Shown: positions 1 through 64,000 of the stretch, in pieces
How positions within the stretch are numbered: position 1 is the first letter of the stretch
How the letters are laid out: every line of letters begins with the position of its first letter
Source of the DNA: Patescibacteria group bacterium
Lineage (GTDB): Bacteria > Patescibacteriota > Patescibacteriia > JBDRGY01
Assembly (NCBI GenBank): GCA_043817315.1
Contig: JBDRGY010000004.1
Coordinates: forward strand, 64,797 to 128,796
DNA: 64,000 nt
Reading direction: 5' to 3'
Made by a program: the position numbers and the translations under genes
Notes under the pieces: generated by a model
Told to the model about the DNA's origin: nothing
Database searches by the model: none
What the model saw: only the letters and a program-made list of their open reading frames with translations

Positions 1-58
1 ATTATTAAGATACAGGACTAAATAAGAAGAGGTTCTTTGACAAAGAAGGAGGAGAACC

Positions 59-1324
59 ATGGATAGGCTTATCATTCAGGGGCAGTGCAGACTAGAAGGA
101 GAAGTAGAGGTTCTCGGAGTAAAGAATGGGATTCTTCCTATGATGGCGGCCGCCATACTTGGGTCAAAAGGCCAGACTGTTTTGCACAATGTTCCTGACT
201 TGCGAGACATCCACGTTATGTCGCGCGTGTTGGAGGGGATTGGAGCAAGTGTAGAGCATGACTTGCCCACCAGCACCTTGATGATTGATTGTCAACAGAT
301 CTGCAGTAGTCAGGCTCCATACCATTGGGTAAAGCAGATGAGAGCATCCTTTTTGGTCATGGGACCGTTGGTTGCTCGAACAGGATCGGCTAGCGTTTCC
401 TTGCCAGGTGGCTGCTCCATCGGAGCTCGTAAGGTCGATATGCACCTTGAGGCACTCAGGAAGTTTGGTGCGACAGTTGAACAGCGCAGCGGCATGGTTG
501 TTGCTGAGGCAAAAAAGCTTTCCGGCACAGTTTACTGTTTTGATTTTCCTACGCATACTGGTACCGAAAACATCATGATGGCAGCTTGTCTTGCTGACGG
601 CGACACCACTCTGATAAATGCAGCCTGTGAGCCCGAGGTTAGAGATTTGGGTTGTTTGTTGAACGCGATGGGGGCCAAGGTTAGTGGAGCAGGGACTCCA
701 ATTATCAGGATAGAAGGAGTAGATCAACTCCATGGGGTGGAATACTCGGCGCTACCGTCAAGAATCGAGACAGGTTTCTTCATGATCGCAGCGGCAATTA
801 CTGGTGGGGAGATTGTAATCGGCAATGCGATTACAGATAATCTCGGCATGGTAGTAGATAAGTTGAGACAGATCGGAGTCGAGATTAGAGAATTGGGGGG
901 TAACAGAGCATTGGTGAAGAGGACAGGACGTCTGACCCCAGCCAATATCGTTACCTGGCCATTTCCGGGCTTTCCCACCGATCTTCAGCCCCAAACGATG
1001 GCACTCCTAACGCTAGCCGAAGGTGTAAGTGTCGTGAAGGAAACGGTCTTTGAGAAACGGTTCATGCATGTGGATGAACTGAATCGTCTCGGGGCCAGAA
1101 TAACGACTCGTTTTGATGAAGCTGTGATTGAGGGAGTAAACAACCTGACTGGTGCCCCAGTGATGGCCAGCGATCTTCAAGCTGGCGCTTGTCTAGTATT
1201 GGCGGGTATGGCTGCAGGGGGAGAGACCAGCATTGACCGTGTTTACCACATCGATCGTGGGTATGCGAAGATTGAAGAGCGACTTACTAACATCGGAGCG
1301 GCGATAGAGAGAGTCAGCGTTTAA
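59..1324 (+). CDS. murA: UDP-N-acetylglucosamine 1-carboxyvinyltransferase
   Basis: 421 aa. The N-terminus MDRLIIQGQ..L.GEV.V.G.KN and the overall two-domain length are typical of MurA/EPSP-synthase fold enzymes. A GGAGGA ribosome-binding site lies 8 nt upstream of the ATG. Confidence 0.9.
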   Translation: MDRLIIQGQCRLEGEVEVLGVKNGILPMMAAAILGSKGQTVLHNVPDLRDIHVMSRVLEGIGASVEHDLPTSTLMIDCQQICSSQAPYHWVKQMRASFLVMGPLVARTGSASVSLPGGCSIGARKVDMHLEALRKFGATVEQRSGMVVAEAKKLSGTVYCFDFPTHTGTENIMMAACLADGDTTLINAACEPEVRDLGCLLNAMGAKVSGAGTPIIRIEGVDQLHGVEYSALPSRIETGFFMIAAAITGGEIVIGNAITDNLGMVVDKLRQIGVEIRELGGNRALVKRTGRLTPANIVTWPFPGFPTDLQPQTMALLTLAEGVSVVKETVFEKRFMHVDELNRLGARITTRFDEAVIEGVNNLTGAPVMASDLQAGACLVLAGMAAGGETSIDRVYHIDRGYAKIEERLTNIGAAIERVSV

Positions 1325-1353
1325 TTGTTGGTAGGATTGAAAGGGGGTAGAAG

Positions 1354-3006
1354 GTGTCTGAAGTCGATGTTTTGTTAGTCCTGCCCCCGATGTATCAATC
1401 GGGGAGGATCCCTGACTACAATCCCAAAGAGCCGATGGGATTGATGTATCTGGCTGGAGAATTGCGCCAGAATGGCTACAGTGTCGAGATACTCGATGCG
1501 GATCTACTTGCCTTAACAGTGGGCGAGACGCTTAGGCGGATTCTGGAGAAAAGGGCCAGAGTAATCGGTTTTTCAGTGATGCAGAGAGCTTTGCCTTCAG
1601 TAAAGATGTTGGTCGAAGGTTTAGATGATGTAAAACCTCGATCCCACATCAGCTGTGGTGGTTTTACTGCTACGCTAAGTGCCAGGTATATTCTGCAGAG
1701 CATTCCCCAAGTTGACTCAATAGTGTTAGGAGAGGGTGAGCTAACCTTTACTAACCTGGTTAGCCAGTTACTTGAGGGAAAAACCTGGCAGGAGACAACA
1801 GGAATTGCATATCGACATGACGGGGTTGTAATAGTGAACCCTCCTGGCCACAAGCCGGATCTCGATTCTCTAACACGCCCTACCCGTGAACTGCTACCTG
1901 TTTGTTTAGAGAAGACCAACTATGCAACAGTGTTGGCCAGTAGGGGCTGTTACGGAGTTTGCACTTTCTGTTGCAACTGCAGCTTCGAACGATGCTCGTT
2001 AGGTCCGAATTGGAGAGGAAGAAAACCAGGGGATGTAGTCGATGAACTTGAGGCAATACATCGAGATCATGGTGTGAGAGTTTTCAAGTTCAATGACCCC
2101 AATCTTTTCGGGCCTGGAAGTGAAGGGAGACAACATGTAGTCGAGATATGCCAAGATATCATTAGGCGGGGCCTTGGAGGTCTTCACTTGATGGCTTTTT
2201 GCCGCTCTAATGATATCGACGAAGAAATCGTCCGGCTGATGAAAAAAGCGGGATTTGAAAGGCTTCTCATCGGAATCGAAACGATTTCTGCGGACGCTTT
2301 GAGACTGTTCCGCAAGGGCGAGACACCGGAGACTGTTCGCCGAACAATTCAGATTCTACGTGAATCCGACATCGATCTAGTCCCTGGATTCATGATTTTT
2401 AATCCCTATACCACCATCGAAACGCTCAAGCAAGACCTGGCTTTTTTGCATGAGTATGGACACACTCCTACTTTAGCAAAGGCCTTAAGAGTGTTTGATG
2501 GAATTCCTCTACAGGGCATGTTGGAGTCAGAAGGCCGACTCGTATGGAGGAACCCAATTGAGGGATACCATGAGTACTTGGTAAGTCCTGATGTGGCAGC
2601 CATTTATATGGCACTTAAAACCGTTGCCGTGGAGTGGCTCGACACATTCAAGAAGGCTTACCAGGGAGAGCTTTGGGGGATTAAAAAAGCCCCGTCGTTT
2701 AAGGAGCGGCAGGGGTTTGACATCCTGAATCGATTAACCTTCAACTTGGAATCTAGGCTGCTTACGGCCTTTATCACTTGGATGGAGAGTGGCTTTACTC
2801 TCCAGGATATCGTTGGACTAATGACAGATACCCGACGCCGCTTACGATACCTTGAGGATTTTACCTTGATGGCCTCGGACGAAAATCAGCCCGTTCTTTC
2901 CAGTCAGATTCTGTCCTCAAGAGAACTGGCTGGTAAAATTCACACTATCCTAACCCACAAGGTATATCGTACATTTCCTGAACAATACAGATGGAAAGAT
3001 GATTAG
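1354..3006 (+). CDS. B12-binding-domain radical SAM protein
   Basis: 550 aa. The N-terminus resembles a cobalamin-binding domain (VLLVLPP...PMGLMYLAG...ILDADL). It is followed by a CxxxCxxC radical-SAM cluster motif (RGCYGVCTFC). The substrate is unknown. Confidence 0.7.
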   Translation: MSEVDVLLVLPPMYQSGRIPDYNPKEPMGLMYLAGELRQNGYSVEILDADLLALTVGETLRRILEKRARVIGFSVMQRALPSVKMLVEGLDDVKPRSHISCGGFTATLSARYILQSIPQVDSIVLGEGELTFTNLVSQLLEGKTWQETTGIAYRHDGVVIVNPPGHKPDLDSLTRPTRELLPVCLEKTNYATVLASRGCYGVCTFCCNCSFERCSLGPNWRGRKPGDVVDELEAIHRDHGVRVFKFNDPNLFGPGSEGRQHVVEICQDIIRRGLGGLHLMAFCRSNDIDEEIVRLMKKAGFERLLIGIETISADALRLFRKGETPETVRRTIQILRESDIDLVPGFMIFNPYTTIETLKQDLAFLHEYGHTPTLAKALRVFDGIPLQGMLESEGRLVWRNPIEGYHEYLVSPDVAAIYMALKTVAVEWLDTFKKAYQGELWGIKKAPSFKERQGFDILNRLTFNLESRLLTAFITWMESGFTLQDIVGLMTDTRRRLRYLEDFTLMASDENQPVLSSQILSSRELAGKIHTILTHKVYRTFPEQYRWKDD

Positions 3007-3045
3007 GGCTGTTCAAGTTAATCGCTTGAATAGCCCATTTTTTTT
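3006..3045 (+). terminator. Rho-independent terminator after the radical SAM gene
   Basis: The stem gggctgttcaag/cttgaatagccc is followed by a T8 run. A TATAAT box at 3048-3053 sits just upstream of the next ATG, which suggests a short or leaderless mRNA. Confidence 0.5.
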
Positions 3046-3059
3046 GCTATAATGTATAT

Positions 3060-3614
3060 ATGGAAGACAATATTAAAAAGATCACACAGTACATCTTCTT
3101 AGAATCTAAACCCTGCAAGGCAGACTTGGTATTTATTTTTGGTACTCGCCATAAAGAGGCCCTGAATAAATTTCTGGAACTATATAGTCAAGGTTTGGTC
3201 CAGAAGGTGATTGTTAGTGGAGGCATCAATAAGGTGACTGGTCAGAATGAGGCGGAGGCTATGGCCAGTTTTTTGATTGACAAGGGGGTCCCCAAAGAAG
3301 ATATCATGGTTGAAAATCAATCGAGTAATTCGCTGGAAAACGTTTTACTCTCTAGAAAAATAATTGAAAAAAAGACTAGCTATAGTAACCTTAAAAAAAT
3401 ATTAGTGATTGTTAAGCATTATCATTCCCGAAGAGCCTTGATGACTTTAAAAAAGCATTTTCCTAAAACTGTTAAGTTTATACCAGTTACCTACGAGGTA
3501 TACGGATTTAGCAGAGAAAACTGGTCGACCACAAAATTGGGCAAAGAGAAGGTGATGAGCGAATATCAGAAAGTAAAAGAATACCTCAAGCAAGGCGATT
3601 TGGAAGAATTATAA
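3060..3614 (+). CDS. DUF218 / YdcF(ElyC/SanA)-like protein
   Basis: 184 aa. The pattern VFIFGT.......SGG....G..EAEAMA.FL...GVP...I..E..S.NSLEN matches the DUF218 family. Confidence 0.55.
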   Translation: MEDNIKKITQYIFLESKPCKADLVFIFGTRHKEALNKFLELYSQGLVQKVIVSGGINKVTGQNEAEAMASFLIDKGVPKEDIMVENQSSNSLENVLLSRKIIEKKTSYSNLKKILVIVKHYHSRRALMTLKKHFPKTVKFIPVTYEVYGFSRENWSTTKLGKEKVMSEYQKVKEYLKQGDLEEL

Positions 3615-3641
3615 CTTCAATAACAATTAAGCGACAAAACT

Positions 3642-6600
3642 ATGAACAAAAAAATCTGGCTCAAAATTGTGCTGCCCATTGTGGTTGTGGTTATCGTAGC
3701 AGGAGGGGCAGTTTATTATTTTTATTATTACGAGAAACCGGTTGATGAGGAAGAGGAAAAACCGCCTATTGTGGTTGATGTGGTACACGCCGAAGAAAAT
3801 TTCGATTTGGTTCCTGTTGACAAGGACAGCCTGGGCATAGCCAAAGACACTTCTTTTACTCTTACCAGTGAGGCAGAAATTGATAAGTCAAAAGTTAAAG
3901 AAAGTTTAGCCGTGGAGCCAAAAGTAGAGTTTGCTGTCAAAGAGGTTAGCAGCAAAGAATTTGAGATTACTCCAGAAACAGATTTAACTGACAATGAAGT
4001 TTATCAATTTTCCATTACAACGGAGGCAGTAAATGGTGAGGAGGCCCCAACTCTTAGAGAGTACAACTGGGCTTATCAGACCAAAAACCCTATCAAAGTT
4101 TTAAGCACGTTGCCAAGAGACGAAGGCACCTATGTGCCTACCAATTCCGGTGTTGAAGTTACTTTCTCCAACGGAAATTTTAGTAATTTTGAGGATTATT
4201 TTGAAATAAGTCCCAAGACAAATGGCACTTTTGAGAAGCACAAAAGGACGGCTGTTTTTGCTCCCGAGGCCTTACAGCCAGAAACTCTATACACGGTAAC
4301 TGTGAAAGCTGATCTGCCTTTTTCGGGAACCAGCGACCGGTTGGCTGAAGATTACGTCTTCCAATTCGAAACCGAAGACAACGAACAAACTCCACAACAA
4401 GTTACCTATTTATATTTCAATGCCTATTTACATGATTTTAGCGCTTCTGATATTCCGTCCCTGGAAGTCTATTCCTATCCCGATGGCGTAGAGAGAGATT
4501 ATATTGTCTACCAATATGATACTTTTGATGATTTTGCTGATTCGGTAGATCAGTATGCCGAGCTACCCACCTGGGTCAACTACTCCAGACAAGGCTTCAA
4601 CGTTGCTACTGATGGTTTGACCGAGGCGTTGCGTTTTACCGCTGCCCCCCAAGAGGGCGAATACCGAAAATTTGTTGTCTTGCCAGAATCGCTGCGTAAC
4701 GGTTATTACCTGATTGAGACGGAAGTTAACAATAAGAAGGTACAGGCCTGGATTCAGATTAGTGATCAGGCTTCCTATTTGTCGGTCAGCAAAACCCAAA
4801 CTCTGGTTTGGGTTAACGATTTGGTAAATCAAGAACCTTTTGTTGATGTTACCTTGAACCTCTCCGGGGAAACCGAGACTTTCACTACTAATAGTTACGG
4901 CGTGGCTGCCTTTGATACGCCGGATCAACTTGTCGACCAGACCATGGATGCTTCTTATTATTACGTGGCTACTTCGCCGGACGGCTATAAGACAATCCTT
5001 CCGGCCTTTTCTACCACTAGACGCTATTATTCCGGCATCTGGAGTTGGGGAACTGATTCCGATCATTGGGCCTACCTATATGAAGACAAGCCGCTTTATT
5101 TACCGACCGATACCATCAAATTCTGGGGTTTAGCCAAAGCCAGAACCGGAATAGAACAAACGGAAACAGTCACTGTCAGTTTAGCCGGCTACAGTTACCG
5201 AGATTATAACTATAATGCGGTTAGTCTGGCCGAAACAGAAGTAGAGGTTAACGAATATGGCACCTACCTGGGAGAACTGGCCATCAATGACGTTACCCCA
5301 GGTTACTATACTCTCAGAGCTGAAATCGGGGATCGAACGATTTCTTCTACTAGTATATATGTAAAGACCTACACTAAACCGGCTTACTCCATTGATCTGA
5401 CCACTGATAAACAGGTTTATCTGGATGGAGAGACTGGGACTGCCACTATAGCTTCAGAGTTTTTTGAGGGAACTCCAGTTCCCAGCGTGGATATCTCCCA
5501 TAATGTCGGTGGTGAGGGAGAAATTACTACCAACGAATTAGGACAGGCCGCAGTTGATTTTACCGCCCAATACGATTCCAGTTATTGGGCAAGATATGAC
5601 AGCCAATGGCTAAATGCTTCCAGTAAAATGGCAGAAGAAGGAGACATTAGCTCCAGTCTCTATTATGCCGTTTATCCCTCTAATGTTTACATGGATGTGG
5701 AGACATCCCATGCTGATGAACAGGGGAATGTCAACGTGCAGCTTAATTATCTAGACCTGGAAGCGATGAACGATCCTGATTATTCTATCTGGTCCACTCC
5801 AGTTTTAGGGGCAGTGGTTCCCGATATCAATGTCAGCGGTACAATCGTAGAGAAATACTGGGAAAAAGTGGAAACCGGTTCCTATTATGATTTTATTAAT
5901 AAAGTAACCAGGAAAACTTATCGCTACGAAGAACGACAGAATGATGTCGGCAGTTTCTACGGCACCACTGATGCTGGTGGCAGTTATGATTACAATTTTG
6001 ATGTGGCTGATAAGAAATATTACGAGATTACAGTTAATTATACTGATGCTGCAGGCCGAGAGGTAGAAAGAAGAGCTTGGTTAAGCACCGGTTGGTACTT
6101 TAGTTCTTATAGCTCAGAATCACAGATTAACATAAGGATTGTTGGTGATCAGGTCAATTATCAGTTGGGTGATCAAGTTGACGTGGTTCTTTCCCAGGGT
6201 GACCAAACCTTGCCCAGTGGTACTGAACCCAATAACTATCTGTTTTATAAATCCAGCCTGGGTATTAAGGATTATTGGGTGCATGACAGTCCGGAATATT
6301 CCTTTACCTACGACGAGCAGTTGATGCCTAATGCTTATGTTTTCGGGGTAATGTTTGACGGAGCTCATTATGTCACGGCCCAAGAAAAATACGCTTCCAT
6401 AGAATATGATTCATCAGAGAAAAATCTCAATTTTGAGGTTACTACCGATAAAGAAAGATATCTTCCTGGTGACGAGGTGGATATAACAGTGACAGTAACC
6501 GATCAAAATGATGATCCAGTCCGGGCCAAGCTAAATATTAATCTGGTTGATGAAGCCCTGTTCAAATTACGAGAACAGTCGGTAGATACTCTGACTGGAG

Positions 6601-8957
6601 TTTATCAATCGGTCAAAACCGGAATTCTTAGTTCTTACGTTTCTCACGAAAAGCAGGCCCTAGACGCAGTGGGAGCGGAAGGGGGAGGTTGCTTTGTCAA
6701 AGGAACTCCAGTTTTGATGGAGGGCGGTCAATACAAAAACATCGAAGATATTAAGGTAGGAGATACGGTGCTGACCAAAGTAGCAACCTGGAGTGATCGT
6801 TTGGTCCCGTCTCGGGTGAGTAATACCTTTGAACATCTGGTTAACGAGTATCTTTTGATCAATGACCAACTGGAAATTACTCCCAATCATGTTATTTGGG
6901 TCAACGGTCAGTGGCTGCCAGCCTCGATGATTAGCATTGGCGACAGACTACTGAATAAAGACAGCCAAGAATTTGTGGTTAAATCGATAGAAAAAAAGAC
7001 AGGTAGTATTTATGTCTACAACCTTCACACCGAGAAGTATCATACCTTTATCGCTTCCGATATCTATGTGCACAACGATAAAGGGGGCAACATACGAGAA
7101 AATTTTCAGGATACAGCCCTGTTTCAAGAACTGGAGACTGACCGCAACGGAGAAGCCACCGTAGAATTCGATTTGCCGGATAATATCACTTCCTGGCGGG
7201 TAACCACTCAAGCTATTACCCAGGATCTGGAAGCTGGTCATACCAATAAATTAATTCCGGTCTCCTTGCCCTTTTTCGTGGAAACAACCCTGACAGATCA
7301 GTATCTGACCGGGGATCAGCCGATATTGAAGATCAGGTCATTCGGCACAGCTTTATCGTCATCAGATAGTGTCAGTTATCAGGTGGAATGTGATACTTTG
7401 GGTATAGATGAGACGGTATTAGGACAAGCCTTCACTTCATCTTTCTACTCGTTGCCCAGCCTGACAGCGGGCACGCATGAGATCATTGTTTCCGGTGAAT
7501 CGGGCGATAATGAAGATGCTATTAAAAAGACAATAACGGTTGTTGATTCCCATTGGCAGAAACAGGAAGATAGTTATTATTTGCTGGATGAGGGTTTGGA
7601 GATTACTGGTGCGGAGACGGGTCGGACTACACTAGTCTTTACTGACCAAAACCGTGGTTATTTCTACCGGGATCTGCTTAGAATGTCTTGGTACTGGGGT
7701 CATCGGGTAGACCAGAGATATGCCCAAAAAATGGGAATGGAATTATTGAACCAGTATTTTGAGGAGAACTACGAAATACCGGGTTTTGATGGTAATCAGT
7801 ACCAAACTCCAGACGGAGCCATTGGTATCCTGCCTTATGCTGACCATGACTTAGCCTTATCCGGTCATATGGCCCATCTGGCAGCGGCTGAATTTGACCA
7901 AGTAGCTTTGGCTAATTTCTTCTATGCTTATCTGGACGATGCCAACGCTACTTTAGAAGAAGTCAGCCTGGCCCTGTTCGGCCTGGCCAATCTGGATGAA
8001 CCGGTACTCAACCTGATTATTGACCTGCTTACCAATAATGATTTGGCAGACTCACAAAGAATCTATCTGGCTATCGGGTTGGAAAGATTGGGGGCAGGGG
8101 AGCTGGCCCGGGAGATTTATTATGAAATTTTCGATGAATATGGCGAGGAAATGGAACCGTATATTCGCATCATGTTGGGCGAAGACGAAGATGATTACCT
8201 GCAGTATTCTATTCTGATGGCCATCTTAGCCAATCGTCTCAATGCCAGCGAAGAAGAAATGCTGTTTGGCTACGTGCGTGATCACCATCCCACTGATATT
8301 CTGATCAACGTAGAAAAATTGACCTACCTCCAAGAAGCCATTCCCGAGCTATCCGCCGATCCGGTTAGCTTTGATTATCAATATGGTAGCACCAGCGACA
8401 CAGTTACCCTGGAAAAGGGACAGAAATTTTCCTTGCAGCTGACAGCTGATCAATTGTCCGACCTCGAATTTTCCAATATCTCTGGATCAGTAGGATTGGT
8501 TAGTCATTATGCGGTGGCTGTTTCGCCCTCTTCCATAACTCCTGATACCAACCTGACAGTGACTCGAAGCTACTCGTTGGTCGGTGGCGATACCATGAGT
8601 ACCTTTGCTGACGGCGATATCGTCAAGGTAACTATCAAGCCAACAATTGGTGCTAATGCCATTGATGATTACTATCAAGTGACCGATTATCTGCCGGCTG
8701 GCCTGTCGATCTTGACCAGGCCTTATTCCCGCTTAGGTCAGGGCGCCTACGATGCCAGTTATGCCTACAAGATAAACGGGCAAGTGATTAGTTTCAGAAC
8801 TTATAGAGATTCTACTCAAGATGATATTTATTACTATGCCCGTATCCGCACTCTGGGGACCTATAAAGCTGATTCGGTATTGATGCAATCTTATAACGCC
8901 AAAGACAGCCTCAATATCACGGACACGGACACAATCACCCTGCAACAACCTCTCTAA
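3642..8957 (+). CDS. Membrane-anchored alpha-2-macroglobulin-like giant protein with an inserted Hint domain
   Basis: 1771 aa. There is one N-terminal TM helix (IWLKIVLPIVVVVIVAGGAV). The A2M-family signature reads FQDTALFQELETDRNGEATVEFDLPDNITSWRV (compare the canonical F.ET.FW...TD.NG...V.F.LPDSITTWR). The rest is long and Ig/MG-like and beta-rich. I could not find a CGEQ thioester motif. Confidence 0.8.
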   Translation: MNKKIWLKIVLPIVVVVIVAGGAVYYFYYYEKPVDEEEEKPPIVVDVVHAEENFDLVPVDKDSLGIAKDTSFTLTSEAEIDKSKVKESLAVEPKVEFAVKEVSSKEFEITPETDLTDNEVYQFSITTEAVNGEEAPTLREYNWAYQTKNPIKVLSTLPRDEGTYVPTNSGVEVTFSNGNFSNFEDYFEISPKTNGTFEKHKRTAVFAPEALQPETLYTVTVKADLPFSGTSDRLAEDYVFQFETEDNEQTPQQVTYLYFNAYLHDFSASDIPSLEVYSYPDGVERDYIVYQYDTFDDFADSVDQYAELPTWVNYSRQGFNVATDGLTEALRFTAAPQEGEYRKFVVLPESLRNGYYLIETEVNNKKVQAWIQISDQASYLSVSKTQTLVWVNDLVNQEPFVDVTLNLSGETETFTTNSYGVAAFDTPDQLVDQTMDASYYYVATSPDGYKTILPAFSTTRRYYSGIWSWGTDSDHWAYLYEDKPLYLPTDTIKFWGLAKARTGIEQTETVTVSLAGYSYRDYNYNAVSLAETEVEVNEYGTYLGELAINDVTPGYYTLRAEIGDRTISSTSIYVKTYTKPAYSIDLTTDKQVYLDGETGTATIASEFFEGTPVPSVDISHNVGGEGEITTNELGQAAVDFTAQYDSSYWARYDSQWLNASSKMAEEGDISSSLYYAVYPSNVYMDVETSHADEQGNVNVQLNYLDLEAMNDPDYSIWSTPVLGAVVPDINVSGTIVEKYWEKVETGSYYDFINKVTRKTYRYEERQNDVGSFYGTTDAGGSYDYNFDVADKKYYEITVNYTDAAGREVERRAWLSTGWYFSSYSSESQINIRIVGDQVNYQLGDQVDVVLSQGDQTLPSGTEPNNYLFYKSSLGIKDYWVHDSPEYSFTYDEQLMPNAYVFGVMFDGAHYVTAQEKYASIEYDSSEKNLNFEVTTDKERYLPGDEVDITVTVTDQNDDPVRAKLNINLVDEALFKLREQSVDTLTGVYQSVKTGILSSYVSHEKQALDAVGAEGGGCFVKGTPVLMEGGQYKNIEDIKVGDTVLTKVATWSDRLVPSRVSNTFEHLVNEYLLINDQLEITPNHVIWVNGQWLPASMISIGDRLLNKDSQEFVVKSIEKKTGSIYVYNLHTEKYHTFIASDIYVHNDKGGNIRENFQDTALFQELETDRNGEATVEFDLPDNITSWRVTTQAITQDLEAGHTNKLIPVSLPFFVETTLTDQYLTGDQPILKIRSFGTALSSSDSVSYQVECDTLGIDETVLGQAFTSSFYSLPSLTAGTHEIIVSGESGDNEDAIKKTITVVDSHWQKQEDSYYLLDEGLEITGAETGRTTLVFTDQNRGYFYRDLLRMSWYWGHRVDQRYAQKMGMELLNQYFEENYEIPGFDGNQYQTPDGAIGILPYADHDLALSGHMAHLAAAEFDQVALANFFYAYLDDANATLEEVSLALFGLANLDEPVLNLIIDLLTNNDLADSQRIYLAIGLERLGAGELAREIYYEIFDEYGEEMEPYIRIMLGEDEDDYLQYSILMAILANRLNASEEEMLFGYVRDHHPTDILINVEKLTYLQEAIPELSADPVSFDYQYGSTSDTVTLEKGQKFSLQLTADQLSDLEFSNISGSVGLVSHYAVAVSPSSITPDTNLTVTRSYSLVGGDTMSTFADGDIVKVTIKPTIGANAIDDYYQVTDYLPAGLSILTRPYSRLGQGAYDASYAYKINGQVISFRTYRDSTQDDIYYYARIRTLGTYKADSVLMQSYNAKDSLNITDTDTITLQQPL
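6690..7076 (+). other. Hint (intein / bacterial-intein-like) domain embedded in the A2M-like protein
   Basis: 129 aa, in frame. It begins with Cys1 (CFVKGTPVLM), has a block-B TxxH (ITPNHVIW), and ends with block G (YNLHTEKYHTFIASDIYVHN). The +1 residue after the terminal Asn is Asp, which is not a C/S/T nucleophile. Confidence 0.75.
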
Positions 8958-8959
8958 TA

Positions 8960-9829
8960 ATGCCTAAAAGTAACATAATAATCGCTTGCAGTATTTTAGT
9001 TGTTCTGTTTGGAATTGTTTATATTTGGCAGTGGGCAGTAACAAACGAGACCGTAGTTATCAATAATAACCAGATTAACCCCAGCATTTATTCGGCAGTT
9101 GATTTTGCAGCCAGTACAGAGAAATTAACCTTACCGACTCAGTGCTTTCAAGAGTTTCAAGGAGGGATTGTCACTCATCACGATATAGCCAGTTCTCTGG
9201 TCGGAGAGTTTTTTCAATGTATTTCCAAGAGCAATGCTCCCCGGACGATTATCCTGATCGGCCCCAATCATAGCCAGCAAGGGCCCCCGGTTTTGTCAGC
9301 CAGTCGCGATTGGCATACGCCATTTGGGGACTTGGAGCTGGACCGAGACAAAATGGAAGAGCTTCAAGGTTTATATCAAGTGGACGATGAAGCCCTGATT
9401 GCAGATCACAGCATCAGCTTTATGATTCCCTATATAAAGTACTATTTCCCGGAAGCTAAGGTAATTCCGTTGTTGGTCAAATACAGCTACATCAGGTCGG
9501 AAGCCGATAAGGGGATAGCCTTATTGAAGAAAGTAATTGACGAACAGACATTCATTCTGGGCTCCTTGGATTTTTCGCACTACCTGACCAAGAATCAAGC
9601 TGACAAGAATGATAAAATCAGTAAAGAAATTGTAACCAACTTCGATCTGGATGATGTTTATAATCACGCTGATGGCTTCTACGACTGCGCTCCCGGTCTT
9701 TTTATAATTCTTTCTCTGATGCAGGACCTGGAACATAAAAATATAATTGAATTAAACCACGCCAACTCTTTCGATTTTACCGGGAACCCCTACAACACTA
9801 CCAGTTATTTTAGCTGGTTATTTAGCTAG
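8960..9829 (+). CDS. Memo-family (AmmeMemoRadiSam system protein B-like) protein with an N-terminal TM anchor
   Basis: 289 aa. Conserved Memo blocks are present: ILIGPNHS, TPFGDLELD, DHSISFMIPYI, LGSLDFSHY. The start overlaps the A2M stop (TAATAATG). Confidence 0.65.
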   Translation: MPKSNIIIACSILVVLFGIVYIWQWAVTNETVVINNNQINPSIYSAVDFAASTEKLTLPTQCFQEFQGGIVTHHDIASSLVGEFFQCISKSNAPRTIILIGPNHSQQGPPVLSASRDWHTPFGDLELDRDKMEELQGLYQVDDEALIADHSISFMIPYIKYYFPEAKVIPLLVKYSYIRSEADKGIALLKKVIDEQTFILGSLDFSHYLTKNQADKNDKISKEIVTNFDLDDVYNHADGFYDCAPGLFIILSLMQDLEHKNIIELNHANSFDFTGNPYNTTSYFSWLFS

Positions 9830-9834
9830 AACTT

Positions 9835-9870
9835 AAAAAATATTCTGCCCAAACCGGTAGAATATTTTTT
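9835..9870 (+). terminator. Rho-independent terminator
   Basis: The stem aaaaaatattct...agaatatttttt has the loop gcccaaaccggt. Confidence 0.5.
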
Positions 9871-10089
9871 GTTATCAACTTGACGCAAGGGGGGATTGAC
9901 GATAAACTTAAGTTAGTAATCAGCCGTCGCAGAGAAGTAGCGCCGTCGCATATCGAACCATAAAAAGCAAAAAGAAAATGATATCAGTGCCTCGACAGTA
10001 TGTCAGAAGAATAGCGCCGTCGCCTTGATCTGAGGATAAGTGAATAGAATTGTCTATATGCGGGGAAGAATAATTAATAAATCATAGAA

Positions 10090-10491
10090 ATGAATCTTAA
10101 CAAGGCTGAAGTAATCGGGAATCTGACGCGGGATCCCCAAATCAAAACTTTGCCCTCGGGTACGCCTATCGCCAATTTTTCGGTGGCTACCAATCGCTTT
10201 TGGACCGATTATAAAACAAAGAAAAAAAGAGAATCAACAGAGTATCATAATATTGTAGCCTGGGGTAAATTAGCAGAAATAATCGGCAAGTATCTTAAAA
10301 AGGGAGGAAAAGTCTATGTGGACGGTCGTCTACAAACAAGATCATGGGAAGATAAGAATAAGAATAAAAGAGAAAGAACAGAAATTGTTGCTGATAACTT
10401 GATTATGTTGGGACATTTAAATAAAAAACCGTCAGAAGATCTAGCCAAGGAAGAAATTGATATCGAAGAAGTAGATATTGAGCAAGCCTAA
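10090..10491 (+). CDS. ssb: single-stranded DNA-binding protein
   Basis: 133 aa. It has an OB-fold SSB N-terminus (MNLNKAEVIGNLTRDPQIKTLPSGTPIANFSVATNRFW...YHNIVAWGKLAEI...VYVDGRLQTRSWEDK) and an acidic C-terminal tail ending DIEEVDIEQA. Confidence 0.85.
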   Translation: MNLNKAEVIGNLTRDPQIKTLPSGTPIANFSVATNRFWTDYKTKKKRESTEYHNIVAWGKLAEIIGKYLKKGGKVYVDGRLQTRSWEDKNKNKRERTEIVADNLIMLGHLNKKPSEDLAKEEIDIEEVDIEQA

Positions 10492-10516
10492 AAAGTTAGT
10501 TACCTGAAGGGCTTCT

Positions 10517-10780
10517 TTGGCCAGGATCCCCACAAGAGGCCCTTCGGGTTTAGATAGTATGGAAAAAACGATTCAAATTGGCTCAAAAATCAGAGCAGAA
10601 ATTAACGGGTTAAACAAAGTAATTATCATTGTAGAACAGCAGAACGTTGATCCTGAGAACGGCAAGATTTCTGAATTTTCGCCAGTAGGGGCAGCTCTAA
10701 TTGGGCATGAACAGGGTGATCAGTTCGAAGCAAGATTACCCAGCGGTAAGTACCTTTTTAACATAAAAAGAGTTCTCTAG
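10517..10780 (+). CDS. GreA/GreB C-terminal (FKBP-like) domain protein, stand-alone
   Basis: The motif KISEFSPVGAALIGHEQGDQFE matches the GreA C-terminal consensus IS..SP.G.ALLG...GD.V. The start is either a TTG at 10517 or an ATG at 10559. Confidence 0.6.
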   Translation: MARIPTRGPSGLDSMEKTIQIGSKIRAEINGLNKVIIIVEQQNVDPENGKISEFSPVGAALIGHEQGDQFEARLPSGKYLFNIKRVL

Positions 10781-10975
10781 TTCTCCAACTGCCTATCTTT
10801 TCTTTGGTCGCCCCTTCTTATGGTAAACATCCCCGTCCTCTGTTTATCATCGGATGGGAATTTAAGTAGAGGTAGGCAGATGAAGGATTGGAAACGTTTA
10901 GGACTTTGATTTCGTTTTCGAAGTAAGTTACGTTGTCGTTGTTGGTATGGCTTTCGCTAATTTTTTAGACATATT

Positions 10976-11401
10976 ATGATAGGAGCAATAAAAAATTTCA
11001 AAGATTTAAACGTTTATCAAGATTCATACAAAGCCTCTTTGTTAATCCATAAAGAAATTGTTCCTAATTTACCAAAAGAGGAACAGTACGATTTAACTGA
11101 TCAATTACGCAGGTCAGCCAAGACCATACCCAGATTAATCGCCGAAGATTATGCCAAGAAAGAGCAGGTACATGGTTTTCAAAAATATTTACTGGATGCG
11201 TTTGGCGAAAGTAATGAGACTATAGTATCACTTTCTCATTGTGAAGATTTATATAATGAACATGTCGATACCAAATTGTGCCAACAATTAATTGATATCT
11301 ATGATAAATGTAGTCGTCAATTGTTTAGATTAAGCGAAAGTTGGCAAAGTTTTTCTTATCGACACCAAAAACCAAACCGAAAACGATACGAACTTCCATA
11401 A
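10976..11401 (+). CDS. four-helix-bundle protein (23S rRNA IVS protein / Avd-like family)
   Basis: 141 aa. The N-terminal F.DL.VYQ..Y......H.EIV..LPKEE.Y.L.DQLRRSA..I...IAE fits the TIGR02436 / PF05635 family. Confidence 0.7.
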   Translation: MIGAIKNFKDLNVYQDSYKASLLIHKEIVPNLPKEEQYDLTDQLRRSAKTIPRLIAEDYAKKEQVHGFQKYLLDAFGESNETIVSLSHCEDLYNEHVDTKLCQQLIDIYDKCSRQLFRLSESWQSFSYRHQKPNRKRYELP

Positions 11402-11427
11402 CGAAAACCAGAACATTTTACCATAAA

Positions 11428-11462
11428 AATGACGGGGCAAATCCATGACGGGGTTTGCTCAT
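11428..11462 (+). repeat. Short intergenic repeat, copy 1 (gacggggcaaatccatgacggggtttgctcatt)
   Basis: A near-identical copy lies at 12968-13002 (gacggggcaagcccaagacggggtttgctcatt). Each copy contains an internal direct repeat of gacgggg and can fold as a hairpin ending in gagcaaa. Confidence 0.5.
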
Positions 11463-11578
11463 TGAAACAACAAGATAGCGATTATTGAAAGGGGCTTTGC
11501 TTATGAGTAGTAATCCGGTTTTTGGTTAGCTAACCGAGAGTGTAAAACGAGGTAATTCTGAAAGGAAGGTGTGGAAAA

Positions 11579-12592
11579 ATGAAGCGGACGGCGTACTTAG
11601 GTTTGATGCTGACACTGGTTTGTCTAATCATCTGTTCGGGTTGTTCTGATAATAATCCGACTGGTGTCTCAATGGACGAACAGTCCGAAATAGTGACATT
11701 GGAGTTCGTTGCGTCGATTAGTCTTGATGATCTGATACTGATGAGTGAGAACCACAACCTGACAGTAGAAGAAATTAGATTGGTAATCGGTGACATTACT
11801 GTCGGTTATACAGTCGGCGGTAGATCAATTTCCGAGATCAAGGACGAATTCGTTCAAGAACATGACAAATTCTTGAACTTCTTGTCGGAGAACTGTCAGC
11901 AAGATGACGCTCTGGCGCCGTATCAGGGAATTTGTCATGATATGAAGAGTCAGTCCGATAAGGGCGAGATAGAAGTAAGTATTATCTCTGTCCAGGGTCC
12001 AGTAGATAGGGTTACGATCGAGTCTTTGGGGGCAAAAGTAGAGGAAGAAGTAATTGTATTGCCCACAGATCGGGAAGTAAGCATCAGCCAGATGAATACA
12101 GGAGAACCGGAAGAGTCCGACGAAGAGGTAAGATCCTATTGGCATGAAAGATGGGCTCCGTACGGTGGGCAATCGTTAATCATCCAAGCCTACACGTATC
12201 AAAAGTTCATCTTCAATAATACCAGTGATTTTACCAGCTTGAGGACCTACGAACATGAAACCCAAGTCTACGATCGCAACTTCGCAGATTACACGGGATA
12301 TTGGGCAACCAATATGCCCTACGGCTATAAAGATACCTCTTTCTGCGATAATATTGACAACTTCACGGTTGGCTGCTCAAGGGCAGAACTGTTAACTACC
12401 TATCGGTGGTATTGGACATATATGTCGTTGCGCAGACAGTCCTCGGGAAGCGCCCTTTGCAGAATCAAGGGTCAAATCGGACACCGGATCTTCGGTTGGT
12501 GCTATTCAACTTGGTGTATAGTGGCTGATGCCACTTCCGGCACAATGGCCTATCTTTTGTTGCCGAATTACGGATGTTGTTGGCAGTATTGA
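11579..12592 (+). CDS. putative lipoprotein, function unknown
   Basis: 337 aa. It has a signal peptide with a lipobox-like LIICSGCS, an acidic middle region, and a C-terminal half rich in Trp, Tyr and Cys. Confidence 0.5.
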   Translation: MKRTAYLGLMLTLVCLIICSGCSDNNPTGVSMDEQSEIVTLEFVASISLDDLILMSENHNLTVEEIRLVIGDITVGYTVGGRSISEIKDEFVQEHDKFLNFLSENCQQDDALAPYQGICHDMKSQSDKGEIEVSIISVQGPVDRVTIESLGAKVEEEVIVLPTDREVSISQMNTGEPEESDEEVRSYWHERWAPYGGQSLIIQAYTYQKFIFNNTSDFTSLRTYEHETQVYDRNFADYTGYWATNMPYGYKDTSFCDNIDNFTVGCSRAELLTTYRWYWTYMSLRRQSSGSALCRIKGQIGHRIFGWCYSTWCIVADATSGTMAYLLLPNYGCCWQY

Positions 12593-12639
12593 TCAAGGGG
12601 GGATGATATGTCCCCCCATATAACCTCTTAAATTAAATT

Positions 12640-12948
12640 ATGAAAAACAGAAAGTATCTAACGTTACTGTCAGTCGCAATGTTGTTAATCATCGGCATAA
12701 TTGTGCCGATTTGTTATCAATTTATTCAATTAAGAAACCAGAATATTGCATCAGATTGTCGATCTCAGATACATTTTCTTTTACCTAAATTTGTTAAACC
12801 ATTTATCTTTTATGTGGATATTCAATATGAAAATAATAGTGTGATTGGTATAGCCAGGACATTCTATAATATTCCAATTTATCAAGTGAATTTTCGAACT
12901 CCAGAAGATTGTTCAGCCGGTACAAGAGCAATAATAAAGTCTCTTTAG
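12640..12948 (+). CDS. small membrane protein, hypothetical
   Basis: 102 aa with one N-terminal TM helix. I recognised no domain. Confidence 0.35.
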   Translation: MKNRKYLTLLSVAMLLIIGIIVPICYQFIQLRNQNIASDCRSQIHFLLPKFVKPFIFYVDIQYENNSVIGIARTFYNIPIYQVNFRTPEDCSAGTRAIIKSL

Positions 12949-12967
12949 AAGTAATATATTGGAAGAC

Positions 12968-13002
12968 GGGGCAAGCCCAAGACGGGGTTTGCTCATTACA
13001 AT
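12968..13002 (+). repeat. Short intergenic repeat, copy 2
   Basis: See copy 1 at 11428-11462. The sequence is gacggggcaagcccaagacggggtttgctcatt. Confidence 0.5.
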
Positions 13003-13099
13003 AGGCCCATCTGTTTCTACTATTAAAAACGAGGAGGTGAAGATGGCAGGAATCTCTGGTCATTTTGTTGACCCATAATGTCTTTCAGGAAGGTGGAAA

Positions 13100-13789
13100 A
13101 TGAAAAGGACGATGCTGTTGCTGTTGTGCGTCGTGATTAGTATCACGATGTGTTCACTGGCTTCGGCCACTACGGTGGAAGAGAAAACCTGGGGTACGAT
13201 CAAGGCGTTGTATCGGACAGCTGAAGAAGTTGAGCAGGGTCCGATGTATCGTCCTAGTGCAGCAATTGGAATTGCCTGGCCATTCGGTCGTTGGGATAAT
13301 CCCAATGACTGGGTTGGTTGGCAGGGCGATAGCTACGGAGGAGTATCGGGAAGCTTCTGCGGAGGTCACAGAAATCATACCCATTCGGGAGCCGATCTGA
13401 AAGCCCGAGACCTAAGCAGGAGCGGTTGTAATGGAGTAAGAATCTATGCTGGTTTTACAGGTAAAGTCGTGCAGGTCTATAAGCGGTGTGAAAATAAGAA
13501 AAGTAGTTGCAACGGTGGATACGGCAACACAGTTGTGATCTACGATGTCAATCGCCATGTTGCCATACGTTACTCCCATCTCTCGTATGTAGCTGTTCGT
13601 AAAGGTCAGCGAGTGAGGCGCGGACAGTACCTTGGCAAGGTAGGAAAATCGGGAAATATTACAGGTCCTCATCTCCACCTTGCTGCCTACGAGAACATCG
13701 ACCACTTCGACTCACAGGGATATCCAGTGATTCCAACTCTCTGTGATTCCGAGTGGTACTGTTGTAGGGTATACTTTTACAGCTGGTAG
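13100..13789 (+). CDS. secreted M23 (LytM-type) metallopeptidase
   Basis: 229 aa. It has a signal peptide (MKRTMLLLLCVVISITMCSLASA) and the M23 motifs HTHSGADL and GNITGPHLHL. Confidence 0.75.
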   Translation: MKRTMLLLLCVVISITMCSLASATTVEEKTWGTIKALYRTAEEVEQGPMYRPSAAIGIAWPFGRWDNPNDWVGWQGDSYGGVSGSFCGGHRNHTHSGADLKARDLSRSGCNGVRIYAGFTGKVVQVYKRCENKKSSCNGGYGNTVVIYDVNRHVAIRYSHLSYVAVRKGQRVRRGQYLGKVGKSGNITGPHLHLAAYENIDHFDSQGYPVIPTLCDSEWYCCRVYFYSW

Positions 13790-13870
13790 GGCCTTAACGT
13801 TGGAGGGGATAGTTTCCCCTCCAACCGTTTTAATGATAGTATTGGAGTGGTTGATAATTAGAAAAAAAAT

Positions 13871-15004
13871 ATGAGAAAACCAATGGTCTACATCTCGGCT
13901 ACTGTCGTGGTAGTGGGAATAGGCGTGGGTGGGTGGTATCTTTTCCAGAACTCCCAATCGGAAACAAATACTAATACAAATCAACAAACACTGGCAGAAT
14001 ACCACGATAAATTAGTATATATTAAAGAAACGATCGATGATGTGACGGATAGCTATGATATTTACCTGGCTGATACAAATGGTAGTAGTGAATTAATTCA
14101 TTCCTTCACTAATCCGCCACACCTAGGCTCAACAATGTTTTTAATTTATGGGGATGATCAGATCTTTGCCTTCCGTTATCAAGACGATGAGACGCGTAAA
14201 ATAATCAACTATGATGGAACGGTAATGGATACTGACTTGCCGCTTGATTATGATTTTGCGCTTTCTAATGATCAGTACCGAGTATCCTACCCAGCTCCTG
14301 ATTTAATTGACAATGATTCCAAGTTGGTAATCTATGATGTCCAGAGTGGAACCGGTCGAGAATATGACGCTCACATGGAAGGTGGATTTGGAGTCCCAGG
14401 ACATCTCCGCCCCGTAGCCTGGAGCCCTGATGATTCCACAGTATATGCTGACGTAGTTCTGTATACAGAAGGCTGTCTGGATGGGCTTTACGAAGTGAAT
14501 CCTATCACCGGAGCTACTAAAGCGATACCGGTGTTTGACGAGTTAAATATCTGTGTGCCCACAGTCTATCCTAAAAGAGATTTAGCTTTTGGCTTTGATC
14601 GCAATCTATCGCCCATGGGAGATGAAGAGATTGATGTGGATATTACTTATTATAAAGTAAAACTATCTGATGGCACTTATTCGACGTTAAACCTGGCTAC
14701 ACCTACCTATTATGGTGAATTTTTGCTGGCACCAAGCCAAGACTTGATTGCCTATGCGGATAATGATTTTAACACCTGGATTACTGATTTGTCTGGCGAA
14801 AATGCCGTTTTAGCTACTGAAGGTACCCCCGTGGCCTGGTCTAACAATAACCTGCTAGCTATTGATGAAGACAGTATTACCGATGACCATGAAGAGGTTA
14901 TCAATATATATGACCCGGTTACCCAAACAGTACAAGAAATTGTCAAAACAGCAGGTTTTGATGACAGATTAGAGGTTATCGGCTGGATCCGAGTGCCCGA
15001 ATAA
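13871..15004 (+). CDS. membrane-anchored extracellular protein, hypothetical
   Basis: 377 aa. It has an N-terminal TM helix followed by an Asn/Thr-rich linker (SETNTNTNQQ). No domain was recognised. Confidence 0.5.
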   Translation: MRKPMVYISATVVVVGIGVGGWYLFQNSQSETNTNTNQQTLAEYHDKLVYIKETIDDVTDSYDIYLADTNGSSELIHSFTNPPHLGSTMFLIYGDDQIFAFRYQDDETRKIINYDGTVMDTDLPLDYDFALSNDQYRVSYPAPDLIDNDSKLVIYDVQSGTGREYDAHMEGGFGVPGHLRPVAWSPDDSTVYADVVLYTEGCLDGLYEVNPITGATKAIPVFDELNICVPTVYPKRDLAFGFDRNLSPMGDEEIDVDITYYKVKLSDGTYSTLNLATPTYYGEFLLAPSQDLIAYADNDFNTWITDLSGENAVLATEGTPVAWSNNNLLAIDEDSITDDHEEVINIYDPVTQTVQEIVKTAGFDDRLEVIGWIRVPE

Positions 15005-15023
15005 GTAGAAATATTTTTTAGAG

Positions 15024-15050
15024 GACGGGGCTTTGGCCCCGTCTTTTTAT
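15024..15050 (+). terminator. Rho-independent terminator
   Basis: The sequence gacggggctttggccccgtc is followed by TTTTT. Confidence 0.6.
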
Positions 15051-15115
15051 TGTCCTTTGTTTTCTTAAAGGGGGGTTGCTATATATTTAAGGTGTCATTA
15101 AACTTGAACAAAACT

Positions 15116-15553
15116 ATGGAGACTATCCAAAGAATCGTTGTGGCCGGAATCTTGATCGAGCAAGGGAAAATACTATTAGTCCATCGAGTTGGAAGCCAAA
15201 GCAGCTATCCTGGTAGCTGGGAACTGCCCTCTGGGGAAAAACAAGCAAACGAGGACTGTTTCAATTGCCTGGTCAGGAAGATTCGTAAGGAAGTGGGAAT
15301 AAGTGCCTACGTGGATCGGCCTGTCTCCGTCTTTGATTACCAGATGGAGAGAGGAGATACCAGGATCAAAACCACCCAGATTAATTTTTTGACCAAGAGA
15401 GTTGATAGCCGCCAGCACATCAGGCTAAGTAGTGTCTACCGGCAATATAAGTATTTTGACAGAGATGAATTAGATCGCTGCCAGATTAACCCGGCCATAA
15501 AAAATGTTTTGACTATCACTTTTGATAATCTAGCCAATCCAGCTCGGGTCTAA
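15116..15553 (+). CDS. NUDIX hydrolase
   Basis: The Nudix box reads SGEKQANEDCFNCLVRKIRKEVGI. The reading frame is open from 15050, but the first plausible ATG that gives a domain-sized protein is at 15116. Confidence 0.6.
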   Translation: METIQRIVVAGILIEQGKILLVHRVGSQSSYPGSWELPSGEKQANEDCFNCLVRKIRKEVGISAYVDRPVSVFDYQMERGDTRIKTTQINFLTKRVDSRQHIRLSSVYRQYKYFDRDELDRCQINPAIKNVLTITFDNLANPARV

Positions 15554-15555
15554 TT

Positions 15556-15590
15556 GAAAAAAGCCCAACGGAAGCCGCGGCTTTTTTTAT
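15556..15590 (+). terminator. Rho-independent terminator
   Basis: aaaaaagcccaacggaagccgcggcttttttt. Confidence 0.6.
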
Positions 15591-15653
15591 TGACAACAAA
15601 ACATGGTATATGATAAGTTAAGCAACTAGTCAATATGGTTCTTTAACAAGGAG

Positions 15654-16223
15654 GTGAAAGTGTTCCGTGATCGAAGAGATGTCTGGTACTTCATCAAGGA
15701 TCGGCCCACTATCTGGCTGCCGCCGCTCTTCGCCGTCTGGTCGGTTTTCCTGATGTGCGGTTTTATCGGTTTCTTCGTGCACCGGGAATTCGTCCAGACA
15801 GGTGGACAGGAGAACTTCCTGGGAATCCTCCTCCCCATTTTCGCAGTCATTCTGGGTCTACTCTTCATCTGTGGTTTGATTGGCATGATGCAAGGGGACC
15901 ACATCGCAGTTGGAGCTACGGGCGGCCTGGCCGTAACAATTGGTATGCTGGTTGCCGTGGTCAGTCCGTTCATCTCATGGTACATACTGCGTTTGCTGGC
16001 CCCGGGGCTGCTCAACTTGCCGATTTTGCAGGCCTTGAACTTCCAGTTCCACGAGGCCCCGTATCGCATCTTCGGTAATGTCGGCATTACCGGCTTGTAC
16101 GCAGCCATGATAGTCGGGCCCTACTTCGCCTTCAGCTTGGTCAGCATACCGGTTCATCTGTTGGTCGAACGTTTCCAGCAACGGCGTATTGCCAGTTCAT
16201 CCCTTCAGCCCGCCAAAGCTTAA
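15654..16223 (+). CDS. GC-rich integral membrane protein, hypothetical
   Basis: 189 aa with about 5 TM helices. It uses a GTG start with an AAGGAGGTG ribosome-binding site. The GC content is markedly higher than in neighbouring genes. It is flanked by terminators, including cccgccaa/ttggcggg plus a T-run at 16208-16241. Confidence 0.5.
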   Translation: MKVFRDRRDVWYFIKDRPTIWLPPLFAVWSVFLMCGFIGFFVHREFVQTGGQENFLGILLPIFAVILGLLFICGLIGMMQGDHIAVGATGGLAVTIGMLVAVVSPFISWYILRLLAPGLLNLPILQALNFQFHEAPYRIFGNVGITGLYAAMIVGPYFAFSLVSIPVHLLVERFQQRRIASSSLQPAKA

Positions 16224-16311
16224 ACCCTTGGCGGGTTTTTTAATCTCTTGATTTTTACTAATTATAGTGGTAAGTTGGGGGGAGACGGGAGAAAATAACA
16301 GCGCCAAAGTC

Positions 16312-16977
16312 ATGGATATTAAAAGTATAATATCACTGGTTATAGGTATTTTGATGGCAATAGTCGGCCTATATGTTTTTATCAGGAATCCGAAAGCTAG
16401 GATTAACAAGGCTTTCGGTTTTTTAGTTTTAATATTAGTTCTCTGGGTTGCTGGCAATATTGTGACATCAGAAGTTAATGATGTTAAGATGGCTTCGATA
16501 TGGGCAAAGTACATTTTTAGTGTAGCTCTATTTTTACCGATCACTATAATATATTTTTCTTGGGTTTTTCCTTATGAATCAAAACAAGTTAAGAAACGAG
16601 ATGCATTTCTTTTATTGATACCAGTCGTTTTAGTATTTATTACTTTAACTACTAATTTTGTGGTGAAGGGTTTAGATGGGATTGGTTGGCATGCAAACAC
16701 GATATTCGGATCAGGTTTATATCTATATATATTAATATTCTTAGGATATTGGGTTTGGGCAATTGTCAATCTAGTTAATAAGTTAAATAAGTCAGATGGG
16801 ATTCACCGCTGGCAACTCAAAAACATACTTTGGGGGATTATCCCGACATCAGTCATTGGGATAGTGTCAAGTTTAATACTGCCTTTGTATGGAAATCAAA
16901 ATTTCATTTGGCTGACTTTAGCTGCCTTGTTTATTTTTATCTTTTTCACCAGTTACATAATTTTTAAAAAGCCGTGA
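16312..16977 (+). CDS. stand-alone 7TM sensor domain protein (histidine-kinase N-terminal 7TM-like)
   Basis: About 7 TM helices. It shares the DGIHRWQLK motif and overall architecture with the N-termini of the genes at 18417 and 23448. The frame is open from a GTG at 16267. Confidence 0.55.
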   Translation: MDIKSIISLVIGILMAIVGLYVFIRNPKARINKAFGFLVLILVLWVAGNIVTSEVNDVKMASIWAKYIFSVALFLPITIIYFSWVFPYESKQVKKRDAFLLLIPVVLVFITLTTNFVVKGLDGIGWHANTIFGSGLYLYILIFLGYWVWAIVNLVNKLNKSDGIHRWQLKNILWGIIPTSVIGIVSSLILPLYGNQNFIWLTLAALFIFIFFTSYIIFKKP

Positions 16978-18413
16978 TGCAAATTCAAGGAACAATTTTA
17001 TTATTTTTATCGGTGTTAGTTGCCCTGGCTTTATTTTTATTGGCCATCTTTGTTTTATGGAGGAATCCAAAGAGTAAAACGAATTTATTTTTTTCAATCT
17101 TTTGTTTTACGGTTACCCTTTGGACTGTTGCTAATTATTTCTCATTAAGCGTTGTGAGCCCAAGTTTAATGCTATTTTGGATAAGGGTGGTGATGGCGCT
17201 GGCCGTAATTCTAAGTATCTTATTCTTATTATTCATTAATACCTTTCCGTCATCGAAAATTCAATTAAGCAACAAAAAGTTATTCTCCTTGATATTTCTA
17301 GGAATATTAACAATCATTATATGTTTTACTCCTTTATTATTTAAGTCATTAAAATTGGTAGATGGTCAGAGAACTCCGGTGCCGGGTCTGGGAATATCAG
17401 TTTTTATTATAGTGGCTATAGGCTCAATAATTTACGGTTTTATTCTGTTAGTAATAAAATTTAGGAAAAGCATCGGTTTAAGGAAAGCTCAATTAAGATA
17501 TCTATTAGTTGGGTTTTTACTGATGTTCTTGCTTGTGCTGATATTTAATTTCGCATTTGTTGTATTTTTTGATAATCCAAGTTTCATAAGTCTCGGTCCA
17601 ATTTTTTCCCTACCCTTTATCATTCTTACAACTTTCGCTATTATCAAACACCGTTTGATGGGGATTAGACTGATCATCAGAAAAGGTATTATTTACACGG
17701 TAACTTTAATTGTTTCCTTGATAGTATATGTGGCTTTGATTTTCTTTTTACAATATGTGATTGAATCAACCACTACTATAAATGCTATGGTCATCAATTT
17801 TATGGCGGTTTTGATTATTGCTATTGGCTTTGAACCTCTGCGAAAGTGGCTTAGAAAAATTGTTGATAATATATTTTTTCCCGAGAGAAAAACACTACAG
17901 CAAAGTTTAGTCAGGATCAAGGAAGAATTACCCAAGAAAGTCAGTATTGTTAAGCTGTTTGACATTACAAAGCAAGAGATTATGAAAATTGTGCCGGTCT
18001 CCAATATCCAGTTTCAAATCTTGGACGGAAGAAAAGGGACCTACCAGGATTTAGATGGAAATAAAAAAACGATAGATTTGAGAATAAATAGTCCAATGAT
18101 AAAAATAATGATGGCCCAGAAAGATGTTCTTGTAAGAGAGGAATTAGTGATTCAGGCCGAAGAAAAATCAGAAGTTGAAAAAAAGGAGTTGGAAAAAATT
18201 GGTAAGATTTTAGATAAGTATAAAGTTGCATTAATTATTCCACTTGGTTTAGAAAAACCATCGGGTTTGGTTTTATGTGGCTATAAAAAATCAAAAGAAG
18301 CATTCACTTCTGATGATATTATTTTTATTAATACTTTAAGGACGCAGGCATCAATTGCATTAGAAAATGCCTTGCTATATAAACAAGCGGTGGAGCGGAT
18401 TAGGATAAAATAA
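16977..18413 (+). CDS. 7TM sensor domain plus GAF-like domain protein, no kinase domain
   Basis: 479 aa. The N-terminus MQIQGTILL is identical to the paralog at 18417. It has 7 TM helices and a GAF-like C-terminus ending ALENALLYKQAVERIR. It is a paralog of the N-terminal half of the histidine kinase at 23448. Confidence 0.65.
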   Translation: MQIQGTILLFLSVLVALALFLLAIFVLWRNPKSKTNLFFSIFCFTVTLWTVANYFSLSVVSPSLMLFWIRVVMALAVILSILFLLFINTFPSSKIQLSNKKLFSLIFLGILTIIICFTPLLFKSLKLVDGQRTPVPGLGISVFIIVAIGSIIYGFILLVIKFRKSIGLRKAQLRYLLVGFLLMFLLVLIFNFAFVVFFDNPSFISLGPIFSLPFIILTTFAIIKHRLMGIRLIIRKGIIYTVTLIVSLIVYVALIFFLQYVIESTTTINAMVINFMAVLIIAIGFEPLRKWLRKIVDNIFFPERKTLQQSLVRIKEELPKKVSIVKLFDITKQEIMKIVPVSNIQFQILDGRKGTYQDLDGNKKTIDLRINSPMIKIMMAQKDVLVREELVIQAEEKSEVEKKELEKIGKILDKYKVALIIPLGLEKPSGLVLCGYKKSKEAFTSDDIIFINTLRTQASIALENALLYKQAVERIRIK

Positions 18414-18416
18414 TTT

Positions 18417-19094
18417 ATGCAAATTCAAGGAACAATTTTATTGGTCATTGCCGGAATTGAATTGATTCTAGGTCTTTATCTTTTCTTCCGACATCCCAAG
18501 AACCATATCACCATTTCCTATTTTCTGTTTATTCTCGGTGTTGTCATTTGGGTTATATCCAATGGACTAGCAATTTTCAGAGGAGGTAGTGACATTGTTT
18601 GGTGGAAAATGACTTATGTGGGCGGAGCCTTACTTGCTAGTTCCTTTGTATATTTTGCTATGGTTTTTCCATATTCTAAAAAACAAATTTCAAAATGTCT
18701 AATTAGCTGTTTATATCTGCCAGCCATTTACTTTACAATAGTTCTTTTTTCAACCAATATATTAGTCGAGAGATTAATCAAGAAAGAGAATCAAATCTCT
18801 AACGTTACCTTGGGTCCGTTATATCACCTGTATGTTCTCTTCGTCGTTATTTTTTGCCTTTGGGGATTGTATTATTTATTTACCAAGTTCAAAACATCTG
18901 ACGGTATTCATCGTTGGCAATTAAAATATTTATTGTGGGGGATAGTTATTTCCTCAGTTGTGGCCGTAACCAGTGATTTGGTTATGCCGTTTTTCTCTGA
19001 AAACTATTTGATCAATTATCCCTGGGTTGGTTCGGGTTTTTCTATTGTTTGGCTATTCTTCACTAGTTATGTTGTGTTCAAGAAAGTGAATTGA
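18417..19094 (+). CDS. stand-alone 7TM sensor domain protein
   Basis: 225 aa. The first 27 nt (atgcaaattcaaggaacaattttattg) are almost identical to those of the gene at 16977. It contains the DGIHRWQLKYLLWG motif. Confidence 0.6.
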   Translation: MQIQGTILLVIAGIELILGLYLFFRHPKNHITISYFLFILGVVIWVISNGLAIFRGGSDIVWWKMTYVGGALLASSFVYFAMVFPYSKKQISKCLISCLYLPAIYFTIVLFSTNILVERLIKKENQISNVTLGPLYHLYVLFVVIFCLWGLYYLFTKFKTSDGIHRWQLKYLLWGIVISSVVAVTSDLVMPFFSENYLINYPWVGSGFSIVWLFFTSYVVFKKVN

Positions 19095-19308
19095 TTATTA
19101 TCTATTTTTGTGCTATAATAAAAGTGTCTTAAAAATATAAACAAAAGGGGGATCTTGCACTACTTGATGCAGGATAAAAACACAAACAAATGCCTTTTGT
19201 TTTTGTAACAATTGATTTAGATTTAATAATTAATTACGCTTCTGTTTGAGGTGTTTTTTTAATGATATTAATTATGAGTATTAGATATTAGTAAAATGAA
19301 ACAAAAAC

Positions 19309-20703
19309 ATGACTAATATGCTTCATTACAAAAGAATACTAGTGCTTGGCGGTAGTGGATTGGTTGGACGAAATATCATTGAGACTTTACTAGAGCAAAA
19401 AGTTTATCATCTTGGGGTAGTGGGACTGAAAGGTGAGTCAAACTGGAAAAATTTAGAAAAAATCGAGAAAGATAAAAAAATCAAAATCAATAAATATAGT
19501 GATGATTTATTAATGCCATCACAATTTGGACGATATTCTTTTAAAAAAAGAGAAACTCCAAAAAATATTGGCAATTTAGTTCGTCTACTCAAACAAGGAA
19601 TCCAAAAGAATGAGATCAGAAAAGAACCTTTATATAAAATCGTTCTTGATTTTCGCCCCGATTATATTATTGATAGCGTGAATACCGCCACGCACTGTGC
19701 CTACAACGAAATATCATCAAACATTGTAGAGGGTGTAGGGATTGGTTCTCTTTTACTGTTACGTTACTATCAAATTTTATACCACCTTTTACGTGATGAT
19801 TTTTGGAGAGAAGAAAAAAAGAAGATACGTATTTTAAAGTATATCAAGATAGGGACAACCGGCATCGGTGGGATGGGTTTAGACATCCCTTTTACTCATG
19901 GCGAAGAAAAACCATCTCTACCTTTATTAAAAAAGGTGGCAATGGCCGGTGCCCAGACAAACATTCTGCTTGCTATGCGTAACAGTCATGGAATCGCCAA
20001 TGTTCAGGAAATAATTCCCGCCACCTCTATTTTTCAGCTCTCTGGTTTTAATAATGATCATGGGGAGATAGACGGTGGTGAAAGTCAGGGCTATGCGCTT
20101 GAAGAATTTCGTTTATTAACCCAGCAAAGTCAGATGGGTCTCATTGATGTTAAAGAACTAGCTAAAATAATTGTAGACGCGTTGCAAAAAGAATATAATC
20201 GTCATGATGTTTTAGAAGCATTTAGGCGATCAGCTGTAACTAAATCAACTCTATCAGTCATGGTGCGCAATCGCGCACTTGAGACTTGGACGCAAGATCA
20301 AACCAAGCATGGAGCGTTAAGCGTGGCGCATGGCAATCTCGGACCGTGGCGGACACGGAAATTACTGTTTGAGCTTTTTATTCTACTAAATTGTTACCAT
20401 ACTAATAAAACTAACTTTTGGCGACTGTCAGCTCAAAAAATTCAAAAACACATCAAAACGGATCTTTCAAAAAATATTCCGTTACAAAAAGAAATAAAAC
20501 GATCAGGGTTACGCGTGTCAACTTCAGCTATGCGAGACCAAGTCGTTTCTGATAAACACATTGATTTGTCAACAATAAATATAACAAGATGGCGAAAGGC
20601 CTTGCAATCACTAGGGCTTAAGAATAAGCTTATATCTTTATACGCAGGTGATATATTGGCACAATTAATTGAACAACAACATGACCTTAACGCTATACCA
20701 TAA
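19309..20703 (+). CDS. NAD(P)-binding Rossmann-fold oxidoreductase-like protein
   Basis: 464 aa. It has an N-terminal GxxGxxG (ILVLGGSGLVGRNI) and an AT-rich composition. No finer family assignment is possible by eye. Confidence 0.45.
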   Translation: MTNMLHYKRILVLGGSGLVGRNIIETLLEQKVYHLGVVGLKGESNWKNLEKIEKDKKIKINKYSDDLLMPSQFGRYSFKKRETPKNIGNLVRLLKQGIQKNEIRKEPLYKIVLDFRPDYIIDSVNTATHCAYNEISSNIVEGVGIGSLLLLRYYQILYHLLRDDFWREEKKKIRILKYIKIGTTGIGGMGLDIPFTHGEEKPSLPLLKKVAMAGAQTNILLAMRNSHGIANVQEIIPATSIFQLSGFNNDHGEIDGGESQGYALEEFRLLTQQSQMGLIDVKELAKIIVDALQKEYNRHDVLEAFRRSAVTKSTLSVMVRNRALETWTQDQTKHGALSVAHGNLGPWRTRKLLFELFILLNCYHTNKTNFWRLSAQKIQKHIKTDLSKNIPLQKEIKRSGLRVSTSAMRDQVVSDKHIDLSTINITRWRKALQSLGLKNKLISLYAGDILAQLIEQQHDLNAIP

Positions 20704-20717
20704 AGACTATTTTACCT

Positions 20718-22301
20718 TTGCGGGATATGTTAAGTTTTACATCTATGACTAGTGATAGGAATATATTAAATTTGATTTATAGAAACTCATATAAGGATTT
20801 TATAAATTATTATAGCCTATCTTCGGATAGTTTTTTTAATCTGTTTGCAAAAGAATCACCCGAAAGAATTGAAGATCAAGGACAAAAAATGGCATTGAAG
20901 CTATTTCGTAAAGCCTCAAAACAAATTCCCTCTTATGCCAAGTTTTTAAGAGAAAATGGTGTCAACCCAAAAAATATTAAATCAATAAGAGACTTTAAGT
21001 CTTTACCTATAATCACCAAAAAAAATTATCTCAAGAAATACAACCTTAAAGATCTCAGCTGGGACGGGCTTTTTCAAGATTTGCATTTAGTTTCGGTAAG
21101 CTCTGGTTCAACAGGCGAACCATTTTTTTGGCCAAGGGGCTTGGGTTTGGAATATGAAACCGAGTTGGAGTACGAAATCATTCTTAAAAACATATTTGAA
21201 GCTGATAAAAAAAAGACCCTATTTATAATTGGCTATGCTATGGGAATGTATGTAGCGGGCGTCTTTACACTGAATAGTGTAATGAATTTAGTTAAAAAAG
21301 GATATCCTTTAACTATTGCAACCCCTGGCTCTGATAAAGATTCCATTTTACGTATTATTAGAAATCTTGGAGGTCATTTTGACCAAACTGTCATTGCGGC
21401 CTACCCCCCTGTCCTTAAAGACGTAATTGATAAAGGAGTTAAAGAGAATATTGAATGGAGGAAATACCATTTAAAATTTATTTCTGGCGGAGAAGGGTTT
21501 AGTGAAGAATTCAGAAAATATATTTACGAAAGGATTAGCGCAAAAAATTACTATAGAAGTTTTGTCAATACATATGGCAGTGCTGATGCGGCAATCTTGG
21601 GTCATGAAACGCCTTTATCAATATACATCAGAAAACTCGCTTCGGAAAATGAAAGTTTACGTAGGACTTTATTTAAAGATAACAGACTCCCTTCACTACT
21701 TCAGTATTACCCCCCATTTAAATATTTTGAAGAAGTTGACGGGAGTTTAATTCTTACTACGTACGGAGGAATCCCACTAATCAGATATTCTATCGGAGAC
21801 ACTGGTGGAAAAATTCCTTTTATTAAAATGAGTAATATACTTAAAAGCGCCGGCGTTGATATTGAAAAAGAGATGACCAGGTATGGATGTATGAACACTA
21901 TTACAAAATTACCTTTTGTTTATTTGTTTGGCAGAGCGGACAATACAAAAATATTTTATGGGGCAAATATATATCCGGAACATATTAAGAATTGTCTCGA
22001 GCAAAAAGATATAATTCACCAAGTTACGGGTAAATATTTCACTGATATTCTGTTTGACAAAAATCACAATCAGACTTTTTATATAGCCATTGAATTAGCC
22101 CACGGCGTGAGTATAAGTAACCAGTTAAAAGAAAAAATAGTGAATGTCATACACTATAACCTATTGGCTATTAATGATGAGTATAAATATCTCGCCCAAA
22201 CTATCGGCAAACGTATTTACCCATCGGTTGAAATATTTTCCTATGGTGACCAAAAATATTTTTTACCGAAAATAAAGCCACGATATGTCAAAAAGAATTA
22301 G
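20718..22301 (+). CDS. PaaK / coenzyme F390 synthetase-like adenylate-forming enzyme
   Basis: 527 aa. The N-terminal region (GVNPKNIKSIRDFKSLPIITKKNYLKKY, then SSGSTGEPFFWPR) matches the phenylacetate-CoA ligase family pattern (..GV.P..I.S..DL..LP...K..L, then SSGTTGKP). Confidence 0.6.
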   Translation: MRDMLSFTSMTSDRNILNLIYRNSYKDFINYYSLSSDSFFNLFAKESPERIEDQGQKMALKLFRKASKQIPSYAKFLRENGVNPKNIKSIRDFKSLPIITKKNYLKKYNLKDLSWDGLFQDLHLVSVSSGSTGEPFFWPRGLGLEYETELEYEIILKNIFEADKKKTLFIIGYAMGMYVAGVFTLNSVMNLVKKGYPLTIATPGSDKDSILRIIRNLGGHFDQTVIAAYPPVLKDVIDKGVKENIEWRKYHLKFISGGEGFSEEFRKYIYERISAKNYYRSFVNTYGSADAAILGHETPLSIYIRKLASENESLRRTLFKDNRLPSLLQYYPPFKYFEEVDGSLILTTYGGIPLIRYSIGDTGGKIPFIKMSNILKSAGVDIEKEMTRYGCMNTITKLPFVYLFGRADNTKIFYGANIYPEHIKNCLEQKDIIHQVTGKYFTDILFDKNHNQTFYIAIELAHGVSISNQLKEKIVNVIHYNLLAINDEYKYLAQTIGKRIYPSVEIFSYGDQKYFLPKIKPRYVKKN

Positions 22302-23448
22302 TACATATAAACCACTGATACTTAACCCGAAAAGCAAAGGGGGTCTCAGAAAGTTAGATAAGTTGCTTAAAACTGCAAATTTTGTAGTTGACGAAATTGA
22401 GGGCCAAATGACAGAACTTTTTCAAGTCCGTCATCCAAAAATTTTATTAAGCAAAATAACCAGATCCCAATTATTAGATTTTAAAAACTCATTTTATAAA
22501 GAGAGAGATAAAAAATTCTTTGGTTTTTGGGTATATTATCCTTGGAATAAACATCTCGTACATTTTTTGCACGAGGAACTACACACAGAAATCCGAACTT
22601 CTCGTAACAGAAATTTGATAACCAAAAATGAGCAAGATAAATTCTACAACGCGTCGATTGCTATAGCCGGTTTGAGCGTAGGCAATAGCTCGGTTGCCAC
22701 TCTGTTATACACAGGAGGGCCCAAGAATATGCGTTTGGCGGATCACGATCGTCTTGCTGCCTCGAATATTAATAGAATCAGAACCACTTTTACCAAAGTT
22801 GGCCAAAAGAAAACAGATATAGTAGCACAAGAAATTTATGAAGTCAATCCATACGCTAATTTAAAATTATATAGAAATGGGCTAAACATAAAGAACATTA
22901 GAGATTTTCTATTACAACCAAAACCAGTAGATGTTTTAATAGAAGAAATGGATAATCTCTTTCTAAAAATACAGATCAGACTTTTAGCCCGCAAGTATGG
23001 GATTCCTGTTATTATGGCGGCAGACAACGGAGATAATAATATATTAGATATTGAGAGGTTTGATCTGGAGCCTAACCAGCCCCTTTTGCACGGTGATGTC
23101 CCGGAAGAAGAATTATTAAAAATCACCCCAAATACATCAAAAGTCGACGCGGCAAGAATAATCTCTCGCTGGGTCCATCCCGAAAATGTTATGCCTAGAA
23201 TGCAAAGTTCCTTGTTAGAAATTGGAAACACGTTATTCACCTGGCCGCAACTTGGGAGCGCCGCTTTTCTTGCAGGATGCACCTTAGCGTATACGGCGAG
23301 GAAAATAATTTTGGGCGAGCCAATAAAGCATGGTAAATATGTTATTTCTTTGGATGATATTATAAATCCAGAGTATAAATCGGACAGTTTCCTGCGCAAA
23401 AGAGAGAATCAAACGGAAAAGTTTAAAAAAGCATTAAATTTGAACTAA
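22285..23448 (+). CDS. ThiF/MoeB/E1-like adenylyltransferase family protein
   Basis: 387 aa. The nucleotide-binding pattern IAIAGLSVGNSSVATLLYTGG...L.D.D....SNINRI is typical of the ThiF/HesA family. The start overlaps the previous gene by 17 nt. Confidence 0.6.
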   Translation: MSKRISTYKPLILNPKSKGGLRKLDKLLKTANFVVDEIEGQMTELFQVRHPKILLSKITRSQLLDFKNSFYKERDKKFFGFWVYYPWNKHLVHFLHEELHTEIRTSRNRNLITKNEQDKFYNASIAIAGLSVGNSSVATLLYTGGPKNMRLADHDRLAASNINRIRTTFTKVGQKKTDIVAQEIYEVNPYANLKLYRNGLNIKNIRDFLLQPKPVDVLIEEMDNLFLKIQIRLLARKYGIPVIMAADNGDNNILDIERFDLEPNQPLLHGDVPEEELLKITPNTSKVDAARIISRWVHPENVMPRMQSSLLEIGNTLFTWPQLGSAAFLAGCTLAYTARKIILGEPIKHGKYVISLDDIINPEYKSDSFLRKRENQTEKFKKALNLN

Positions 23449-26255
23449 TGGATTTATATATTCTCATTATCATAGGCGTTGTAAATATCTTATTGGGGTT
23501 ACGTGTATTAATTAATAATTCCCGGTCGGCTACCAATAAACTCTTCTTTCTATTTATCTGTATTACCATTGCCTGGTCGACTGCAAATTATATCGCAACG
23601 TCTTATCTAAATGTACTAAACGTTGAGCAGTCAATTTTTTGGGTACGTTTGACCATGTTCTTTGCCGTACCACAAGCAGTGTCATTTTTCTTCTTAGTGC
23701 ATACTTTTCCCGAATCAAGGATGGTATTGAAGAAAAAATATTTCTTCGGCCTAATCTTTTTCGCCACCGTTACGATGATAGTTGCTCTTTCACCATTCTT
23801 ATTTGTATCTGTCGCTATCCAAGATGGCACTGCAACTCCAAATCCCGGTCCAGGCATGGCTCTTTTTCTTCCCGTCGCAGTGGGATCTGTTATCGCTGGG
23901 TTAATTAAACTAATCAAAAAATATATTAGAGCTTCGAGCTTAGAGAAAATTCAGTTACGGTATATTTTTCTTGGCCTATTTTTTATGTTCTTATTAATAC
24001 TCACATTCAATTTTGGCTTCGTTGTATTTTTAAAGGACATATCTTTTGTAACTTTCGCCCCTCTCTTTACTCTACCGTTTCTTGTCACAATTTTTTACGC
24101 CATCACGCGCCACCGCTTCCTAGACATCCGCGTCATCATTTCCCGTTCCATTATCTACTTCTTCCTAGTCCTAGCTGTCACCTTTGCTTTCTCCGGCACT
24201 ATCTTTGTTTTCGGCGCTTACTTTCAAGGAGTCCTGGGCGGAAATGCTATTCTGACCTCTCTGGCTGTCTCTCTCATCATTGTCCTAGGATTAGAACCAC
24301 TAAAAAGATTTCTGGGCAAAGTGACTGATAGAATTTTCTTTAAGAGTGCAGTGGATTACGGTGTAGTTCTAAAGAAATTGTCGGAAATTTCTTCGCGGGA
24401 AATCGATATCTACAAATTAGTCCGTTCGACTAACAAGAACCTTAATGAATTGCTGAAAATCAGCAGGTCATTGATTATTTTGGAAAACAAGAGTGGTCAT
24501 TTCGAAGCTAAGGAAAAAGTGTATCTGGATGAATATATTATTTTGAAGAAAAACGGGCCCTTGATTTCCTATATCAAGAAAGATAAATCCTTGATTATTC
24601 TGGAAGAATTGGATCGGGAAATATCGGACATGGCTGACGAGAGGAAAAGAGCAGTTCTGGAGAAAGTCAGAGAAGAGATGGAAAAATATCAAATTGACGC
24701 TTGCGTACCCATTACCGCCCAGGACAAGATGAACGCCATTTTGATCTTGGGCCGTAAGCTGTCCGGTGATACTTATTCCAGTGAAGACATTAAATTGCTC
24801 GATGTCTTATCACCGCAAGTCGGATCCGCTATTGAAAAAGCCAAATTGTACGACGAGGTCAAGAGCTTCGGCTTGCGGATGAGAGAAGAAGTGAAGAAAG
24901 CAACCGGGGATTTGCGCCAGGCCAATATCGCTTTGCAGGAGAGAAACCGGTTCTTGACCGCTTTGCAGAAAATCTCCAACATGGTTTCCCATACCTTGGA
25001 TTTTGATAAAGTAACCCAAAACATCGTTGATGCCATTGCCAAAGAAGTTGGTTTTATTGGCGGACTGCTGCTGATGATCGATAAAGAAAATGATCGGATC
25101 TACCCCCAAGCTCTGACCCAGTCTTCCTTGACCAAACAGGTCTTAAAGATTATACCAAAGCCTTTTAGAGAGTATTATTCCAAGTTTTCGACTGATAAAA
25201 CAATAGATGCCATGGCTGCCAAAACCGGCCGCATCAAAATCGGCAGTGGTTTTGAGCAGTTTATCTCACCACCCCTTCCCAAACCGGTTTGTTATGCAGT
25301 CAATAAGATGTTAAAAGTTAAAAGTATCGTGGCTGTGCCCATTTTCTCAGAGAATGAGGTGATTGGAATCATTGATTTCGTTTTAGCCAAGGAAGAGGGT
25401 GAAATTTCCCAACAAGAAATCGAAATGATGAAAGCGATTGCTGACCAAACAGGTATCGTAGCCAGTAACTTGCGTTTGTTTGAACAGATACAGAAAGCCA
25501 ATAACGAATTAGAGAAAGTCAATAAACACTTATTGCAGCTGGATAAAGCCAAGTCCGAGTTTATTTCCATTGCTTCCCATCAGTTAAGAACTCCCATGAC
25601 CGGGATTATGGGCTATCTGTCCATGTTAACTTCTGGCGATTTTGGCAAGATTGATCCCAAGATCAGTGGAATTCTGGCTGATTTATTAAAAGCCTCAAAG
25701 CGAATGATCCGTTTGATCAACCTTTTCTTGAATGTTTCCAGGATTGAGGCTGGTCGTTTTACCCTAGACCTGGCCAAAATCGATATGGTAAACTTGATTG
25801 ACACCGAGATTAAAGAAGTTATCAACATTGCCAAAGAAAAAGGATTGAAGCTGATTTTCAAAAAACCGGTTAAACAAATACCACCCGTAATGGCTGATGA
25901 ATCTAAGGTAGCTGATATAATCTTGAACTTAGTCGATAACGCAATCAAGTATACCCCCAAAGGTAACATCACAGTGACCATTGATCGTTATTATGATGAT
26001 AAAGTGATAGTCAGGGTCAAAGATACCGGCATGGGTATTGATACCGATGAGGCCCATAAGCTGTTTGGTAAGTTTGCCCGCGGGGAGGGGATGGCCAGAG
26101 TCAATCCTGACGGATCGGGCCTGGGCTTGTTTATTGCCAAGCGTGTAGTAGAAGCTCATGACGGAAATATCTGGGCCGAATCAGAGGGCCAGGATAAAGG
26201 ATCAACTTTTCAATTTATTTTACCAATCGATGGACCCAAAAATAAAAAGTTCTAA
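23448..26255 (+). CDS. sensor histidine kinase (7TM, GAF, HisKA, HATPase_c)
   Basis: 935 aa. It has a 7TM N-terminus, a coiled coil, an H-box (SIASHQLRTPMTGIMGY), an N-box (LVDNAIKYT), and G-boxes (DTGMGID, GSGLGLFIAKRVV). Confidence 0.85.
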   Translation: MDLYILIIIGVVNILLGLRVLINNSRSATNKLFFLFICITIAWSTANYIATSYLNVLNVEQSIFWVRLTMFFAVPQAVSFFFLVHTFPESRMVLKKKYFFGLIFFATVTMIVALSPFLFVSVAIQDGTATPNPGPGMALFLPVAVGSVIAGLIKLIKKYIRASSLEKIQLRYIFLGLFFMFLLILTFNFGFVVFLKDISFVTFAPLFTLPFLVTIFYAITRHRFLDIRVIISRSIIYFFLVLAVTFAFSGTIFVFGAYFQGVLGGNAILTSLAVSLIIVLGLEPLKRFLGKVTDRIFFKSAVDYGVVLKKLSEISSREIDIYKLVRSTNKNLNELLKISRSLIILENKSGHFEAKEKVYLDEYIILKKNGPLISYIKKDKSLIILEELDREISDMADERKRAVLEKVREEMEKYQIDACVPITAQDKMNAILILGRKLSGDTYSSEDIKLLDVLSPQVGSAIEKAKLYDEVKSFGLRMREEVKKATGDLRQANIALQERNRFLTALQKISNMVSHTLDFDKVTQNIVDAIAKEVGFIGGLLLMIDKENDRIYPQALTQSSLTKQVLKIIPKPFREYYSKFSTDKTIDAMAAKTGRIKIGSGFEQFISPPLPKPVCYAVNKMLKVKSIVAVPIFSENEVIGIIDFVLAKEEGEISQQEIEMMKAIADQTGIVASNLRLFEQIQKANNELEKVNKHLLQLDKAKSEFISIASHQLRTPMTGIMGYLSMLTSGDFGKIDPKISGILADLLKASKRMIRLINLFLNVSRIEAGRFTLDLAKIDMVNLIDTEIKEVINIAKEKGLKLIFKKPVKQIPPVMADESKVADIILNLVDNAIKYTPKGNITVTIDRYYDDKVIVRVKDTGMGIDTDEAHKLFGKFARGEGMARVNPDGSGLGLFIAKRVVEAHDGNIWAESEGQDKGSTFQFILPIDGPKNKKF

Positions 26256-26655
26256 AAAGAGATCAATTTTAATCGTGGAAGATGAACAGATTATTGCTGA
26301 CATGTATGTCAGGGTGTTTGAGATGAGGCCCTTCAAAGCTTTTGTGGCTAGAAATTATGAAGAAGGCTTGGCACTGTTTGAGAAGGTTTTTCCGTCGTTT
26401 GTCTTGTTGGATTTGTTATTACCACAGCAAGGTGCGATTGAAGCCGATTATGCAGGTGAACCAGTGGGACTTACTTTGCTTCGGAAGATCAGACAGCACC
26501 CCGAAGGGCAGGACACTACAGTTATTGTACTTACCAATTTGGCCCAAGATCTTCACAAAAAGCAGGCGATGAATCTGGGAGCAGATCTGTATTTGGTTAA
26601 AGCAGAAATTGAGCCTGTGCAGTTAGTAAAGAGAGTTGACTCTTTGGCCAGATAG
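26230..26655 (+). CDS. single-domain response regulator (receiver only)
   Basis: A receiver fold is present: ILIVEDEQ, the phospho-acceptor region FVLLDLLLP, and TVIVLTNL. There is no output domain. The start overlaps the histidine kinase stop by 26 nt. Confidence 0.65.
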   Translation: MDPKIKSSKKRSILIVEDEQIIADMYVRVFEMRPFKAFVARNYEEGLALFEKVFPSFVLLDLLLPQQGAIEADYAGEPVGLTLLRKIRQHPEGQDTTVIVLTNLAQDLHKKQAMNLGADLYLVKAEIEPVQLVKRVDSLAR

Positions 26656-26670
26656 TGCGATAATTAGTGC

Positions 26671-27657
26671 ATGACACGGGGGAAATTCTACGAATTTTTA
26701 AATAAACTTAGGAAGGATTTTTTGTTAATCGGCCCCAAAAAAGAAAGGGGCGATTTATTTTTTTCCAAGTTGAATACAGCAAAAGAATTTGCCTTAACCG
26801 ACGAATTTCCTTTTTATCCGCCCAAAAAGTATTTAGTACCTCAAGCTGAGGTGCTTTTTGAGTTCCAGGGACATAAGTTGAAAGAAGTGCTGCCGGTAGT
26901 TAAAAATCAGATCCTGCTGGGGATTAACCTGACTGATTTAAAGGCAGTGATGCTATACGACCAGGTATTTGAAAAAGACCCCTATTATCAAAAAAGGCAG
27001 CAGGAAACAGTTATTACCGGGCAAACAGTCTTACCGGTAGAAAAAGGAACAGCCAATATCTTTGGTGAAAAACTGGAGGAGGATGTCTTGGAACATCTAA
27101 AGTTTGATATCCTTTTCGGAAAGCATAAAGATAAAATTAAATTCTTCACCGGTTCAGAGCAAGGACAGAATATCCTGGATAAATACAAAGTAAAGGATTA
27201 CCAGCACGTAAATTTCCAGGGACCGATTCCGGAACAGGGAGTAGCCGCCAAGGCGATAGCTGATTATAAAAAAGTGAAAAATTCGGCTGCGGCCAATGTC
27301 TGGGAAGAGTTGGGTAAAAAATGTATTGCCTGCGGCAAGTGCACCACGGTCTGTCCTACTTGCTTTTGTTTCCAAATCCTTGATAAGCCTTGTACTCAAC
27401 CCAACACTGGATTACGCTGCCGGGAATGGGATTCCTGTTTTTACAATAATTTTTCCAGGATAGCAGATGATCAAAAATTCCTGAAGTCAGTCAATGAGAG
27501 AATCTATTTTTGGTACCAACATAAATTTGTACGTATTCCTGAAGACTATCAATTTACCGTGCCAGGTTGTATCGGTTGTGGTCGTTGTATTAAAGTCTGC
27601 CCAGTGGGCATTGATATAAAAAAAGTGTTAGACAGTCTGAAACGATATGAAAAATAA
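26671..27657 (+). CDS. hydrogenase/sulfhydrogenase beta-type Fe-S subunit (2x[4Fe-4S]; AsrA/HydB-like)
   Basis: It has two ferredoxin-type Cys clusters, CIACGKCTTVCPTCFC and CIGCGRCIKVCP. It is linked to the gamma, delta and alpha subunits downstream. Confidence 0.6.
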   Translation: MTRGKFYEFLNKLRKDFLLIGPKKERGDLFFSKLNTAKEFALTDEFPFYPPKKYLVPQAEVLFEFQGHKLKEVLPVVKNQILLGINLTDLKAVMLYDQVFEKDPYYQKRQQETVITGQTVLPVEKGTANIFGEKLEEDVLEHLKFDILFGKHKDKIKFFTGSEQGQNILDKYKVKDYQHVNFQGPIPEQGVAAKAIADYKKVKNSAAANVWEELGKKCIACGKCTTVCPTCFCFQILDKPCTQPNTGLRCREWDSCFYNNFSRIADDQKFLKSVNERIYFWYQHKFVRIPEDYQFTVPGCIGCGRCIKVCPVGIDIKKVLDSLKRYEK

Positions 27658-28474
27658 TTACCAAACTAAAGAAGCCAAAATAGTGGATATCAAACCAGAA
27701 GCACCTGGTCTTAACATGTACACTTTACAGTTAATATCGGCGGCCGAACGCAATTCATTCCGCTTTGACCACGGTCAGTTTATGGAATTCAGCTTGCCGG
27801 GTTATGGCGAATCACCGTTTGATGTTTGTTCTACCCAGGAAATTATTAAAAAGAAACTGATCCAAGTTTGCGTTCGTAAGGTAGGTAGAGTTACTGAAAG
27901 GATTCACCAGCTAAAAAAAGGCGATTTAGTGGGGATACGCGGACCATACGGTTACGGTTGGCCTACTATTTCCCAATTGAAAAAGAAAAATGTCTTGGTG
28001 ATTGGCGGTGGCATCGGTTTGATCCCCATGCGCTCAATTGTCGAAGAATTATGCGGACAGCCCGACTGGAAAAAGAAACTGACAGTTTTTTATGGGGCGC
28101 GTAACACCAAGGAATTTATTTTTAAGGACAGGTATAAGTATTGGAAACAGCACTCTGACTTAAGAATCACCATTGATTGCCAAGAAAAAGCCTGGGCCGG
28201 CTGTACCGGAGTAATCACAGTTTTGTTCGACCAATGCGAAGTTAATGAAGATACCTATGCCTTAGTTTGCGGACCGCCTATCATGTTTAAGTTCGTTTTA
28301 GCCAAATTGAAAAAGGCTCGCCTCCCCGAAAAAAACATTTTTCTTTCTCTGGAACGCCGCATGGATTGCGGAGTCGGTATTTGCCAGCACTGTGCTATTG
28401 GTCCCTATTATGTCTGTAAAGACGGACCGGTGTTTCGCTACGACAAAATTAAGAACATAGGAGGAGCTATTTAA
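27647..28474 (+). CDS. hydrogenase gamma-type FAD/NAD(P)-binding subunit with C-terminal [2Fe-2S] (PyrK/HydG-like)
   Basis: 275 aa. It has an FAD-binding beta barrel (RFDHGQFMEF), an NAD-binding motif (VLVIGGGIGLIPM), and a C-terminal CGVGICQHC...C cluster. Confidence 0.65.
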   Translation: MKNNYQTKEAKIVDIKPEAPGLNMYTLQLISAAERNSFRFDHGQFMEFSLPGYGESPFDVCSTQEIIKKKLIQVCVRKVGRVTERIHQLKKGDLVGIRGPYGYGWPTISQLKKKNVLVIGGGIGLIPMRSIVEELCGQPDWKKKLTVFYGARNTKEFIFKDRYKYWKQHSDLRITIDCQEKAWAGCTGVITVLFDQCEVNEDTYALVCGPPIMFKFVLAKLKKARLPEKNIFLSLERRMDCGVGICQHCAIGPYYVCKDGPVFRYDKIKNIGGAI

Positions 28475-28475
28475 A

Positions 28476-28676
28476 ATGTGTTTAGTCATACCCTCACAAG
28501 TAAAAAAAATAAATGAGAAACTAGCGGTTGTTGATCACCAGGGCCAGGAGAAAACGGTTCAGGCCGATTTGGTTAAAGTAAAAGTAGGGGATTGGGTATT
28601 TACCCAGGCCGGGTTTATCGTTAAAAAATTATCAAAATCAGAAGCATTAAAAACATTGGAGTATTATGAAAAATAA
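28476..28676 (+). CDS. hypC: hydrogenase maturation chaperone HypC/HupF family
   Basis: 66 aa. The MCLVIPSQV N-terminus is the hallmark MCL[AG]IP of HypC. Confidence 0.7.
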   Translation: MCLVIPSQVKKINEKLAVVDHQGQEKTVQADLVKVKVGDWVFTQAGFIVKKLSKSEALKTLEYYEK

Positions 28677-29562
28677 AGGTCTTATCTTAGTCTTAACCAC
28701 GGCGATCATCTCCGGCTTTTCTATTTACTTCAACAAGTTTGCCATCAAGATGAATTCACCGTATATTTTTGCCGGTTTGAAAAATCTAATAGTGGGCATA
28801 TTTTTTATCGCCTTGACCACAGGGGTCGGTCAATTAGTGGAATTCCGTAAATTGAAGAAGCAAGATTGGTTAAAGCTTGTACTGATCGGCTTGATCGGCG
28901 GTTCCATTCCCTTTCTGCTATTTTTTCAAGGCCTATCCATGACCACAGCTGCTTCAGCCTCATTTATTCACAAAACAATGTTTCTATGGGTGGGGTTGCT
29001 GGCCATTTGGTTTCTAAAAGAGAAATTAAACAAGAATCTGTGGATAGCCATCCTGTCCATCTTGGTCGGTAACGTCTTGCTGCTCAAGATGCAAAATATC
29101 AGTTTAAACTGGGGCGATGGTTTAATTTTGTTGGCCACTTTATTTTGGGCCGCGGAGATCACTTATTCTAAAAAAGTACTTACCAAGTTATCACCCAGAA
29201 TGGTCAGCTTTGGCCGCATGTTCTTCGGCAGTTTGTTTATTCTGGCCTTTTTGGCAGTCACTGGCCAACTAACTTTAATTGGCAGCTTAAGTACGGCTCA
29301 ATGGGGTTGGGTGATGTTTACCTCGGTGTTTTTAATCGGCTACGTGGGTACTTTTTATCACGGTTTGAAATGGGTCAAAGCTTCTACAGCTACTGCCATT
29401 TTAGCCTTGGGTGCGCCCATTACAGCAGTCTTACAGGCTATCTTCAGCCACCAAATATTGATAAACATGCAGTGGCTGGGCCTGGGTCTGATCGGTTTAG
29501 GTACAGCCTTTTTTATTGTTCAACAAATTAAGACAAACGGATGGAAGTTACCCAACAACTAA
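28666..29562 (+). CDS. EamA-family (DMT superfamily) transporter
   Basis: 298 aa with about 10 TM helices arranged as two EamA-like repeats. Confidence 0.65.
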   Translation: MKNKGLILVLTTAIISGFSIYFNKFAIKMNSPYIFAGLKNLIVGIFFIALTTGVGQLVEFRKLKKQDWLKLVLIGLIGGSIPFLLFFQGLSMTTAASASFIHKTMFLWVGLLAIWFLKEKLNKNLWIAILSILVGNVLLLKMQNISLNWGDGLILLATLFWAAEITYSKKVLTKLSPRMVSFGRMFFGSLFILAFLAVTGQLTLIGSLSTAQWGWVMFTSVFLIGYVGTFYHGLKWVKASTATAILALGAPITAVLQAIFSHQILINMQWLGLGLIGLGTAFFIVQQIKTNGWKLPNN

Positions 29563-30317
29563 TTAAAAATTTAGCCCGAGCGCGTCTATCCGCTTATCCG
29601 AATTTTGAAAAGATTGAACTGGATCCTGCGGCAATGGTTATTTTAACCCGTTTGTTTTTGAATCCCGACTGCATTTCCGACATTGATTTGGGGAAGCTAA
29701 CCACCCAAGCCACTGTTAAGTTGTGTGATTTAGCCAAGCATATTGTAACAGCCGCACCGGTGACCATTGCCCAATACTGCGAGCAACACAACAAGTTGCT
29801 GGTAACGGAAAAAGACATGATTCTCTGTTTCGGTTTGGATCATATTGATTCGGTTTTTAGGAACAAAGTGCATGAGTCGGACAATCCCCAAGTGGCTCTG
29901 GCCCACATCCTGACTGCCGGCAAAGTAAAATCAATTAAAAAAAATTTAGTAACCATGATTGTTCAGCTGGGTGAAGAAAAATCAGTCGAGCTGAAAAATG
30001 TCCTGATTCCCCGGGAGCTGACTATCAAAAAAGGCCAGACAGTTTGGCAGCATTACGGGGTGGTCATCGAAAAAGCGGAAGGCGATCTGGCGGAACAAGT
30101 CCGTTTTGGCCAGAAAGAAATCGGCTATTTCCAGAAAATACTGGGCCAAAACAACAAGAAAGTGATTGATTTCTCCGACCGTTCCATTTTCCAAAAAGAT
30201 CTTATTGGCGCTATTTTGTCCGAAGAAAGAGCCCTCAAGGCCAAAAAAAGTTTCAATGCCAAAAAGAAATTGGTTACCAATATTGATAAAGATATTAAGT
30301 TTGCCCAAGATGCCTAA
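29541..30317 (+). CDS. hypothetical protein
   Basis: 258 aa, soluble. It overlaps both neighbours. No motif was recognised. Confidence 0.4.
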   Translation: MEVTQQLIKNLARARLSAYPNFEKIELDPAAMVILTRLFLNPDCISDIDLGKLTTQATVKLCDLAKHIVTAAPVTIAQYCEQHNKLLVTEKDMILCFGLDHIDSVFRNKVHESDNPQVALAHILTAGKVKSIKKNLVTMIVQLGEEKSVELKNVLIPRELTIKKGQTVWQHYGVVIEKAEGDLAEQVRFGQKEIGYFQKILGQNNKKVIDFSDRSIFQKDLIGAILSEERALKAKKSFNAKKKLVTNIDKDIKFAQDA

Positions 30318-31098
30318 GAAGAAACCAGTTGTTGCCCTAGTCTCTCTATCCTGTTGCGAAGGATGTCTCTTTGCTATCTTCGATTTGCACGAGAGGTTTT
30401 TCAGTTTAGTCAAAGACTACGCCGAGATAGGGGAGTCGCAAATTACCCGCGAAACTTTCGGTAAAGGACCGTATGACATTGCTATCGTGGAAGGCACTCC
30501 CATTACCAAAGGCAACATCCAAGTTCTCAAAGAAGTCAGAAAACGTTCTAAAATATTAATTGCTTTGGGTGATTGTGCCACTCATGGTTGTGTTCAGTCT
30601 ATAAAAAACTACGTTGATAAAGAAAAAGCCATTAAGCACGTTTATAAAGACAGAAAGGGCATTGATAACCCGGATATCAAACCGATTAAAGACTTTGTTA
30701 AAGTAGATTATGAAATCCTGGGTTGCCCGGTTAACGCCGAAGAATTTATGGAAGCCTTCTTAGAATTAAGAGAAGGCCGGATGCCCAAGGCCCCAACCCC
30801 GCGTTCGGTTTGTTATGAATGCCAGGAAAGAGAAATTGAGTGTCTATTACAGCAAGGTGAAGCGTGTTTGGGTCCGGCTATCATTGGTGGCTGCGGTGCT
30901 ACTTGCCCCGAAGCCAAATATCGCTGCGAAGGCTGCCGCGGTGTGATCAAAGATAATCCAGGCTTACTAAATTTTGTTAAGCAACTGAAAAAAGTAGCTA
31001 CTCAAAAAGAGATAAATCATATATTAGAGAAGTTTGGGATTAGAAAAGAGTGGGAGGAAGAAATTAATAAAAGAAAGGAGAAAAAAAATGAAATATGA
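30310..31098 (+). CDS. [NiFe]-hydrogenase small (delta) subunit, group-3-like
   Basis: The NuoB-like N-terminus VALVSLSCCEGC is followed by distal Fe-S cysteines CYECQ...C....C and CGATCPEAKYRCEGC. The frame is open from 30166, but the ATG at 30310 gives the expected N-terminus. Confidence 0.7.
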   Translation: MPKKKPVVALVSLSCCEGCLFAIFDLHERFFSLVKDYAEIGESQITRETFGKGPYDIAIVEGTPITKGNIQVLKEVRKRSKILIALGDCATHGCVQSIKNYVDKEKAIKHVYKDRKGIDNPDIKPIKDFVKVDYEILGCPVNAEEFMEAFLELREGRMPKAPTPRSVCYECQEREIECLLQQGEACLGPAIIGGCGATCPEAKYRCEGCRGVIKDNPGLLNFVKQLKKVATQKEINHILEKFGIRKEWEEEINKRKEKKNEI

Positions 31099-31303
31099 CT
31101 GGAAAAATTGTTATAATTTATTTAAACCGATAAACACCCCGATATATTTGGGATTGGGTGTTATTTTTTTTCTGATCAGTCAAATACTGTTTATTCCTAT
31201 TTTTTTCTTCTTATCATTTTTTTTGGTATTTTTTGGATTTATTTCCCTTATATTAAATTTATTAGTTTTTCTATTTAGGGAGCGCAAGGTTAAAAAGAAG
31301 TAA
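31088..31303 (+). CDS. small hydrophobic protein, doubtful
   Basis: 71 aa, low complexity and Phe/Leu-rich. An AAAGGAG ribosome-binding site lies upstream. It may not be a real gene. Confidence 0.25.
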   Translation: MKYDWKNCYNLFKPINTPIYLGLGVIFFLISQILFIPIFFFLSFFLVFFGFISLILNLLVFLFRERKVKKK

Positions 31304-31318
31304 TTAATTTCTTATTTT

Positions 31319-32632
31319 ATGACCAACCAACCAAAAGGGAAAAGTCTGGTCGCTACGATCATAATTGTGGTTGCTTTGATTGCTATCGGCGTCGGTATTT
31401 ATCTCATTGACCAAAGCCGAACCAATGAAAACAGCAACAGCAACACTAACAACAACACTAACACTGCTGTAGTTACTAAGATTGACGATTCCCAAGCCAC
31501 TCCGGCCATGGTGGAAGAAGTAGTTGCAGGCATCAACGATTTTACTTTTGATCTTTATGCAAAACTTCAGGAGGAAGAGGGCAATCTTTTTTTCTCCCCC
31601 TACAGTATCTCTACCTGTTTAGCTATGACTTATGAAGGGGCTGAAGGCCAGACTGCCACTGAAATGCAAAAAGTCTTTAATTTCCCGACCGATGATACCA
31701 CCCGACAAGCCGGCTATGCTAGTATCTATAATGAAATAAACAAAGAAGACAAGGAATACACTCTAAGCACAGCCAACGCCCTCTGGGCTCAATTAGATTT
31801 CACTTTTCTAGATAAATATTTTGATCTGGTTGGAAAATACTATGGTGGCCGGGTTACCAATCTTGATTTTATTGACGACACCGAAAATTCCCGTGTCACT
31901 ATTAACGACTGGGTGGAAGATCAGACTAACGGTAAAATCACCGATCTGATTGCTCGCGGCGCAGTGGGTCCAGCCACCAGACTGGTTTTGACTAATGCTA
32001 TCTATTTTTACGGGGAATGGCTTAAGGAATTCCAGGAAGAAGATACCGAAGATGACGATTTTAGATTGACTCCAGAAAATACGATTCAGATTCCCATGAT
32101 GAAGAAAACCGGTACCAGTTTTAACTACGCTGAAAATGACCAATTGGAGCTACTAGAATTACCTTACAAAGGCGAAGAGCTGTCTATGATTTTCCTTCTT
32201 CCTCAAAATGATGACCTGTCCGGACTGCAGGAAACCTTAAGCGATGAACAGTTAATCGCTTGGAAAGATGACTTATTCAAGCAAAAAGTAAATATTTATA
32301 TACCCAAGTTTAAATTTGAAAAAAGTATTTCTCTAACTAATACATTGAAAGAAATGGGTATGCCCACCGCTTTCAATCGGGTCTTTGCCGATTTTTCCCA
32401 GATGAGTGAAGAAGAGCCATTGATGATAACAGACGTTGTTCATAAGGCCTTTGTAGAGGTCAATGAGAAGGGAACGGAAGCAGCGGCAGCAACCGGGACT
32501 ACGATAGGTATAGCAACCTCTGTTGAGCCACCTACTCCAGTTTTCCGGGCTGATCATCCTTTCCTCTTCCTGATTCAGCAGACTGACACTGGCAACATTC
32601 TGTTCCTGGGCCGGGTGTCAGATCCTCGTTAA
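31319..32632 (+). CDS. serpin-family serine protease inhibitor, membrane-anchored
   Basis: 437 aa. It has a TM helix, an Asn-rich linker (NENSNSNTNNNTNT), and a serpin body with the hinge and reactive-centre loop EKGTEAAAATGTTIGIATSV and the C-terminal FRADHPFLFLI. Confidence 0.85.
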   Translation: MTNQPKGKSLVATIIIVVALIAIGVGIYLIDQSRTNENSNSNTNNNTNTAVVTKIDDSQATPAMVEEVVAGINDFTFDLYAKLQEEEGNLFFSPYSISTCLAMTYEGAEGQTATEMQKVFNFPTDDTTRQAGYASIYNEINKEDKEYTLSTANALWAQLDFTFLDKYFDLVGKYYGGRVTNLDFIDDTENSRVTINDWVEDQTNGKITDLIARGAVGPATRLVLTNAIYFYGEWLKEFQEEDTEDDDFRLTPENTIQIPMMKKTGTSFNYAENDQLELLELPYKGEELSMIFLLPQNDDLSGLQETLSDEQLIAWKDDLFKQKVNIYIPKFKFEKSISLTNTLKEMGMPTAFNRVFADFSQMSEEEPLMITDVVHKAFVEVNEKGTEAAAATGTTIGIATSVEPPTPVFRADHPFLFLIQQTDTGNILFLGRVSDPR

Positions 32633-32647
32633 TTATTTCATAAAAAT

Positions 32648-34390
32648 ATGACTAGTAAACTCAAAAAAAACAGCAAGGTAATAATTATTGTCACTGTGGT
32701 TATTGTTGTTTTGGTCGGAGGGGCAATTTATTTGTTAAGTCGAAAAACGGAAACTGCTGAAGAAATTGTTAATTCCGTAGCCATTGTCAACGAAACTATA
32801 AATACTAATGATAATCTTAACAATCAATCTGTAAATCTGAACACCAACCAAGCGTTGAATCAAAATACCAATCAAGCGGTAAGTGCTTCCAGTCAATATC
32901 CGGCCAATGATTGGGCGGTCTATAATGATGTAAATTATGATTATTCATTGATGTATCCGGCAGACTGGACGGATGAAAGAGCAGCCGTTGCTTCGGCAGT
33001 AGAGATTAATTCAAATGTTCTTAATACAAATTCTGATGTGTATTTTGAGCAATATTTTATGGATCAAGGTGAAAAATATGGAGAATTTATTATTGTCGAG
33101 GGATCAAATTGGACCCCATCCCTAAAAGGCAATTGGAGTTCCCAAGAATCAGAAATGGAAGTGGGGGGAATAGCAGCAACCAAAACAATTTACACCCCTA
33201 CCGACTTAGAAGAATGGGATACTAATCCTGGCACCAAGACCAAAATAGTTTTTACTGAACCGTTGCCGATCGATAAGACTATTGAAATCGGCCTGGAGAA
33301 TAAAAATAACAGCCAGATTACAGCCGATGTGCTAGCCGGCATATTATCCTCTTTTCAGTTTGATTATCGATTCCCAGCCGTTAGTTCCTTTTGGATCAGG
33401 ACTCTCGGGGATGTTGAAACAGGTTCAAGTTTAGGCACCTTTGATTTAACTACTGGTGAAATTATAGAGTCAAGAGTCTATCCAACTCAAACTATGTTTT
33501 CTTTCAATATTATTCCCAATCCTGAAGCGGGCAAAGTTGCATACTACCAATACAACAGTGAAGAAGAGTCGTACGATATTATTTTGTCAGATACCAAAGG
33601 ATTGGAAGATAAAATTATTGCTAATGGAGTTGTCTGTGTAGATGGTCCTTGTGATTTTGAGAATGCAGTGGCTCTAGGAGAATTATCTAAGGATGGAAAC
33701 TACTTTTCTTATTTTGATCACAATGAAGTTAAAGTGCAGAATTTGATAACCGATGAGGTTACTGTATTGCCTGATTCTTATTCAACAAGCACCAGTTTTT
33801 CACCTATGGGTAATTATATTTTTTCTAGATGGCAAAGAGAATATGACTCTGCTATTCAATACAGCAAAATTTCAGATATAAGTACGACCAAAATTGAAGG
33901 AACAGAATGGAATACAGCTTTTTCTTTTAATGAAAAATATTTAGCTTCGTCTAAGCAACAATATGATTCAGAAACAGAGGGTCATTCTGTAGATATTTAT
34001 CTTTACAACGTACTCACGGGTGATCTGGTTGATCAAATGACCATAGCTGATTATTCACAAACAGGAACAACTAATCTGGCCTGGTTGACCAATGACCGGT
34101 TCGTAGTACTTGCCGAAAAGGATAATTCGACTAAAGAAGCTTTTTTGATAGAAATTATTAATAATAAAATGGTAAGAAGAAGTTTGTCTACTAGTACGGG
34201 AGAGAAGGTAAAGGGGGAGAGAATTTTCCGTATAGACTCAGATAGCGTGTTGCTAGACTACATGGTCGATAATAAATATTCCATATATTCTTACGATATA
34301 AACGGTGATAAGGAAATAATATTTGAAGACGTTACTGATGGTGAAAAATGGTATTCTTATAAATACTATCTTCTGGGTCCAAACGATTAA
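32648..34390 (+). CDS. membrane-anchored extracellular protein, hypothetical
   Basis: 580 aa. It has a TM helix, an Asn/Gln-rich linker, and a large beta-rich domain. Confidence 0.5.
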   Translation: MTSKLKKNSKVIIIVTVVIVVLVGGAIYLLSRKTETAEEIVNSVAIVNETINTNDNLNNQSVNLNTNQALNQNTNQAVSASSQYPANDWAVYNDVNYDYSLMYPADWTDERAAVASAVEINSNVLNTNSDVYFEQYFMDQGEKYGEFIIVEGSNWTPSLKGNWSSQESEMEVGGIAATKTIYTPTDLEEWDTNPGTKTKIVFTEPLPIDKTIEIGLENKNNSQITADVLAGILSSFQFDYRFPAVSSFWIRTLGDVETGSSLGTFDLTTGEIIESRVYPTQTMFSFNIIPNPEAGKVAYYQYNSEEESYDIILSDTKGLEDKIIANGVVCVDGPCDFENAVALGELSKDGNYFSYFDHNEVKVQNLITDEVTVLPDSYSTSTSFSPMGNYIFSRWQREYDSAIQYSKISDISTTKIEGTEWNTAFSFNEKYLASSKQQYDSETEGHSVDIYLYNVLTGDLVDQMTIADYSQTGTTNLAWLTNDRFVVLAEKDNSTKEAFLIEIINNKMVRRSLSTSTGEKVKGERIFRIDSDSVLLDYMVDNKYSIYSYDINGDKEIIFEDVTDGEKWYSYKYYLLGPND

Positions 34391-34408
34391 GAATTTATAA
34401 AAAATATT

Positions 34409-35506
34409 ATGAATGAACAACAACCAGCCAGCAAAAACAACAAATCAATAATTATCATTGTCATTGTGGTAGTGGTGCTGGCTTTGGGATTCGGGGTGTA
34501 CTTTTATTTTTTCCGGGCAGATGAAACTAACGAGAATGCTAATACCAACACCAATACAGTAGCCAACCAAAATCAAAATATAAATCAGAATGTTAACGCC
34601 AGCTTGCCAGCTTTTACCAAAACTTGTGATTACGACACGGACTGTGAATTAAGACTAGGCTGTACAGAAGCTGATTGTTATAACGTAGCTGCAGCAGAAG
34701 TTCTTTATGATTGTGACAAGACGTTAAACCCCATAGTAACTGACAATCTGTCATGCGTTTGTGCTGAAAAAGAATGTACGGTTTCAGAAGAAGAGGAGAC
34801 AACCAATACCAATCAAAACGCCAACACTAATCAGTCAGTCAATGCTAATACCAATCAAGATGTGGAAGCCACTGGCTCGACAACAACACCAATAGATTCT
34901 ACCTGGAATCTATACACCAATAATGATCTGGGGTTTTCTATCAATATTCCGGTTGAAGCTTATTTCTATTACGCTTCCTGTGACTGGCGAGATGATTCTT
35001 ACCGGCCAGGGAGTGGTATGGTACCGGTCAGTACTTTTGCCACAGATGACTCAGTATATATCAATCAAGAATATTTATATGAACTAGGCGGAGCAACCGA
35101 GGTTGGTGGTATAACTAATTATTCTGAATGCAACCGGGTGGAAAATTCGGTTTCCCGTTTATCGTCAGAAATTCGCACCTGGAACATTAAAGTAGCCACA
35201 GTGGAAGATGAAGTTGTCTTGGAAGATTTTATCAATGATACTTTCGGCGAAGGTGGTTGTAGTCTAGGCGATCAAACTGCCTGGGAGCATCAAGATGGAG
35301 TTTATGAGGTTCGGATTGAAACTGATGGTTTAGACCCAGAAGAATCGCGTTGTTTTATTAATTACGCGGTAAATATTTTCTACTATCCGGCCGGCAATAA
35401 AGTAATGACTTGGGATTTAGGACAGGATATTTCTTTCCCAGCTGACAGTGCTGTCTCTGCCTTCTACGATACTGATATGACGAATAGTTTTCGATTTTTG
35501 GAATAA
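34409..35506 (+). CDS. membrane-anchored Cys-rich extracellular protein (paralog A)
   Basis: It has a TM helix, an NTNTN linker, and the module KTCDYDTDCELRLGCTEADCY...YDCDKTL...LSCVCAEKECTVSEEEE. Confidence 0.5.
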   Translation: MNEQQPASKNNKSIIIIVIVVVVLALGFGVYFYFFRADETNENANTNTNTVANQNQNINQNVNASLPAFTKTCDYDTDCELRLGCTEADCYNVAAAEVLYDCDKTLNPIVTDNLSCVCAEKECTVSEEEETTNTNQNANTNQSVNANTNQDVEATGSTTTPIDSTWNLYTNNDLGFSINIPVEAYFYYASCDWRDDSYRPGSGMVPVSTFATDDSVYINQEYLYELGGATEVGGITNYSECNRVENSVSRLSSEIRTWNIKVATVEDEVVLEDFINDTFGEGGCSLGDQTAWEHQDGVYEVRIETDGLDPEESRCFINYAVNIFYYPAGNKVMTWDLGQDISFPADSAVSAFYDTDMTNSFRFLE

Positions 35507-35522
35507 TTAACCAAAAATATAT

Positions 35523-36341
35523 ATGAGTATGACCACCAAAGGATTCAACGCAGTTATCGGGGTGATTGTGGTCTTGGTTCTGGGTATCGGTGTAGCGGTT
35601 AGTTACTACGTCTATTACCAGAGTACTGAGGTTGAAGTAAATACCGTCGACACCAATACAACGGTAAATCAGAATACCAATACCAGTTTGCCAGCCGGAA
35701 CCAAAACTTGTAAGCACAACTTTGACTGTGAAGTAAAATATGATTGTGAACAATATGATTGTTATCATAAAGATGCACCACCCGAGTTTAAATGTGATCC
35801 TACCCTAGTGGATGTTCCCAGCTCATCAAATTATTACTGCGTTTGTGCCGAGAAGGAGTGTGCTTTAGTAGAAGAAGATGATGTCACAGCTGATTGGCAG
35901 ACGTATGCTAGCGAGGATTATGGCTATTCAATCAAATACCCAAACGATTGGCTAACGAACATGGAATACATCAATCAGAGCAATCTGTATTTATTAACTC
36001 AAGAAAGAAAACAAGACCTAGATGACGGAAGAATTGTTAGAGTTTTTGACGTAATGGTTAAAGTATATGGAACTGCTGTCGAACTTCCCCATAATTCTGA
36101 TGATCAATTGAATTTTGAAAATTGGATTGATCAGAAGGCTGATACCTGGGGTTTTATTAACCGAGAATCCGTACTGATTGATGGTATAACTGGTTATCAA
36201 GGAATTGGTTCTGGTGATGGAACTAGCTATATTAGTTATATTGAAAAGGATGGCTATATTTATGAAATTCAAACAGGTGATACTGATGTTCCAACAGAAA
36301 CAGAACAGTTAGTTATTGACTCTTTCCAATTCACTGACTAA
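35523..36341 (+). CDS. membrane-anchored Cys-rich extracellular protein (paralog B)
   Basis: It has the same module as paralog A: KTCKHNFDCEVKYDCEQYDCY...FKCDPTL...YYCVCAEKECALVEEDD. Confidence 0.5.
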   Translation: MSMTTKGFNAVIGVIVVLVLGIGVAVSYYVYYQSTEVEVNTVDTNTTVNQNTNTSLPAGTKTCKHNFDCEVKYDCEQYDCYHKDAPPEFKCDPTLVDVPSSSNYYCVCAEKECALVEEDDVTADWQTYASEDYGYSIKYPNDWLTNMEYINQSNLYLLTQERKQDLDDGRIVRVFDVMVKVYGTAVELPHNSDDQLNFENWIDQKADTWGFINRESVLIDGITGYQGIGSGDGTSYISYIEKDGYIYEIQTGDTDVPTETEQLVIDSFQFTD

Positions 36342-36349
36342 AAAAACCA

Positions 36350-37606
36350 ATGAAAATAAAAATTGACCACATCTGTAAAATAGAAGGACACGCTGATTTT
36401 ATCGCTGACATTGAACGTGGTGATGTTAAAACAGCGCGGTTTCGGACCCTGGAAGGCGCCCGCCTGATTGAGGGTATTCTGATTGGCCGCAAATACATCG
36501 AACCGACCATAATTACCCCCAGAATCTGCGGTATTTGCCCGGTAGTGCACAATTTAACCTCGACTAAGGCGATTGAGGCTTGTTTCGATATCGAGCCCAC
36601 AGAACAGGTTATTTTACTGCGAAAAATCTTAGAATTGGCCCAGTTTATCCATTCTCACGGCATTCATCTATTCTTCCTGACCTTGCCTGATTTCTTCAAG
36701 ATAAAAACAGAATTAAAGATGTTAGAAAAATTTCCTAAAGAAGCCCAGATGGCTATCCGGGTTCGTAATTTCGGAGTGGATCTGGTCAAAGTAATCGGCG
36801 GTCGGACCGTTCATCCAATTACCACAGAAATCGGCGGCATTAAGCGCCTGCCCGACCGCAAGGCCCTACACGAGATATTAAGCCGTTATGATTCAGTAAT
36901 GGAAGATGCCTTAGCTTTGGCTAAAGTGTTTGCCGGATTAGAATATCCAGAACTGTTCCGCAAACAGGACTACATGTCTTTACACAATTCTTCGGAATAC
37001 GCCATCTACGACGGCGATGTGATGTCATTGCACGGAACCAAAATTCCGGCCAGTAAATTCATGCACAGTATTGAAGAAGTGAAGCGACCTTATGAATTAA
37101 TCAAGCACGCCAAGTATCGTGGCGATTCCTATTTTGTAGGTGCCATTGCCCGAATAAATAACAACCAAAGTCAACTGAACCCAGTAGCTACAAAAGTGTT
37201 GCGCAGTAGCGGCCTCAAATTCCCTTCATATAACAATTTTCACAACATCATGTGCCAGGCCATTGAGTTAGTACACTGTCTCGAGGAATCTAAAAAGTTA
37301 CTAAACCAGTATTTTAAACAACGCAGTCAGAAGCTAAACGTACCGGTTAAGGTCAAAGCCGGCAGGGGAGTGGGAGCGGTTGAAGCACCGCGCGGTACTT
37401 TGTATCATTATTACGAAACGGACAAGAACGGTTTCATCACCGATTGTAATATTATTACCCCGACTGCCCAGCAAGTTCCCAACCTGGAACAGGATCTAAA
37501 AACCTGGATTCCCAATGTGATGCAGTTGGACGAGAAGACTAGAGTCCAGGAAATCCGCAAGTTGATTCGGGCTTATGACCCCTGCATGACTTGTGCTACT
37601 CATTAA
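36350..37606 (+). CDS. [NiFe]-hydrogenase large (alpha) subunit, group-3-like
   Basis: 418 aa. It has the L1 motif RICGICPVVH and the C-terminal L2 motif DPCMTCATH. Confidence 0.85.
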   Translation: MKIKIDHICKIEGHADFIADIERGDVKTARFRTLEGARLIEGILIGRKYIEPTIITPRICGICPVVHNLTSTKAIEACFDIEPTEQVILLRKILELAQFIHSHGIHLFFLTLPDFFKIKTELKMLEKFPKEAQMAIRVRNFGVDLVKVIGGRTVHPITTEIGGIKRLPDRKALHEILSRYDSVMEDALALAKVFAGLEYPELFRKQDYMSLHNSSEYAIYDGDVMSLHGTKIPASKFMHSIEEVKRPYELIKHAKYRGDSYFVGAIARINNNQSQLNPVATKVLRSSGLKFPSYNNFHNIMCQAIELVHCLEESKKLLNQYFKQRSQKLNVPVKVKAGRGVGAVEAPRGTLYHYYETDKNGFITDCNIITPTAQQVPNLEQDLKTWIPNVMQLDEKTRVQEIRKLIRAYDPCMTCATH

Positions 37607-37616
37607 TAATCATACC

Positions 37617-37695
37617 ATTGCGATCCCGCGCCAGCGGGAGAAGCAATCCCGTTACTACACCGGGATCGCCACGCCCCTATGGGGCTCGCGATGGT
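37617..37695 (+). promoter_or_regulatory. GC-rich structured intergenic element with nested inverted repeats
   Basis: gcgatcccg pairs with cgggatcgc. There are inner stems cccgc/gcggg and gcccc-tat-ggggc. The element lies between hydA and the hypA-like gene in an otherwise AT-rich context. Confidence 0.3.
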
Positions 37696-37709
37696 AGGAA
37701 GAAAACAAT

Positions 37710-37964
37710 ATGCACGATTTAATGGCAGCTCAAGAGTTACTAAAAACAGCATTAGAAGTAGCTCGCGACAAAAAATTAAAGAAGATTACCAAGATTATTG
37801 TTGAGCTTGGCACTGTTATCGATCACGACGAAGAAATTACCGAGGAGAACATCAGTTTTAATCTAAAGAACCTCAGCGTCGGAACAGAGGCTGAGGGGGC
37901 TTCTGTTATTGTCCACAAAGTTGCCGGTAATCATTACATTCTCAAAGAGATCGAGGGTGACTAA
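37710..37964 (+). CDS. HypA-like protein lacking the zinc-finger
   Basis: 84 aa. The N-terminus MHDLMAAQELLKTALEVARDKKLKKITKIIVELGTV resembles HypA (MHE.S.A..I........A......V..V.L.IG). There is no CxxC...CxxC motif. Confidence 0.4.
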   Translation: MHDLMAAQELLKTALEVARDKKLKKITKIIVELGTVIDHDEEITEENISFNLKNLSVGTEAEGASVIVHKVAGNHYILKEIEGD

Positions 37965-37979
37965 TTACAATAGAATTAT

Positions 37980-38834
37980 ATGGCCTTTATACTAGTCGGA
38001 TTTTTTATCTTGGTATCGGGGGTCATTTATATAGCTATCTACCACTTCCTTCATCCACGGCGTCAGCCCAAACAAGCCATTCCGGAGGACTATGGGGTTA
38101 AGTATGAGGATGTCACTTTCCAGGCTGAAGACGCTTTTGAGTTGCGGGGTTGGTTTATTCCGGCAGCAAATCCTACAGATAAAGTGATTATTATTTGTCA
38201 CGGTTATCGTGGTAATAAGACACATACTTTGGAATGGGGGCTTTTTTTAAGGGATAAATATAATTTATTTTACTTTGATTTTCGGACTCACGGTAAAAGC
38301 CAGGGGAAAGTAACCACCTTTGGTTACCACGAAAGGAAGGATGTTGAGGCGGCTATTTGCTACCTGAGAACCCGGTCCGGTATTGATCATAACCAAATCG
38401 GAGTGATGGGGCTTTCTATGGGAGCCAGGACTGCACTATTGAGCTCCATAAAGAATCAGGAAATCAAAGCCATAGTAGCTGATAGTACCCCTCTAGACTT
38501 TGAAGGAATAATCAAAGTTTTTCGCAACTACTATTTTATAAAGTGGCCCCTGATAAAACTGGCCCGTTTTTATTCTAATAAATTTCTACACTTCAGCCTT
38601 GATGAAATGTCCCTGAAGAGAAAAGCTAAAAAGATCAAAATTCCGGTCTTGATGATTCATGCCAAGAATGATCCGGTGGTTCATGCTTACAATTCCCAAA
38701 TGGTTTATCAGAATTTAGGCGGGCCCAAAGAACTTTGGATGACTGATTGTTTTGAACACGGCCGTTCCTATTTTTCGTTTAAGCGAGATTACCAGGAAAA
38801 AGTGCTGCAGTTTTTCGGTCGATACATCAGATAG
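37980..38834 (+). CDS. alpha/beta-hydrolase fold protein with N-terminal TM helix
   Basis: It has the nucleophile elbow GLSMGA and the motifs HGYRGN and MIHAKNDPVV. Confidence 0.6.
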   Translation: MAFILVGFFILVSGVIYIAIYHFLHPRRQPKQAIPEDYGVKYEDVTFQAEDAFELRGWFIPAANPTDKVIIICHGYRGNKTHTLEWGLFLRDKYNLFYFDFRTHGKSQGKVTTFGYHERKDVEAAICYLRTRSGIDHNQIGVMGLSMGARTALLSSIKNQEIKAIVADSTPLDFEGIIKVFRNYYFIKWPLIKLARFYSNKFLHFSLDEMSLKRKAKKIKIPVLMIHAKNDPVVHAYNSQMVYQNLGGPKELWMTDCFEHGRSYFSFKRDYQEKVLQFFGRYIR

Positions 38835-38908
38835 CCTTTTTGGCCCTATTTCGCAGGATATGGGGCCTTTTTAATTCGCCCAAAAAGTGTTATAATAAAA
38901 AGGAATTT

Positions 38909-40084
38909 ATGAAGCTGAAATCATATATATCAGCGCAGCTCGGCGGGAAAACAGTTATCCTGCGGGTAGCTTATGAAACACCGGTAAAAATGGCAGGGAA
39001 TAGTTTTATGGTGGAAGATGATAACAGACTAAAAGCCTCGTTGCCCACCATTAATTACTTAGTAAAGAAAGAATGCAAGATAGTTCTGGTTTCTTACAAC
39101 GGTAGACCCAAGGGCGAAGAAGAGAAATTGAAAATGGATCCCCAGGCCAAGCGATTGAGTGTGATGTTGGGCAGGAAAATTGATAAATTAGATGATTGTG
39201 TCGGTCCTAAAGTGGAAGAATTTGTGGCTAAGATGCAACCGAAAGAGATTGTTCTTTTAGAAAATACCAGGTTTCATCCGGAAGAAAAGAAAAATAATTC
39301 TGCCTTTGCCAAGAAGCTGGCCAAATTGGGGCAGGTTTTTATTAATGACGCTTTTGCCCAGAGCTATGAACCACACGCTTCAACGACTGCCATTACCAAA
39401 TTCTTGCCGTCTTATGCCGGACCACTATTAATCCAAGAAGTTGAGAATCTTTCTAAAGTGGTACAAAATCCCAAACGGCCCTTTGTGGCCATTATCGGGG
39501 GAGCTAAAATATCCAACAAGATAAAAGTAATTAATAAATTATTAGAGAAGGCGGATTATGTTTTATTGGGTGGCGCCCTGGCCAATACTATTTTGATCGC
39601 CCAAGGCATTCAAGTGGGAACATCTTTGATTGAAGAAGAATATGTAACTATCGCTAAGAAGCTGCCCATTACCAGTTTAAAGCTAAAAATCCCGGTAGAC
39701 GTTCTGGTTGCTTCAACCGCCTTAAGCTCCCAAAGTCTTCCCCGTCCGGTGGGGTCGGTCAAGCCCCAAGAAAAAATCTTGGATATCGGACCGGACACCA
39801 TCGATCTTTACGAAAGAATTATTGCCACAGCCAAGACCATAGTATGGAATGGACCGATGGGGATGTACGAGAAATCCCAGTTCTCCTATGGAACTACCAA
39901 GATTGCCCAGGCAGTAGCCAAGGCCCGGGCCAAAAGCTACGTTGGAGGAGGGGAGACAGTTGATTTTATCAGGGACAATAAATTGGAAAAGCAGATAGAT
40001 TTTATTTCCACCGGCGGCGGCGCCATGTTGCAGTTTATTAAAGACGGAACCTTGCCAGCTTTAAAACCATTAACCATAAAATAA
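38909..40084 (+). CDS. pgk: phosphoglycerate kinase
   Basis: The N-terminus reads LGGKTVILRVAYETP. The C-terminus reads ISTGGGAMLQFIKDG. The frame is open from 38840. Confidence 0.85.
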   Translation: MKLKSYISAQLGGKTVILRVAYETPVKMAGNSFMVEDDNRLKASLPTINYLVKKECKIVLVSYNGRPKGEEEKLKMDPQAKRLSVMLGRKIDKLDDCVGPKVEEFVAKMQPKEIVLLENTRFHPEEKKNNSAFAKKLAKLGQVFINDAFAQSYEPHASTTAITKFLPSYAGPLLIQEVENLSKVVQNPKRPFVAIIGGAKISNKIKVINKLLEKADYVLLGGALANTILIAQGIQVGTSLIEEEYVTIAKKLPITSLKLKIPVDVLVASTALSSQSLPRPVGSVKPQEKILDIGPDTIDLYERIIATAKTIVWNGPMGMYEKSQFSYGTTKIAQAVAKARAKSYVGGGETVDFIRDNKLEKQIDFISTGGGAMLQFIKDGTLPALKPLTIK

Positions 40085-41352
40085 TGAGCAAAATTGCTAA
40101 AATCCACTCTTTGGAAATTTTAGATAGCCGGGGCTATCCCACTATCAAAGCCAAAGTCTATTTGGAAAACGGCGTTTGGGGCGGTGCCTCGGTACCGGCC
40201 GGTGCTTCCAAGGGAAAAAGTGAATCGACTGAACTTCGAGACGGTGACACAAGACGTTATCAGGGTAAGGGGGTGAAAAAGGCCATTTCTATAATAAATA
40301 CCCGCATTCAGCGCTTATTAAAGGGCGTGGACATCAATCTGATGCGGGAGATTGATAATAAAATGATCGAAAGTGACGGCACCAAGACCAAATCGGATAT
40401 GGGGGCCAACACCATCTTGGCCGTTTCTCTGGCCTGTGCCCGGGCCGGTGCTCTGCAAAATCAGAAACCGCTGCACCAGCACATCCGGGAAGTCTATGGC
40501 CTTGGTTTCAAAGACTATCAGTTACCCCTGCCCATGATTAATATTATTAACGGGGGCAAACACGCTGACAGCCGGACTAATATCCAGGAATATATGATAA
40601 TACCCAAGGCTGATAAATATTCGGAAATCATCCGCTACGGGGCTGAGGTTTTTCATCAGCTCAAAGAGATTCTAAGAGCCAAAGGGTTGTCAACCGGAGT
40701 GGGAGACGAAGGAGGATACGCTCCCCATTTTGAAAGCAATGAAATGCCTTTTCAGTTAATCCTGGAAGCGGTTTCTCAAGCCAACATGACAGCCGGAGAA
40801 CAGATTACTCTTGGCATCGATGCCGCGGCCGATAATTTTTATAACCAAGAGCAGAAAAAATATTTTCTGGAATTAGAAAATTCTTCACTGACTTCAGAGC
40901 AGCTGGCCGCCCTCTATTCGGAATGGGCCAACAAGTATCCGATTATTTCTGTGGAAGACGGTTTAGCTGAAGAAGACTTGGATGGCTGGGCCCTGCTCAA
41001 TAGTAAGCTGGGCAATAATATTTTGGTGGTAGGAGATGATCTCTTTGTTACTGATCAAGAAAGATTGAAAATAGGAGTAGCCAAGTCATTAGCCAACGCC
41101 ATCATTATCAAGCCCAATCAAGTGGGCACCCTGACGGAGACAATCGATTGTGTCCAGTTGGCTCAAGCCAACAAGTTTAAAGTAATTGTCTCAAACCGGT
41201 CTGGAGAGACCTGTGACAACTTTATTGCCGATCTGGCCATTGCGGTCAAAGCTGATTTTATCAAAACCGGTTCAATGTGCAGAGGGGAAAGAATAAGTAA
41301 ATATAATCGACTATTGGAAATCGAGGAGGAACTAACTCAAAATGAAGGCTAA
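40084..41352 (+). CDS. eno: enolase
   Basis: 422 aa. It has ILDSRGYPT, SVPAGASKGKSESTELRDGD, and the enolase metal- and substrate-binding layout. Confidence 0.9.
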   Translation: MSKIAKIHSLEILDSRGYPTIKAKVYLENGVWGGASVPAGASKGKSESTELRDGDTRRYQGKGVKKAISIINTRIQRLLKGVDINLMREIDNKMIESDGTKTKSDMGANTILAVSLACARAGALQNQKPLHQHIREVYGLGFKDYQLPLPMINIINGGKHADSRTNIQEYMIIPKADKYSEIIRYGAEVFHQLKEILRAKGLSTGVGDEGGYAPHFESNEMPFQLILEAVSQANMTAGEQITLGIDAAADNFYNQEQKKYFLELENSSLTSEQLAALYSEWANKYPIISVEDGLAEEDLDGWALLNSKLGNNILVVGDDLFVTDQERLKIGVAKSLANAIIIKPNQVGTLTETIDCVQLAQANKFKVIVSNRSGETCDNFIADLAIAVKADFIKTGSMCRGERISKYNRLLEIEEELTQNEG

Positions 41353-42904
41353 TAGACCTTTTTTACTTCTGATCTTAGACGGCTGGGGGATTGCTCCGGC
41401 CAGCAAGGGTAATGCTATTAATCTGGCTAAAACTCCTGTCATCGACCGGCTAAGTAAGAAATACCCCCATACTACCCTGTGTGCCTCAGGTCCTTGTGCT
41501 GGTCTACCCAAAAACCAGGTGGGTAATTCTGAAGCCGGGCATATGAATATCGGGAGCGGAAGGGTAGTGGATCAGGAAGAGATGATCATTACCGAAAGCG
41601 TTGACGACGGTACTTTTTTCAGAAACCCGGCTTTTATAGAGGCGGTTAATCATGTCAAAAGGAACAAAACCAGTCTCCATATCATGGGACTATTGACCTA
41701 TGACCAGAGTCCCCATGCCGACCCAGAACATTTAATGGCTATTATCAAGTTGGCCCGCCAGCACCATTTACCCAAAGTAGTGCTACATTTATTTACTGAT
41801 GGCCGTGATTCACCCCAATTCGCTGCTATCAAGATTGTAAAGGATCTGGAAAAAAAGCTTTATAGTAATGAGATGATCGCTACTATAATGGGCCGTTTTT
41901 ATGCCATGGACCGTAATAAAGCCTGGAAGCGTACCGAAAAAGCGTATAACGCTATGGTTTTAGGCAAGGGGATCAAGGCTGGCTCAGCCGAAGAAGCTAT
42001 TTTGCATGCCTATAACCGTAAAGAGACAGATGAATACATCCAGCCCACAATCTTGATGCAGGACCACAAACCACCTCAAACCATACAAAACGGTGACTCC
42101 ATAATATTCTTCAATTTTCGGTCTGATAGAGCCAGGCAGATTACCAAAGCTTTCGTTCAAAAGAAATTCAACAAGATGAACCCAGGTTCATTCATCCGCA
42201 AAAAAGCCTTACGGGATTTACGGTTTATTGCTATGACTGATTTTGGTCCTGATCTGGACAATGTCTTGACTGCCTTTCCTTCTGAAGACCTGGAAGAAAC
42301 TCTGCCCATGCAATTAGCTGATTTAAAACAACTCTATACTTCGGAAAGCGAGAAGTTCGCGCATGTTACTTACTTTTTTAACGGAGGGTATGCTGATCCG
42401 GTAGGTGGTGAATCCAGGATTATGATACCCTCACCTTCTGTTGAATCATATGCTGAGGTTCCAGAGATGAATATTGAAAAATTGACCAAGGCAGTCCTCA
42501 AACATATCAAAAATGATGAATTCGATTTTATCACCTGCAATTTCCCCAATCCCGATATGGTGGGACATACGGGTAATCTTAAGGCCGGCATCCAAGCCGC
42601 TGAGGCAGTTGATAAGCATACGGGACTTTTGGTAAGGGAGGTACAGGCAAAAAATGGGAAGGCAATTATTACTGCTGATCATGGCAACTTGGAAAACATG
42701 ATAAATCTAAAAACGCAGGAAGTCCATACGGAACACACTACCAACCCAGTACCTTTTATAGTGGTAAGCCAGGACAGTAAGGGGTTCTCTTTAGGCAAAA
42801 AGGGTATCTTGGCCAATATTGCCCCGACAATTTTAGACTTGATGGAGAGAGATATCCCCAAACAGATGAAGAGTAAGAGTTTGATCAGAAAGAAAGCAAG
42901 ATAA
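41342..42904 (+). CDS. gpmI: 2,3-bisphosphoglycerate-independent phosphoglycerate mutase, copy 1
   Basis: 520 aa. It has LLILDGWGIAP, NSEAGHMNIGSGRVV, and a C-terminal MVGHTGN. Confidence 0.85.
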   Translation: MKANRPFLLLILDGWGIAPASKGNAINLAKTPVIDRLSKKYPHTTLCASGPCAGLPKNQVGNSEAGHMNIGSGRVVDQEEMIITESVDDGTFFRNPAFIEAVNHVKRNKTSLHIMGLLTYDQSPHADPEHLMAIIKLARQHHLPKVVLHLFTDGRDSPQFAAIKIVKDLEKKLYSNEMIATIMGRFYAMDRNKAWKRTEKAYNAMVLGKGIKAGSAEEAILHAYNRKETDEYIQPTILMQDHKPPQTIQNGDSIIFFNFRSDRARQITKAFVQKKFNKMNPGSFIRKKALRDLRFIAMTDFGPDLDNVLTAFPSEDLEETLPMQLADLKQLYTSESEKFAHVTYFFNGGYADPVGGESRIMIPSPSVESYAEVPEMNIEKLTKAVLKHIKNDEFDFITCNFPNPDMVGHTGNLKAGIQAAEAVDKHTGLLVREVQAKNGKAIITADHGNLENMINLKTQEVHTEHTTNPVPFIVVSQDSKGFSLGKKGILANIAPTILDLMERDIPKQMKSKSLIRKKAR

Positions 42905-44485
42905 ATGAATAAAAAACCTTTTCTCTTAATTATCCTAGACGGTTGGGGAGTGGCCTCTCCTTCCAGGGGCAATGGCATCAGTTTGTCTAATACCCCCAAC
43001 TTTACCAATTTGGTACAGACTTTTCCCACTTTGACTTTGCAAGCCTCGGGAGAAGCCGTAGGTTTGTCCTGGGGAGAAATGGGAAATTCCGAAGTGGGCC
43101 ACATGAACCTGGGCGGAGGCAAAGTGATTTTTCAGGAATTACCCAGAATTACACGTGCCATTTCTGACGGCAGCTTCCAAGAAAATCAGGGGCTCAATAG
43201 TGCCATAGAGCATGTCAAAAAAAATAATTCTAAATTGCATCTTTTAGGTTTGGTCAGCAACGGTGGAATTCATAGTTTTAATGAACACCTGTATGCCCTG
43301 GTGGAATTAGCCAAACAAAAGGAAATTAATCAGGTTTTTATCCATGTCTTTTTAGACGGGCGAGACACTCCCCACAACAGCGGTTTGACCTTTATTCAGA
43401 AATTACAGAATCATCTCAATGAAGTCGGGGTGGGCAAAATTGCCACAATATCAGGGCGTTTTTACGCTATGGATCGGGATAATCGTTGGGAGCGTACCCA
43501 GAAGGCCTACCTGGCCCTAGCCGAGGGGCAGGCCGATAATAAAGCGGATAATCCGGTTACCGCAGTTGAGCAATCATATAATCAAAAAATATATGATGAA
43601 GAATTTATCCCAACTATGATTATGGAAAACGGCCAGACAGTGGCCAAGATTGATGATAACGACGCCTTAATTTACTTTAATTTCAGGGCGGATAGGGCCC
43701 GGCAACTTACCAAAGCACTGATTTTGCCAGGATTTGAAAAATTTCAACGCCCCAGATCCTTAAAAAATCTGCACCTGGTTACTATGACCAAATATGAGAA
43801 AGATTTACCGGTGACCGTAGCCTTTCCCAAAGAAACAATTGAAAACCCGCTTGGCAAAGTGCTAGCTGCTAATAAAATGACTCAGTTTCATATTGCCGAG
43901 ACAGAAAAATATGCCCACGTTACTTTCTTCTTCAATTGCGGTAAGGAAGATCCTTTCAAGGGAGAGACCCGAGCTCTGGTTCCTTCTCCATCTGTGGCTT
44001 CATACGATCAAAAGCCAGGAATGAGTGCCAACGAAGTCAAAGACCGCTTGATCCAGGAAATTAATTCCGGTAAGCAAGATTTTCTGGTGGTTAATTTTGC
44101 TAACGCCGATATGGTCGGCCATACCGGTAATCTAGAGGCGGTGATCGAGGCTGTCGGTAAAATTGACGTTTATCTGGGAGAAGTGATCAAGGCTGTTTTA
44201 AAAACTGGAGGGTCCGCTATCGTTACAGCCGATCACGGTAATGCGGAAGAATTGGTCAACTTGCAAACAGGCGAAATTCACAAAGAGCACACCACCAATC
44301 CAGTTCCCTGTATCATTGTAGGAGAAGGCTGGAGGAAAACTTCTCCGAACGTAAAATCCGATGATCTAAGCAAGGTTGTCCCTATCGGAGTTTTGTCAGA
44401 CGTGGCTCCCACTATCTTGAGTATTATGGGTAAAGAGAAGCATCCGGAGATGACAGGGAGAGATTTATTGAACTATATTAAATAA
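42905..44485 (+). CDS. gpmI: 2,3-bisphosphoglycerate-independent phosphoglycerate mutase, copy 2
   Basis: 526 aa. It has LLIILDGWGVASP, NSEVGHMNLGGGKVI, and MVGHTGN. It is a tandem paralog of copy 1. Confidence 0.85.
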   Translation: MNKKPFLLIILDGWGVASPSRGNGISLSNTPNFTNLVQTFPTLTLQASGEAVGLSWGEMGNSEVGHMNLGGGKVIFQELPRITRAISDGSFQENQGLNSAIEHVKKNNSKLHLLGLVSNGGIHSFNEHLYALVELAKQKEINQVFIHVFLDGRDTPHNSGLTFIQKLQNHLNEVGVGKIATISGRFYAMDRDNRWERTQKAYLALAEGQADNKADNPVTAVEQSYNQKIYDEEFIPTMIMENGQTVAKIDDNDALIYFNFRADRARQLTKALILPGFEKFQRPRSLKNLHLVTMTKYEKDLPVTVAFPKETIENPLGKVLAANKMTQFHIAETEKYAHVTFFFNCGKEDPFKGETRALVPSPSVASYDQKPGMSANEVKDRLIQEINSGKQDFLVVNFANADMVGHTGNLEAVIEAVGKIDVYLGEVIKAVLKTGGSAIVTADHGNAEELVNLQTGEIHKEHTTNPVPCIIVGEGWRKTSPNVKSDDLSKVVPIGVLSDVAPTILSIMGKEKHPEMTGRDLLNYIK

Positions 44486-44499
44486 TTAATATTAGATAT

Positions 44500-45528
44500 A
44501 TGACCAAGAGAAAATTTCAAGTGGTAACTATCGGTGGGGCTACCAGGGATATCACTTTCCGAACTGATGACGGTGAATTGATTGATACACCTCATCTTTT
44601 GACCAAACAAAAATTGCTGGCTTTCGAGTACGGGGCTAAAATAATCAGCCGGCAGTGTCATTATACCTTGGGGGGTGGAGGAACTAATGCCGCCGTGGGC
44701 TTAACCCGTTTGGGTCTCAAGGTGGCCAGCTTTGTCAACGTGGGCAGTGACAATCTGGGTGGTCAAGTTATTAAAAATCTCCAAGAGCATAAGATCAACA
44801 CCAGTTTAGTCAAAAGGGATAAAAAGGCCATGACCGGATTTTCTCTTCTGGTAATTTCTGGCCAAGCCAAAGACCACGTGGCCTTTTTGTATCGGGGAGC
44901 CAATGACAACATCAGTATTGAGCCTAAAGACATAAAAAAATTCAGTACCGATTGGTTTTATATCACCTCTTTATCGGGTTTACATTGGCCCAAATTGATG
45001 AAGGAAATAATTGAAGCCAAAAAGAAGAAAATAATTAAAATTGGCTGGAATCCCGGTGAGACTCAATTAAAAGCAGGTAAAAAGGGGTTAATTGCTTTAA
45101 TTAAGGAAACTGATGTTTTTATTCTTAATAAAGATGAGACTATCGAACTGATACTCTCAGACCCCAAATTGCCTTCAAAAATCAAGAAAGACACCAGGAA
45201 AATCAATAACGTCAATTTTCTGATAAAGCGGTTGCACAGCTGGGGACCCAAGATAGTGGTACTAACTGACGGTAAAAAGGGTGCTTACGCTTATGACGGA
45301 GAAAAGATATATTTTTCAGAAATTTTGGACACTCCGGTCAAAGATACCACTGGAGCTGGTGATTGTTTCGGTTCCAGCTTTTTAGCCGGGCTGATTCTAT
45401 TCCACGATGATATTGATAAAGCGATCAAGCTGGGCATTGTCAACACTTCCTATTTAGTACAGAAAGTAGGAGCCCAAGAAGGATTGATGAACAAGCAACA
45501 AATTAAAAAACATTTTAAGAAAAAATAA
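44500..45528 (+). CDS. PfkB-family (ribokinase-like) carbohydrate kinase
   Basis: It has GGGGTNAAVGLTRLG and a C-terminal DTTGAGDCFGSSFLAG. Confidence 0.7.
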   Translation: MTKRKFQVVTIGGATRDITFRTDDGELIDTPHLLTKQKLLAFEYGAKIISRQCHYTLGGGGTNAAVGLTRLGLKVASFVNVGSDNLGGQVIKNLQEHKINTSLVKRDKKAMTGFSLLVISGQAKDHVAFLYRGANDNISIEPKDIKKFSTDWFYITSLSGLHWPKLMKEIIEAKKKKIIKIGWNPGETQLKAGKKGLIALIKETDVFILNKDETIELILSDPKLPSKIKKDTRKINNVNFLIKRLHSWGPKIVVLTDGKKGAYAYDGEKIYFSEILDTPVKDTTGAGDCFGSSFLAGLILFHDDIDKAIKLGIVNTSYLVQKVGAQEGLMNKQQIKKHFKKK

Positions 45529-45529
45529 T

Positions 45530-46105
45530 ATGAAGACTCCCATAGCCATATCGGCTCGTCATATACACCTTTGTCAGAAAGATTTAGAACAACTTTTCGG
45601 AAAAGGTTATCAATTGACTAAAGCCAAAGACCTCAAACAAAAAGGGGAATTCGCCTCCAAGGAAACAGTAACTCTAAAAGGACCGAAAGGGGATCTGGAT
45701 GGAGTAAGAATTTTGGGGCCAGTCAGGGAGCAGAGTCAGGTAGAGATCAGCAAAACTGACGCCAGACGGTTGGGAATAGTGGCGCCAGTTCGTCTGTCAG
45801 GAAATCTATCAGGTTCTGGCTCAATTAATATGGTTGGTCCGAAGTCCTCACTTGATTTAAAAGAAGGGGTAATTGTGGCCAAAAGACATATTCACCTTTC
45901 AGAGAAAGAGGCCAAGAAAAACAATATCGCTAATGACCAGATTGTTTCCGTCAAGGTAGAAGGTGATAGGGAATTAATTTTTAATCAGGTAGTGGTTCGA
46001 GTTTCCGATCGGTACCAGCTGGAGATGCACCTGGATACTGATGAGGCTAACGCGGCAGATCTGGGTAATAAGGGAGAAGGGGAGATCTTGATTAATGTTG
46101 CTTAG
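45530..46105 (+). CDS. pduL: PduL-type phosphate acyltransferase (phosphotransacetylase)
   Basis: 191 aa. It has two internal repeats, each with an RHIHL motif (ISARHIHLCQKDLEQLFG and VAKRHIHLSEKEAKK). Confidence 0.7.
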   Translation: MKTPIAISARHIHLCQKDLEQLFGKGYQLTKAKDLKQKGEFASKETVTLKGPKGDLDGVRILGPVREQSQVEISKTDARRLGIVAPVRLSGNLSGSGSINMVGPKSSLDLKEGVIVAKRHIHLSEKEAKKNNIANDQIVSVKVEGDRELIFNQVVVRVSDRYQLEMHLDTDEANAADLGNKGEGEILINVA

Positions 46106-46391
46106 ATTTCCAGACAAGTTAAAGCAAAACCCGATAGTGGTAATGAGGAAATTTGGATATTACCCCCTACCGGACCCCAAAGCAAAACAGCTCAGTTTCG
46201 TCCGGCGCTTGGGCGCCAACTATTATCCCCGTTGGCATGCCTATCTAAACAAAGAAATGACCGGGATAAAACTGCATCTTGATATGAAAAAACCAAGTTA
46301 CGCAGGACACCACGCCCATTCCGGGGAATATGACAGTGATTTGGTCAAAGAAGAGGGGGAGAGAATCAGGCAATTAATGAGGAATATATGA
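46095..46391 (+). CDS. hypothetical small protein
   Basis: 98 aa. It bridges pduL and ackA with overlapping start and stop. No domain was recognised. Confidence 0.3.
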   Translation: MLLRFPDKLKQNPIVVMRKFGYYPLPDPKAKQLSFVRRLGANYYPRWHAYLNKEMTGIKLHLDMKKPSYAGHHAHSGEYDSDLVKEEGERIRQLMRNI

Positions 46392-47551
46392 ACAATAATA
46401 TACTGGTGATCAATTCTGGCAGCACCACCTTGAAATTTTCGGTATACAACTCTCGACTACAAAAATTGCTAGCCGGCAATTTGGAAGGAATTGGTTTACC
46501 GGGTTCTTTCCTAAGCTACAAGATCGGCAGCCGAACCAAAGTAGTTAAATTTAACGGCCAAATCAAAAATCACCAGCAGGCCCTATCTTTTATTTTTAAG
46601 AATGTAGATTTTTCCTTTGCTGAAATTAAATTAGTAGGACACCGAGTGGCTATCGGAGGGCATCGTTATAAGCAGACCATGCAAGTTTCCAAGAATATTT
46701 TTAAAGAGCTAAAAAAGAATAACGAACTTGCTCCTCTGCACAATCCAGCCAATATGATGGGTCTGGCTGCCTGTTTCCAGTTACTAAAAAAAGCTAAGAA
46801 CTTCGCCATTTTTGATACTTCCTTTTATAAAAACCTGCCGGATTACGCCTATACCTATGCTTTACCTTATGCCCTTGCCAAGAAGTGGCACATCCGCCGC
46901 AACGGTTTTCATGGAACTTCCCACCACTACGTGGCTCAACAAGCAGCTGTCCAATTAAAAAAGTCTTTGAAGAAATTAAACCTGATTACTTGCCATCTGG
47001 GTGGAGGGTGTTCTATTACAGCAATCCGCTCCGGAAAGGCAGTTGACACTTCATTGGGATTTTCCCCCTTGGAAGGATTAGTAATGGGAACCAGACCAGG
47101 AGATCTAGATCCGGCCACCATTCCCTACCTGATGGACAAGATGAAATTATCAACCAAACAGATTTCTCATCTGCTCAATTTTCAATCAGGCTTAATCGGA
47201 ATTTTCGGCAAGAGCAGCGACTTGCGTGAAGTACTTGTTGCCGCCGGTCATCGTGTCCCCGGTTTTAGGAGTAGCTATAAATATAATAAGATTTCCAGAC
47301 AGAAAGCCAAGCTGGCTTTAGCTGTCTACATTTACCGGATCCAAAAATATATTTCTGCCTACGCAGGAATACTGGGCAAGGTAGACGCAATAATTTTTAC
47401 CGCGGGAACCGGAGAAAGAAATCCCGATGTGCGTCGCTTGATAATGAAAGATCTGAAGATGTTAAGGGGCGTTAAAGTTTTGCCCATCCATACTGATGAG
47501 CAATTGATGATAGCCCGGGAGGTAAAGAAGCATGCGCACCCAAAAAGATAA
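46388..47551 (+). CDS. ackA: acetate kinase
   Basis: 387 aa. It has ILVINSGSTTLKF, GHRVAIGG, GFHGTSH, and ITCHLGGGCSITAI. Confidence 0.9.
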   Translation: MNNNILVINSGSTTLKFSVYNSRLQKLLAGNLEGIGLPGSFLSYKIGSRTKVVKFNGQIKNHQQALSFIFKNVDFSFAEIKLVGHRVAIGGHRYKQTMQVSKNIFKELKKNNELAPLHNPANMMGLAACFQLLKKAKNFAIFDTSFYKNLPDYAYTYALPYALAKKWHIRRNGFHGTSHHYVAQQAAVQLKKSLKKLNLITCHLGGGCSITAIRSGKAVDTSLGFSPLEGLVMGTRPGDLDPATIPYLMDKMKLSTKQISHLLNFQSGLIGIFGKSSDLREVLVAAGHRVPGFRSSYKYNKISRQKAKLALAVYIYRIQKYISAYAGILGKVDAIIFTAGTGERNPDVRRLIMKDLKMLRGVKVLPIHTDEQLMIAREVKKHAHPKR

Positions 47552-47951
47552 AAGTGCCGGAGCCATCGTGGTTAATAAACAAAATCAGTTCTTGCTGTTA
47601 TTTCAAAACCAAAATGAATTCTGGGAATTTCCCAAGGGGGAACAGGAAAAGGGAGAAACCGAAAAACAGGCCCTGTGCCGGGAATTATTTGAGGAAACCG
47701 GCATCAAAAAATTCCAGTACCTTCCTGGATTTAAGCAAAAGAGCCATTACCGGTTTCAGCTAAAAGGAGTGCTCCACCAAAAAGAAGTTATCTTTTACTT
47801 AATTCGGACCGAAGATAAGGTGCATTTGTCTGACGAGCATATCAGTTACCGTTGGATACCGTACTCCGGAGCCATCAAGCTGTTAAAACATAAAAATTTG
47901 AGAGATTTATTGAAATCAGCCCAGCAATTTCTTAAATTGTCAGCTAAATAA
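47532..47951 (+). CDS. NUDIX hydrolase
   Basis: The Nudix box reads PKGEQEKGETEKQALCRELFEETGI. Confidence 0.65.
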   Translation: MRTQKDKSAGAIVVNKQNQFLLLFQNQNEFWEFPKGEQEKGETEKQALCRELFEETGIKKFQYLPGFKQKSHYRFQLKGVLHQKEVIFYLIRTEDKVHLSDEHISYRWIPYSGAIKLLKHKNLRDLLKSAQQFLKLSAK

Positions 47952-47972
47952 AACTATATTATAATAAAGACA

Positions 47973-49046
47973 ATGAAAAAGACTAAAAATTCCGGAAAAA
48001 GAGTACTAGCTATAGGCAATGAAGCAGTAGTCAGGGCCGCTTTAGCAGCGGGGGCCACTGCTTTTTTCGGTTATCCTATTACACCGGCCACGGAAATTAT
48101 TGCTTTGTGGCCCAAGTACCAGCCTAAATTTAAAACCAAGTTTTTACAAACCGAAGACGAACCTTCAGCCGGTTTCACCTTGATCGGGGCGGTATTGGCC
48201 GGGGCCAAAGCCTTTACGGCCACAGCCGGACCAGGCACAGTCTTGATGCAAGATGCCTTTTCCATGGCTGAAGCCATGAGGATTCCGACTGTTGCTGTCA
48301 TCGTACAGCGAGGCGGTCCCTCAACCGGTACAGTGATCTACAGTCAACAGGAAGTGCTGCTGACCTGCTTCGGAGGGAATGGTGAGGGCTTTCGGGTAGT
48401 TTATTCTCCTTCCAATTTACAGGAGCTCTACGATTTGACCATTCAAGCCTTTAATACAGCTTGGCAATACCGTTTTCCCACTTTTGTACTCACTGACGGT
48501 TATCTGGGCAAAATGAGAGGCTTAGTGGAATTTTACGATCCCAAAAAGAAAAGAATGAAATTAGTGCCACCGGAACCGATCCTGCTCAACCCCAAGAAGA
48601 AAAAGGGTACCTATGTTAACATGGCTAATTGTGTCAATCTGGAAGAAGATATTTTTCAGATTAATGAAAAGATCAGAAAAGATTTTCAGAAATACCGCCC
48701 CCAAATCGAGCAGTACCAAGAATACAAAACTAAAGATGCTGAGATATTAATAATTGCTCACAGTATTGTGGGAGCGGCCGCTCAGTCAGCCATCGACACC
48801 TTGAGACAGCAGGGGATTAAAGTTGGTTTATTCCGACCGATTACTCTGCAGCCTTTCCCGGCCAAGGCGGCCCTGCAATTGGCCAAGTCAGTTAAAAAGA
48901 TTGTGATACCGGAATCCTCAGTTGGCCAGTTTATCAAAATTGTAAAAGAAGCTCTATACGGACTGAAAGTACCTATACAACATTACGCACGTCCTGCTCT
49001 GGGGATCACTGCCGAAGAGATTGTGGCTTTGATCAAGAAAAAATGA
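47973..49046 (+). CDS. 2-oxoacid:ferredoxin oxidoreductase alpha subunit
   Basis: 357 aa. The N-terminus reads GNEAVVRAALAAGATAFFGYPITPATEII. Confidence 0.8.
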   Translation: MKKTKNSGKRVLAIGNEAVVRAALAAGATAFFGYPITPATEIIALWPKYQPKFKTKFLQTEDEPSAGFTLIGAVLAGAKAFTATAGPGTVLMQDAFSMAEAMRIPTVAVIVQRGGPSTGTVIYSQQEVLLTCFGGNGEGFRVVYSPSNLQELYDLTIQAFNTAWQYRFPTFVLTDGYLGKMRGLVEFYDPKKKRMKLVPPEPILLNPKKKKGTYVNMANCVNLEEDIFQINEKIRKDFQKYRPQIEQYQEYKTKDAEILIIAHSIVGAAAQSAIDTLRQQGIKVGLFRPITLQPFPAKAALQLAKSVKKIVIPESSVGQFIKIVKEALYGLKVPIQHYARPALGITAEEIVALIKKK

Positions 49047-49609
49047 GCAGAAGAGGATTCACTCTAGTGGAGCTGTTGGTAGTAATTGCTATTATCGGTT
49101 TGCTGGCAACTCTGGCCTTCGTAAGTTTGAACCGGGCCCGGTCTCAGGCTCGGGATACAGTCCGAATGCAAGACCTTAGTGGTATCACTAAGGCCCTGGA
49201 GCTCTATTATTCAGAAAATGAAAGATATCCCAGCAGCGCTGATTGCTTTTGTGATGCAACATGTACCGATATTTGTGTATCCCTTTCAGATGACTGGATT
49301 CCTGATATGCAAAAACATATGCCCCAACTTCCCCTGGATCCTTTATATGGTCAACAGTCAGGAGGCGAATCCCTTCATTATGAATATAGGAGTTTTTATC
49401 CTGAAGCGAACCATTATTGTGAAGTATATGCCAGTGCCAGAGATTGTTTTGAAGATTCTGCTGATCTCGTAGATACTGATGGTATTCATTTGCCATTTTC
49501 CCCCTATCTTTTATGCCTGGTACTGGAAACCGATGTTGAACCAGATAATTATTATCGAATGGTTGGTACCAACTCATATAAATATTGCACCGGGCAATTC
49601 GAGCCCTAA
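49043..49609 (+). CDS. type IV pilin / pseudopilin-like protein 1
   Basis: It has the prepilin motif MSRRG|FTLVELLVVIAIIGLLA with a Glu at +5. The ATG overlaps the korA stop (ATGA). The C-terminus carries Cys pairs and LPLDPL. Confidence 0.75.
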   Translation: MSRRGFTLVELLVVIAIIGLLATLAFVSLNRARSQARDTVRMQDLSGITKALELYYSENERYPSSADCFCDATCTDICVSLSDDWIPDMQKHMPQLPLDPLYGQQSGGESLHYEYRSFYPEANHYCEVYASARDCFEDSADLVDTDGIHLPFSPYLLCLVLETDVEPDNYYRMVGTNSYKYCTGQFEP

Positions 49610-49641
49610 TAATTAAATTACGGTTTCGGTGGTAAGAAATA

Positions 49642-50217
49642 ATGGAACAAAAAAACAAAAAAGGATTTACCCTGATGGAACTGCTGATTATTGTGGGCAT
49701 AATCGGGATTTTGGCCTCGTTGGTTTTTTTTCGTCTCAATGTTGCCAGGGCTAAAGCACGAGATGCCATGCGGCTGACAGATATCGATGCCATTAAGAAA
49801 GCTTTGAGCCTGTACGACGCCGAATATTTCAAGTACCCCAGCAGCGCTAATTGCGACGGTTCCAATATGCATATATGTGAGTCTTCAGTAGAAAATTCTA
49901 CCTGGTTGGCTGATTTGGATCAGTATATGCCCAAACAGCCCCATGACCCCTTGCAGGCCCAAAATCCCCAGGCCTATCGTTACCGCTACCAGAGTTTTTA
50001 CGAGCACCTGCCCATTTATTGTGTAGATTTGCCAGATGATCTTTGTTGGTATCAGGAAACCCCGTATCCTTATTTCAAAAGATTAGACGGTGGTAAAGAG
50101 GAATTGGAACCCAGCCCTTTTATCTTGTGTTTCAAGCTAGAAACCAACATGAGGCCCACCCCCAATGTTTATCAGATTTGGGACAATCATGACCTTTACT
50201 GCACCGGTGAATGGTAA
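49642..50217 (+). CDS. type IV pilin / pseudopilin-like protein 2
   Basis: It has KKG|FTLMELLIIVGIIGILAS and the motifs LPxDPL (as PHDPL) and FILCFKLETN. Confidence 0.75.
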   Translation: MEQKNKKGFTLMELLIIVGIIGILASLVFFRLNVARAKARDAMRLTDIDAIKKALSLYDAEYFKYPSSANCDGSNMHICESSVENSTWLADLDQYMPKQPHDPLQAQNPQAYRYRYQSFYEHLPIYCVDLPDDLCWYQETPYPYFKRLDGGKEELEPSPFILCFKLETNMRPTPNVYQIWDNHDLYCTGEW

Positions 50218-50241
50218 AAAAATGTTACTTTGATATTTAAT

Positions 50242-50736
50242 ATGATAAAAAAACAAAAAGGGTTTACCCTCGTTGAATTACTAGTAGTTATCGGTATTAT
50301 CGGTATCTTGGCTACCCTCGTTTTTGTTAACTTGTCCTCCTCTAGGGCCCAAGCCAGAAATTCCGTCAGGTTAGCTGCTGTTGATGCTATGGTCAAAGCC
50401 CTTGAAGCCTATTATCAGGACTATGAATACTATCCTAGCAGCATGACAGCTGCTTGCCCTGTGACCTTCATATGCAATAGCACTGATGCAAATGTCTGGA
50501 TACCTGGATTGGCCGACTATATCAATAGCCTACCCCACGACCCTCTAGAAGAACGGTTTCTGGGATTTCTCTATATGTACACTACTAATCCCATATATAA
50601 TTTCATAGTTGGTGGGGATTTCCATTACATCTTGTTCTATTATCTGGAAGGTGAGGATCATCGGCAATTCCGGGGGAACTTATTGCAAGTTACAGCAGGT
50701 AATTCGTTTTACTATTATCATGTGCCCCTGGAGTAA
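50242..50736 (+). CDS. type IV pilin / pseudopilin-like protein 3
   Basis: It has MIKKQKG|FTLVELLVVIGIIGILAT and LPHDPLEE. The frame is open from a TTG at 50230. Confidence 0.7.
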   Translation: MIKKQKGFTLVELLVVIGIIGILATLVFVNLSSSRAQARNSVRLAAVDAMVKALEAYYQDYEYYPSSMTAACPVTFICNSTDANVWIPGLADYINSLPHDPLEERFLGFLYMYTTNPIYNFIVGGDFHYILFYYLEGEDHRQFRGNLLQVTAGNSFYYYHVPLE

Positions 50737-50759
50737 AAAAAATTGATTAACGATATTTA

Positions 50760-51248
50760 ATGAGGAAAAAACAAAAAGGATTCACTTTAGTCGAATTATT
50801 AGTAGTAATAGCCATTATCGGGCTTTTGGCCACGCTGGCTTTTGTTAGTCTGAATAGGGCGCGAGCCCAGGCCAGAAATGCCGTCCGGTTAGCTGATATT
50901 GATGTCCTGGTCAAATCCATGGAGGCCTACTATCATGAAAATGAAAAATATCCGCATGAGGATATTGGTGATGATTGCTATAACAGTACTTGTGCCAGTA
51001 CCTCAGGCGACAATTGGCTTCCTGGCTTAGATGAATTTATTAATCGCCTTCCCCATGATCCGCTTGAAGAAACAGGTGGAATGTTTTATATGTATGGGAC
51101 TAACCCTGGTTGGAACTTTTTAACAGGTGAAGACTTCCATTATCTCATATTATATTTTCTGGAGGGAGAAAACCACTCAGAATTTCGAGGAAATTTCTGG
51201 CAAGTTTCAGGAAGCAATTCGGTATATTACTACTATGTGCCACGGTGA
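50760..51248 (+). CDS. type IV pilin / pseudopilin-like protein 4
   Basis: It has MRKKQKG|FTLVELLVVIAIIGLLAT and LPHDPLEE. Confidence 0.75.
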   Translation: MRKKQKGFTLVELLVVIAIIGLLATLAFVSLNRARAQARNAVRLADIDVLVKSMEAYYHENEKYPHEDIGDDCYNSTCASTSGDNWLPGLDEFINRLPHDPLEETGGMFYMYGTNPGWNFLTGEDFHYLILYFLEGENHSEFRGNFWQVSGSNSVYYYYVPR

Positions 51249-51277
51249 TAATCAAAACCCTTTGATATTTATTTTAG

Positions 51278-51799
51278 ATGAAAAGCAAACCTAAAGGTTA
51301 CGTCTTGGTTGAGCTATTGGTAGTAATCACCATTATTGGTATAATATCAACAGTCGCTTTTGTTTCTTTAAACTCAGCCAGAATTCAGGCCAGGGATGCT
51401 ACCCGTCTGCACGATATCGATAATCTGATGAAATCTTTTGAAGTCTACTACGCCGGGGAAGAGGGATATCCCAGTAGTGTGGGGTGTAATTTTAGCGGGA
51501 CCTGTCCGCCAGACTGGAATTGCGCCGATATCTGCGGGTCTAATGGTCAAGACGATTGGTTACCAGACATGAATATCTATCTGGAAAAATTGCCATCTGA
51601 TCTGTTGAATGAAAGAGGATTTCCTTACCACTACTTCTACCTTAATCCTACCCAGGGTTGGCTAGATACCTCCGGTAATCCTATTCCCGATAGTCCCTAT
51701 CTTCTCTGCTTTGTCCTAGAAAAAGAAATGGAACTGGATAATGCCCACCGCCATCAACAATTAGGTAATAATTTATACTGTAAAGGATTATTTCAATAA
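51278..51799 (+). CDS. type IV pilin / pseudopilin-like protein 5
   Basis: It has MKSKPKG|YVLVELLVVITIIGIIST with a Glu at +5, LPSDLLNE, and YLLCFVLEKE. Confidence 0.7.
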   Translation: MKSKPKGYVLVELLVVITIIGIISTVAFVSLNSARIQARDATRLHDIDNLMKSFEVYYAGEEGYPSSVGCNFSGTCPPDWNCADICGSNGQDDWLPDMNIYLEKLPSDLLNERGFPYHYFYLNPTQGWLDTSGNPIPDSPYLLCFVLEKEMELDNAHRHQQLGNNLYCKGLFQ

Positions 51800-51800
51800 A

Positions 51801-52526
51801 ATGATAGAACCCAAGTTTCCTAAATCAGTCAAAGCCGCTTCCAAGCCTCACAATTTTTGTCCGGGCTGCGGCCACCCCATCGTCTTACAGGCGATCGGGG
51901 AGATTATTGATGAATTAGGTCTGCAGGACAAAACAGTAGTCGGTCTGGATATCGGCTGTTCACTGCTAGCCTGGGACTTTTTTGACATTGATTCTACCCA
52001 AACGCATCATGGCCGGACCGGTCCGGTTATCTCAGGGTTCAAGAAAGTGAAACCGGAGAGTATTGGCATTATTTACATGGGAGATGGTGGTGCTTATGCT
52101 ATCGGGGCACAGCATCTGGTCAACGAAGCCATGCGCAATGAACCGGTAACTGTCATCGTGGTCAATAATTCCCTGTATGGAATGACCGGCGGACAGGAAG
52201 CACCCACCTCCATGCCTGATCAGGTAACCACTACAACCCCCTTTGGCGCTGACCAGAATTTTCTCAAAGGTCCGGAGATGGTGGCTGGTTTGACCAACAG
52301 CGAAGCTTATGTGGCCAGGGGCACTATCGATAACCCTATTCAGCTGAAATCTTTCATCAAAAAAGCGATTAAAAATCAGATGAAGGGAAAAGGCTTTTCT
52401 TTTGTGGAAGCGCTTTCGGTTTGTCCCACCAACTGGAAAACCGATGCCAAAGAGACATTTCAGTTTCTCAAAAAGATGAAAGCCACTTTTCCGGTCCAAG
52501 AGTTTAAAATTCCCAAAGGTTTATGA
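51801..52526 (+). CDS. 2-oxoacid:ferredoxin oxidoreductase beta (TPP-binding) subunit
   Basis: It has CPGCGHPIV and a TPP-binding motif (GDGG-type). Confidence 0.8.
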   Translation: MIEPKFPKSVKAASKPHNFCPGCGHPIVLQAIGEIIDELGLQDKTVVGLDIGCSLLAWDFFDIDSTQTHHGRTGPVISGFKKVKPESIGIIYMGDGGAYAIGAQHLVNEAMRNEPVTVIVVNNSLYGMTGGQEAPTSMPDQVTTTTPFGADQNFLKGPEMVAGLTNSEAYVARGTIDNPIQLKSFIKKAIKNQMKGKGFSFVEALSVCPTNWKTDAKETFQFLKKMKATFPVQEFKIPKGL

Positions 52527-53098
52527 ACCAAGATAAATATAAAATCGTAATAGCCGGTGAGGGCGGCCAAGGCGGTCAGACTATAGCCAAGATATTACTG
52601 GAAGCCGCCTACCGCAAGAAAATGGAAGTTTCTTACATTCCTAATTTTGGTGTAGAACAAAGAGGTGGAGTTTCTGTCGCCTTTGTCCTCTTAAGCAAAG
52701 AAGAGCCGATTGTCTATCCCAAATTTGATAAAGGAGATATCGTTGTTATCCTATCGGAACGATCGGTTAAGAGGACGCTGCGCTACGTAGACAAGAAAAC
52801 GACAGTTATCTACAACAGTACCTTTATTAAAAACTCCAAACCGATCAAGAAAGCAGCTAAAACGGTTATCGGCATTGATGCCACTACTATCGCCAAAGAA
52901 CAGCTGTCACCTAGAGTGTTTAATACAATAATATTGGGCAGTATAGCTGCCCAGCTGCAAGTAATCACCTTAAAGCAGATTCAGTCGGCGGTAAAAACCA
53001 CCTTAGGTCATAAATTCAAACAGAAACCCAAGTTGGAACAGCTAAATTTGCAGGCCGTAGAACTGGGATATGATTTAGTTACCAAGAATAAAAAATGA
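52523..53098 (+). CDS. 2-oxoacid:ferredoxin oxidoreductase gamma subunit
   Basis: 191 aa. The N-terminus VIAGEGGQGGQTIAKIL is typical of the POR/KOR gamma subunit. Confidence 0.7.
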   Translation: MNQDKYKIVIAGEGGQGGQTIAKILLEAAYRKKMEVSYIPNFGVEQRGGVSVAFVLLSKEEPIVYPKFDKGDIVVILSERSVKRTLRYVDKKTTVIYNSTFIKNSKPIKKAAKTVIGIDATTIAKEQLSPRVFNTIILGSIAAQLQVITLKQIQSAVKTTLGHKFKQKPKLEQLNLQAVELGYDLVTKNKK

Positions 53099-53361
53099 AA
53101 AACTTTAAGCCAACTTCAGAGGAAAACGACAAAGTCAAACACATAAGATTTTTAGGATTATGTAAGAGCTGCGGTATTTGCATAGAAAAGTGCCCCGCTA
53201 AATGTTTACGTTTCTCCGATGATAAAGTTGGCTATTACGGCTTACCCGCTATTGATGTCGATATTGAAAAATGTACTATTTGCATGACTTGCCAAAGAAG
53301 CTGTCCCGAGCAGGCAATAACGGTAGAACGTAAAGAGGCAAAACAGGTAAAGAAAAAATAA
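53095..53361 (+). CDS. 2-oxoacid:ferredoxin oxidoreductase delta subunit (2x[4Fe-4S] ferredoxin)
   Basis: 88 aa with the clusters CKSCGICIEKCP and CTICMTCQRSCP. Confidence 0.75.
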   Translation: MKNFKPTSEENDKVKHIRFLGLCKSCGICIEKCPAKCLRFSDDKVGYYGLPAIDVDIEKCTICMTCQRSCPEQAITVERKEAKQVKKK

Positions 53362-53379
53362 GCTAATTTAGTTAATGGA

Positions 53380-53404
53380 GACGGGGCCCAACCCGTTTTT
53401 TGAT
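53380..53404 (+). terminator. Rho-independent terminator
   Basis: gacggggcccaacccgtttttt. Confidence 0.55.
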
Positions 53405-53418
53405 TAACCGCAGGAAAG

Positions 53419-55149
53419 ATGATAAAATTTAAAGGTATGAGTAAAATTTGGAAGATAAAACCAAAAATTTCCAAAGAGTCTCAAAATAATTTCCCGGAAA
53501 TTAATCCGGTTGTTTTACAATTGCTTTATAACCGTGGCTTATCAAATCAAGAAGCCATTGACGAATTCTTAAATCCCGACTACAGCCAAGATGTTCATGA
53601 TCCCTTTTTGTTTCAAGATATGCAAAAGGCTGTAGATCGTATTGTCAAAGCCGTCAGCTCGGAAAAGAAAATAGTTGTCCACGGAGACTATGATGCTGAT
53701 GGGGTTTCTGCTTCGGCAGTATTGGTCGAGGTCTTGCGAAAACTGGGCATCAAGCAGGAGAACTTATACATTTATATTCCTCACCGTAACACCGAAGGAT
53801 ATGGATTGTCAGAAGAAACCGTAAATAACTTAGTCAAATCAAAAACAGATTTAATAATTACAGCTGATTGCGGGATCAGCAATGTCAATGAAGTAAATCT
53901 GGCTCAGCAGAAAGGGATTGACGTGATTATTACCGATCATCATACAGTACCGTCCGAGCTGCCGAAATCTTTTGCCATTATCAACCCTAAAGTAAAATCG
54001 GATAAATATCCCTTTGCAGAACTGAGTGGAGTAGGAGTGGCCTTCAAATTGGTTCAAGCTCTACGGCGTCATCAAAAAATCGAAGGAGGATTTGAAAAAT
54101 GGCTGCTGGATTTGGTGGCCCTGGGCACAGTAGCTGATTCAGTTCCTCTTTTGGGGGAGAATCGGACTTTAGTTAAATACGGCTTAATAGTCTTGAACAA
54201 GACCAGGCGGCTAGGATTGCGTCGCCTCTATAGTGTAGCCAGAATTGAACTAGGCGAGATAAATGCCCGTTCCATCAGTTTCCAGATTGCCCCCCGTCTA
54301 AATGCTGCCGGTCGGCTCGAACATGCCAATACTGCTTATCAGCTTCTGATCTCCGAAGAAAAACAAGCCACCGAAGATCTGGCCAATCAGCTGAACAATA
54401 CCAATTTTCAAAGACAGCAGATAACAGATAGTTTAAAGAAAGAAGCCTTTAATCAGATAGGGGACAAGGTGGAAGATCTGGTCATATTTGTTCACGGCCA
54501 GGATCAGAGGTGGCAACCGGGTATTATCGGCTTAATCGCCGGTAGAGTCTCTGACCAGTATTTTCGTCCCGCTTTTGTAATCTGTCAGCAGGACAATCTA
54601 TTTATTGGATCGGGGCGTTCCATTGAGCAGTTGGATATCATGGAAGTATTGGCAGATTGCAGGCAGTATCTTCAAAAGTTTGGCGGGCATGCTCAGGCTT
54701 GTGGTTTTACCCTGGAAGGAGAAGCTAACCTGGAGGGGTTTAAAAAAATGGCTACTGAAATTATCAATCAGAAGCTGCAGGGACAGGATCTGCGTCCCCA
54801 GATAGAAATTGAATCGGCCATCCGTTTATCCGATATTGACTGGGACCTTTTCGAGGAATTAGATAATTTTTCCCCCTTTGGTGAAGGTAATCGTCAACCG
54901 ATATTTCTAACCAAACAAGTTAAGCTAGACCAGATGGAAAAAGTGGGGGCCGACAAGCGACATTTGAGATTGGCCCTGTCTCAGGGTAGCAAAAAGTTCC
55001 ACAAGACTATCGGTTTTGGGATGGGGGACTGGGCTGACAAATTGAAACTGGGTGATACCGTTGACGTTGTTTATACGGTTGATGTAAATGAATGGAACGG
55101 CAATCGAGAGCTTCAACTCAAATTAATAGACATAAAACCGAATGGCTAA
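53419..55149 (+). CDS. recJ: single-stranded-DNA-specific exonuclease RecJ
   Basis: 576 aa. It has the DHH motifs VVHGDYDADGVSASAV and ITDHH, followed by a DHHA1-like C-terminus. Confidence 0.8.
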   Translation: MIKFKGMSKIWKIKPKISKESQNNFPEINPVVLQLLYNRGLSNQEAIDEFLNPDYSQDVHDPFLFQDMQKAVDRIVKAVSSEKKIVVHGDYDADGVSASAVLVEVLRKLGIKQENLYIYIPHRNTEGYGLSEETVNNLVKSKTDLIITADCGISNVNEVNLAQQKGIDVIITDHHTVPSELPKSFAIINPKVKSDKYPFAELSGVGVAFKLVQALRRHQKIEGGFEKWLLDLVALGTVADSVPLLGENRTLVKYGLIVLNKTRRLGLRRLYSVARIELGEINARSISFQIAPRLNAAGRLEHANTAYQLLISEEKQATEDLANQLNNTNFQRQQITDSLKKEAFNQIGDKVEDLVIFVHGQDQRWQPGIIGLIAGRVSDQYFRPAFVICQQDNLFIGSGRSIEQLDIMEVLADCRQYLQKFGGHAQACGFTLEGEANLEGFKKMATEIINQKLQGQDLRPQIEIESAIRLSDIDWDLFEELDNFSPFGEGNRQPIFLTKQVKLDQMEKVGADKRHLRLALSQGSKKFHKTIGFGMGDWADKLKLGDTVDVVYTVDVNEWNGNRELQLKLIDIKPNG

Positions 55150-56632
55150 AAAAATCAGACCCAGTCTAATGTATCTATTTGTTTTTTTGACTGGGGCAGT
55201 CATTATGGCGATTGAGTTAGCTGCTTCGCGGATTTTGGCGCCCTATTTTGGAAGTTCGATTTTTGTGTGGGGCAATATTATCGGAGTTGTTATGATTGCT
55301 CTGTCACTGGGTTACTATATCGGTGGTAAACTGGTCGACCGGCAACCCAGTTTGGCCCTATTAATGTACGGAGTACTGCTGGCTGGGATATTGATTGCCT
55401 TCGTTCCTTATTTGACCAAACCTCTTTCGGAAAACATCTTACCGCAACAGGCTTTTAGTTTCCAAATTTTCCTGATATTAGGTTCCTTTCTGGCCATGTT
55501 CATTCTGTTTGCTATTCCCATTTTTATCCTGGGCATGGTTTCTCCTTTTGTTATTCGCTTATTAATTGACGATGTTAATAAATCAGGACAAGTAGCTGGG
55601 TCGGTTTATGCTTCCTCTACCGTCGGCAGTATTTTGGGCACTTTTCTAGCGGCCTATTGGATAATTCCTTTTGTGGGCAGTCGGGAGACTTTACTGATTT
55701 GTTCTTTTTTGTTGATCATAATTAGCGGTTTCGGCTTGATTAAAAAACCTTGGTTTTTTACCCTACTACTGATTCCTGTATTGATATATTTTCTCAGCTC
55801 ACAAGTGGCACTTTCCCGCGAAGAATACTTAATCTATGAAGAAGAATCCGCCTACAATCTTATCCAGGTAGTCAGAGATGGCCAAAGAATAAATCTGAAA
55901 TTCAATGAAGGATTTGGAATACAAACGATTTATATCCCGGGCCAACCGTTGGTGTCTTCTTATTACGACTATTATTCGATATTACCTTATCTGGTTGAAC
56001 AAAAACAAAAGGAAGTACTGATGATCGGAGTGGGCGGAGGAGCTATTCCTAATATGTATCTGAAACTGCTGGCAGAAGAATTTGATTTCAACATTGATGC
56101 CGTAGAGATTGACCAGGAGGTAATCAGTACCGCCCAAACCTATTTTGAATATCCTACTGACCAGATTAACACTATTATCAGCGACGGTCGGTTTTTCCTC
56201 CGTCAAACTGAAAAGAAATATGATATAATAATTGTTGATGCTTACGCTCAGAGTCTATATATTCCCTGGCATCTTACCACAGCAGAATTTTTCCAGAATA
56301 CCGCTTCCCACCTTAATCCTTCGGGACTACTAGCCATAAATGTCAATTCTGTAGATTACTCTGACAAAATCCTGCAATCAATCAGTCAAACTATCAGAAC
56401 GGTTTTTGAGAAGGTCTATATAGTGCCCATAAAGTTTTCGGCCAACTACATGATCGTGGCCGGCAACCAAACCCTAGATTTTAATAGTGATGGCATCGGC
56501 AACCCTGACATAAAGATGTACATGGAGGATGCCTGGCGCTATAATGAGTTGGTAGAGCAGCAGGGGAGTGGGCTTATCCTTACCGACAATAAAGCTCCAA
56601 TCGAATTTTATACCGAGGCTAGCTTTTTATAA
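55142..56632 (+). CDS. membrane-domain-fused spermidine-synthase-like aminopropyl/methyl-transferase
   Basis: 496 aa. It has about 7 N-terminal TM helices and a C-terminal domain with the SAM/dcSAM-binding layout VLMIGVGGGAIP...DAVEIDQEV...IIVDAY. Confidence 0.6.
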   Translation: MAKKIRPSLMYLFVFLTGAVIMAIELAASRILAPYFGSSIFVWGNIIGVVMIALSLGYYIGGKLVDRQPSLALLMYGVLLAGILIAFVPYLTKPLSENILPQQAFSFQIFLILGSFLAMFILFAIPIFILGMVSPFVIRLLIDDVNKSGQVAGSVYASSTVGSILGTFLAAYWIIPFVGSRETLLICSFLLIIISGFGLIKKPWFFTLLLIPVLIYFLSSQVALSREEYLIYEEESAYNLIQVVRDGQRINLKFNEGFGIQTIYIPGQPLVSSYYDYYSILPYLVEQKQKEVLMIGVGGGAIPNMYLKLLAEEFDFNIDAVEIDQEVISTAQTYFEYPTDQINTIISDGRFFLRQTEKKYDIIIVDAYAQSLYIPWHLTTAEFFQNTASHLNPSGLLAINVNSVDYSDKILQSISQTIRTVFEKVYIVPIKFSANYMIVAGNQTLDFNSDGIGNPDIKMYMEDAWRYNELVEQQGSGLILTDNKAPIEFYTEASFL

Positions 56633-56648
56633 ACTAAATTAAGTAATT

Positions 56649-57083
56649 ATGAAAAACAGCAAAATCAAAATTTTCACTGACGGTGGATCCAGAGGCAACC
56701 CAGGACCTGCAGCTGTTGGAGTGGTATTTAAAGATCTGCAAGATAAAACTATAAATGAATTTTCCGACTTTATCGGGGAGACTACCAATGGTCAGGCAGA
56801 ATATCAGGCCATCATCTTGGGATTAAAGAAAGCTAAAAGCCTAAAGTATAAGATAGTAGAGTTATTTGCGGACAGTCAGTTTATAATAGAGCAACTAAAT
56901 GGTAATTATAAGATAAAAGAGGCGGGAATTGTTCCACTTTTCATTCAAGCCTGGAATTTGCACCTGGATTTTGATGAAATTAAGTTTATTTTCATTCCAC
57001 GGGAACAAAACCAGGAAGCGGATAAACTGGTGAATATTGTACTTAATAGCCGCCAGCGAGTAAAAAAGATACCCGGACTCTAA
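56649..57083 (+). CDS. RNase H (type 1) family protein
   Basis: It has IFTDGGSRGNPGPAAVGVV and TNGQAEYQAIILGL. The catalytic DEDD arrangement looks plausible. Confidence 0.7.
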   Translation: MKNSKIKIFTDGGSRGNPGPAAVGVVFKDLQDKTINEFSDFIGETTNGQAEYQAIILGLKKAKSLKYKIVELFADSQFIIEQLNGNYKIKEAGIVPLFIQAWNLHLDFDEIKFIFIPREQNQEADKLVNIVLNSRQRVKKIPGL

Positions 57084-57116
57084 ACTTTTTCGGAAAATTG
57101 TCCCCATTAAATTTGG

Positions 57117-57148
57117 CTAAAATTAGCGAAAATATCGCTAATTTTAAG
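57117..57148 (+). promoter_or_regulatory. Near-perfect 32-nt palindrome (ctaaaattagcgaaaatatcgctaattttaag)
   Basis: It is an inverted repeat, ttagcga-N6-tcgctaa, with extended arms. It is followed by a T-rich stretch. It could be the rnhA terminator or an operator for the downstream aldolase-like gene. Confidence 0.35.
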
Positions 57149-57245
57149 TTTGTCGTAAATTAGTCCCTATTTGTGAGCAGCATATTAGGGAAAAATGATA
57201 GCCATAGTTAGTTTTAGCAGCAGTTCTTTTACAAAGGGGTCTTCC

Positions 57246-57896
57246 ATGAGTGAGAAGTTTAGGGGAACCAGTTTCTCCGAGTGGACCTACGTGCCGGGAG
57301 AAATCAGCAACGGCTATTACAGTCAACTGGCCGAGCTAGCAGTTTTGGGCCGTTTCTTGATCGGAATATTGCCCATTCCGCCAGGGGATATTGCCAATGC
57401 CGGTAATCTCAGCTTTCGCACTGAAAAGGGCTGTGTGATTACCCGGTCAGGCTGTAGTATCAAGCATCTGGATCCTGAAGATCTGGTAGAGGTGATAGGC
57501 TGGGATGAGCCGGCCTGGAAACCGACTTGCCGCAGCCCAGCACCCAACGAACCGTCTTCTGAGACCGGTGCTCATCTGGCCATCTACAAAGCCAGACCAG
57601 AGGCAAACGTAATCGTCCATCTGCACAGTCAAGAGATGGTAGCTTGGGCTGTGACTATCGGGGCAGCGATGACCCAGCAAGAATTTCCCTATGGCACGCT
57701 GGAGTTTGTCCGCGAGATAATCAGAGTGCTGAAGCAGCACGATATTGTCTGCCTCTGCGGACCAGAACACATCGGTTTCTTTGCCCTAGGGAGAGACTTC
57801 AAGCAGGTCAAACAAGCCATCGAGCAAGCGCTGGCCAAGATAGCGGAGTCTCGTTCTCACCTCGGATCGGTTGCGACACCCCCATGTCGTTCCTAA
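57246..57896 (+). CDS. class II aldolase/adducin-family protein
   Basis: It aligns by eye to FucA/MtnB-type proteins: ANAGNLSFR, PSSETGAHLAIYKARPEANVIVHLHS (compare PSSEW..H...Y..RPDANAVVHNHA), and GPEHIGFFALG. The frame is open from 57195. Nearly all third-codon positions in this gene are G or C, so it is GC-rich. Confidence 0.7.
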   Translation: MSEKFRGTSFSEWTYVPGEISNGYYSQLAELAVLGRFLIGILPIPPGDIANAGNLSFRTEKGCVITRSGCSIKHLDPEDLVEVIGWDEPAWKPTCRSPAPNEPSSETGAHLAIYKARPEANVIVHLHSQEMVAWAVTIGAAMTQQEFPYGTLEFVREIIRVLKQHDIVCLCGPEHIGFFALGRDFKQVKQAIEQALAKIAESRSHLGSVATPPCRS

Positions 57897-57973
57897 ACCG
57901 CAAAAGACGGAAGACCCCACCTTCCGTCACTAATTGACAAATTTCAATATTTTTGTAAAATTAGGTTAAACCT

Positions 57974-59839
57974 ATGATCGAAAGAATGGTAATGAATAGT
58001 GAGAGCCTCCAGGAGAAACTGCCGGATGTTTACAGAGAGTTTTTTTCTAAGTCAGAAGTTGTCTGTTCTACGTCTGGAAATTTTTACTGGGTAGGTGATC
58101 ACGCTGTAACTTATGGAGGGCTTAGTATCGTCCAAAAACTACCGCTTAGGGCCCGGGTAGGACTGGAGCCAACATCCGATAACAAAATAGTTTTCGGTGA
58201 TTGGCTTTTTTTAGTTCCTTCCAAGGGTATTTTTGAAAAAAAGGATATTGGCAGAACCATAGAAAGTAAAATATCCAAATTACTAAAACAGGAGATCGCC
58301 AGTAAAATTGGACAGGATAATTATACAGGTTTTAAAATCCATTGTTTGGTAGAGATACCAACTGAATGCGGCCTTCACTCATCAGGGGCTATTGCCTCCT
58401 CCATTGCTTTGGCAATATTTATAAAATTTGGCTTGGCCCGGGAAGAAGAAATTGCTCAATGGAAAAACATCAATTCCCGCCAACTGGCTTCCGATAAAAA
58501 GAATAAATTTGACGCGATTTTCCGTCTGGCCTGGAAGATAGAATCAGTTTTCCACGCTGATGCCTCTTCAGGACACGGCCCTTTTTCTTCACTATTGGAT
58601 TCTACTTATCCGGTAGTCTATTTTACTGAACCCAGATCGGGTGATTATGATGAGCATCCCTGGACTAGAATGCCCTCTAATCTAAAGGGAAATTATGACC
58701 TATTAGACGATATGCAGTACTGGGGTTATCGCATGAATGACATATTTGATCTAAAAAAGCTGGATTCCTGGCCCATTGAATTTGGCCTGATTTACAGCGG
58801 TGTCAGAAATAACACTTCAGCCATCATCCGATCCATGAGTGATCTTAAGGGTCGTCTGGAGGACATTTCTTCTAACATGAAGAATTTATTGGAAGAAAAT
58901 GCGGATCTTTCCAAAGTAAAGCCGATTCTTTATGACATGGTAGTTAAACAGGGGGGTTACGGCTATTGGAAAAGATGGGTGGAATCGCTGTCAATAATTT
59001 CTTCCAAAACCCTGATTTCTTTTATGGAACTTTTCAAGCAGGGTTCCACTGACCGTGTCTTAAAGAGCTTATTTGATTCTTTAAACCAGTATCATGAAAT
59101 GCTGCATTTATTTGAAGCCTCCAAGCCGTTTCTAGATAATTTATGCAATTCCCTGAGAAATTTCGGCCAGGAATATCTCGGTGAAACTATTGCCGCTAAA
59201 CTGACGGGTGCTGGTCGCGGCGGTGACGTACTATTTGCGGCTCCCTATGGCACCTTTTACGATTCTATCAGCAAATTGATGGTCAATTTAAAGAAAGACT
59301 GCGGTGAGGATATTTGGTTGGATTATGCTTCTTGGCGCGATGGAATAGGCGGTGAAGGCGGAACCGTCGATCAAGACCTGTCTCATAAGATTTATTCTGA
59401 CTTTGTTTCCGAAGGATCAGTTTTTATCAGAATCTGGGAAAACAATCATACCCCCAAGACAGAGGTAATAACCCTTGAAGAATTTGATAACCTAAAAGAA
59501 GAAATTGATTTGTTGGTGGATAAATCTGCCAATAAAGTCTATGTCAAAGGGGAGCTCCTGACCTCCAAAGAAATCCATTCATCCAAAGTAACAGTAGAAG
59601 TATTGGATATATTGTTAAAAAATATTTCTAAACAAGTACCGGCTTCTCAATTTCCCCCATCATCATACATTGATCGTAACGAGATGCAGTCCAAAATCGT
59701 GTCGCCATTAATCAACGTTATTAAGAAAAAAATGAATAAAACTCTGCCCCTGGTTATTCGCGGCGGCTTGCGCAAGAATTTCTATATGAAGATTGACCCC
59801 GATGATCTGACTATTGCTTTAATCGATAAAAAGTTCTAA
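57974..59839 (+). CDS. large GHMP-kinase-family protein
   Basis: 621 aa. It has GHMP motif II (PTECGLHSSGAIASSIALA) and motif III (AKLTGAGRGGDVLFAAP). An insert of roughly 250 aa sits between the two motifs, and the C-terminus is long. Confidence 0.55.
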   Translation: MIERMVMNSESLQEKLPDVYREFFSKSEVVCSTSGNFYWVGDHAVTYGGLSIVQKLPLRARVGLEPTSDNKIVFGDWLFLVPSKGIFEKKDIGRTIESKISKLLKQEIASKIGQDNYTGFKIHCLVEIPTECGLHSSGAIASSIALAIFIKFGLAREEEIAQWKNINSRQLASDKKNKFDAIFRLAWKIESVFHADASSGHGPFSSLLDSTYPVVYFTEPRSGDYDEHPWTRMPSNLKGNYDLLDDMQYWGYRMNDIFDLKKLDSWPIEFGLIYSGVRNNTSAIIRSMSDLKGRLEDISSNMKNLLEENADLSKVKPILYDMVVKQGGYGYWKRWVESLSIISSKTLISFMELFKQGSTDRVLKSLFDSLNQYHEMLHLFEASKPFLDNLCNSLRNFGQEYLGETIAAKLTGAGRGGDVLFAAPYGTFYDSISKLMVNLKKDCGEDIWLDYASWRDGIGGEGGTVDQDLSHKIYSDFVSEGSVFIRIWENNHTPKTEVITLEEFDNLKEEIDLLVDKSANKVYVKGELLTSKEIHSSKVTVEVLDILLKNISKQVPASQFPPSSYIDRNEMQSKIVSPLINVIKKKMNKTLPLVIRGGLRKNFYMKIDPDDLTIALIDKKF

Positions 59840-59862
59840 TTTAATTAAACTTTTCCCATAGA

Positions 59863-59888
59863 AACGGGCCTTTAGGTCCGTTTTTTGA
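59863..59888 (+). terminator. Rho-independent terminator
   Basis: acgggcctttaggtccgttttttg. Confidence 0.55.
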
Positions 59889-59971
59889 TTTGTCTTTTCT
59901 TTTTTCCACTTCCGTCTCTATTTGTCCTTATGAGGTAAAGGGAGAATGAAACTGGTAATAATTTTTCTATT

Positions 59972-60199
59972 ATGATCAAACCAAAAGTCAATTTAGGTTC
60001 CAGGGTGTTGGTGGAGACAGTGGGGCGCCATTACCGTTTCCACATTGTTGATAGCCAGAAAGCTGATCCCACTAACGGTAAGATTTCCGGAGAATCGCCA
60101 ATAGGCCGTGCCCTGCTGGGCCACGGACGCCGGGAAAAGGTTAAAGTCAACCTGTTCAACGGGGAAACAGTTGATTATAAGATCGTCCGAGTCTATTAA
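59972..60199 (+). CDS. GreA/GreB C-terminal domain protein, stand-alone (second copy)
   Basis: 75 aa. KISGESPIGRALLGHGRREKVKV matches the GreA C-terminal consensus. Confidence 0.6.
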   Translation: MIKPKVNLGSRVLVETVGRHYRFHIVDSQKADPTNGKISGESPIGRALLGHGRREKVKVNLFNGETVDYKIVRVY

Positions 60200-60244
60200 A
60201 AACACCGGTTTTCAATATGTAGCTCTTTGAAAAAGGAGGTGAAA

Positions 60245-60367
60245 ATGCTGAATGGTTGTTTGCCGCAGTACTGCCAAAGGTGCGATTCCAGGCTATTGGG
60301 CATGGCTCCCTGTGTGGAGATCTGTCGCCATTGCCTAAAGAGGCTTAAAGATGCGGGGAGGTATTAA
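60245..60367 (+). CDS. small Cys-rich protein, 40 aa (sORF1)
   Basis: MLNGCLPQYCQRCDSRLLGMAPCVEICRHCLKRLKDAGRY has 8 Cys arranged as CxxxxCxxC...CxxxCxxC. A strong AAAGGAGGTG ribosome-binding site lies 5 nt upstream. Confidence 0.5.
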   Translation: MLNGCLPQYCQRCDSRLLGMAPCVEICRHCLKRLKDAGRY

Positions 60368-60368
60368 A

Positions 60369-60467
60369 ATGGCAGACCCAGGATTGGAAGAAATCGTGGA
60401 AGCGCTCTGGGAGACAGTGACCTTGCCGATCAAGATCATCTCCGAGATTCTTGGTGGCGATGAATAG
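60369..60467 (+). CDS. small acidic peptide, 32 aa (sORF2)
   Basis: MADPGLEEIVEALWETVTLPIKIISEILGGDE. It starts 1 nt after the sORF1 stop, which suggests translational coupling. Confidence 0.35.
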   Translation: MADPGLEEIVEALWETVTLPIKIISEILGGDE

Positions 60468-60540
60468 TGTTCGCCTAGTGACGTAGATTGGGGACATGGG
60501 CCCTACCCATGTTGGGATAGCCACTGGAAAGGAGTTGGAA

Positions 60541-60717
60541 ATGGATTTTACCTTTACTCCCCCGGAGAACTGTAAACAATGCATCAGATTTTCCAGGGCT
60601 GATGGTAATGTTTGCCCCGACCAGTACAGTTGTCCCCACGAAGGTACAGACCCTGGTCGCATCGTTAAGCGGCCCAAACCGCCACCCGATCATATGGGAA
60701 TCTTTCGGGATTATTAA
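60541..60717 (+). CDS. small Cys-containing protein, 58 aa (sORF3)
   Basis: A GGAAAGGAG ribosome-binding site lies upstream. The sequence is MDFTFTPPENCKQCIRFSRADGNVCPDQYSCPHEG.... It is followed by a terminator hairpin. Confidence 0.45.
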   Translation: MDFTFTPPENCKQCIRFSRADGNVCPDQYSCPHEGTDPGRIVKRPKPPPDHMGIFRDY

Positions 60718-60736
60718 ACTCTGTAACCTGTGGATG

Positions 60737-60780
60737 GAGCTGTTCATCTCAACCAGAACTGAACAGCTGGCTTCTTTTTG
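60737..60780 (+). terminator. terminator hairpin (copy 1 of a repeated element)
   Basis: ggagctgttca...tgaacagctggcttcttttt. Confidence 0.5.
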
Positions 60781-60821
60781 GGCCAAGTTACCGCTAAATC
60801 ACAATCCGAAAGGAGACGGAA

Positions 60822-61109
60822 ATGGAGAGCTACTCCGTAGAAGTCAGTCATGAATGGGGCATGTCTCACCCCTGGCACGGCGAGCCTGATCCTTGTCAGA
60901 TGTGCAGCAGGGGAGCCATGTTCGGTTGTGTCGGCTGCTACTACTATCATGAGAGGCGCGAGCCCAATCCCTACGAGCCCTGGCCCTATCCCAAGCCATA
61001 CGAACCTTATCCCAGGCCGTATGGCCCGGGTCCTTTTCCCGATTGGCGGGTGCCGCATTATGCCCAGCCGTTCGGGATGACGGTTTCCGCTGGAATGACC
61101 TGTTATTGA
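60822..61109 (+). CDS. small Cys- and Pro/Tyr-rich protein, 95 aa (sORF4)
   Basis: An AAAGGAGACGG ribosome-binding site lies upstream. It has CQMCSRGAMFGCVGC followed by the proline/tyrosine repeat PYEPWPYPKPYEPYPRPYGPGPFP. Confidence 0.45.
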   Translation: MESYSVEVSHEWGMSHPWHGEPDPCQMCSRGAMFGCVGCYYYHERREPNPYEPWPYPKPYEPYPRPYGPGPFPDWRVPHYAQPFGMTVSAGMTCY

Positions 61110-61119
61110 TCGATTTATA

Positions 61120-61165
61120 GAGCTGTTTACCTCAAGCAGAGCCAAACAGCTGGCTTGTAACTTGA
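61120..61165 (+). terminator. hairpin (copy 2 of the repeated element), a weaker terminator
   Basis: agagctgttta...ccaaacagctggcttgtaa. It is homologous to copy 1 with compensatory changes in the stem. Confidence 0.4.
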
Positions 61166-61207
61166 GCCAAGTCACTGACTAGCGGTAGTACTCTAAGGGA
61201 GGATAGA

Positions 61208-61507
61208 ATGGCTCCGACGGCTGCGGGCTTTGGTGGCCCGCTGGTTCCGGGAGGTCCGAGTGGTCCGATGAATCCTTATGATTCCGGACCGGTTTTCCAC
61301 CAGGCTGATCAGTTCGATTGTCACGTTGACGTTTTTGGAAACGTCGGTGTGATGGGACGCGATACGGCCTATATGGAGACTCCCAACTTCATCGTCGAGG
61401 ACACCTTCGTTGGCAGCTTCATGCAGGGTTCTCAGGCCTTCGATGACACCAGAGACCTGGAGATCATGGGTCCGGGTGCCAGACTTACCTCGATCACTCC
61501 GCTCTAG
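61208..61507 (+). CDS. small Gly/Pro-rich protein, 99 aa (sORF5)
   Basis: A TAAGGGAGG ribosome-binding site lies upstream. The N-terminus is MAPTAAGFGGPLVPGGPSGP and the C-terminal half is acidic. Confidence 0.45.
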   Translation: MAPTAAGFGGPLVPGGPSGPMNPYDSGPVFHQADQFDCHVDVFGNVGVMGRDTAYMETPNFIVEDTFVGSFMQGSQAFDDTRDLEIMGPGARLTSITPL

Positions 61508-61519
61508 GGGTTTTCCGGG

Positions 61520-61552
61520 GTTCGGGGCAGCATCAATATGCTGCCCCTATTT
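61520..61552 (+). terminator. Rho-independent terminator
   Basis: ggggcagcatcaatatgctgcccc followed by tatttttatt. Confidence 0.65.
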
Positions 61553-61555
61553 TTA

Positions 61556-61583
61556 TTGACAAAATCGGGTTTTCTGGTATGAT
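61556..61583 (+). promoter_or_regulatory. sigma70-like promoter for rnpB
   Basis: TTGACA, a 16-nt spacer, then TATGAT. The predicted transcription start is about 7 nt upstream of the RNase P P1 stem. Confidence 0.6.
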
Positions 61584-61590
61584 ACATTGT

Positions 61591-62071
61591 GCCCAAGTAG
61601 GCTGGATGATCGCCCCGCCCAATTCTTGAATCTTAACCTTTTAACGCTAGGATGCAGGAATTGGGCGGGGAGGAAAGTCCGAACACCCCCTGTATCGTAA
61701 GATGCGGGGAAGTAGACAGTCTGGAAATCAGACCGGGAGTAGATAAAGTTAGAAGTCCTATAGCCTTCTAGTTTTTTCAAAGCCCAGGGAAAGTGTCACA
61801 GAGACTACACTGCCGATGATCCCGTTCGGCTCTGCCGAGAGGGAAACAGGTGATGGTGAAAAGAGTGGGGTAAGAGCCCACAATCTGACCTGGTAACAGA
61901 TCAGAGCTGATAAACCCTGTCTGGTGCAAGACCGAATAGGCCCCTTGACCCAAAAGGGTCTACGGGGCGGGTAGGTCGCTTGACCCTTAAGTCCAGCTTG
62001 CTGGACCGGGGCTAGATAGATGATCGTCACCCCTTCGGGGTACAGAATTCGGCTTATAGGCCTGCTTGGGC
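61591..62071 (+). ncRNA. rnpB: RNase P RNA (bacterial type A)
   Basis: The P1 stem pairs gcccaagtaggc with gcctgcttgggc. The P4 5' strand is GGAGGAAAGTCCGAAC and the P4 3' strand is ACAGAATTCGGCTTATAG. The conserved GGTGAAAAGAGTGGGGTAAGAGCCCAC...GGTAACAGA block is present. Confidence 0.8.
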
Positions 62072-62085
62072 TAATTTGAGATTTT

Positions 62086-63477
62086 ATGAAAAAATCAGAA
62101 TTATTTTTCAGCGCCTTATTGGTGCCAGTTGATTACCTGATGATCGTACTGGCGGCTTTAGCTGCTTACGGTTTGCGGTTCGGATCTGCTTTTACCGACA
62201 TCATACCGGTAATCTACGAAATTCCCTTTCGGGAGTTTTTTAATATTGTGTTAATAGTAGCTGTTGGTTGGATAGCTATCTTCGCTCTGTCAGGCCTTTA
62301 CAACATGAGAGGCCAAAGAAAGAACTTCCAAGAGATTTCCAAGATATTTTTTGCTTGCTCGACAGCCATCATGGCGGTTATCATTTTTATATTTTTTCGA
62401 CGTGAGTTTTTTTCCTCTCGTTTTATAATTTTGTCTACCTGGTTTTTTAGCATCTTCTTTGTCAGCTTGGCTCACTTGATCATCAGGGCGATCCAGTCCG
62501 GATTTTATCGACGGGGGATCGGAATTCATCGACTTGTTGTGATCGGGCAAGATACTGTAGCTGAGGATTTTATCAAACAGATTTACCGCAAGCCCAATCT
62601 GGGACTAAAAATTGTGGAGCGCTATCCCCAGTTTGACGATAAGGTTAAGAATAGAATGAGGGAAATGGCCGAGGACGATAAAATCGATGAGGTTATTCTA
62701 GCTGATGCTAATATGGTCAAAGAAACAACTTTGGATTTGATCGACTTTTGTGATGAATACCATCTGGTCTTTAAATACGCCGCTGATCTTTTCGAAGCCC
62801 AAGCCACTAATCTGGAAGTGCAAACCATCGCCGGCATTCCCATAATTGAAATTAAGAAGACTTCTTTGGAGGGTTGGGGTAAGGTCAGCAAGAGAATGTT
62901 CGATATCTTCTTTTCGGTGATTATCGGATTGATCCTGTCACCAATTTTTCTTTTAATTGGAATAATCATCAAGATTGATTCCAAGGGTCCTATACTGGTA
63001 CAGCTACAGCGGGTCGGGAAGGGAGGTAAAGTGTTTACCCTTTATAAATTTCGCTCCATGATCAAAGATGCCCACTCTTTAAAAAAAGATTTATTGAGAT
63101 TTAACGAAAGAAGAGACGGGCCTTTATTTAAAATGAAACATGATCCTCGAATAACCAGGGTGGGGCGCTTTCTTCGCAAATCCAGTTTGGATGAATTTCC
63201 GCAACTGATCAATGTGATCAAGGGTCAGATGAGTATGGTGGGGCCACGTCCCCATGAGCCAGAAGAGGTGGCAAGATACGATAAGCATCATAAGAAGCTA
63301 CTGGCTATTAAACCGGGCTTGACCGGATTGGCCCAAGTATCAGGCCGTTCTGATTTAGGTTTCGAGCAAGAGGTAAAATTGGACACCTATTATATTGAAA
63401 ATTGGTCGGTCAGACTAGATCTGCAAATCATATTTAGAACTCCTTTTATATTAGTAATACCCAGGAAGGCTCCCTAA
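62086..63477 (+). CDS. polyprenyl-phosphate sugar phosphotransferase (bacterial sugar transferase, WbaP/CpsE-like)
   Basis: 463 aa. It has N-terminal TM helices and the C-terminal family block KRMFDI...KIDSKGPILVQLQRVGKGGKVFTLYKFRSM...DGPLFKMKHDPRITRVGRFLRKSSLDEFPQLINVIKGQMSMVGPRP. Confidence 0.85.
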   Translation: MKKSELFFSALLVPVDYLMIVLAALAAYGLRFGSAFTDIIPVIYEIPFREFFNIVLIVAVGWIAIFALSGLYNMRGQRKNFQEISKIFFACSTAIMAVIIFIFFRREFFSSRFIILSTWFFSIFFVSLAHLIIRAIQSGFYRRGIGIHRLVVIGQDTVAEDFIKQIYRKPNLGLKIVERYPQFDDKVKNRMREMAEDDKIDEVILADANMVKETTLDLIDFCDEYHLVFKYAADLFEAQATNLEVQTIAGIPIIEIKKTSLEGWGKVSKRMFDIFFSVIIGLILSPIFLLIGIIIKIDSKGPILVQLQRVGKGGKVFTLYKFRSMIKDAHSLKKDLLRFNERRDGPLFKMKHDPRITRVGRFLRKSSLDEFPQLINVIKGQMSMVGPRPHEPEEVARYDKHHKKLLAIKPGLTGLAQVSGRSDLGFEQEVKLDTYYIENWSVRLDLQIIFRTPFILVIPRKAP

Positions 63478-64000
63478 TGAAAGTCGCTTTACTTCATGAT
63501 CACCTCAATCAGATAGGGGGAGCGGAAAAAGTGTTGATGGCTTTCCATGAGCTTTTTCCTTCAGCCCCGGTTTTTACTCTGGTTTATGATGCCAAAAAAA
63601 CGGAAGGTTTTTTTTCTGATCTGGATATCAAGACTTCATTTATCCAAAGACTGCCTTTTGGCCAGTCACGCTTTAAGTGGTATCTGCCCTGGATGCCGGT
63701 GGCGGTTGAAAATTTCGATTTGTCAGAATATGATCTGGTTTTGTCCGACTGCTCGGCATTGATCAAAGGAGTAGTAACCAAATCAAACGCCCTGCACATC
63801 TGTTATTGTCATACTCCAACTCGCTACTTATGGAGTGATACCCATCAGTATACTGAAGAGTTAAACCAACCAATCCTGGTCAAGAAGATATTACCTTTCT
63901 ACTTAAAGAAATTAAGAATGTGGGATCGCCTGGCTGCCGAGCGTGTCGACAAGTACATTGCCAATTCACAGTTTGTTAAAGACAGAATAAAAAAATATTA
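63477..64000 (+). CDS. GT4-family glycosyltransferase (N-terminal part; runs off the window)
   Basis: MKVALLHDHLNQIGGAEKVL... is the typical start of a glycosyl transferase group 1 protein. The ATG overlaps the previous stop (TAATG). It is partial at the 3' end. Confidence 0.6.
   Translation, partial: MKVALLHDHLNQIGGAEKVLMAFHELFPSAPVFTLVYDAKKTEGFFSDLDIKTSFIQRLPFGQSRFKWYLPWMPVAVENFDLSEYDLVLSDCSALIKGVVTKSNALHICYCHTPTRYLWSDTHQYTEELNQPILVKKILPFYLKKLRMWDRLAAERVDKYIANSQFVKDRIKKY

Follow-up and report, generated by a model that had tools for sequence, protein, structure and literature searches.

Activation of alpha-2-macroglobulins (A2Ms) and of complement proteins is understood to need an external protease that cuts one loop of the molecule. 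In complement C3, C4 and C5 a folded domain of ~9-14 kDa lies within MG6 at the position equivalent to the bait, and its proteolytic removal activates the protein. The bacterial A2Ms (ECAM/YfhM, Salmonella A2M and YfaS/MagD) consist of a ring of macroglobulin (MG) domains with an A2M signature and a module of CUB, TED-like and C-terminal MG domains; they are attached to the membrane by a lipoprotein anchor, and their disordered bait lies inside MG8, the equivalent of the eukaryotic MG6. Members of the ECAM/YfhM type possess a thioester, and thioester-less bacterial A2Ms, of the YfaS/MagD type, are already known.

Type-A bacterial intein-like (BIL) domains are Hint domains defined by a C-terminal His-Asn without a nucleophile at the following (+1) position; they are able to splice by aminolysis, with cleavage products predominating (PMC4031507, which summarises the BIL work of Amitai 2003 and Dassa 2004). 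They are housed in variable regions of secreted or surface bacterial proteins, and their occurrence is sporadic. Two BIL domains of known structure bear on what follows: C. thermocellum BIL4 (2LWY), a type-A Hint of ~130 aa with Cys1, TxxH and His-Asn that lacks both a +1 nucleophile and an endonuclease, and BIL2 of Tetrahymena thermophila BUBL1 (6Y75/6TMM), a eukaryotic, cytoplasmic domain located between ubiquitin-like domains, in which a Gly-Gly precedes Cys1 and the thioester formed on it is attacked and resolved by the epsilon-amine of a lysine (PMC8616854).

The locus described here, part of a 64-kb window (the whole stretch of DNA that was analysed) from a Patescibacteria genome, brings the two kinds of molecule together: an A2M-like protein of 1771 aa contains a Hint domain between the two domains that border the bait region (Table 1). 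By examining domain order, catalytic residues and the distribution of the Hint among relatives, we hypothesize, with a probability of roughly 0.7, that it is a type-A BIL nested in the bait loop, that it excises itself, and that it is inherited vertically and unrelated to the status of the CxEQ thioester motif. The preliminary description of this DNA had known of no earlier account of such an architecture, and no paper describing an A2M with a Hint at the bait position was found in the literature searched, which did not cover the original BIL host list (Amitai 2003).

Table 1. Features of the A2M-like gene and its downstream neighbour (nucleotide positions in the window; residues of the 1771-aa protein in brackets).
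Feature	Position	Strand	Basis
Gene for a membrane-anchored (predicted), thioester-less A2M-like protein with nested Hint (1771 aa)	3642..8957	+	ORF list, translation, Pfam
N-terminal hydrophobic helix, putative signal anchor (aa 5-28)	3654..3725	+	Kyte-Doolittle; predicted topology
Bacterial Ig-like domain, Big_5 (aa 148-244)	4083..4373	+	Pfam PF13205, E 4.4e-11
MG2-type macroglobulin domain (aa 477-572)	5070..5357	+	Pfam PF01835, E 3.2e-6, below gathering score
A2M_BRD, MG5/MG6-equivalent part preceding the bait site (aa 832-976)	6135..6569	+	Pfam PF07703, E 1.5e-10
Bait-loop N-terminal flexible linker, ending in A-E-x-G-G (aa 998-1016)	6633..6689	+	pLDDT <50 (model residues 298-316)
Hint domain, type-A BIL, 129 aa (aa 1017-1145)	6690..7076	+	Pfam PT-HINT, NCBIfam intein_Cterm
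C-flank D1146-K1147-G-G, non-nucleophilic +1, Lys at +2	7077..7088	+	Alignment; pLDDT <50
A2M domain, second half of MG6-equivalent and start of MG7 (aa 1158-1229)	7113..7328	+	Pfam PF00207, E 3.7e-11
Helical TED-like domain without thioester (aa ~1338-1569)	7653..8348	+	AlphaFold model, hhalign
C-terminal MG domain, bMG10-like (aa 1638-1743)	8553..8870	+	Pfam PF17973, E 3.2e-5
Membrane-anchored Memo-like protein, downstream	8960..9829	+	Pfam PF01875, E 2e-27

That the gene encodes an A2M-superfamily protein with a complete Hint at the bait position was proposed in the preliminary description, and this proposal holds: the ORF and the Pfam matches agree with it, the domain order with the Hint between A2M_BRD and A2M is confirmed, and the quoted strings lie in place in the translation (LVDEALFKLREQ, CFVKGTP and FQDTALF... 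at aa 968, 1017 and 1155, respectively, where aa 1017 corresponds to nt 6690; VHN closes at aa 1145, or nt 7076). The sequence is identical to an NCBI protein from a metagenome-assembled genome, 'alpha-2-macroglobulin family protein [Patescibacteria group bacterium]'. It belongs to the A2M/thioester-containing protein superfamily, with an MG ring and an A2M signature domain: the A2M_BRD match spans positions 2-140 of the 140 in the profile, the A2M domain bears the FxDTA...LPDNITSWR signature and aligns with vertebrate A2M residues 711-801, bMG3 is also among the Pfam matches, and the MG2 assignment is backed by matches across the whole A2M-like family. An AlphaFold model covering aa 701-1771, built from a 43-sequence alignment, finds its best Foldseek matches in the A2Ms of E. 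coli (ECAM, 5a42, E 1.6e-38) and Salmonella (4u48, E 9.8e-38); A2ML1, CD109, C3, C4, C5 and TEP1 come next. In this model the TED-like region is all-helical with beta domains on either side (pLDDT >90), and for the C-terminal MG domain the profile alignment to ECAM covers residues 1305-1602; the model and an hhalign match to thioester-bearing A2Ms (613 columns, E 4e-66) identify a module of CUB, TED and C-terminal MG domains. The sequence supports anchoring in the membrane through the N-terminal helix, which contains the top Kyte-Doolittle 19-residue windows of the whole protein (2.5) and is its single strong N-terminal hydrophobic segment; it has no lipobox Cys, the entire protein containing only C1017 and C1250. 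Compared with the described bacterial A2Ms, the host is a member of the Patescibacteria and a transmembrane helix takes the place of the lipoprotein anchor, while Big_5 domains are added, a Memo-like partner replaces pbpC, an invariant Arg replaces the thioester Cys, and a folded Hint replaces the disordered bait.

The Hint matches the Pfam PT-HINT/Hint model with E 1.1e-9 (score 39.1 bits, cut-off 27.7), and contains the blocks Cys1017, T1022, T1080-P-N-H1083, H1134-T1135 and Y-V-H1144-N1145. Its best sequence match in the PDB is 2LWY, the C. thermocellum 'bacterial intein-like domain' (E 3e-6), and in Foldseek a model of the Hint alone (AlphaFold, pLDDT 90.2) has as its top matches BIL2 6y75 (TM 0.83, E 4e-11) and 2lwy (rmsd 1.9 A), with Hedgehog structures placed below BILs and inteins; among solved BIL domains, with which a comparison had been suggested earlier, these two are the nearest. 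In fold size, Cys1 and TxxH, terminal His-Asn and the absence of Cys, Ser or Thr at +1, it is a domain of the type-A BIL kind, and its length is constant (128-129 aa) among relatives, with no endonuclease domain. The blocks are degenerate in none of the 39 Hint-bearing members of its own family, where C1017, F1018, T1022, H1083 and Y-V-H-N1145 are invariant and T1080 is kept in 38, and the catalytic residues are likewise retained in 32 genome loci and in 120/120 proteins of a sister subfamily. At deep divergence the Hint is better conserved (45% identity) than the host (34%). A purely selfish mini-intein would also conserve its catalytic residues, so that conservation alone is no proof of a function for the host.

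Other members of the Hint superfamily fit less well. Canonical splicing is not possible with Asp1146 at +1, as the preliminary description had noted, and a canonical (class 1) intein is rejected on this ground, there being no Cys or Thr at +1 in 159 A2M Hints and Ser in 2; the site in a variable loop, the co-divergence of the Hints with their hosts, their grouping in one clade and the lack of an endonuclease speak against it as well. PT-HINT of polymorphic toxins and Hog belong to the same superfamily, and PT-HINT is the best Pfam model, but here the Hint is followed by a 626-aa A2M body (A2M, CUB, TED-like and MG domains) instead of a C-terminal toxin, and the gene downstream is Memo-like, where a pretoxin Hint would have an immunity gene next to it; a pretoxin Hint is rejected accordingly. 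A Hedgehog/Hog domain is rejected too, since a sterol-recognition region is missing, the His-Asn that is absent in Hog is present, and MG6/MG7 sequence comes directly after the Hint. Some homologs are named 'polymorphic toxin-type HINT domain-containing protein' by NCBI.

Alignment and model together support the placement of the Hint at the bait-region site, the insertion point within the MG6-equivalent (bacterial MG8). It falls between the two Pfam models that border the bait region; profile alignment maps its site to the bait interval of ECAM and human A2M (PMC4498604, PMC9181621), and GNIRENFQDTALF, directly C-terminal of the Hint, aligns with the post-bait ...TLRKNFSETFLW of a vertebrate A2M. 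Three segments of the AlphaFold model fall below pLDDT 50, of which aa 818-824 is an unrelated loop and aa 998-1016 and 1146-1149 border the Hint. Hint-less relatives have, in the same column, a short Gly-rich loop or a variable loop of 25-40 aa; the insertion point is thus conserved, and is filled here by the Hint with flexible linkers of ~19 aa and ~4 aa. The arrangement resembles, by analogy and not by homology, the anaphylatoxin (ANA) domain of C3/C4/C5, a folded insert at the same point; the folds are unrelated, and ANA is removed by an external convertase, whereas the Hint would, judging from its residues, bring its own cleavage chemistry.

Both flanks are conserved. In the N-flank all 39 Hint-bearing members have G1015, and 37 of them have G1016 (Hint-less relatives keep A-E-x-G-G too); Gly1016 is the predicted acyl donor. 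In the C-flank the +1 residue varies among the 39 (D18/E11/N3/Q3/S2/I1/G1; never Cys or Thr) and in the sister subfamily (Q/D/E/G/A/N), and position +2 is occupied by Lys in 34/39 members of the own family and 120/120 of the sister subfamily (154/159). Hint-less relatives have virtually no Lys in the aligned loop, which makes the +2 Lys Hint-specific; in two members of the own family (P0019 and P0026) no Lys occurs up to +3, and the lysine therefore cannot be universally required. Unlike the described type-A BILs, then, this one has an A2M for its host, the activation switch (the bait loop) for its site, and a conserved Lys at +2. With BIL2 it shares the Gly-Gly before Cys1 and has a Lys soon after the Asn, but its exteins are the halves of an MG domain in an extracytoplasmic A2M; attack by lysine is reported for BIL2 (PMC8616854), and for the A2M Hint would follow by analogy.

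The protein has no CxEQ motif anywhere in its 1771 residues. Profile-profile alignment to thioester-bearing bacterial A2Ms (hhalign probability 100%, E 4e-66, 613 columns) places R1355-V-D-Q (nt 7704-7715) at the CxEQ position, upholding the earlier statement that CGEQ is missing; the internal thioester is also absent from some accepted members of the A2M superfamily. From that absence the preliminary description had gone on to suggest that the Hint stands in for the lost CGEQ chemistry, and had proposed a survey of Hint insertion against CGEQ loss in homologs; the survey reveals no link between the two, and the suggestion is not supported. The own-family comparison set comprised 39 Hint-bearing and 65 Hint-less members, and in 39/39 and 62/65 of these, respectively, Arg stands in place of the thioester Cys; in a sister Patescibacteria A2M subfamily all of the 120 best proteins combine the same Hint, at the identical site, with an intact CxEQ. 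Because the Hint-less relatives are equally thioester-less and the sister proteins keep both, the presence of the Hint is, on these sequences, independent of CxEQ status, and the comparison corrects what was an appealing idea. A CLEQ string occurs in one relative (P0021), as a string match and not as a residue aligned to the TED position.

Hint homologs were gathered by exhaustive HMMER search and their taxonomy taken from a scan of genome contigs, which revealed at least 569 relatives of the A2M-like family among species-representative genomes. When the best 80 loci in these genomes were examined, 32 had a Hint, which occurs across many Patescibacteria classes. Trees built by neighbour joining from p-distances (over 129 columns in the case of the Hint, and with weak deep nodes) group the A2M Hints in one clade, in which the Hints of each subfamily are monophyletic; a check of GC and base composition for recent horizontal acquisition detected no anomaly, and the 64-kb window holds no further copy of the Hint. 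The same Hint clade is plentiful in other Hint-rich proteins, tandem arrays included. The nearest relatives of the Hint-less P0029 and of the Hint-less P0045 are Hint-bearing, which indicates at least two clean losses of the Hint with the host gene retained. Taken together, the sequences indicate that the Hint is a lineage-wide, vertically inherited trait of Patescibacteria A2Ms with a single origin; type-A BILs are sporadic, whereas this one is fixed and passed on vertically across a whole bacterial radiation.

These comparisons show what the Hint is, where it lies, how it is conserved and distributed, and that it does not depend on the thioester; the chemical steps that follow, and what becomes of the Hint thioester, are inferred. 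We propose that the Hint would react after export and folding of the protein. Cys1017 would attack the carbonyl of Gly1016 in an N-S acyl shift assisted by T1080-x-x-H1083, giving a Gly1016~Cys1017 thioester, and Asn1145 would cyclise with the help of His1144, cutting the Asn1145-Asp1146 bond. With Asp at +1 no branched-ester intermediate could form, so that an amine would resolve the thioester instead, be it the alpha-amine freed on Asp1146 or the side-chain epsilon-amine of Lys1147, and the halves would be re-joined by a peptide or isopeptide bond; the product would be a Hint-free loop (...AEGGG/DKGG...) close to that of Hint-less relatives. Resolution by an amine is probable because Lys at +2 is a mark of the Hint-bearing proteins and BIL2 provides a precedent (PMC8616854). 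Alternatively, water would resolve the thioester, and two chains would remain, kept in contact by the MG6-like domain that they share. Bait cleavage discharges the thioester in known A2Ms (PMC4498604), and CxEQ is intact throughout the sister subfamily, so that a bait loop permanently cut by its own Hint would squander that thioester; constitutive simple cleavage is on this reasoning disfavoured. BILs studied in vitro cleave more than they splice (PMC4031507), and re-ligation is hence not assured.

What such a reaction would do for the host can be read in several ways. The Hint may be a neutral passenger that adds nothing: a degenerate mini-intein or BIL, inserted in the distant past into a single A2M gene of the Patescibacteria, which persists since imprecise deletion breaks the protein and whose catalytic residues are kept just for its own removal. 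This we hold to be possible but doubtful: its clean presence or absence at one site with flanks common to Hint-less relatives, at least two clean losses survived by the host gene, a constant size without endonuclease domain or compositional anomaly, and the abundance of its clade in other Hint-rich proteins, tandem arrays among them, are all expected of such an element, yet the Hint occupies a variable surface loop and not the conserved functional core typical of inteins, it is fixed in 120/120 best sister proteins and across many Patescibacteria classes, the C-flank with its +2 Lys has co-evolved with it, and it is more conserved than its host. A function for the host is implied if the Hint is instead a built-in activation trigger (a 'self-convertase'), whose conditional excision, upon contact or a change in redox state or metal, would untie the loop and drive the change from the native to the compact form; the Hint would then do the protease's job on the bait, or the convertase's on C3 (removal of C3a, at the same insertion point), exposing the TED thioester in the sister subfamily and simply closing the trap in the thioester-less protein. 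The Hint does sit in the loop whose cleavage switches on ECAM and human A2M (PMC4498604, PMC9181621), its relative BIL2 is regulated by zinc (PMC8616854), and its union with an intact CxEQ in all 120 sister proteins means that the two chemistries must be compatible. The fragment model is also closer to protease-activated ECAM (TM 0.44-0.46) than to native ECAM and Salmonella A2M (0.24-0.26), which argues weakly in the same direction; the activated-like shape may be an artefact of fragment modelling. We nonetheless consider a trigger unlikely, given that the sequence bears no sign of regulated processing, that the Hint-less sister lineages P0029 and P0045 apparently function without it, and that the Hint flanks give a normal loop once ligated.

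More improbable again is covalent capture in trans, in which an external nucleophile (for instance a protease lysine or a molecule of the host-cell surface) would attack the Gly1016~Cys1017 thioester, leaving the target tied to the membrane-anchored N-terminal fragment; this is the form in which the earlier idea of a reactive Hint survives. BIL2, so similar in fold, works in trans and without ATP: by an isopeptide bond it transfers its N-extein, a ubiquitin-like domain that ends in Gly-Gly, onto lysines of other proteins (PMC8616854); the N-extein here likewise ends in a conserved Gly-Gly, on a surface protein of a lineage thought to live on host cells (PMC8080830). Against this, an intramolecular Lys as near to the scissile bond as two residues would as a rule beat external amines, the protein has no evident substrate-binding module, the Hint is cleanly lost in some lineages, and its lack of correlation with thioester loss means that it does not replace CxEQ. 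A wider conception, to which we give little credence at present, is that Patescibacteria A2Ms are self-activating, complement-like surface molecules with the BIL as a built-in convertase or conjugase: as convertase, its conditional excision may fire the conformational switch and arm the TED thioester in the sister subfamily; as conjugase, it may pass the Gly-Gly thioester to a lysine, either as an isopeptide staple in cis or in trans onto a protease or host surface.

Under the preferred reading of a self-excising BIL, two A2M subfamilies of the Patescibacteria (CPR) hold an intact, predicted self-cleaving and self-ligating domain in their activation loop. If the Hint is more than a passenger, these would be the first members of the A2M family with an autonomous chemistry of activation or conjugation, and BIL domains, whose biology remains mostly obscure, would gain a natural role; this would bear on how ultra-small episymbiotic bacteria resist or attach to their hosts, and a convertase or conjugase in particular would give episymbionts a protease-independent means of covalent trapping or attachment. 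Were it a passenger, the Hint would still offer an unusually clear example of an intein-like element that has become fixed in a protein outside the cytoplasm, and a source of compact BILs for a non-nucleophilic +1 residue, useful in protein engineering.

The neighbouring genes were compared across 84 related loci. An upstream DUF218 gene was rejected as a conserved partner (0/84). The downstream Memo-like protein, which has an N-terminal hydrophobic helix, is encoded by an abutting ORF on the same strand in 51 of the 84 (from Patescibacteria, Chloroflexota and Bacillota), and the Memo-like gene is a conserved downstream partner of A2M-like genes whether or not these carry a Hint.

A Hint domain within alpha-2-macroglobulin (A2M)-like proteins is an arrangement that is robustly real and widespread; one mechanistic reading of it is refuted by the data presented here, and several others may apply. 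The open reading frame and its Pfam domain order (see table) bear out the preliminary description of a thioester-less A2M-like protein with a Hint insert, and the sequence strings quoted there are found at the positions it gave. The CxEQ motif is absent from the whole 1771-aa protein, which has two cysteines in total (C1017 and C1250) and no lipobox cysteine. The catalytic blocks of the Hint domain are likewise as described: it starts at Cys1017 (nt 6690), includes T1080-P-N-H1083, and ends in H1144-N1145 (nt 7076), followed by Asp1146. The domain is also matched by the Pfam models Hom_end_hint, Vint, Intein_splicing and Hint.

Features of the A2M-like protein (aa) and of the genes around it (nt)
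Feature	Position	Strand	Evidence or remark
EPSP-synthase-family gene, probably murA	59-1324
B12-binding radical SAM gene	1354-3006
DUF218	3060-3614
A2M-like ORF, 1771 codons	3642-8957	+	ORF and translation
Hydrophobic segment	aa 5-28		sole candidate membrane anchor
Big_5	aa 148-244		Pfam
bMG3			Pfam, weak match
MG2	aa 477-572		Pfam
A2M_BRD	aa 832-976		Pfam, E 1.5e-10
Hint domain	aa 1017-1145		PT-HINT, E 1.1e-9, 39.1 bits (gathering score 27.7)
Intein C-terminal splicing region	aa 1124-1145		NCBIfam
A2M	aa 1158-1229		Pfam, E 3.7e-11
bMG10	aa 1638-1743		Pfam
Memo-like gene (PF01875)	8960-9829	+	start lies 3 nt past the A2M-like stop codon; has a membrane helix of its own at the N-terminus
SSB	10090-10491
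GreA-like C-terminal domain	10517-10780
23S rRNA intervening-sequence protein	10976-11401
M23 peptidase	13100-13789

The nearest solved sequence relative of the Hint domain is 2LWY, a 'bacterial intein-like domain' of C. thermocellum (E 3e-6). An AlphaFold model of the domain alone (pLDDT 90.2) superposes best on the bacterial intein-like (BIL) domain BIL2 of Tetrahymena BUBL1 (6y75; TM 0.83, E 4e-11) and on 2LWY (rmsd 1.9 A), with mini-inteins and Hedgehog scoring lower. By definition, a type-A BIL domain ends in His-Asn and has no nucleophile at +1 (PMC4031507), and the Hint domain shows every sequence feature of this type. Other assignments were rejected: canonical intein on account of the +1 residue, Asp1146, which is no nucleophile; Hedgehog type because the sterol-recognition region is missing; and pretoxin Hint because no toxin domain follows.

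The A2M fold and the loss of its thioester are supported by structure and by profiles. An AlphaFold model of aa 701-1771, built from 43 homologs (mean pLDDT 86.8), has as its best solved matches ECAM of E. coli (5a42, E 1.6e-38) and the A2M of Salmonella (4u48, E 9.8e-38), followed by A2ML1, CD109, C3, C4, C5 and TEP1, and contains an all-helical, TED-like domain at aa ~1338-1569. When a profile of the C-terminal 626 residues of the protein's own family (F1) was compared with a profile of thioester-bearing bacterial A2Ms, the two aligned over 613 columns (probability 100%, E 4e-66) with R1355-V-D-Q opposite C-x-E-Q, so that the TED fold is retained and the thioester cysteine is replaced by arginine. 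The modelled arrangement scores higher against protease-activated ECAM (TM 0.46 for 4ziq and 0.44 for 4rtd), active CD109 and induced human A2M (0.36-0.39) than against native forms (0.22-0.26); this activated-like arrangement may simply reflect that a fragment lacking MG1-4 was modelled.

The residues that follow the Hint domain (H-N-DKGG-NIRENFQDTALF) align to ...SNGHVETLRKNFSETFLW of vertebrate A2M and, in a profile search, to human A2M from residue ~722, the point at which region IV (Glu729-Arg732) of the human bait-region domain leads back into MG6. This human domain is described as inserted between MG6 strands 4 and 5 (PMC9181621). Profile alignment places the Hint domain between ECAM chain positions 880 and 936, an interval that, with the chain-to-UniProt offset estimated, is expected to span the disordered bait (Arg923-Leu942), which is 'found within MG8' (PMC4498604). 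Since the bait region is itself an insertion within MG6/MG8, the objection that the Hint domain lies inside an MG domain fails, and the bait-region position originally proposed stands. Both Hint flanks (aa 998-1016 and 1146-1149) have pLDDT <50, as does an unrelated loop (aa 818-824).

The search for homologs yielded 118 proteins, headed by an identical NCBI MAG protein from 'Patescibacteria group bacterium'; 104 clear F1 members were aligned by MAFFT. The Hint domain is present in 39 and absent from 65, a clean presence or absence at a single column. Its length is constant (128-129 aa), and C1017, F1018, T1022, H1083, Y1142, V1143, H1144 and N1145 are invariant in all 39 (T1080 in 38); at deep divergence it is more conserved than its host (~45% versus ~34% identity). 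The +1 residue is D in 18, E in 11, N and Q in 3 each, S in 2, and I and G in 1 each, never Cys or Thr, and Lys occupies +2 in 34/39. Hint-bearing and Hint-less members share the flanks A-E-x-G-G and G-G-x-R-x-x-F-x-D, the Hint-less loop reading ...AERGG-EGG-xRxDF.... Exactly at the Hint column (aa 1016/1146), some Hint-less Firmicutes members carry a variable low-complexity stretch of 25-40 residues (homologs P0054, P0059, P0060, P0063-66, P0069, P0071, P0072, P0079-82 and P0086) that, from its sequence, looks like a conventional bait region; others have just a ~10-residue Gly-rich loop.

It had been proposed that the Hint domain stands in for the lost thioester, a reading that the homologs refute. 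Within F1, arginine occupies the thioester position in 39/39 Hint-bearing and 62/65 Hint-less members, so the loss characterises the family as a whole rather than its Hint-bearing subset. (The Hint-less member P0021 has a CLEQ tetrapeptide at aa 1535, the sole CxEQ among the 104.) With the Hint domain alone as query, HMMER run exhaustively against 1.84 billion representatives gave 7086 homologs, the best 150 of which include many single-Hint A2M proteins, 18 of them with CxEQ ~222 residues past the Hint domain. One of these, P0165, has the Pfam order MG2; A2M_BRD 675-813; PT-HINT 854-982; A2M 996-1078; TED_complement 1186-1280; bMG10, and as a query it recovered 428 relatives at E <= 1e-20, named from Woykebacteria, Daviesbacteria, Gottesmanbacteria, Roizmanbacteria, Paceibacterota, Portnoybacteria and others. 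This sister family (P0165, P0268-P0383) is the second and larger of the Patescibacteria A2M subfamilies, and its TED domain is recognisable. All 120 relatives examined carry the Hint domain (CF...HN) with Lys at +2 and a non-nucleophilic +1 residue (Q70/D27/E19/G2/A1/N1), and all 120 keep a thioester motif 220-239 residues downstream (CVEQ 99, CIEQ 14, CTEQ 6, CSEQ 1; YPYGCVEQT in the 3 with context shown). The flanks of the 11 proteins for which they are shown, ...AE.GG/Hint/[DQEA]K[GS]..R..F.D.AYWNP...LPDNLTTW, match those of F1. With the same domain at the same site beside an intact thioester, the suggested survey for co-occurrence of Hint insertion with CGEQ loss is negative.

Neighbour-joining of 244 Hint domains places all 159 from A2Ms in one clade, with the F1 (39/39) and sister (120/120) domains each monophyletic and 85 tandem-array Hints outside, although this tree and the host tree are distance-based and their deep nodes short. 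Close host pairs carry equally close Hint domains (0.78 versus 0.79, 0.57 versus 0.60), and Hint GC (0.421) is within the range of the gene (0.443 +/- 0.022). Together these results point to a single ancient insertion, or else to a single early copying from one paralog to another, with vertical inheritance since then. Hint-less proteins are nested among Hint-bearing ones in the host tree: P0029 is nearest to the Hint-bearing P0007 (52% identity, against 46-47% between P0007 and its Hint-bearing relatives), and P0045 is closest to P0030-32. Both are best read as clean losses, leaving a poly-Gly loop in P0029 and a short Gly-rich one in P0045, and the host protein can evidently dispense with the insert. 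The nearest non-A2M relatives are tandem-array proteins (P0121-P0144, P0158, P0229 etc.) of 2-10, possibly up to 17, Hints with linkers of 2-5 residues (...VHN/KGG/CF..., at times ...HNKGC/F...), some also with MopE-like, Big_9, cadherin-like or CBM domains.

At least 569 relatives turned up when one genome per species was scanned, and 32 of the best 80 loci carry the Hint domain. By record title, Hint-bearing loci belong to lineages of Patescibacteria, labelled Parcubacteria, Peregrinibacteria, Peribacteria, Saccharibacteria (L025, L031), Magasanikiibacteriota, Moraniibacteriota, Falkowbacteria, Kerfeldbacteria and Uhrbacteria, and seven others 'uncultured Gammaproteobacteria' (6) or 'uncultured Flavobacteriales' (1); loci without the domain belong to Dehalococcoidia, Limnocylindria, Clostridia, Peptococcaceae, Actinomycetota and, in a few cases, Patescibacteria. 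The junctions G/CF... and [YF]VHN/[DEQSA][KEG] occur in 31/32, the remaining locus, L016, having its C-terminal junction masked with unknown residues; the junctions of L032 are unreadable. F1 genes occur in eight TPA co-assembly MAG records labelled 'uncultured Gammaproteobacteria' (7) or 'uncultured Flavobacteriales' (1) (L005, L010, L012, L014, L024, L027, L056, L063); these labels are probably wrong, since 7/8 carry a Hint domain that is elsewhere confined to Patescibacteria.

Thioester-less and thioester-bearing bacterial A2Ms and type-A BIL domains are known separately; in C3 the anaphylatoxin occupies the same insertion point as the bait. A catalytic BIL domain at that point is caught by automatic annotation alone, under names such as 'alpha-2-macroglobulin family protein', 'polymorphic toxin-type HINT domain-containing protein' and 'Intein C-terminal splicing domain-containing protein', the last also the UniRef name of one P0165 relative. 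A full-text literature search for macroglobulin or A2M with Hint, BIL, intein or PT-HINT, with most subscription journals outside its scope, found nothing relevant. Work on the CPR organism Vampirococcus mentions large A2M-domain membrane proteins as a possible defence against host proteases, nothing more (PMC8080830), and an mBio CPR paper has 'macroglobulin' in its reference list only (PMC13059738).

The sequence argues for strong selection on two steps, the acyl shift at the N-terminus (through Cys1, TxxH and the Gly at -1) and the cyclisation of Asn (through His-Asn), and against any possibility of transesterification to +1. An acyl shift at Cys1017 is predicted to give a Gly1016 thioester and Asn1145 to cyclise; for the fate of that thioester we favour self-excision of the Hint domain with amine-mediated re-joining of the flanks, as a peptide or a Lys isopeptide. 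This reading is suggested by the re-joined flanks, which would reproduce the loop of Hint-less relatives, by the +2 Lys, essentially confined to Hint-bearing A2Ms (154/159; tandem-array relatives have Lys at +1), and by the CxEQ retained in the sister family. In BIL2 a Gly-Gly thioester is resolved by a Lys epsilon-amine to an isopeptide, a reaction that can also proceed in trans (PMC8616854), and type-A BILs can splice when, once Asn has cyclised, an amine attacks the N-terminal thioester, with cleavage products predominating (PMC4031507).

Alternatively, the thioester would be hydrolysed to leave a two-chain protein, its halves held by the split MG6-like domain. In known A2Ms a bait cut untethers the bait and discharges the thioester (PMC4498604), and the sister family, with CxEQ in all 120 proteins, could not afford constitutive, unligated self-cleavage. 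A regulated form of the favoured excision chemistry might also serve as an activation trigger. The domain may be a tolerated, intein-like passenger, as its clean losses and flanks identical to those of Hint-less relatives would suggest, or may benefit its host, a view favoured by its high conservation, the co-evolution of its flanks and the fact that it is fixed throughout a radiation.

The A2M-like and Memo-like genes are a conserved two-gene unit: an abutting same-strand Memo-like ORF is present at 51 of 84 related loci (L001-L084; 21/34 Hint-bearing, 30/50 Hint-less), in Patescibacteria, Chloroflexota and Bacillota. The pairing differs from that of E. coli yfhM, whose partner is pbpC. The Memo-like ORFs of L001 and L002 also encode a fused PGA_cap domain, and ORFs of similar length (~1.7 kb) occur at several other loci. 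Of the 39 ORFs >=200 aa in the window (1-64000), 38 lie on the + strand; the 64 kb yielded no tRNA gene.

Follow-up and report, generated by a model that had tools for sequence, protein, structure and literature searches.

The question raised by this locus is why three enzyme genes lie between 7TM sensor paralogs and a full-length sensor histidine kinase in a Patescibacteria genome, and whether they arrived there as a foreign insert. In the window (the whole stretch of DNA that was analyzed, 64,000 nucleotides), three co-directional genes encode a Rossmann oxidoreductase (RED), a PaaK-like adenylating enzyme and a ThiF/E1-like enzyme, flanked by 7TM paralogs (HisKA_7TM E values from 5e-15 to 7e-14) and by the kinase (Table 1). 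A sequence-only reading had recognized this arrangement and named all three enzyme classes correctly, and had proposed a horizontally acquired AT-rich island. Our results show instead that the three genes belong to an operon conserved among Patescibacteria, which have tiny cells, and are no foreign insert.

Table 1. Coordinates of the features at the locus, given as positions in the window
Feature	Position	Strand	Description
7TM-only paralog of the kinase sensor domain, without kinase domain	16267..16977	+	236 aa; Pfam HisKA_7TM 7e-14; GC3 0.33
7TM + partial GAF paralog, without kinase core	16974..18413	+	479 aa; HisKA_7TM 6e-14, GAF_3 1e-3; probable start ATG 16977
7TM-only paralog	18417..19094	+	225 aa; HisKA_7TM 5e-15
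Promoter-like site TTGATT-17-TATAAT with TG extension	19091..19119	+	start of leader; consensus match only
AT-rich leader 5′ of RED	19095..19308	+	214 nt, 23.8% GC, no coding capacity
RED	19309..20703	+	NAD(P)-binding SDR-fold ketoreductase-like enzyme, 464 aa; motif LGGSGLVG; family-specific helical C-terminal domain
PaaK-family adenylate-forming ligase, uncharacterized subfamily	20745..22301	+	518 aa; motif SSGSTGEPFFWPR
ThiF-like ATP-dependent enzyme, equivalent of the TrzS/Rv1355c N-terminal (cyclase) half	22285..23448	+	387 aa; Pfam ThiF 6e-18
Full-length sensor histidine kinase, 7TM - GAF - GAF - HisKA - HATPase_c	23448..26255	+	935 aa; Pfam domains
Receiver-only response regulator	26158..26655	+	Pfam Response_reg 5.5e-15; no output domain; probable start ATG 26230

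The overlapping stops and starts claimed for the enzyme genes are found between the PaaK-like and ThiF-like genes (17 nt) and between the ThiF-like stop and the kinase start (1 nt), but not between RED and the PaaK-like gene, which are separated by 41 nt. The start of the PaaK-like gene was placed at ATG rather than at the alternative TTG 20718 (527 aa), because the publicly annotated identical protein (P0001) has 518 aa. The probable start of the response regulator overlaps the end of the kinase gene. Among the 7TM paralogs, the one at 16267 shares 35% identity with that at 18417 and 20-25% with the others, the one at 16974 can be aligned to the N-terminal ~500 residues of the full-length kinase, and the first 26 nt of the 18417 paralog are identical to those at 16977. 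One 7TM paralog shows a sub-threshold match to LuxN (E = 0.002).

The leader is low in GC (23.8%), but its composition is comparable to that of another intergenic region (31099-31318, 24.1% GC). The promoter-like site at its start is the best-scoring one in 15.5-27 kb (10/12 matches), and its extended -10 element (TGnTAnAAT) can be aligned between this leader and those of two related loci, L003 and L089; beyond this element the leader sequence is not conserved. The leader has a fold z-score of -2.8, a terminator-like hairpin at 19236-19254 and no Rfam match. A short substrate ORF had been suggested as something to look for here, and no plus-strand ORF of at least 20 aa was found in the leader.

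We compared a set of about 29 related Patescibacteria loci, in which L006, L007 and L012 (with record titles such as "uncultured Gammaproteobacteria") were counted as Patescibacteria by similarity and context only. The PaaK-like and ThiF-like genes nearly always adjoin (gap of -53 to +14 nt in all but one of 21 loci), and 26 of the 29 loci have a homologous 7TM histidine kinase downstream of the pair. Where the kinase directly follows the ThiF-like gene (9 cases), the gap between them ranges from -7 to +78 nt in all but one, and eight related loci have a homologous receiver 3′ of the kinase. The pairwise distances of the PaaK-like enzyme, the ThiF-like enzyme and the kinase are correlated over 22 loci (r = 0.41-0.65, P = 0.0005, Mantel test), which species phylogeny alone could explain. 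An Acg/FDO flavin oxidase of ~340 aa (257.6 bits, family cutoff 199) is a neighbor in 14 of the 29 loci, and it matches positions 366-652 of the Rv1355c profile, that is, the half missing from the ThiF-like protein. Various sister loci carry further enzymes, including an SDR reductase, an aminotransferase, a SAM methyltransferase and a ScyB-like amino-acid dehydrogenase, the last of which scores ~265 bits, far below its cutoff of 600, so that ScyB-type amino-acid specificity is not implied. Four fusions were also found: PaaK with ThiF (P0388), ThiF with PaaK (P0418), amino-acid dehydrogenase with PaaK (P0496, on 9 contigs), and dehydrogenase with PaaK and ThiF (P0392, identical in two assemblies). 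P0392, P0418 and P0496, the three whose context was checked, each adjoin the flavin oxidase and the 7TM kinase.

Could the three genes nevertheless be a recently acquired genomic island inside a pre-existing sensor-paralog cluster, functionally unconnected to the kinases? Six genes (16267-23448), three truncated 7TM paralogs included, form a low-GC block, with GC3 of 0.30-0.35 against 0.44 ± 0.07 in the rest of the window (P = 0.0002 against the other 47 genes, Mann-Whitney test; P = 0.0009 for the run of six low-GC3 genes, permutation test). The module genes in L003 and L005 also have GC3 below that of their flanks, which could mean transfer among Patescibacteria. However, the segment from 19095 to 23450 is not more AT-rich than both of its flanks. 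Because the block takes in the upstream 7TM paralogs (GC 0.32-0.35, GC3 0.33-0.35), the enzyme genes (GC 0.33-0.37, GC3 0.30-0.35) are not compositionally distinct from them (P = 0.4, Mann-Whitney test); of the proposed island boundaries, the downstream edge at the kinase (GC3 0.46) stands, but the upstream edge has to be moved to 16267. The order 7TM paralog(s), RED, PaaK, ThiF, kinase is also found in L003 and L089 (RED 37-64% identity), both of which have kinase-less paralogs similar to the one at 16974, and L089 retains the layout at 37% RED identity. L003 has the same GC3 dip and shares the downstream order (kinase, Fer4, FAD-binding, EamA) despite 34-55% identity of the flanking genes. 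Neither tRNA nor flanking repeats were found at the block edges, and no integrase among the neighboring genes scanned. Nor are the kinase genes a mere landing site, since no other partner accompanies the enzyme pair as constantly as the full-length kinase does. These results argue against insertion and horizontal acquisition, and a recent island is very improbable.

The nature of the enzymes bears on two further readings. The ThiF-like protein is most similar to the Rv1355c family (NF005901; E = 4.6e-90, 302.8 bits, profile positions 7-349 of 722), and the next-best family scores 65.7 bits; with half of the profile missing, its score stays under the full-length cutoff of 476 bits. It had been likened to MccB-type or ubiquitin-like activation. 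An E1- or MccB-like system would activate and tag its target, whether a peptide, a ubiquitin-like protein or a sulfur carrier, and the PaaK-like enzyme and the reductase would do the tailoring. In its favor are the ThiF/E1 fold of the protein and weak PDB matches to MccB (4e-5) and Uba4, with Cap2-type E1-E2 models scoring no more than 39 bits. The adenylation motifs for ATP and Mg, invariant in the family, are conserved in E1-like activators (ThiF/MoeB, Uba, MccB, Cap2) too. This reading is largely refuted and hardly credible. Unlike E1-like activators, the protein has neither catalytic Cys nor zinc CxxC (no invariant Cys and no CxxC motif in 22 family members), and a ubiquitin-like, ThiS-like or precursor-peptide partner is likewise missing; the E1-like families score 4 to 20 times below Rv1355c, a difference of ~240 bits from any E1, ThiF or MoeB family. 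Of the 2203 small ORFs in the 29 loci, only 10 have a terminal GG and none of them is conserved, each recurrent small-ORF cluster being the antisense shadow of a large gene. The neighborhood search for small peptides, JAB peptidases and ubiquitin-like or sulfur-carrier-type partners found none conserved, and the leader has no substrate ORF of at least 20 aa on the plus strand. E1 and RiPP features are absent.

Alternatively, the locus might serve aromatic-acid catabolism or activation, with a true phenylacetate or aryl-CoA ligase, an accessory reductase, and a ThiF-like enzyme that serves the metabolism of thiamine, molybdopterin or, as TcdA does, tRNA. The ligase's public annotation ("phenylacetate--CoA ligase family protein") and its fold, nearest to PaaK and BT_0428, are in line with this, whereas the NCBIfam PaaK equivalogs score 48-54 bits against cutoffs of 646-700, the ThiF-like protein scores 303 bits with Rv1355c but 21-65 bits with the ThiF, MoeB and TcdA models, and the fusions place the ligase and the ThiF-like enzyme in one polypeptide. 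The paa genes, which the sequence-only reading had named as counterevidence to its own proposal, are absent from the neighboring genes in the window and from the conserved neighbors. Such a role is therefore extremely unlikely. The confident structure model of the ligase (pLDDT 86.8) has BT_0428, PaaK1/2, HCL, AjiA1, 6siy and ClxA as top Foldseek matches (14-19% identity). Its family (577 clusters at 50% identity, E <= 1e-30) also occurs stand-alone, without conserved neighbors, in Methylococcales, cyanobacteria, Chloroflexia and actinomycetes, and its activity therefore does not need a ThiF partner and may be that of a CoA ligase. In NatL2, AjiA1 and ClxA, the same PaaK-type ANL fold forms an amide or ester directly from the acyl-adenylate, en route to a heterocycle (PMC7204872, PMC9400959, PMC12519233). 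These CoA-independent benzoxazole-pathway ligases are among the nearest solved structures (6siy is NatL2-type), but they are 14-16% identical to our protein, which is ~80 residues longer, and their partner is an amidohydrolase instead of a ThiF-like cyclase.

On balance, we favor the reading that RED, the PaaK-like ligase and the ThiF-like enzyme are the biosynthetic part of the conserved operon (promoter, RED, PaaK-like, ThiF-like, 7TM/GAF histidine kinase, receiver), with an oxazolone-type pathway tied to the kinase. The system remains uncharacterized and fits small-molecule modification chemistry driven by adenylation, as had been proposed. TrzS (Rv1355c of Mycobacterium tuberculosis) has been shown experimentally to be an ATP-dependent cyclase and flavin oxidase with N-acyl tryptazolones as its products (PMC12856293). 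In the pathway that we infer, the SDR-type RED would convert an amino-acid-derived 2-oxo acid, which in sister loci may come from the aminotransferase or the sometimes ligase-fused ScyB-like dehydrogenase, into a 2-hydroxy acid. The ligase would adenylate this acid and couple it directly with an amino acid, or less likely with another amine, to give an N-acyl-amino-acid-type intermediate, thereby standing in for the acyl-CoA-dependent N-acyltransferase (OxzA/TyzA/TrzA). The ThiF-like enzyme would then adenylate the free carboxylate and close the intermediate into an oxazolone-type heterocycle, or possibly a related ring given the 2-hydroxyacyl substrate, and the flavin oxidase of sister loci may add a desaturation.

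Among known oxazolone systems (OxzAB of Pseudoalteromonas rubra, TyzACB, and TrzAS of M. tuberculosis), the match is to the TrzS cyclase half, and the sister loci pair the ThiF-like enzyme with an FDO-subgroup oxidase as in tyzB-tyzC. In contrast to these systems, the Patescibacteria loci have no N-acyltransferase of the OxzA/TyzA/TrzA type but the PaaK-family ligase as obligate partner, carry extra upstream enzymes in various loci, and share their operon with a 7TM histidine kinase. The window itself has the reductase, but a flavin oxidase, an aminotransferase and an amino-acid dehydrogenase are all absent from its 64 kb; therefore, the local pathway is either incomplete relative to known oxazolone systems or leads to a different product. 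The indolmycin pathway offers another likeness, with a transaminase, the Ind1 C-methyltransferase, the Ind2 ketoreductase and then ATP-dependent Ind3 coupling toward an oxazolinone ring. Comparable enzymes (aminotransferase or dehydrogenase, SAM methyltransferase, reductase and ATP-dependent ligase) are spread across the Patescibacteria loci, with a proposed O,N-heterocycle as the end. RED has the SDR ketoreductase fold and carries the Ind2-named domain PF27054, its homology to Ind2 being suggested by this precomputed Pfam name only, and the ligase is likened to Ind3 by enzyme type. Unlike indolmycin clusters, no arginine-oxidizing genes (Ind4/5/6) are found here, and ring closure is assigned to the ThiF-like enzyme.

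The co-transcribed 7TM kinase may sense the labile product, as in a synthase-receptor pair, or control its formation. LuxM-LuxN, CqsA-CqsS and LqsA-LqsS are such pairs of an autoinducer synthase and a membrane histidine-kinase receptor. They likewise place genes for a small labile molecule beside those for a polytopic membrane sensor kinase and a receiver, all transcribed together, but the proteins are not homologous to ours, the LuxN match of one paralog being the sole similarity. Biosynthetic clusters often adjoin two-component regulators, and it is possible, if rather doubtful, that the pathway is as proposed but its product is an effector (an antimicrobial, membrane or stress-protective metabolite), with the kinase regulating expression on another cue. 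In favor of an effector, N-acyl tyrosine derivatives of Stieleria are antimicrobial and antibiotics induce oxazolone production in Proteobacteria (PMC12856293; bioRxiv 10.1101/2020.06.11.147165), and tryptazolones are enriched in cell pellets, not supernatants (PMC12856293). On the other side, though neither point is decisive, a simple transcription switch for one pathway would not usually have a receiver without DNA-binding output, and a kinase that is the enzymes' most constant neighbor, often translationally coupled, is more typical of synthase-receptor pairs. Returning to the oxazolone-type operon that we favor, the combination of probable heterocycle-forming enzymes and a membrane sensor kinase in one operon hints at an undescribed signaling system.

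This locus is best viewed as carrying a variant oxazolone-type ThiF-cyclase pathway that is kept in Patescibacteria, with predicted co-transcription with a 7TM sensor kinase. All genes in the window lie on the plus strand. The enzyme motifs quoted in the sequence-only reading are found in the window sequence, and the overlapping stops and starts that it described hold for the PaaK-like ligase and ThiF-like genes (17 nt) and for the ThiF-like and kinase genes (1 nt), but not for the SDR-type NAD(P)-binding reductase (RED) and the ligase, which are separated by 41 nt. The ligase starts at the ATG at 20745 in the deposited protein, and exact look-up of a 527-aa version with a TTG start gave no match.

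Positions of the window features discussed in the text
Feature	Position	Strand
Gene for a 189-aa hydrophobic protein	15654-16223	+
Kinase-less sensor paralog, 7TM only	16267-16977	+
Kinase-less sensor paralog, 7TM + partial GAF	16974-18413	+
Kinase-less sensor paralog, 7TM only	18417-19094	+
Identical first 26 nt of two 7TM paralogs	16977-17002 and 18417-18442	
Promoter-like site	19091-19119	
Leader, 214 nt	upstream of RED	
Terminator-like hairpin with T-run	19236-19254	
RED	19309-20703	+
PaaK-like ligase	20745-22301	+
ThiF-like enzyme	22285-23448	+
Full-length kinase, 7TM-GAF-GAF-HisKA-HATPase	23448-26255	+
Receiver-only response regulator (ORF)	26158-26655	+
Genes downstream of the receiver	26671-31098	+
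Region upstream of the RNase P RNA	59840-61593	
RNase P RNA, bacterial class A	61594-62072	

The leader, suggested earlier as a place to look for a short substrate ORF, holds no plus-strand ORF of at least 20 aa, and an Rfam search of it found no match to an RNA family or riboswitch. Its fold scores better than that of shuffled controls (z = -2.8), and the -10 element alone is kept in its sequence among relatives. The terminator-like hairpin lies between the promoter-like site and the RED start codon and may be a lineage-specific attenuator. Two of the upstream 7TM paralogs begin with the same 26 nucleotides at 100% identity (ATGCAAATTCAAGGAACAATTTTATT, encoding MQIQGTILL), and their proteins are ~25% identical overall. 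Local gene conversion could account for the shared start, as could a common translation-initiation or regulatory element.

A search of species-representative genomes with an alignment of PaaK-like proteins gave 398 relatives, from which we analysed the best 80 loci and a further five obtained by exact look-up; neighbourhood counts refer to the about 29 loci of Patescibacteria type. The ligase gene adjoins a ThiF-like gene in 23-24 of these loci. Both gene orders occur, and 20 of the 21 adjacent pairs are separated by -53 to +14 nt. In 26 loci there is a homologous 7TM kinase, mostly directly downstream, and in eight it is followed by a receiver. RED-like genes are present in 8-9 loci, often divergent upstream, and the remaining partners are a class I/II aminotransferase (7 loci), an ELFV amino-acid dehydrogenase (4), SAM methyltransferases (4-5) and a ~340-aa nitroreductase-superfamily protein (14). 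The last of these is a flavin oxidase of the Acg/Rv3131 type (FDO), and a locus tends to carry either RED or FDO: FDO alone is present in 12 loci, RED alone in 6 and both in 2. Outside Patescibacteria (about 55 loci), the ligase homologue shows 38-43% identity and stands alone, with no conserved neighbour and shadow ORFs only; its hosts are Methylococcales, Xenococcaceae, Chloroflexia, Chthonomonadales, actinomycetes and others. The pairwise distances of the ligase, ThiF-like and kinase proteins are correlated across 22 loci (Mantel r = 0.41-0.65, p = 0.0005), which fits inheritance as a unit, with shared species history contributing to the correlation. For the distant RED homologues in Thermoanaerobaculia and WOR-3, the neighbourhoods were uninformative.

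In L001, a relative with 75% identity, the enzyme module is present twice in tandem (6560-17184), in the order RED-PaaK-ThiF, a 62-aa RED remnant, a methyltransferase, a second PaaK-ThiF pair (43% and 40% identical), kinase and receiver. The remnant is a RED C-terminus with 59% identity to the RED of the window, and the tandem arrangement points to an enzyme pair that was duplicated and then diverged. In another relative, L003, both RED (6485-7967) and the kinase (10710-13699) are divided into two ORFs, which could be explained by decay of the module or by assembly frameshifts. A third locus, L089, carries a Trp_repressor-family gene and a weak GNAT gene just 3′ of the kinase on the opposite strand (14459-15554). 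This gives a faint hint of a tryptophan connection, together with the ScyB-like partner of other loci, which resembles tryptophan dehydrogenase.

The ThiF-like protein matches the NCBIfam model NF005901 ("Rv1355c family") with 302.8 bits (E = 4.6e-90), aligned to positions 7-349 of a profile of 722. The second-best family reaches 65.7 bits, and all ThiF, MoeB, TcdA and Uba models score 66 bits or less. The match is below the full-length cutoff of 476 because the N-terminal half alone is encoded. By this profile match, the protein is a predicted cyclase of the TrzS/OxzB/TyzB type, in which TrzS is Rv1355c, the ATP-dependent cyclase and flavin oxidase of M. tuberculosis. GLSxG, D153/D155, N161/N163/R164, K176 and D223 (EEMDN motif) are invariant in 22 members of the family. 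Asp217 of TrzS is needed for cyclisation, and D223 is its probable counterpart, judging from the general order of E1 motifs. The FDO of the sister loci scores 257.6 bits with NF047509, the Acg/Rv3131 family (cutoff 199), and covers positions 366-652 of the Rv1355c profile; besides the 14 loci, it is present next to the fusion in the three lineages of fusion proteins whose context was looked up (P0392, P0418 and P0496). Since the ThiF-like protein matches the N-terminal and FDO the C-terminal part of this profile, the Patescibacteria genes correspond to a split TrzS fusion. The tyzB-tyzC genes of M. tuberculosis have likewise a split arrangement (PMC10404671). Within the window itself, a tblastn search over the 64 kb with Patescibacteria FDO found nothing, and neither an aminotransferase nor a dehydrogenase is present.

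The sequence-only reading had proposed the three genes as a candidate for a horizontally acquired modification system, with MccB-type or ubiquitin-like activation as examples, and this is only partly supported. The observation itself is confirmed in part: the genes, the motifs and the PaaK/ThiF/kinase overlaps stand. However, no invariant or nearly invariant cysteine and no CxxC zinc site are found in the alignment of the 22 members, and the single cysteine of the window protein is non-conserved. No ubiquitin-like, ThiS-like or JAB peptidase partner is present among the conserved neighbours of the 29 loci, where small ORFs ending in GG near the ThiF-like gene (10 of 2203) are all unconserved or antisense. 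As for a precursor-peptide gene, no conserved ORF of 30-110 aa lies outside the large genes of these loci, and antisense shadow ORFs are all that was found. Given the lack of a conserved cysteine, partner or precursor peptide, and an E1 similarity that is just generic, both the ubiquitin-like and the MccB readings are rejected. A role in anti-phage defence was also considered and dismissed, as PADLOC returned just generic E1 Rossmann matches of at most 39 bits.

A true phenylacetate-CoA ligase can likewise be set aside for the PaaK-like protein. Its scores with the PaaK equivalogs are far below the cutoffs (NF041878, 53.5 bits against 700; TIGR02155, 48.3 bits against 646.3), and the check for a paa set found none of its genes, either near the ligase in the window or among the conserved neighbours. 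No Pfam domain was found in it at threshold. Its structural model (pLDDT 86.8) has the two-domain ANL fold of the PaaK type, and Foldseek matched it to BT_0428 (E = 2e-22) and PaaK1 (4e-21), with target-normalised TM-scores of 0.6-0.73. The nearest structures, at 14-19% identity, are BT_0428, PaaK1/2, 2-hydroxyisobutyryl-CoA ligase, AjiA1, 6siy (NatL2-type) and ClxA, the last three being CoA-independent amide- or ester-forming ligases. The core motifs SSGSTGEP, YGSADA, IGD and GRxD and the C-terminal Lys are invariant. A search of 1.84 billion representatives gave 577 clusters (50% identity) of the family at E <= 1e-30.

Four fusions were found among the PaaK-like matches listed: ligase + ThiF-like (P0388, a singleton), ThiF-like + ligase (P0418), ScyB-like amino-acid dehydrogenase + ligase (P0496, on nine contigs) and dehydrogenase + ligase + ThiF-like (P0392, identical in two independent assemblies). 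P0392 and P0496 are thus both real genes. No other evidence supports a common pathway of dehydrogenase, ligase and ThiF-like cyclase as strongly as these fusions do. In P0392, P0418 and P0496, the fusion is preceded by FDO and followed by an alpha/beta-hydrolase and then the 7TM kinase. In each of these lineages, the hydrolase (~290 aa; L090 10732-11607, L092 9839-10711 and L093 7681-8556) separates the enzymes from the kinase. Its best family matches, all below cutoff, are meta-cleavage-product hydrolases and enol-lactonases, and it could open or recycle a heterocycle.

From the operon structure, conservation, fusions, family assignments and absence of E1 and RiPP hallmarks, we infer the following mechanism. 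RED would reduce an amino-acid-derived 2-oxo acid, and the ligase would adenylate the reduced acid and couple it to an amine, giving an intermediate of the N-acyl-amino-acid type. RED has an SDR fold by structure-based comparison, and a precomputed Pfam match alone places a C-terminal domain, PF27054 (named after the indolmycin ketoreductase Ind2, a beta-methylindolepyruvate reductase), beside its NAD(P) Rossmann domain; a comparison with PDB sequences gave no match. The ligase step would stand in for the acyl-CoA-dependent N-acyltransferase, which is part of all oxazolone systems described so far (OxzAB, TyzACB and TrzAS, with N-acyl 4-arylidene-oxazol-5-ones as products). No acyltransferase family corresponding to OxzA, TyzA or TrzA was found by Pfam and NCBIfam among the conserved neighbours of the 29 loci or the scanned neighbours in the window, and TyzA itself is described as a hypothetical protein. 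The ThiF-like enzyme would then adenylate the carboxylate and close an oxazolone-type ring, which FDO would desaturate in the sister loci. Given the tendency towards either RED or FDO, loci of the RED type such as the window may give a saturated or differently cyclised product. In the oxazolone literature searched, neither a PaaK-like partner nor a link to a kinase was found.

The AT-rich island of three genes described earlier is instead a block of six. GC3 is 0.30-0.35 per gene in the three enzyme genes and likewise in the three upstream 7TM paralogs, with no difference between the two groups (p = 0.4), whereas the mean of the other 47 window genes is 0.44 +/- 0.07. The block differs from the rest (Mann-Whitney p = 0.0002; run of six p = 0.0009), and the full-length kinase (0.46) is at background. 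The contrast to the downstream flank therefore holds, but that to the upstream flank does not. No tRNA or bounding or flanking repeats were found around the block, and no integrase among the neighbouring genes scanned. L003 has the gene order of the window (7TM, RED, PaaK, ThiF, kinase) and the same downstream genes (Fer4, FAD-binding, EamA and a 280-aa gene), and carries the module at the same position with a GC3 dip over the same genes. Its PaaK and ThiF proteins are 64% and 69% identical to those of the window, and the flanking genes 34-55%. In L089, the 7TM - RED - PaaK - ThiF - GAF-kinase layout is retained with a RED identity of just 37%. By these results, both the arrangement and its composition are old, and a recent insertion is not supported.

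The GC3 of the module genes is also below that of the flanks in L003 (0.24-0.29 vs 0.43-0.50) and L005 (0.40 vs 0.51-0.55), so that the offset persists in three lineages differing in background GC. The window's most GC-rich gene (GC 0.546, GC3 0.684, ~+3.4 SD) lies directly 5′ of the six-gene block, and its product has no Pfam or NCBIfam match. By this sharp compositional contrast, it is a better candidate for horizontal transfer than the reported segment. Downstream of the receiver, the genes encode a Fer4_22 protein, an NAD/FAD-binding protein of the DHODB type, an EamA transporter and a sulfhydrogenase delta-like subunit (ShyD 158 bits, below cutoff); the region looks like a group-3b-type hydrogenase/sulfhydrogenase cluster, and the order of its first four genes is the same in L003. 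The RNase P RNA (184 bits) is 479 nt long against 367 model positions, which makes insertions probable. The 1.75 kb upstream of it have a GC of ~0.51 and no plus-strand ORF of at least 120 aa.

The kinase is the most constant partner of the enzymes and is often translationally coupled, which favours a functional link between synthase and sensor. How the two are linked can be explained in more than one way. It is possible, though doubtful, that the kinase just regulates production. Slightly less probable is that the product is the ligand of the kinase. We put forward as a speculative, improbable reading that the operon is a self-contained Patescibacteria signalling unit, in which the PaaK-like ligase and the ThiF-like cyclase would make a hydrolytically labile oxazolone-type autoinducer out of acids derived from amino acids, the 7TM-GAF kinase would be its receptor and the kinase-less 7TM paralogs would be extra or decoy receptors. 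The physiological role of oxazolones is described as unresolved, with signalling raised as a possibility (PMC12856293; 10.1101/2020.06.11.147165; PMC10404671), and the Patescibacteria module was not found in the CPR quorum-sensing literature searched. If the signalling reading is true, these ultra-small, host-dependent bacteria would have their first lineage-specific synthase-receptor system, and oxazolones would gain the physiological role that papers on M. tuberculosis name as a major unresolved question.

ThiF-like enzymes with small-molecule substrates were first described in 2021, and in a 2025 review oxazolone formation is the only validated example outside RiPPs. The locus and its about 30 relatives represent a second, widespread architecture for ThiF-cyclase chemistry, in which dehydrogenase-ligase-cyclase fusions join the steps into one pathway. 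A PaaK-family ATP-dependent ligase in place of the acyl-CoA-dependent N-acyltransferase may suit organisms whose CoA and lipid metabolism is minimal. From the locus, a working function can also be assigned to a sizeable, mis-annotated PaaK-like family, whose roughly 600 clusters (50% identity) now go by the name "phenylacetate-CoA ligase family protein". The locus thus extends a very young enzyme class and suggests a role for its products that can be tested: as the enzymes are constantly paired with a 7TM sensor kinase, the heterocycles are hypothesised to be signals, which bears on how genome-reduced, host-dependent Patescibacteria may communicate.

Follow-up and report, generated by a model that had tools for sequence, protein, structure and literature searches.

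In an uncultured Patescibacteria (CPR) genome, surface-protein genes fill the 5.25 kb between the small (delta) and large (alpha) subunit genes of a cytoplasmic [NiFe] hydrogenase (5,251 nt from the delta stop to the alpha start). The likely explanation, judged from sequence comparison, is that this locus encodes a functional Patescibacteria-type (‘hyd1’) group 3b NAD(P)-linked [NiFe] hydrogenase, lying in a fermentation gene array and split by an old array of surface-protein genes. The split is old and common to a genus-level lineage, and is apparently harmless – a lineage-specific variant of a known, loosely organized CPR gene cluster.

A group 3b-like hydrogenase in a fermentation gene array

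Features of the locus are listed in Table 1; the window refers to the whole 64-kb stretch of DNA that was analyzed. The gene order given in an earlier note (beta, gamma, hypC, EamA transporter, hypothetical, delta, serpin, three N-terminally anchored proteins, alpha, hypA-like) is correct in position, ORF, and family at every gene, and family assignments agree that the four subunits form a group 3b-like [NiFe] hydrogenase.

Table 1. Features of the hydrogenase locus (window coordinates).
Feature	Position	Strand	Supporting features
7TM-GAF histidine kinase, before response regulator	23448-26255		HK domains
Single-domain response regulator, directly 5' of beta	26158..26655	+	Pfam Response_reg 5.5e-15
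Beta (AsrA-like, 4Fe-4S)	26671..27657	+	Fer4_22 1.2e-27; ShyB/HydB/AsrA-like
Gamma (FAD/NAD(P)-binding, 2Fe-2S site)	27647..28474	+	NAD_binding_1 and DHODB_Fe-S_bind; ShyC-like
HypC chaperone, 66 aa, Met-Cys start	28476..28676	+	HupF_HypC 5.2e-20, 71.8 bits (cut-off 28.5)
EamA/DMT-family transporter	28666..29562	+	EamA 3.6e-40
hyp258	29541..30317	+	Helical N-domain, HypC-like OB barrel (residues ~125-178), C-terminal helices
Delta (small subunit), 262 aa	30310..31098	+	Oxidored_q6 1.4e-22; ShyD 2.2e-46
AT-rich spacer, cassette left edge	31099..31318	+	24% GC, 49% T
Serpin, membrane-anchored, inhibitory type, first cassette gene	31319..32632	+	Serpin 5.5e-122, 408 bits
mp580	32648..34390	+	N-terminal TM anchor, Asn/Thr-rich linker, PsbP-like start motif, large C-terminal domain
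mp365, mp272 paralogue	34409..35506	+	TM anchor, linker, 8-Cys domain, second linker, C-terminal domain
mp272, last cassette gene	35523..36341	+	TM anchor, linker, 8-Cys domain, PsbP/Mog1p-like domain; PsbP_2 6e-7
Alpha (large, catalytic), 418 aa	36350..37606	+	NiFeSe_Hases 1.3e-34; ShyA 3.2e-77; ShyA/HydA-like
Three-hairpin element between alpha and hypA-like	37607..37709	+	GC-rich (56%); MFE -48.4 kcal/mol
HypA-like, N-terminal (Ni-binding) domain only	37710..37964	+	HypA 1.4e-6, 28.7 bits vs cut-off 28.9
Alpha/beta hydrolase, pgk, eno	37980..41352	+	Pfam

Beta matches the NCBIfam models ShyB (4.7e-35) and HydB (7.8e-33), both well under the equivalog cut-offs, and shares 38–45% identity with the beta genes of other CPR loci. 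It overlaps gamma by 11 nt, and gamma matches PRK08345 (5.5e-66) and ShyC (2.1e-60). Translation of delta probably begins at the ATG at 30310, giving an 8-nt overlap with the stop of hyp258. Alpha, whose best homologues are all from Patescibacteria, ends exactly at the His of DPCMTCATH and has no C-terminal extension. It retains every one of the 70 positions found invariant among 26 CPR homologues, including the motifs R58-I-C-G-x-C-P..H67 and D410-P-C..C..H418.

Upstream, the response regulator is a possible regulator of the hydrogenase genes; histidine kinase and response regulator genes also adjoin beta in four non-CPR loci (L048, L058, L068, and L098). Downstream, the hypA-like gene encodes a protein that begins with MHD and contains no cysteine, and such a gene lies directly 3' of alpha in most CPR loci. 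The order alpha-hypA-(hydrolase)-pgk-eno recurs in L001, L002, L004, L014, L019, L022, L023, and L024, and two iPGM genes, PfkB, PTAC, and acetate kinase are encoded farther downstream.

The hypC-EamA-hyp258 stretch is an ancestral part of the cluster

The earlier note described an operon interrupted twice, with hypC, the EamA transporter, and the hypothetical gene (hyp258) as the first interruption. In Patescibacteria the layout gamma-(hypC)-EamA-(DUF6390 or hyp258 family)-delta is found in L001, L004, L005, L006, L022, L024, L031, L032, and L057. Because this layout is conserved in the clade, the stretch is an ancestral part of the cluster rather than an insertion, and only the serpin block is a true interruption relative to distant relatives.

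The individual genes are hydrogenase-associated or conserved in place. HypC scores 56.1 bits against TIGR00074 (cut-off 48), its gene begins ATGTGT with GGAGG upstream, and it holds the same position in L001, L002, L024, L031, and L032. EamA is a conserved member of the CPR cluster, with orthologues of 40–49% identity between gamma/hypC and delta in the nine loci just listed and one of 80% identity in L015.

For hyp258, a profile search of Pfam and NCBIfam returned no match, and the family is rare, with 20 representatives among 1.84 billion proteins. Two of 19 family members match HupF_HypC at 3.6e-5. The AF2 model of hyp258 (pLDDT 85, pTM 0.83) retrieved the HypC structures 2z1c_B, 3vyu_A, and 3vyt_A by Foldseek with target TM scores of 0.63–0.76, although E-values were only 0.03–0.05 and other OB folds scored similarly. 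One other lineage (L105) has the order alpha-EamA-P0252, in which P0252 is a hyp258 homologue (39%); hyp258 is thus a rare hydrogenase-linked family also found beside EamA and alpha elsewhere. It occupies the slot held by DUF6390 in other CPR clusters, and an hhalign comparison of hyp258 with DUF6390 was negative save for one 20-residue motif. We propose that the cluster consists of two conserved blocks, beta-gamma-hypC-EamA-(HypC-like accessory protein)-delta and alpha-hypA(N-domain)-pgk-eno.

The cassette encodes an anchored serpin and three anchored proteins

All four cassette proteins have one N-terminal hydrophobic helix (residues 1–38; Kyte-Doolittle maxima 2.75–3.19) followed by Asn/Thr/Gln-rich linkers. 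The serpin hinge, EKGTEAAAATG, aligns with those of solved inhibitory serpins (best PDB match 8gxv_A, 1.7e-86), and its closest homologues are from Patescibacteria and DPANN archaea. In L015, L019, and L104 the corresponding site holds an orthologue with 61–71% identity.

A family profile search with mp580 gave no match. Over its first 125 aa it matches the product of the gene that follows the serpin in L015 at 83% identity, and it shares a ‘DW..Y....Y.YS..YP.DW’ motif with mp272. The C-terminal domain of mp272 (AF2 pLDDT 80–93) matches PsbP structures by Foldseek (2xb3, 4.2e-6; 1v2b, 5e-6). Orthologues or paralogues of mp272 lie immediately 5' of alpha in L019 (120 aa), L020 (257 aa), and L104. 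The mp365 protein, with 12 cysteines, aligns with mp272 across the Cys-rich domain (BLASTP 6e-16). From these domains we infer an extracellular role for the cassette proteins, in protease inhibition and surface interactions, with no mechanistic role in the hydrogenase.

The split is old and lies at a probably permissive junction

We compared orthologous loci, as the earlier note had suggested. The cassette is absent from L014 (alpha 56% identical) and from all more distant loci. L014 retains the same downstream hypA-hydrolase-pgk-eno synteny with delta and alpha only 138 bp apart, so the serpin block, the second interruption of the earlier note, is a genuine insertion relative to more distant relatives. 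All four close relatives found (L015/L016, L019, L020/L021, and L104) carry this interruption. Besides the present genome, no fewer than three assemblies with an alpha ~90% identical have the cassette, and its gene content varies. The arrangements are delta-HD-Ldh_2-serpin-mp580 in L015/L016 (the one relative in which the complete left junction is visible), serpin-120 aa-alpha in L019, Cys-rich-257 aa-alpha in L020/L021, and serpin-279 aa-221 aa-alpha in L104. The split is common to all close relatives found; at genus level it is thus the old, stable arrangement that the earlier note named as counting against anything unusual, although the content of the cassette is not stable.

This recurrence bears on a possible chimera from assembly or binning. 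The sequence comes from a metagenome-assembled genome, and GC content is slightly reduced in the cassette (0.39 vs 0.42), with GC3 of 0.31–0.36 for the three anchored proteins (0.355 for mp365). The junctions, however, recur in independent assemblies from other samples – delta-serpin-mp580 in L015/L016, and a serpin or Cys-rich gene followed by alpha in L019, L020/L021, and L104 – making a chimera exceedingly improbable.

Between close relatives, dS is ~1.9–2.7 and thus saturated, yet dN/dS is ~0.03 for alpha (relatives at 90% identity) and 0.023 for delta (90% identical to that of L015). We conclude that the split is old and that the enzyme is still under selection. Cassette genes gave dN/dS of 0.18 or were saturated. 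These values argue against a decaying or non-functional hydrogenase whose operon was broken by the insertion. The non-canonical separation of subunit genes, the truncated, cysteine-free hypA, and the absence of visible hypB, hypD, hypE, and hypF genes within the window could all be taken as signs of decay. However, all ORFs are intact, the invariant residues and Ni-Fe ligand motifs are all kept, and a short hypA and an extension-less alpha are clade-wide in CPR, including at loci with adjacent delta and alpha. We therefore regard loss of function as very unlikely.

Inserts of at least 370 bp (0.4–3.1 kb) that are unrelated to the cassette separate delta from alpha in 9 of 19 other CPR loci, a count that includes related pairs (L001/L002 and L007/L008) and so represents fewer independent events. 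None of ~54 non-CPR group 3b loci has such an insert, and their delta-alpha distance is at most 210 bp in all cases; the comparison loci were picked by alpha similarity rather than by phylogeny. The CPR cargo includes a GNAT gene, hypotheticals, membrane proteins, and two HPS-like genes with a reverse-strand SPFH gene. As part of the explanation we favor, the delta-alpha junction is thus likely a permissive site in CPR clusters that tolerates foreign genes.

A functional tie would be a different account of the same data: the cassette would share control with the hydrogenase/fermentation operon because the roles of surface protease inhibitors and adhesion proteins are linked to H2 and fermentative metabolism, for example in life on a host cell, and this would account for the retained linkage. 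In at least four lineages, diverged to the point of saturated dS, a serpin and Cys-rich/PsbP-like genes still lie between delta and alpha, always with tight spacing to alpha. Cassette content, though, is not conserved – there are one to three or more anchored proteins, and HD/Ldh_2 are present or absent – and homologous serpins and PsbP-like proteins occur elsewhere in unrelated contexts (L017 and, for an mp272 homologue, L102). Other CPR lineages have wholly different cargo at this junction, and with near-zero intergenic DNA and a single coding strand a position could be kept without a selective reason. We consider a functional tie improbable. Instead, in the permissive-junction explanation, an ancestor of the genus-level lineage would long ago have gained an array of an anchored inhibitory serpin and PsbP-like/Cys-rich anchored proteins. 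The array would afterwards have gained, lost, and duplicated members, with delta and alpha under strong purifying selection throughout.

Transcription across the split

The + strand carries essentially all genes of the window, with a median gap of 15 nt over 53 junctions. Same-strand, tight spacing at the hydrogenase genes, which the earlier note had emphasized, is real but uninformative about this locus because it is a genome-wide feature. Alpha begins 8 nt after the mp272 stop, and 7–14 nt past the preceding surface-protein gene in all four lineages. Given the 8-nt spacing, alpha is probably co-transcribed with the cassette. Shine-Dalgarno motifs are rare in the genome and so give no guide to translational coupling.

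At the left edge of the cassette, the 220-nt spacer (sixth-largest of the 53 junctions) contains an extended -10 box, TGTTATAAT, at 31109-31117, just 3' of delta, which makes a plausible promoter. The word TGNTATAAT occurs 8 times in the window against 3.6 expected, a weak excess (at least 8 in 5 of 100 shuffles). Seven copies are on the + strand, and three of these (3045, 19111, and 31109) lie between genes and 5' of a gene, so that the box is enriched at intergenic sites. AT-rich spacers favor TATAAT-like words by composition alone. A possible 71-aa ORF with two TM segments (31088-31303; AGGAG 8 nt upstream) also covers the spacer, and a search for homologues of this ORF found none. The promoter and terminator prediction around the cassette thus yielded one plausible promoter at its left edge and no flanking terminator above background: sites in the terminator scan were not above shuffles, and none flanked the cassette on the + strand.

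These features could also be read as two separately regulated transcription units, one from ~19309 to 31098 (histidine kinase, response regulator, and beta through delta) and a second from 31109 (serpin, anchored proteins, alpha, hypA, and glycolytic genes). Just seven of the 53 gaps, this spacer included, reach 200 nt, and it resembles the spacer at 19095-19308 in having 24% GC and TGnTATAAT 11–17 nt past the preceding stop. At ~31133-31171 a weak hairpin precedes a U8 run, and in L057 a reverse-strand gene between delta and alpha means that alpha requires a promoter of its own there. The hairpin, however, is no more stable than shuffles (z -0.38), was unreported by the terminator scan, and lies 3' of the putative -10 box, where it would sit in the leader of the second unit rather than at the end of the first. 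Nor is the boundary conserved in the lineage, as in L015 HD and Ldh_2 genes replace the spacer (4-nt overlaps join delta, HD, and Ldh_2, and serpin begins 4 nt on). We hold two units to be possible, and somewhat doubtful. Some transcripts might even so end at the hairpin and U8 that follow delta.

We favor a single mRNA carrying cassette and alpha, with transcription probably started or reinforced at the extended -10 promoter. Read-through from the upstream block would be possible because no convincing terminator follows delta. Alpha would then assemble post-translationally with separately translated delta, beta, and gamma, so that gene adjacency would not be required.

Between alpha and the hypA-like gene, the three-hairpin element is unique in the window (z -6.1; 0 of 200 shuffles fold as well) and matched no family in Rfam.

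Comparison with known systems

The cassette serpin resembles prokaryotic inhibitory serpins in its canonical hinge and full fold at the sequence level, and the mp272 C-terminal domain resembles extracellular proteins of the PsbP/Mog1p fold. Unlike known members of these groups, the two proteins are attached through an N-terminal TM helix followed by low-complexity linkers, and mp272 and mp365 add an 8-Cys domain without a family match.

The biochemically defined group 3b enzymes are sulfhydrogenases I and II of Pyrococcus furiosus (hydBGDA/shyBCDA). All four of their subunit types are present in the CPR enzyme, whose best-scoring NCBIfam models are ShyA/B/C/D and HydA/B/D/G and which presumably shares their NAD(P)(H)-linked H2 evolution or uptake chemistry. 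It is not an orthologue of these enzymes because all scores are far below equivalog cut-offs (alpha 260 vs 700), and it differs in its non-contiguous genes and in an alpha without a C-terminal extension.

Among known systems are also the CPR ‘hyd1’ group 3b clusters, where the small-subunit gene does not always directly follow beta and gamma (Jaffe et al. 2020, BMC Biol 18:69, PMC7304191). The portion of that account drawn on here likewise describes a full-length (~250 aa) small subunit, co-located beta (Fe-S) and gamma (NAD-binding) genes, a nearby hypC-like family, and variable context. The small subunit is generally linked with the large subunit there, in contrast to the 5.25-kb separation here, and the same portion does not describe inserts between subunits, the EamA/DUF6390 module, or a serpin array (PMC7304191).

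Contiguity of small and large subunit genes, which the earlier note took as canonical, is not universal. In the Synechocystis hox operon, which encodes another soluble NAD(P)-linked [NiFe] hydrogenase, ORFs without an assigned function occur at two places, with two unrelated ORFs between hoxY and hoxH, yet the genes form one polycistronic mRNA (PMC4264147). Co-transcription was demonstrated for hox (PMC4264147), whereas in the CPR locus it is predicted from motifs and spacing. The hox enzyme belongs to another hydrogenase subgroup and phylum, and its two inserted ORFs are small, compared with the 5-kb array of secreted/anchored proteins that separates delta from alpha here.

A predicted group 3b [NiFe] hydrogenase cluster

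We mapped ORFs in the window and scanned them against Pfam and NCBIfam, which reproduced the gene list and coordinates of the earlier note. The large catalytic subunit, alpha, carries both Ni-Fe ligand motifs that mark group 3b large subunits, the N-terminal RxCGxCxxxH (RICGICPVVH, residues 58-67) and the C-terminal DPCxxCxxH (DPCMTCATH, residues 410-418). Both are invariant columns in a 26-sequence alignment, and alpha matches the Pfam NiFeSe_Hases model with 120.5 bits (cut-off 25.8). Also encoded is the rest of a group 3b subunit set: an Oxidored_q6 small subunit (delta), an AsrA-like Fe-S subunit (beta) and an AsrB-like FAD/NAD subunit (gamma). The top NCBIfam matches are ShyB, ShyC and ShyD, followed by the anaerobic sulfite reductase subunits AsrA and AsrB.

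All four subunits score below the NCBIfam equivalog cut-offs for the Pyrococcus furiosus enzymes (alpha 260.2 vs 700 bits, beta 121.2 vs 690, gamma 204.3 vs 600, delta 158.4 vs 460); relative to those enzymes, the window hydrogenase is of the same type but from a distant clade, and is not an equivalog. A contiguous beta-gamma-delta-alpha order is typical of group 3b but not strictly defining. This order, present in ~54 non-CPR loci, is absent in the window, where gaps of 1.8 kb and 5.25 kb separate gamma from delta and delta from alpha. For the candidate phyla radiation (CPR), the passages of Jaffe et al. 2020 (PMC7304191) on these clusters describe a small subunit of ~250 aa in ‘hyd1’ and ~164 aa in hyd2, with a hypC-like neighbour in hyd1 and beta/gamma genes that are sometimes not directly upstream of the small subunit. 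The window follows the hyd1 pattern, with a full-length delta of 262 aa and with beta/gamma on its strand, 2.7-3.6 kb upstream. Based on best family hits and on the treatment of the CPR clade by Jaffe et al., we assign the enzyme as a probable four-subunit NAD(P)-linked group 3b hydrogenase.

Directly upstream of beta, the window encodes a histidine kinase and a response regulator. Genes for one or the other also neighbour beta in four non-CPR group 3b loci (L048, L058, L068, L098; L-numbers denote fetched genome or metagenome loci of relatives), which suggests two-component control of group 3b hydrogenases.

Coordinates of the hydrogenase cluster and of other features discussed (window positions unless a locus is named)
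Feature	Position	Strand	Description
Two-component genes	23448-26655		Histidine kinase (7TM-GAF-HisKA-HATPase), single-domain response regulator
beta	26671-27657	+	AsrA/ShyB-like Fe-S protein
gamma	27647-28474	+	NAD_binding_1 + DHODB_Fe-S_bind, ShyC-like
hypC	28476-28676	+	Exceeds curated Pfam HupF_HypC and TIGR00074 cut-offs; starts Met-Cys
EamA transporter	28666-29562	+	EamA
hyp258	29541-30317	+	No family
delta	30310-31098	+	Oxidored_q6, ShyD-like
Possible 71-aa ORF	31088-31303		Very hydrophobic, two-TM
Serpin	31319-32632	+	408 bits over whole Pfam model
mp580	32648-34390	+	N-terminal hydrophobic helix
mp365	34409-35506	+	8-Cys domain
mp272	35523-36341	+	8-Cys domain, PsbP/Mog1p C-domain
alpha	36350-37606	+	NiFeSe_Hases, ShyA-like
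alpha C-terminus	37598-37606		DPCxxCxxH
Structured element	37607-37709		GC-rich (56%), three hairpins inside closing stem
hypA-like	37710-37964	+	84 aa
Fermentation array	38840-47551		pgk, eno, PfkB kinase, phosphotransacylase (PTAC), acetate kinase
Tandem iPGM paralogues	41342-42904, 42905-44485		Within fermentation array
RNase P RNA	61594-62072		Bacterial class A; 184 bits, gathering score 100
HypC-HydE/HydG pair	L002:5309-7967, L097:3625-6381		[FeFe]-type maturase genes in group 3b [NiFe] clusters
alpha|hypA insert	L004:10148-10582, L022:4973-5415		Small ORF between ~30-nt perfect inverted repeats (CPR)
Variant alpha terminus	L105:2-790		DPCITCATQ, Gln replacing terminal His

The gamma-delta stretch as ancestral clade layout

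To place the split in context, we searched the window proteins by tblastn against 11 genome and 80 metagenome loci with related alpha genes. In non-CPR relatives (alpha 32-41% identical), beta, gamma, delta and alpha form one uninterrupted run. Within the Patescibacteria clade (alpha 43-56% identical) the typical order is beta-gamma-(hypC)-EamA-X-delta-alpha-hypA-pgk-eno, found in L001, L004, L005, L006, L022, L024, L031, L032 and L057, where X is a DUF6390 (PF19927) gene. The hypC/EamA/hyp258 stretch is the ancestral layout of this clade, so the earlier view that unrelated genes interrupt the operon twice is half right: it fails for this first stretch and stands for the second, an insertion relative to L014 described below.

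HypC/HupF chaperones are ~70-90 aa OB-fold proteins with an essential cysteine at position 2. Consistent with membership, the window hypC opens with ATG TGT, which places a cysteine there. hyp258, the gene in the X position, has ~20 family representatives among 1.84 billion proteins. Proteins encoded between EamA and delta in relatives score 40-170 bits against PF19927; hyp258 and its 18 homologues gave zero matches to that profile. We considered whether hyp258 is a diverged DUF6390, which its equal position and similar HypC-like motif would favour, and found this unsupported: hhalign gave a probability of 0.8%, then 25.5%, over just 20 residues. Two of 19 family members match the HypC profile. 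The AlphaFold model of hyp258 is confident (pLDDT 85) with an OB barrel at its centre, and its PDB matches include HypC structures, with weak E-values and other OB folds matching too. A 39% identical homologue in L105 adjoins EamA and hydrogenase alpha genes. Despite the missing DUF6390 match, hyp258 is no random hypothetical. The order in L105, alpha-EamA-hyp258-family gene, differs from that of the window.

The delta-alpha insertion is old and variable in content

In the window, 5,251 nt containing a serpin gene and three further genes (mp580, mp365 and mp272; together, the cassette) lie between delta and alpha. L014, the closest relative outside the genus-level group (alpha 56% identical), has a delta-alpha gap of 138 bp; its alpha is followed by hypA, then by the alpha/beta hydrolase also seen in the window, pgk, eno and iPGM. 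Because delta and alpha are near-adjacent there and downstream synteny is the same, the serpin block is an insertion relative to the L014 state. Of the orthologous loci, L014 lacks the cassette, and the split is common to all genus-level relatives found. All contigs of the further 90%-cluster members of the window alpha show it, as does L104, which we reached through an mp272 homologue. Independent assemblies rule out an assembly chimera.

The inserted genes differ among these relatives. L019 has the order serpin-120-aa Cys-rich protein-alpha-hypA-hydrolase-pgk-eno, L020/L021 have Cys-rich protein-257-aa protein-alpha, and L104 has serpin-279 aa-221 aa-alpha. In L015/L016, where delta is 90% identical to that of the window, the order is EamA-hyp266-delta-HD-Ldh_2-serpin-mp580-like; remnants of HD or Ldh_2 were found neither in the 220-nt delta-serpin spacer nor elsewhere in the window. 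The location of the cassette is kept across relatives and its gene content is not.

Any two of the alpha proteins from the window, L019 and L020 are ~90% identical. Synonymous sites have reached saturation (dS 1.9-2.7), with dN/dS of 0.03 in alpha and 0.023 in delta. Every column invariant in 26 CPR homologues is kept in alpha, both Ni-Fe ligand motifs included. Serpins (61-71% identical among relatives) and Cys-rich proteins (47-53%, dN/dS 0.18) diverge much faster. Saturated dS, low dN/dS and intact alpha columns together argue that the split is ancient for these lineages and that the enzyme has probably been maintained.

The cassette encodes a variable set of surface proteins

All four cassette proteins have a single N-terminal hydrophobic helix followed by Asn/Thr/Gln-rich linkers, in agreement with the earlier description of them as membrane-anchored. 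Inhibitory serpins combine the full fold with a small-residue-rich reactive-centre-loop hinge (consensus E-x-G-T-E-A-A-A-A-T). The cassette serpin aligns end to end with solved serpins, and its hinge, EKGTEAAAATG, aligns with those of 8gxv_A and other inhibitory serpins; by fold and hinge it is a predicted inhibitor. Its closest homologues are from Patescibacteria and DPANN archaea, and a literature search on Patescibacteria serpins yielded nothing beyond unrelated papers on host-microbiome topics. mp365 and mp272 have their 8-Cys domain in common, and the PsbP/Mog1p fold of the mp272 C-domain is identified by Pfam and by a predicted model (Foldseek E 4e-6).

A fixed module of serpins with the PsbP-like family was considered and rejected, as homologues occur on their own in other contexts: a PsbP-like homologue forms a tandem pair in unrelated context on a 1.08-Mb Patescibacteria contig, and a 57% identical serpin homologue adjoins a glycosyltransferase. 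Homologues standing alone elsewhere indicate a variable surface-protein array. Nor does the cassette qualify as a mobile element or genomic island. No integrase, transposase or recombinase genes were found among the window ORFs, and a search for cassette-flanking mobile-element repeats yielded only low-complexity linkers and the paralogous Cys-rich domain. GC3 is 0.31-0.36 in mp580, mp365 and mp272 vs 0.40-0.52 in the hydrogenase and glycolytic genes.

Insertions recur at the delta-alpha junction

Gaps of at least 370 bp separate delta and alpha in 9 of the 19 other CPR-clade loci showing both genes, though some of these loci are kin and independent events number fewer than nine; no gap exceeds 210 bp in ~54 non-CPR loci. 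The inserts comprise a GNAT gene (L001 and L002), short or reverse-strand ORFs (L022, L024, L028), a 173-aa hypothetical (L007), membrane proteins (L008 and L011) and, in L057, 3.1 kb with two hexulose-phosphate-synthase-like genes, a reverse-strand SPFH gene and a 118-aa ORF. The insert in the window is the largest seen. The delta-alpha junction is permissive across Patescibacteria.

The alpha-hypA junction likewise takes small inserts. The ORF between inverted repeats in L004 and L022 resembles a small insert that is mobile or flanked by palindromes, and its sequence, judged by eye, is that of a putative four-helix-bundle (IVS-like) protein. We also observed a pilin-like ORF at this junction in L005 and seemingly methyltransferase genes in L023 and L024. 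In the window, the junction holds a structured element (MFE -48.4 kcal/mol, z -6.1) that occurs only once in the window and matches no Rfam family. Unrelated strong hairpins lie between alpha and hypA in L012 and L019 and between delta and alpha in L014.

Maturation genes and neighbouring features

HypA nickel metallochaperones total ~113 aa, with an N-terminal MHE Ni-binding motif and a Zn domain of two CxxC pairs. The window hypA-like protein is not a full HypA: it is short, starts MHD and has zero cysteines, and therefore lacks the Zn site and retains only the N-terminal Ni-binding domain. Its scores are 28.7 bits in Pfam (cut-off 28.9) and 25-29 in NCBIfam (cut-offs 88-146). All CPR relatives likewise have the N-domain alone, and in most of them this short form directly follows alpha.

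We found that alpha ends at the His of DPCxxCxxH in 23 of 23 subunits at least 43% identical to that of the window (loci L001-L101), while ~56 of 73 non-CPR group 3b relatives have a C-terminal extension of 4-27 aa. The CPR clade therefore appears to do without the endopeptidase maturation step. L105 has a Gln at this terminal position.

The maturase pair of L002 and L097 consists of a HypC N-domain-HydE fusion (TIGR03956, 280.7 bits vs cut-off 254.6) and an adjacent full HydG (TIGR03955, 612.7 vs 312). It lies between gamma and delta in L002 (CPR) and just downstream of alpha in L097, a distant relative (alpha 35% identical to that of the window), and is absent from the window. This hints that radical-SAM CO/CN ligand synthesis was recruited to [NiFe] maturation; a literature search found no paper on HydE/HydG in [NiFe] clusters.

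Downstream, the alpha-hypA-pgk-eno linkage is conserved across Patescibacteria, and in the window it leads into a fermentation array that includes tandem iPGM paralogues. Further on, an RNase P RNA partly explains why a large stretch after 59839 lacks ORFs.

Transcription of the split cluster

The earlier note pointed to same-strand, tight spacing. The spacing is real, but all 64 kb of the window are coded on the + strand and its 53 junctions have a median gap of 15 nt, so this feature is uninformative about the hydrogenase locus. A generic scan found promoter-like and terminator-like sites no more often than background (41 vs 32±5 and 15 vs 13±4), and it placed no + strand terminator beside either end of the cassette.

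The delta-serpin spacer (220 nt, 24% GC) is among seven gaps of at least 200 nt. An extended -10 word, TGTTATAAT, sits 11 nt past the delta stop; it occurs 8 times in the window vs 3.6 expected, and three of seven + strand copies are in spacers just upstream of genes. A terminator after delta was rejected, as the hairpin and U8 downstream of the word scored no better than shuffles. The spacer also holds a possible 71-aa ORF whose ATG overlaps the delta stop, with a good AGGAG 8 nt upstream and no homologues in any fetched locus; the T-rich spacer could just as well have produced a spurious ORF.

Alpha starts 8 nt past mp272, and 7-14 nt past the preceding surface-protein gene in L019, L020 and L104. 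Comparison of four relatives revealed no conserved promoter upstream of alpha, with no shared block beyond the ATG other than one gene end that L020 has in common with the window. The delta, HD and Ldh_2 genes of L015 overlap, with a gap of 4 nt before the serpin. Most economically, one transcript would cover the cassette, alpha and hypA-pgk-eno. In the window it would start at a promoter at 31109, perhaps supplemented by read-through from delta; in L015, read-through alone would supply it.

Implications

Loosely organised hydrogenase clusters are known from CPR; this arrangement is an old, position-stable, content-variable variant of one, and nothing points to a new mechanism. A stronger reading would make the delta-alpha junction a recurrent docking site, where lineage-specific cargo is captured and expressed from the hydrogenase/fermentation operon – here a serpin-led host-interaction surface array – with surface remodelling slaved to fermentative H2 metabolism. 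We consider this improbable; if true, it would be a regulatory arrangement instead of neutral gene shuffling.

Small and large [NiFe] hydrogenase genes can stay 5 kb apart long-term under strong purifying selection, separated by fast-evolving, unrelated genes. Neither the presence nor the absence of a hydrogenase in a metagenome bin should therefore be decided on gene adjacency. The group 3b cluster of Patescibacteria is recast as two conserved blocks and a permissive junction, and its conserved but unstudied partners include EamA and the DUF6390/HypC-like protein. The gain for annotation pipelines and CPR metabolic inference is useful and incremental, and those who work on CPR genomes or annotate hydrogenases should find it of modest relevance. 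Some side findings may hold more interest than the split itself: the loss of the alpha extension across the clade, a HypA N-domain free of Cys, the EamA/DUF6390 module and the HypC-HydE fusion with HydG.

A comparable split is found in the Synechocystis hox operon, a single transcript despite two ORFs between hoxY and hoxH (PMC4264147). Co-transcription across the intervening genes was established experimentally there; we infer it here.
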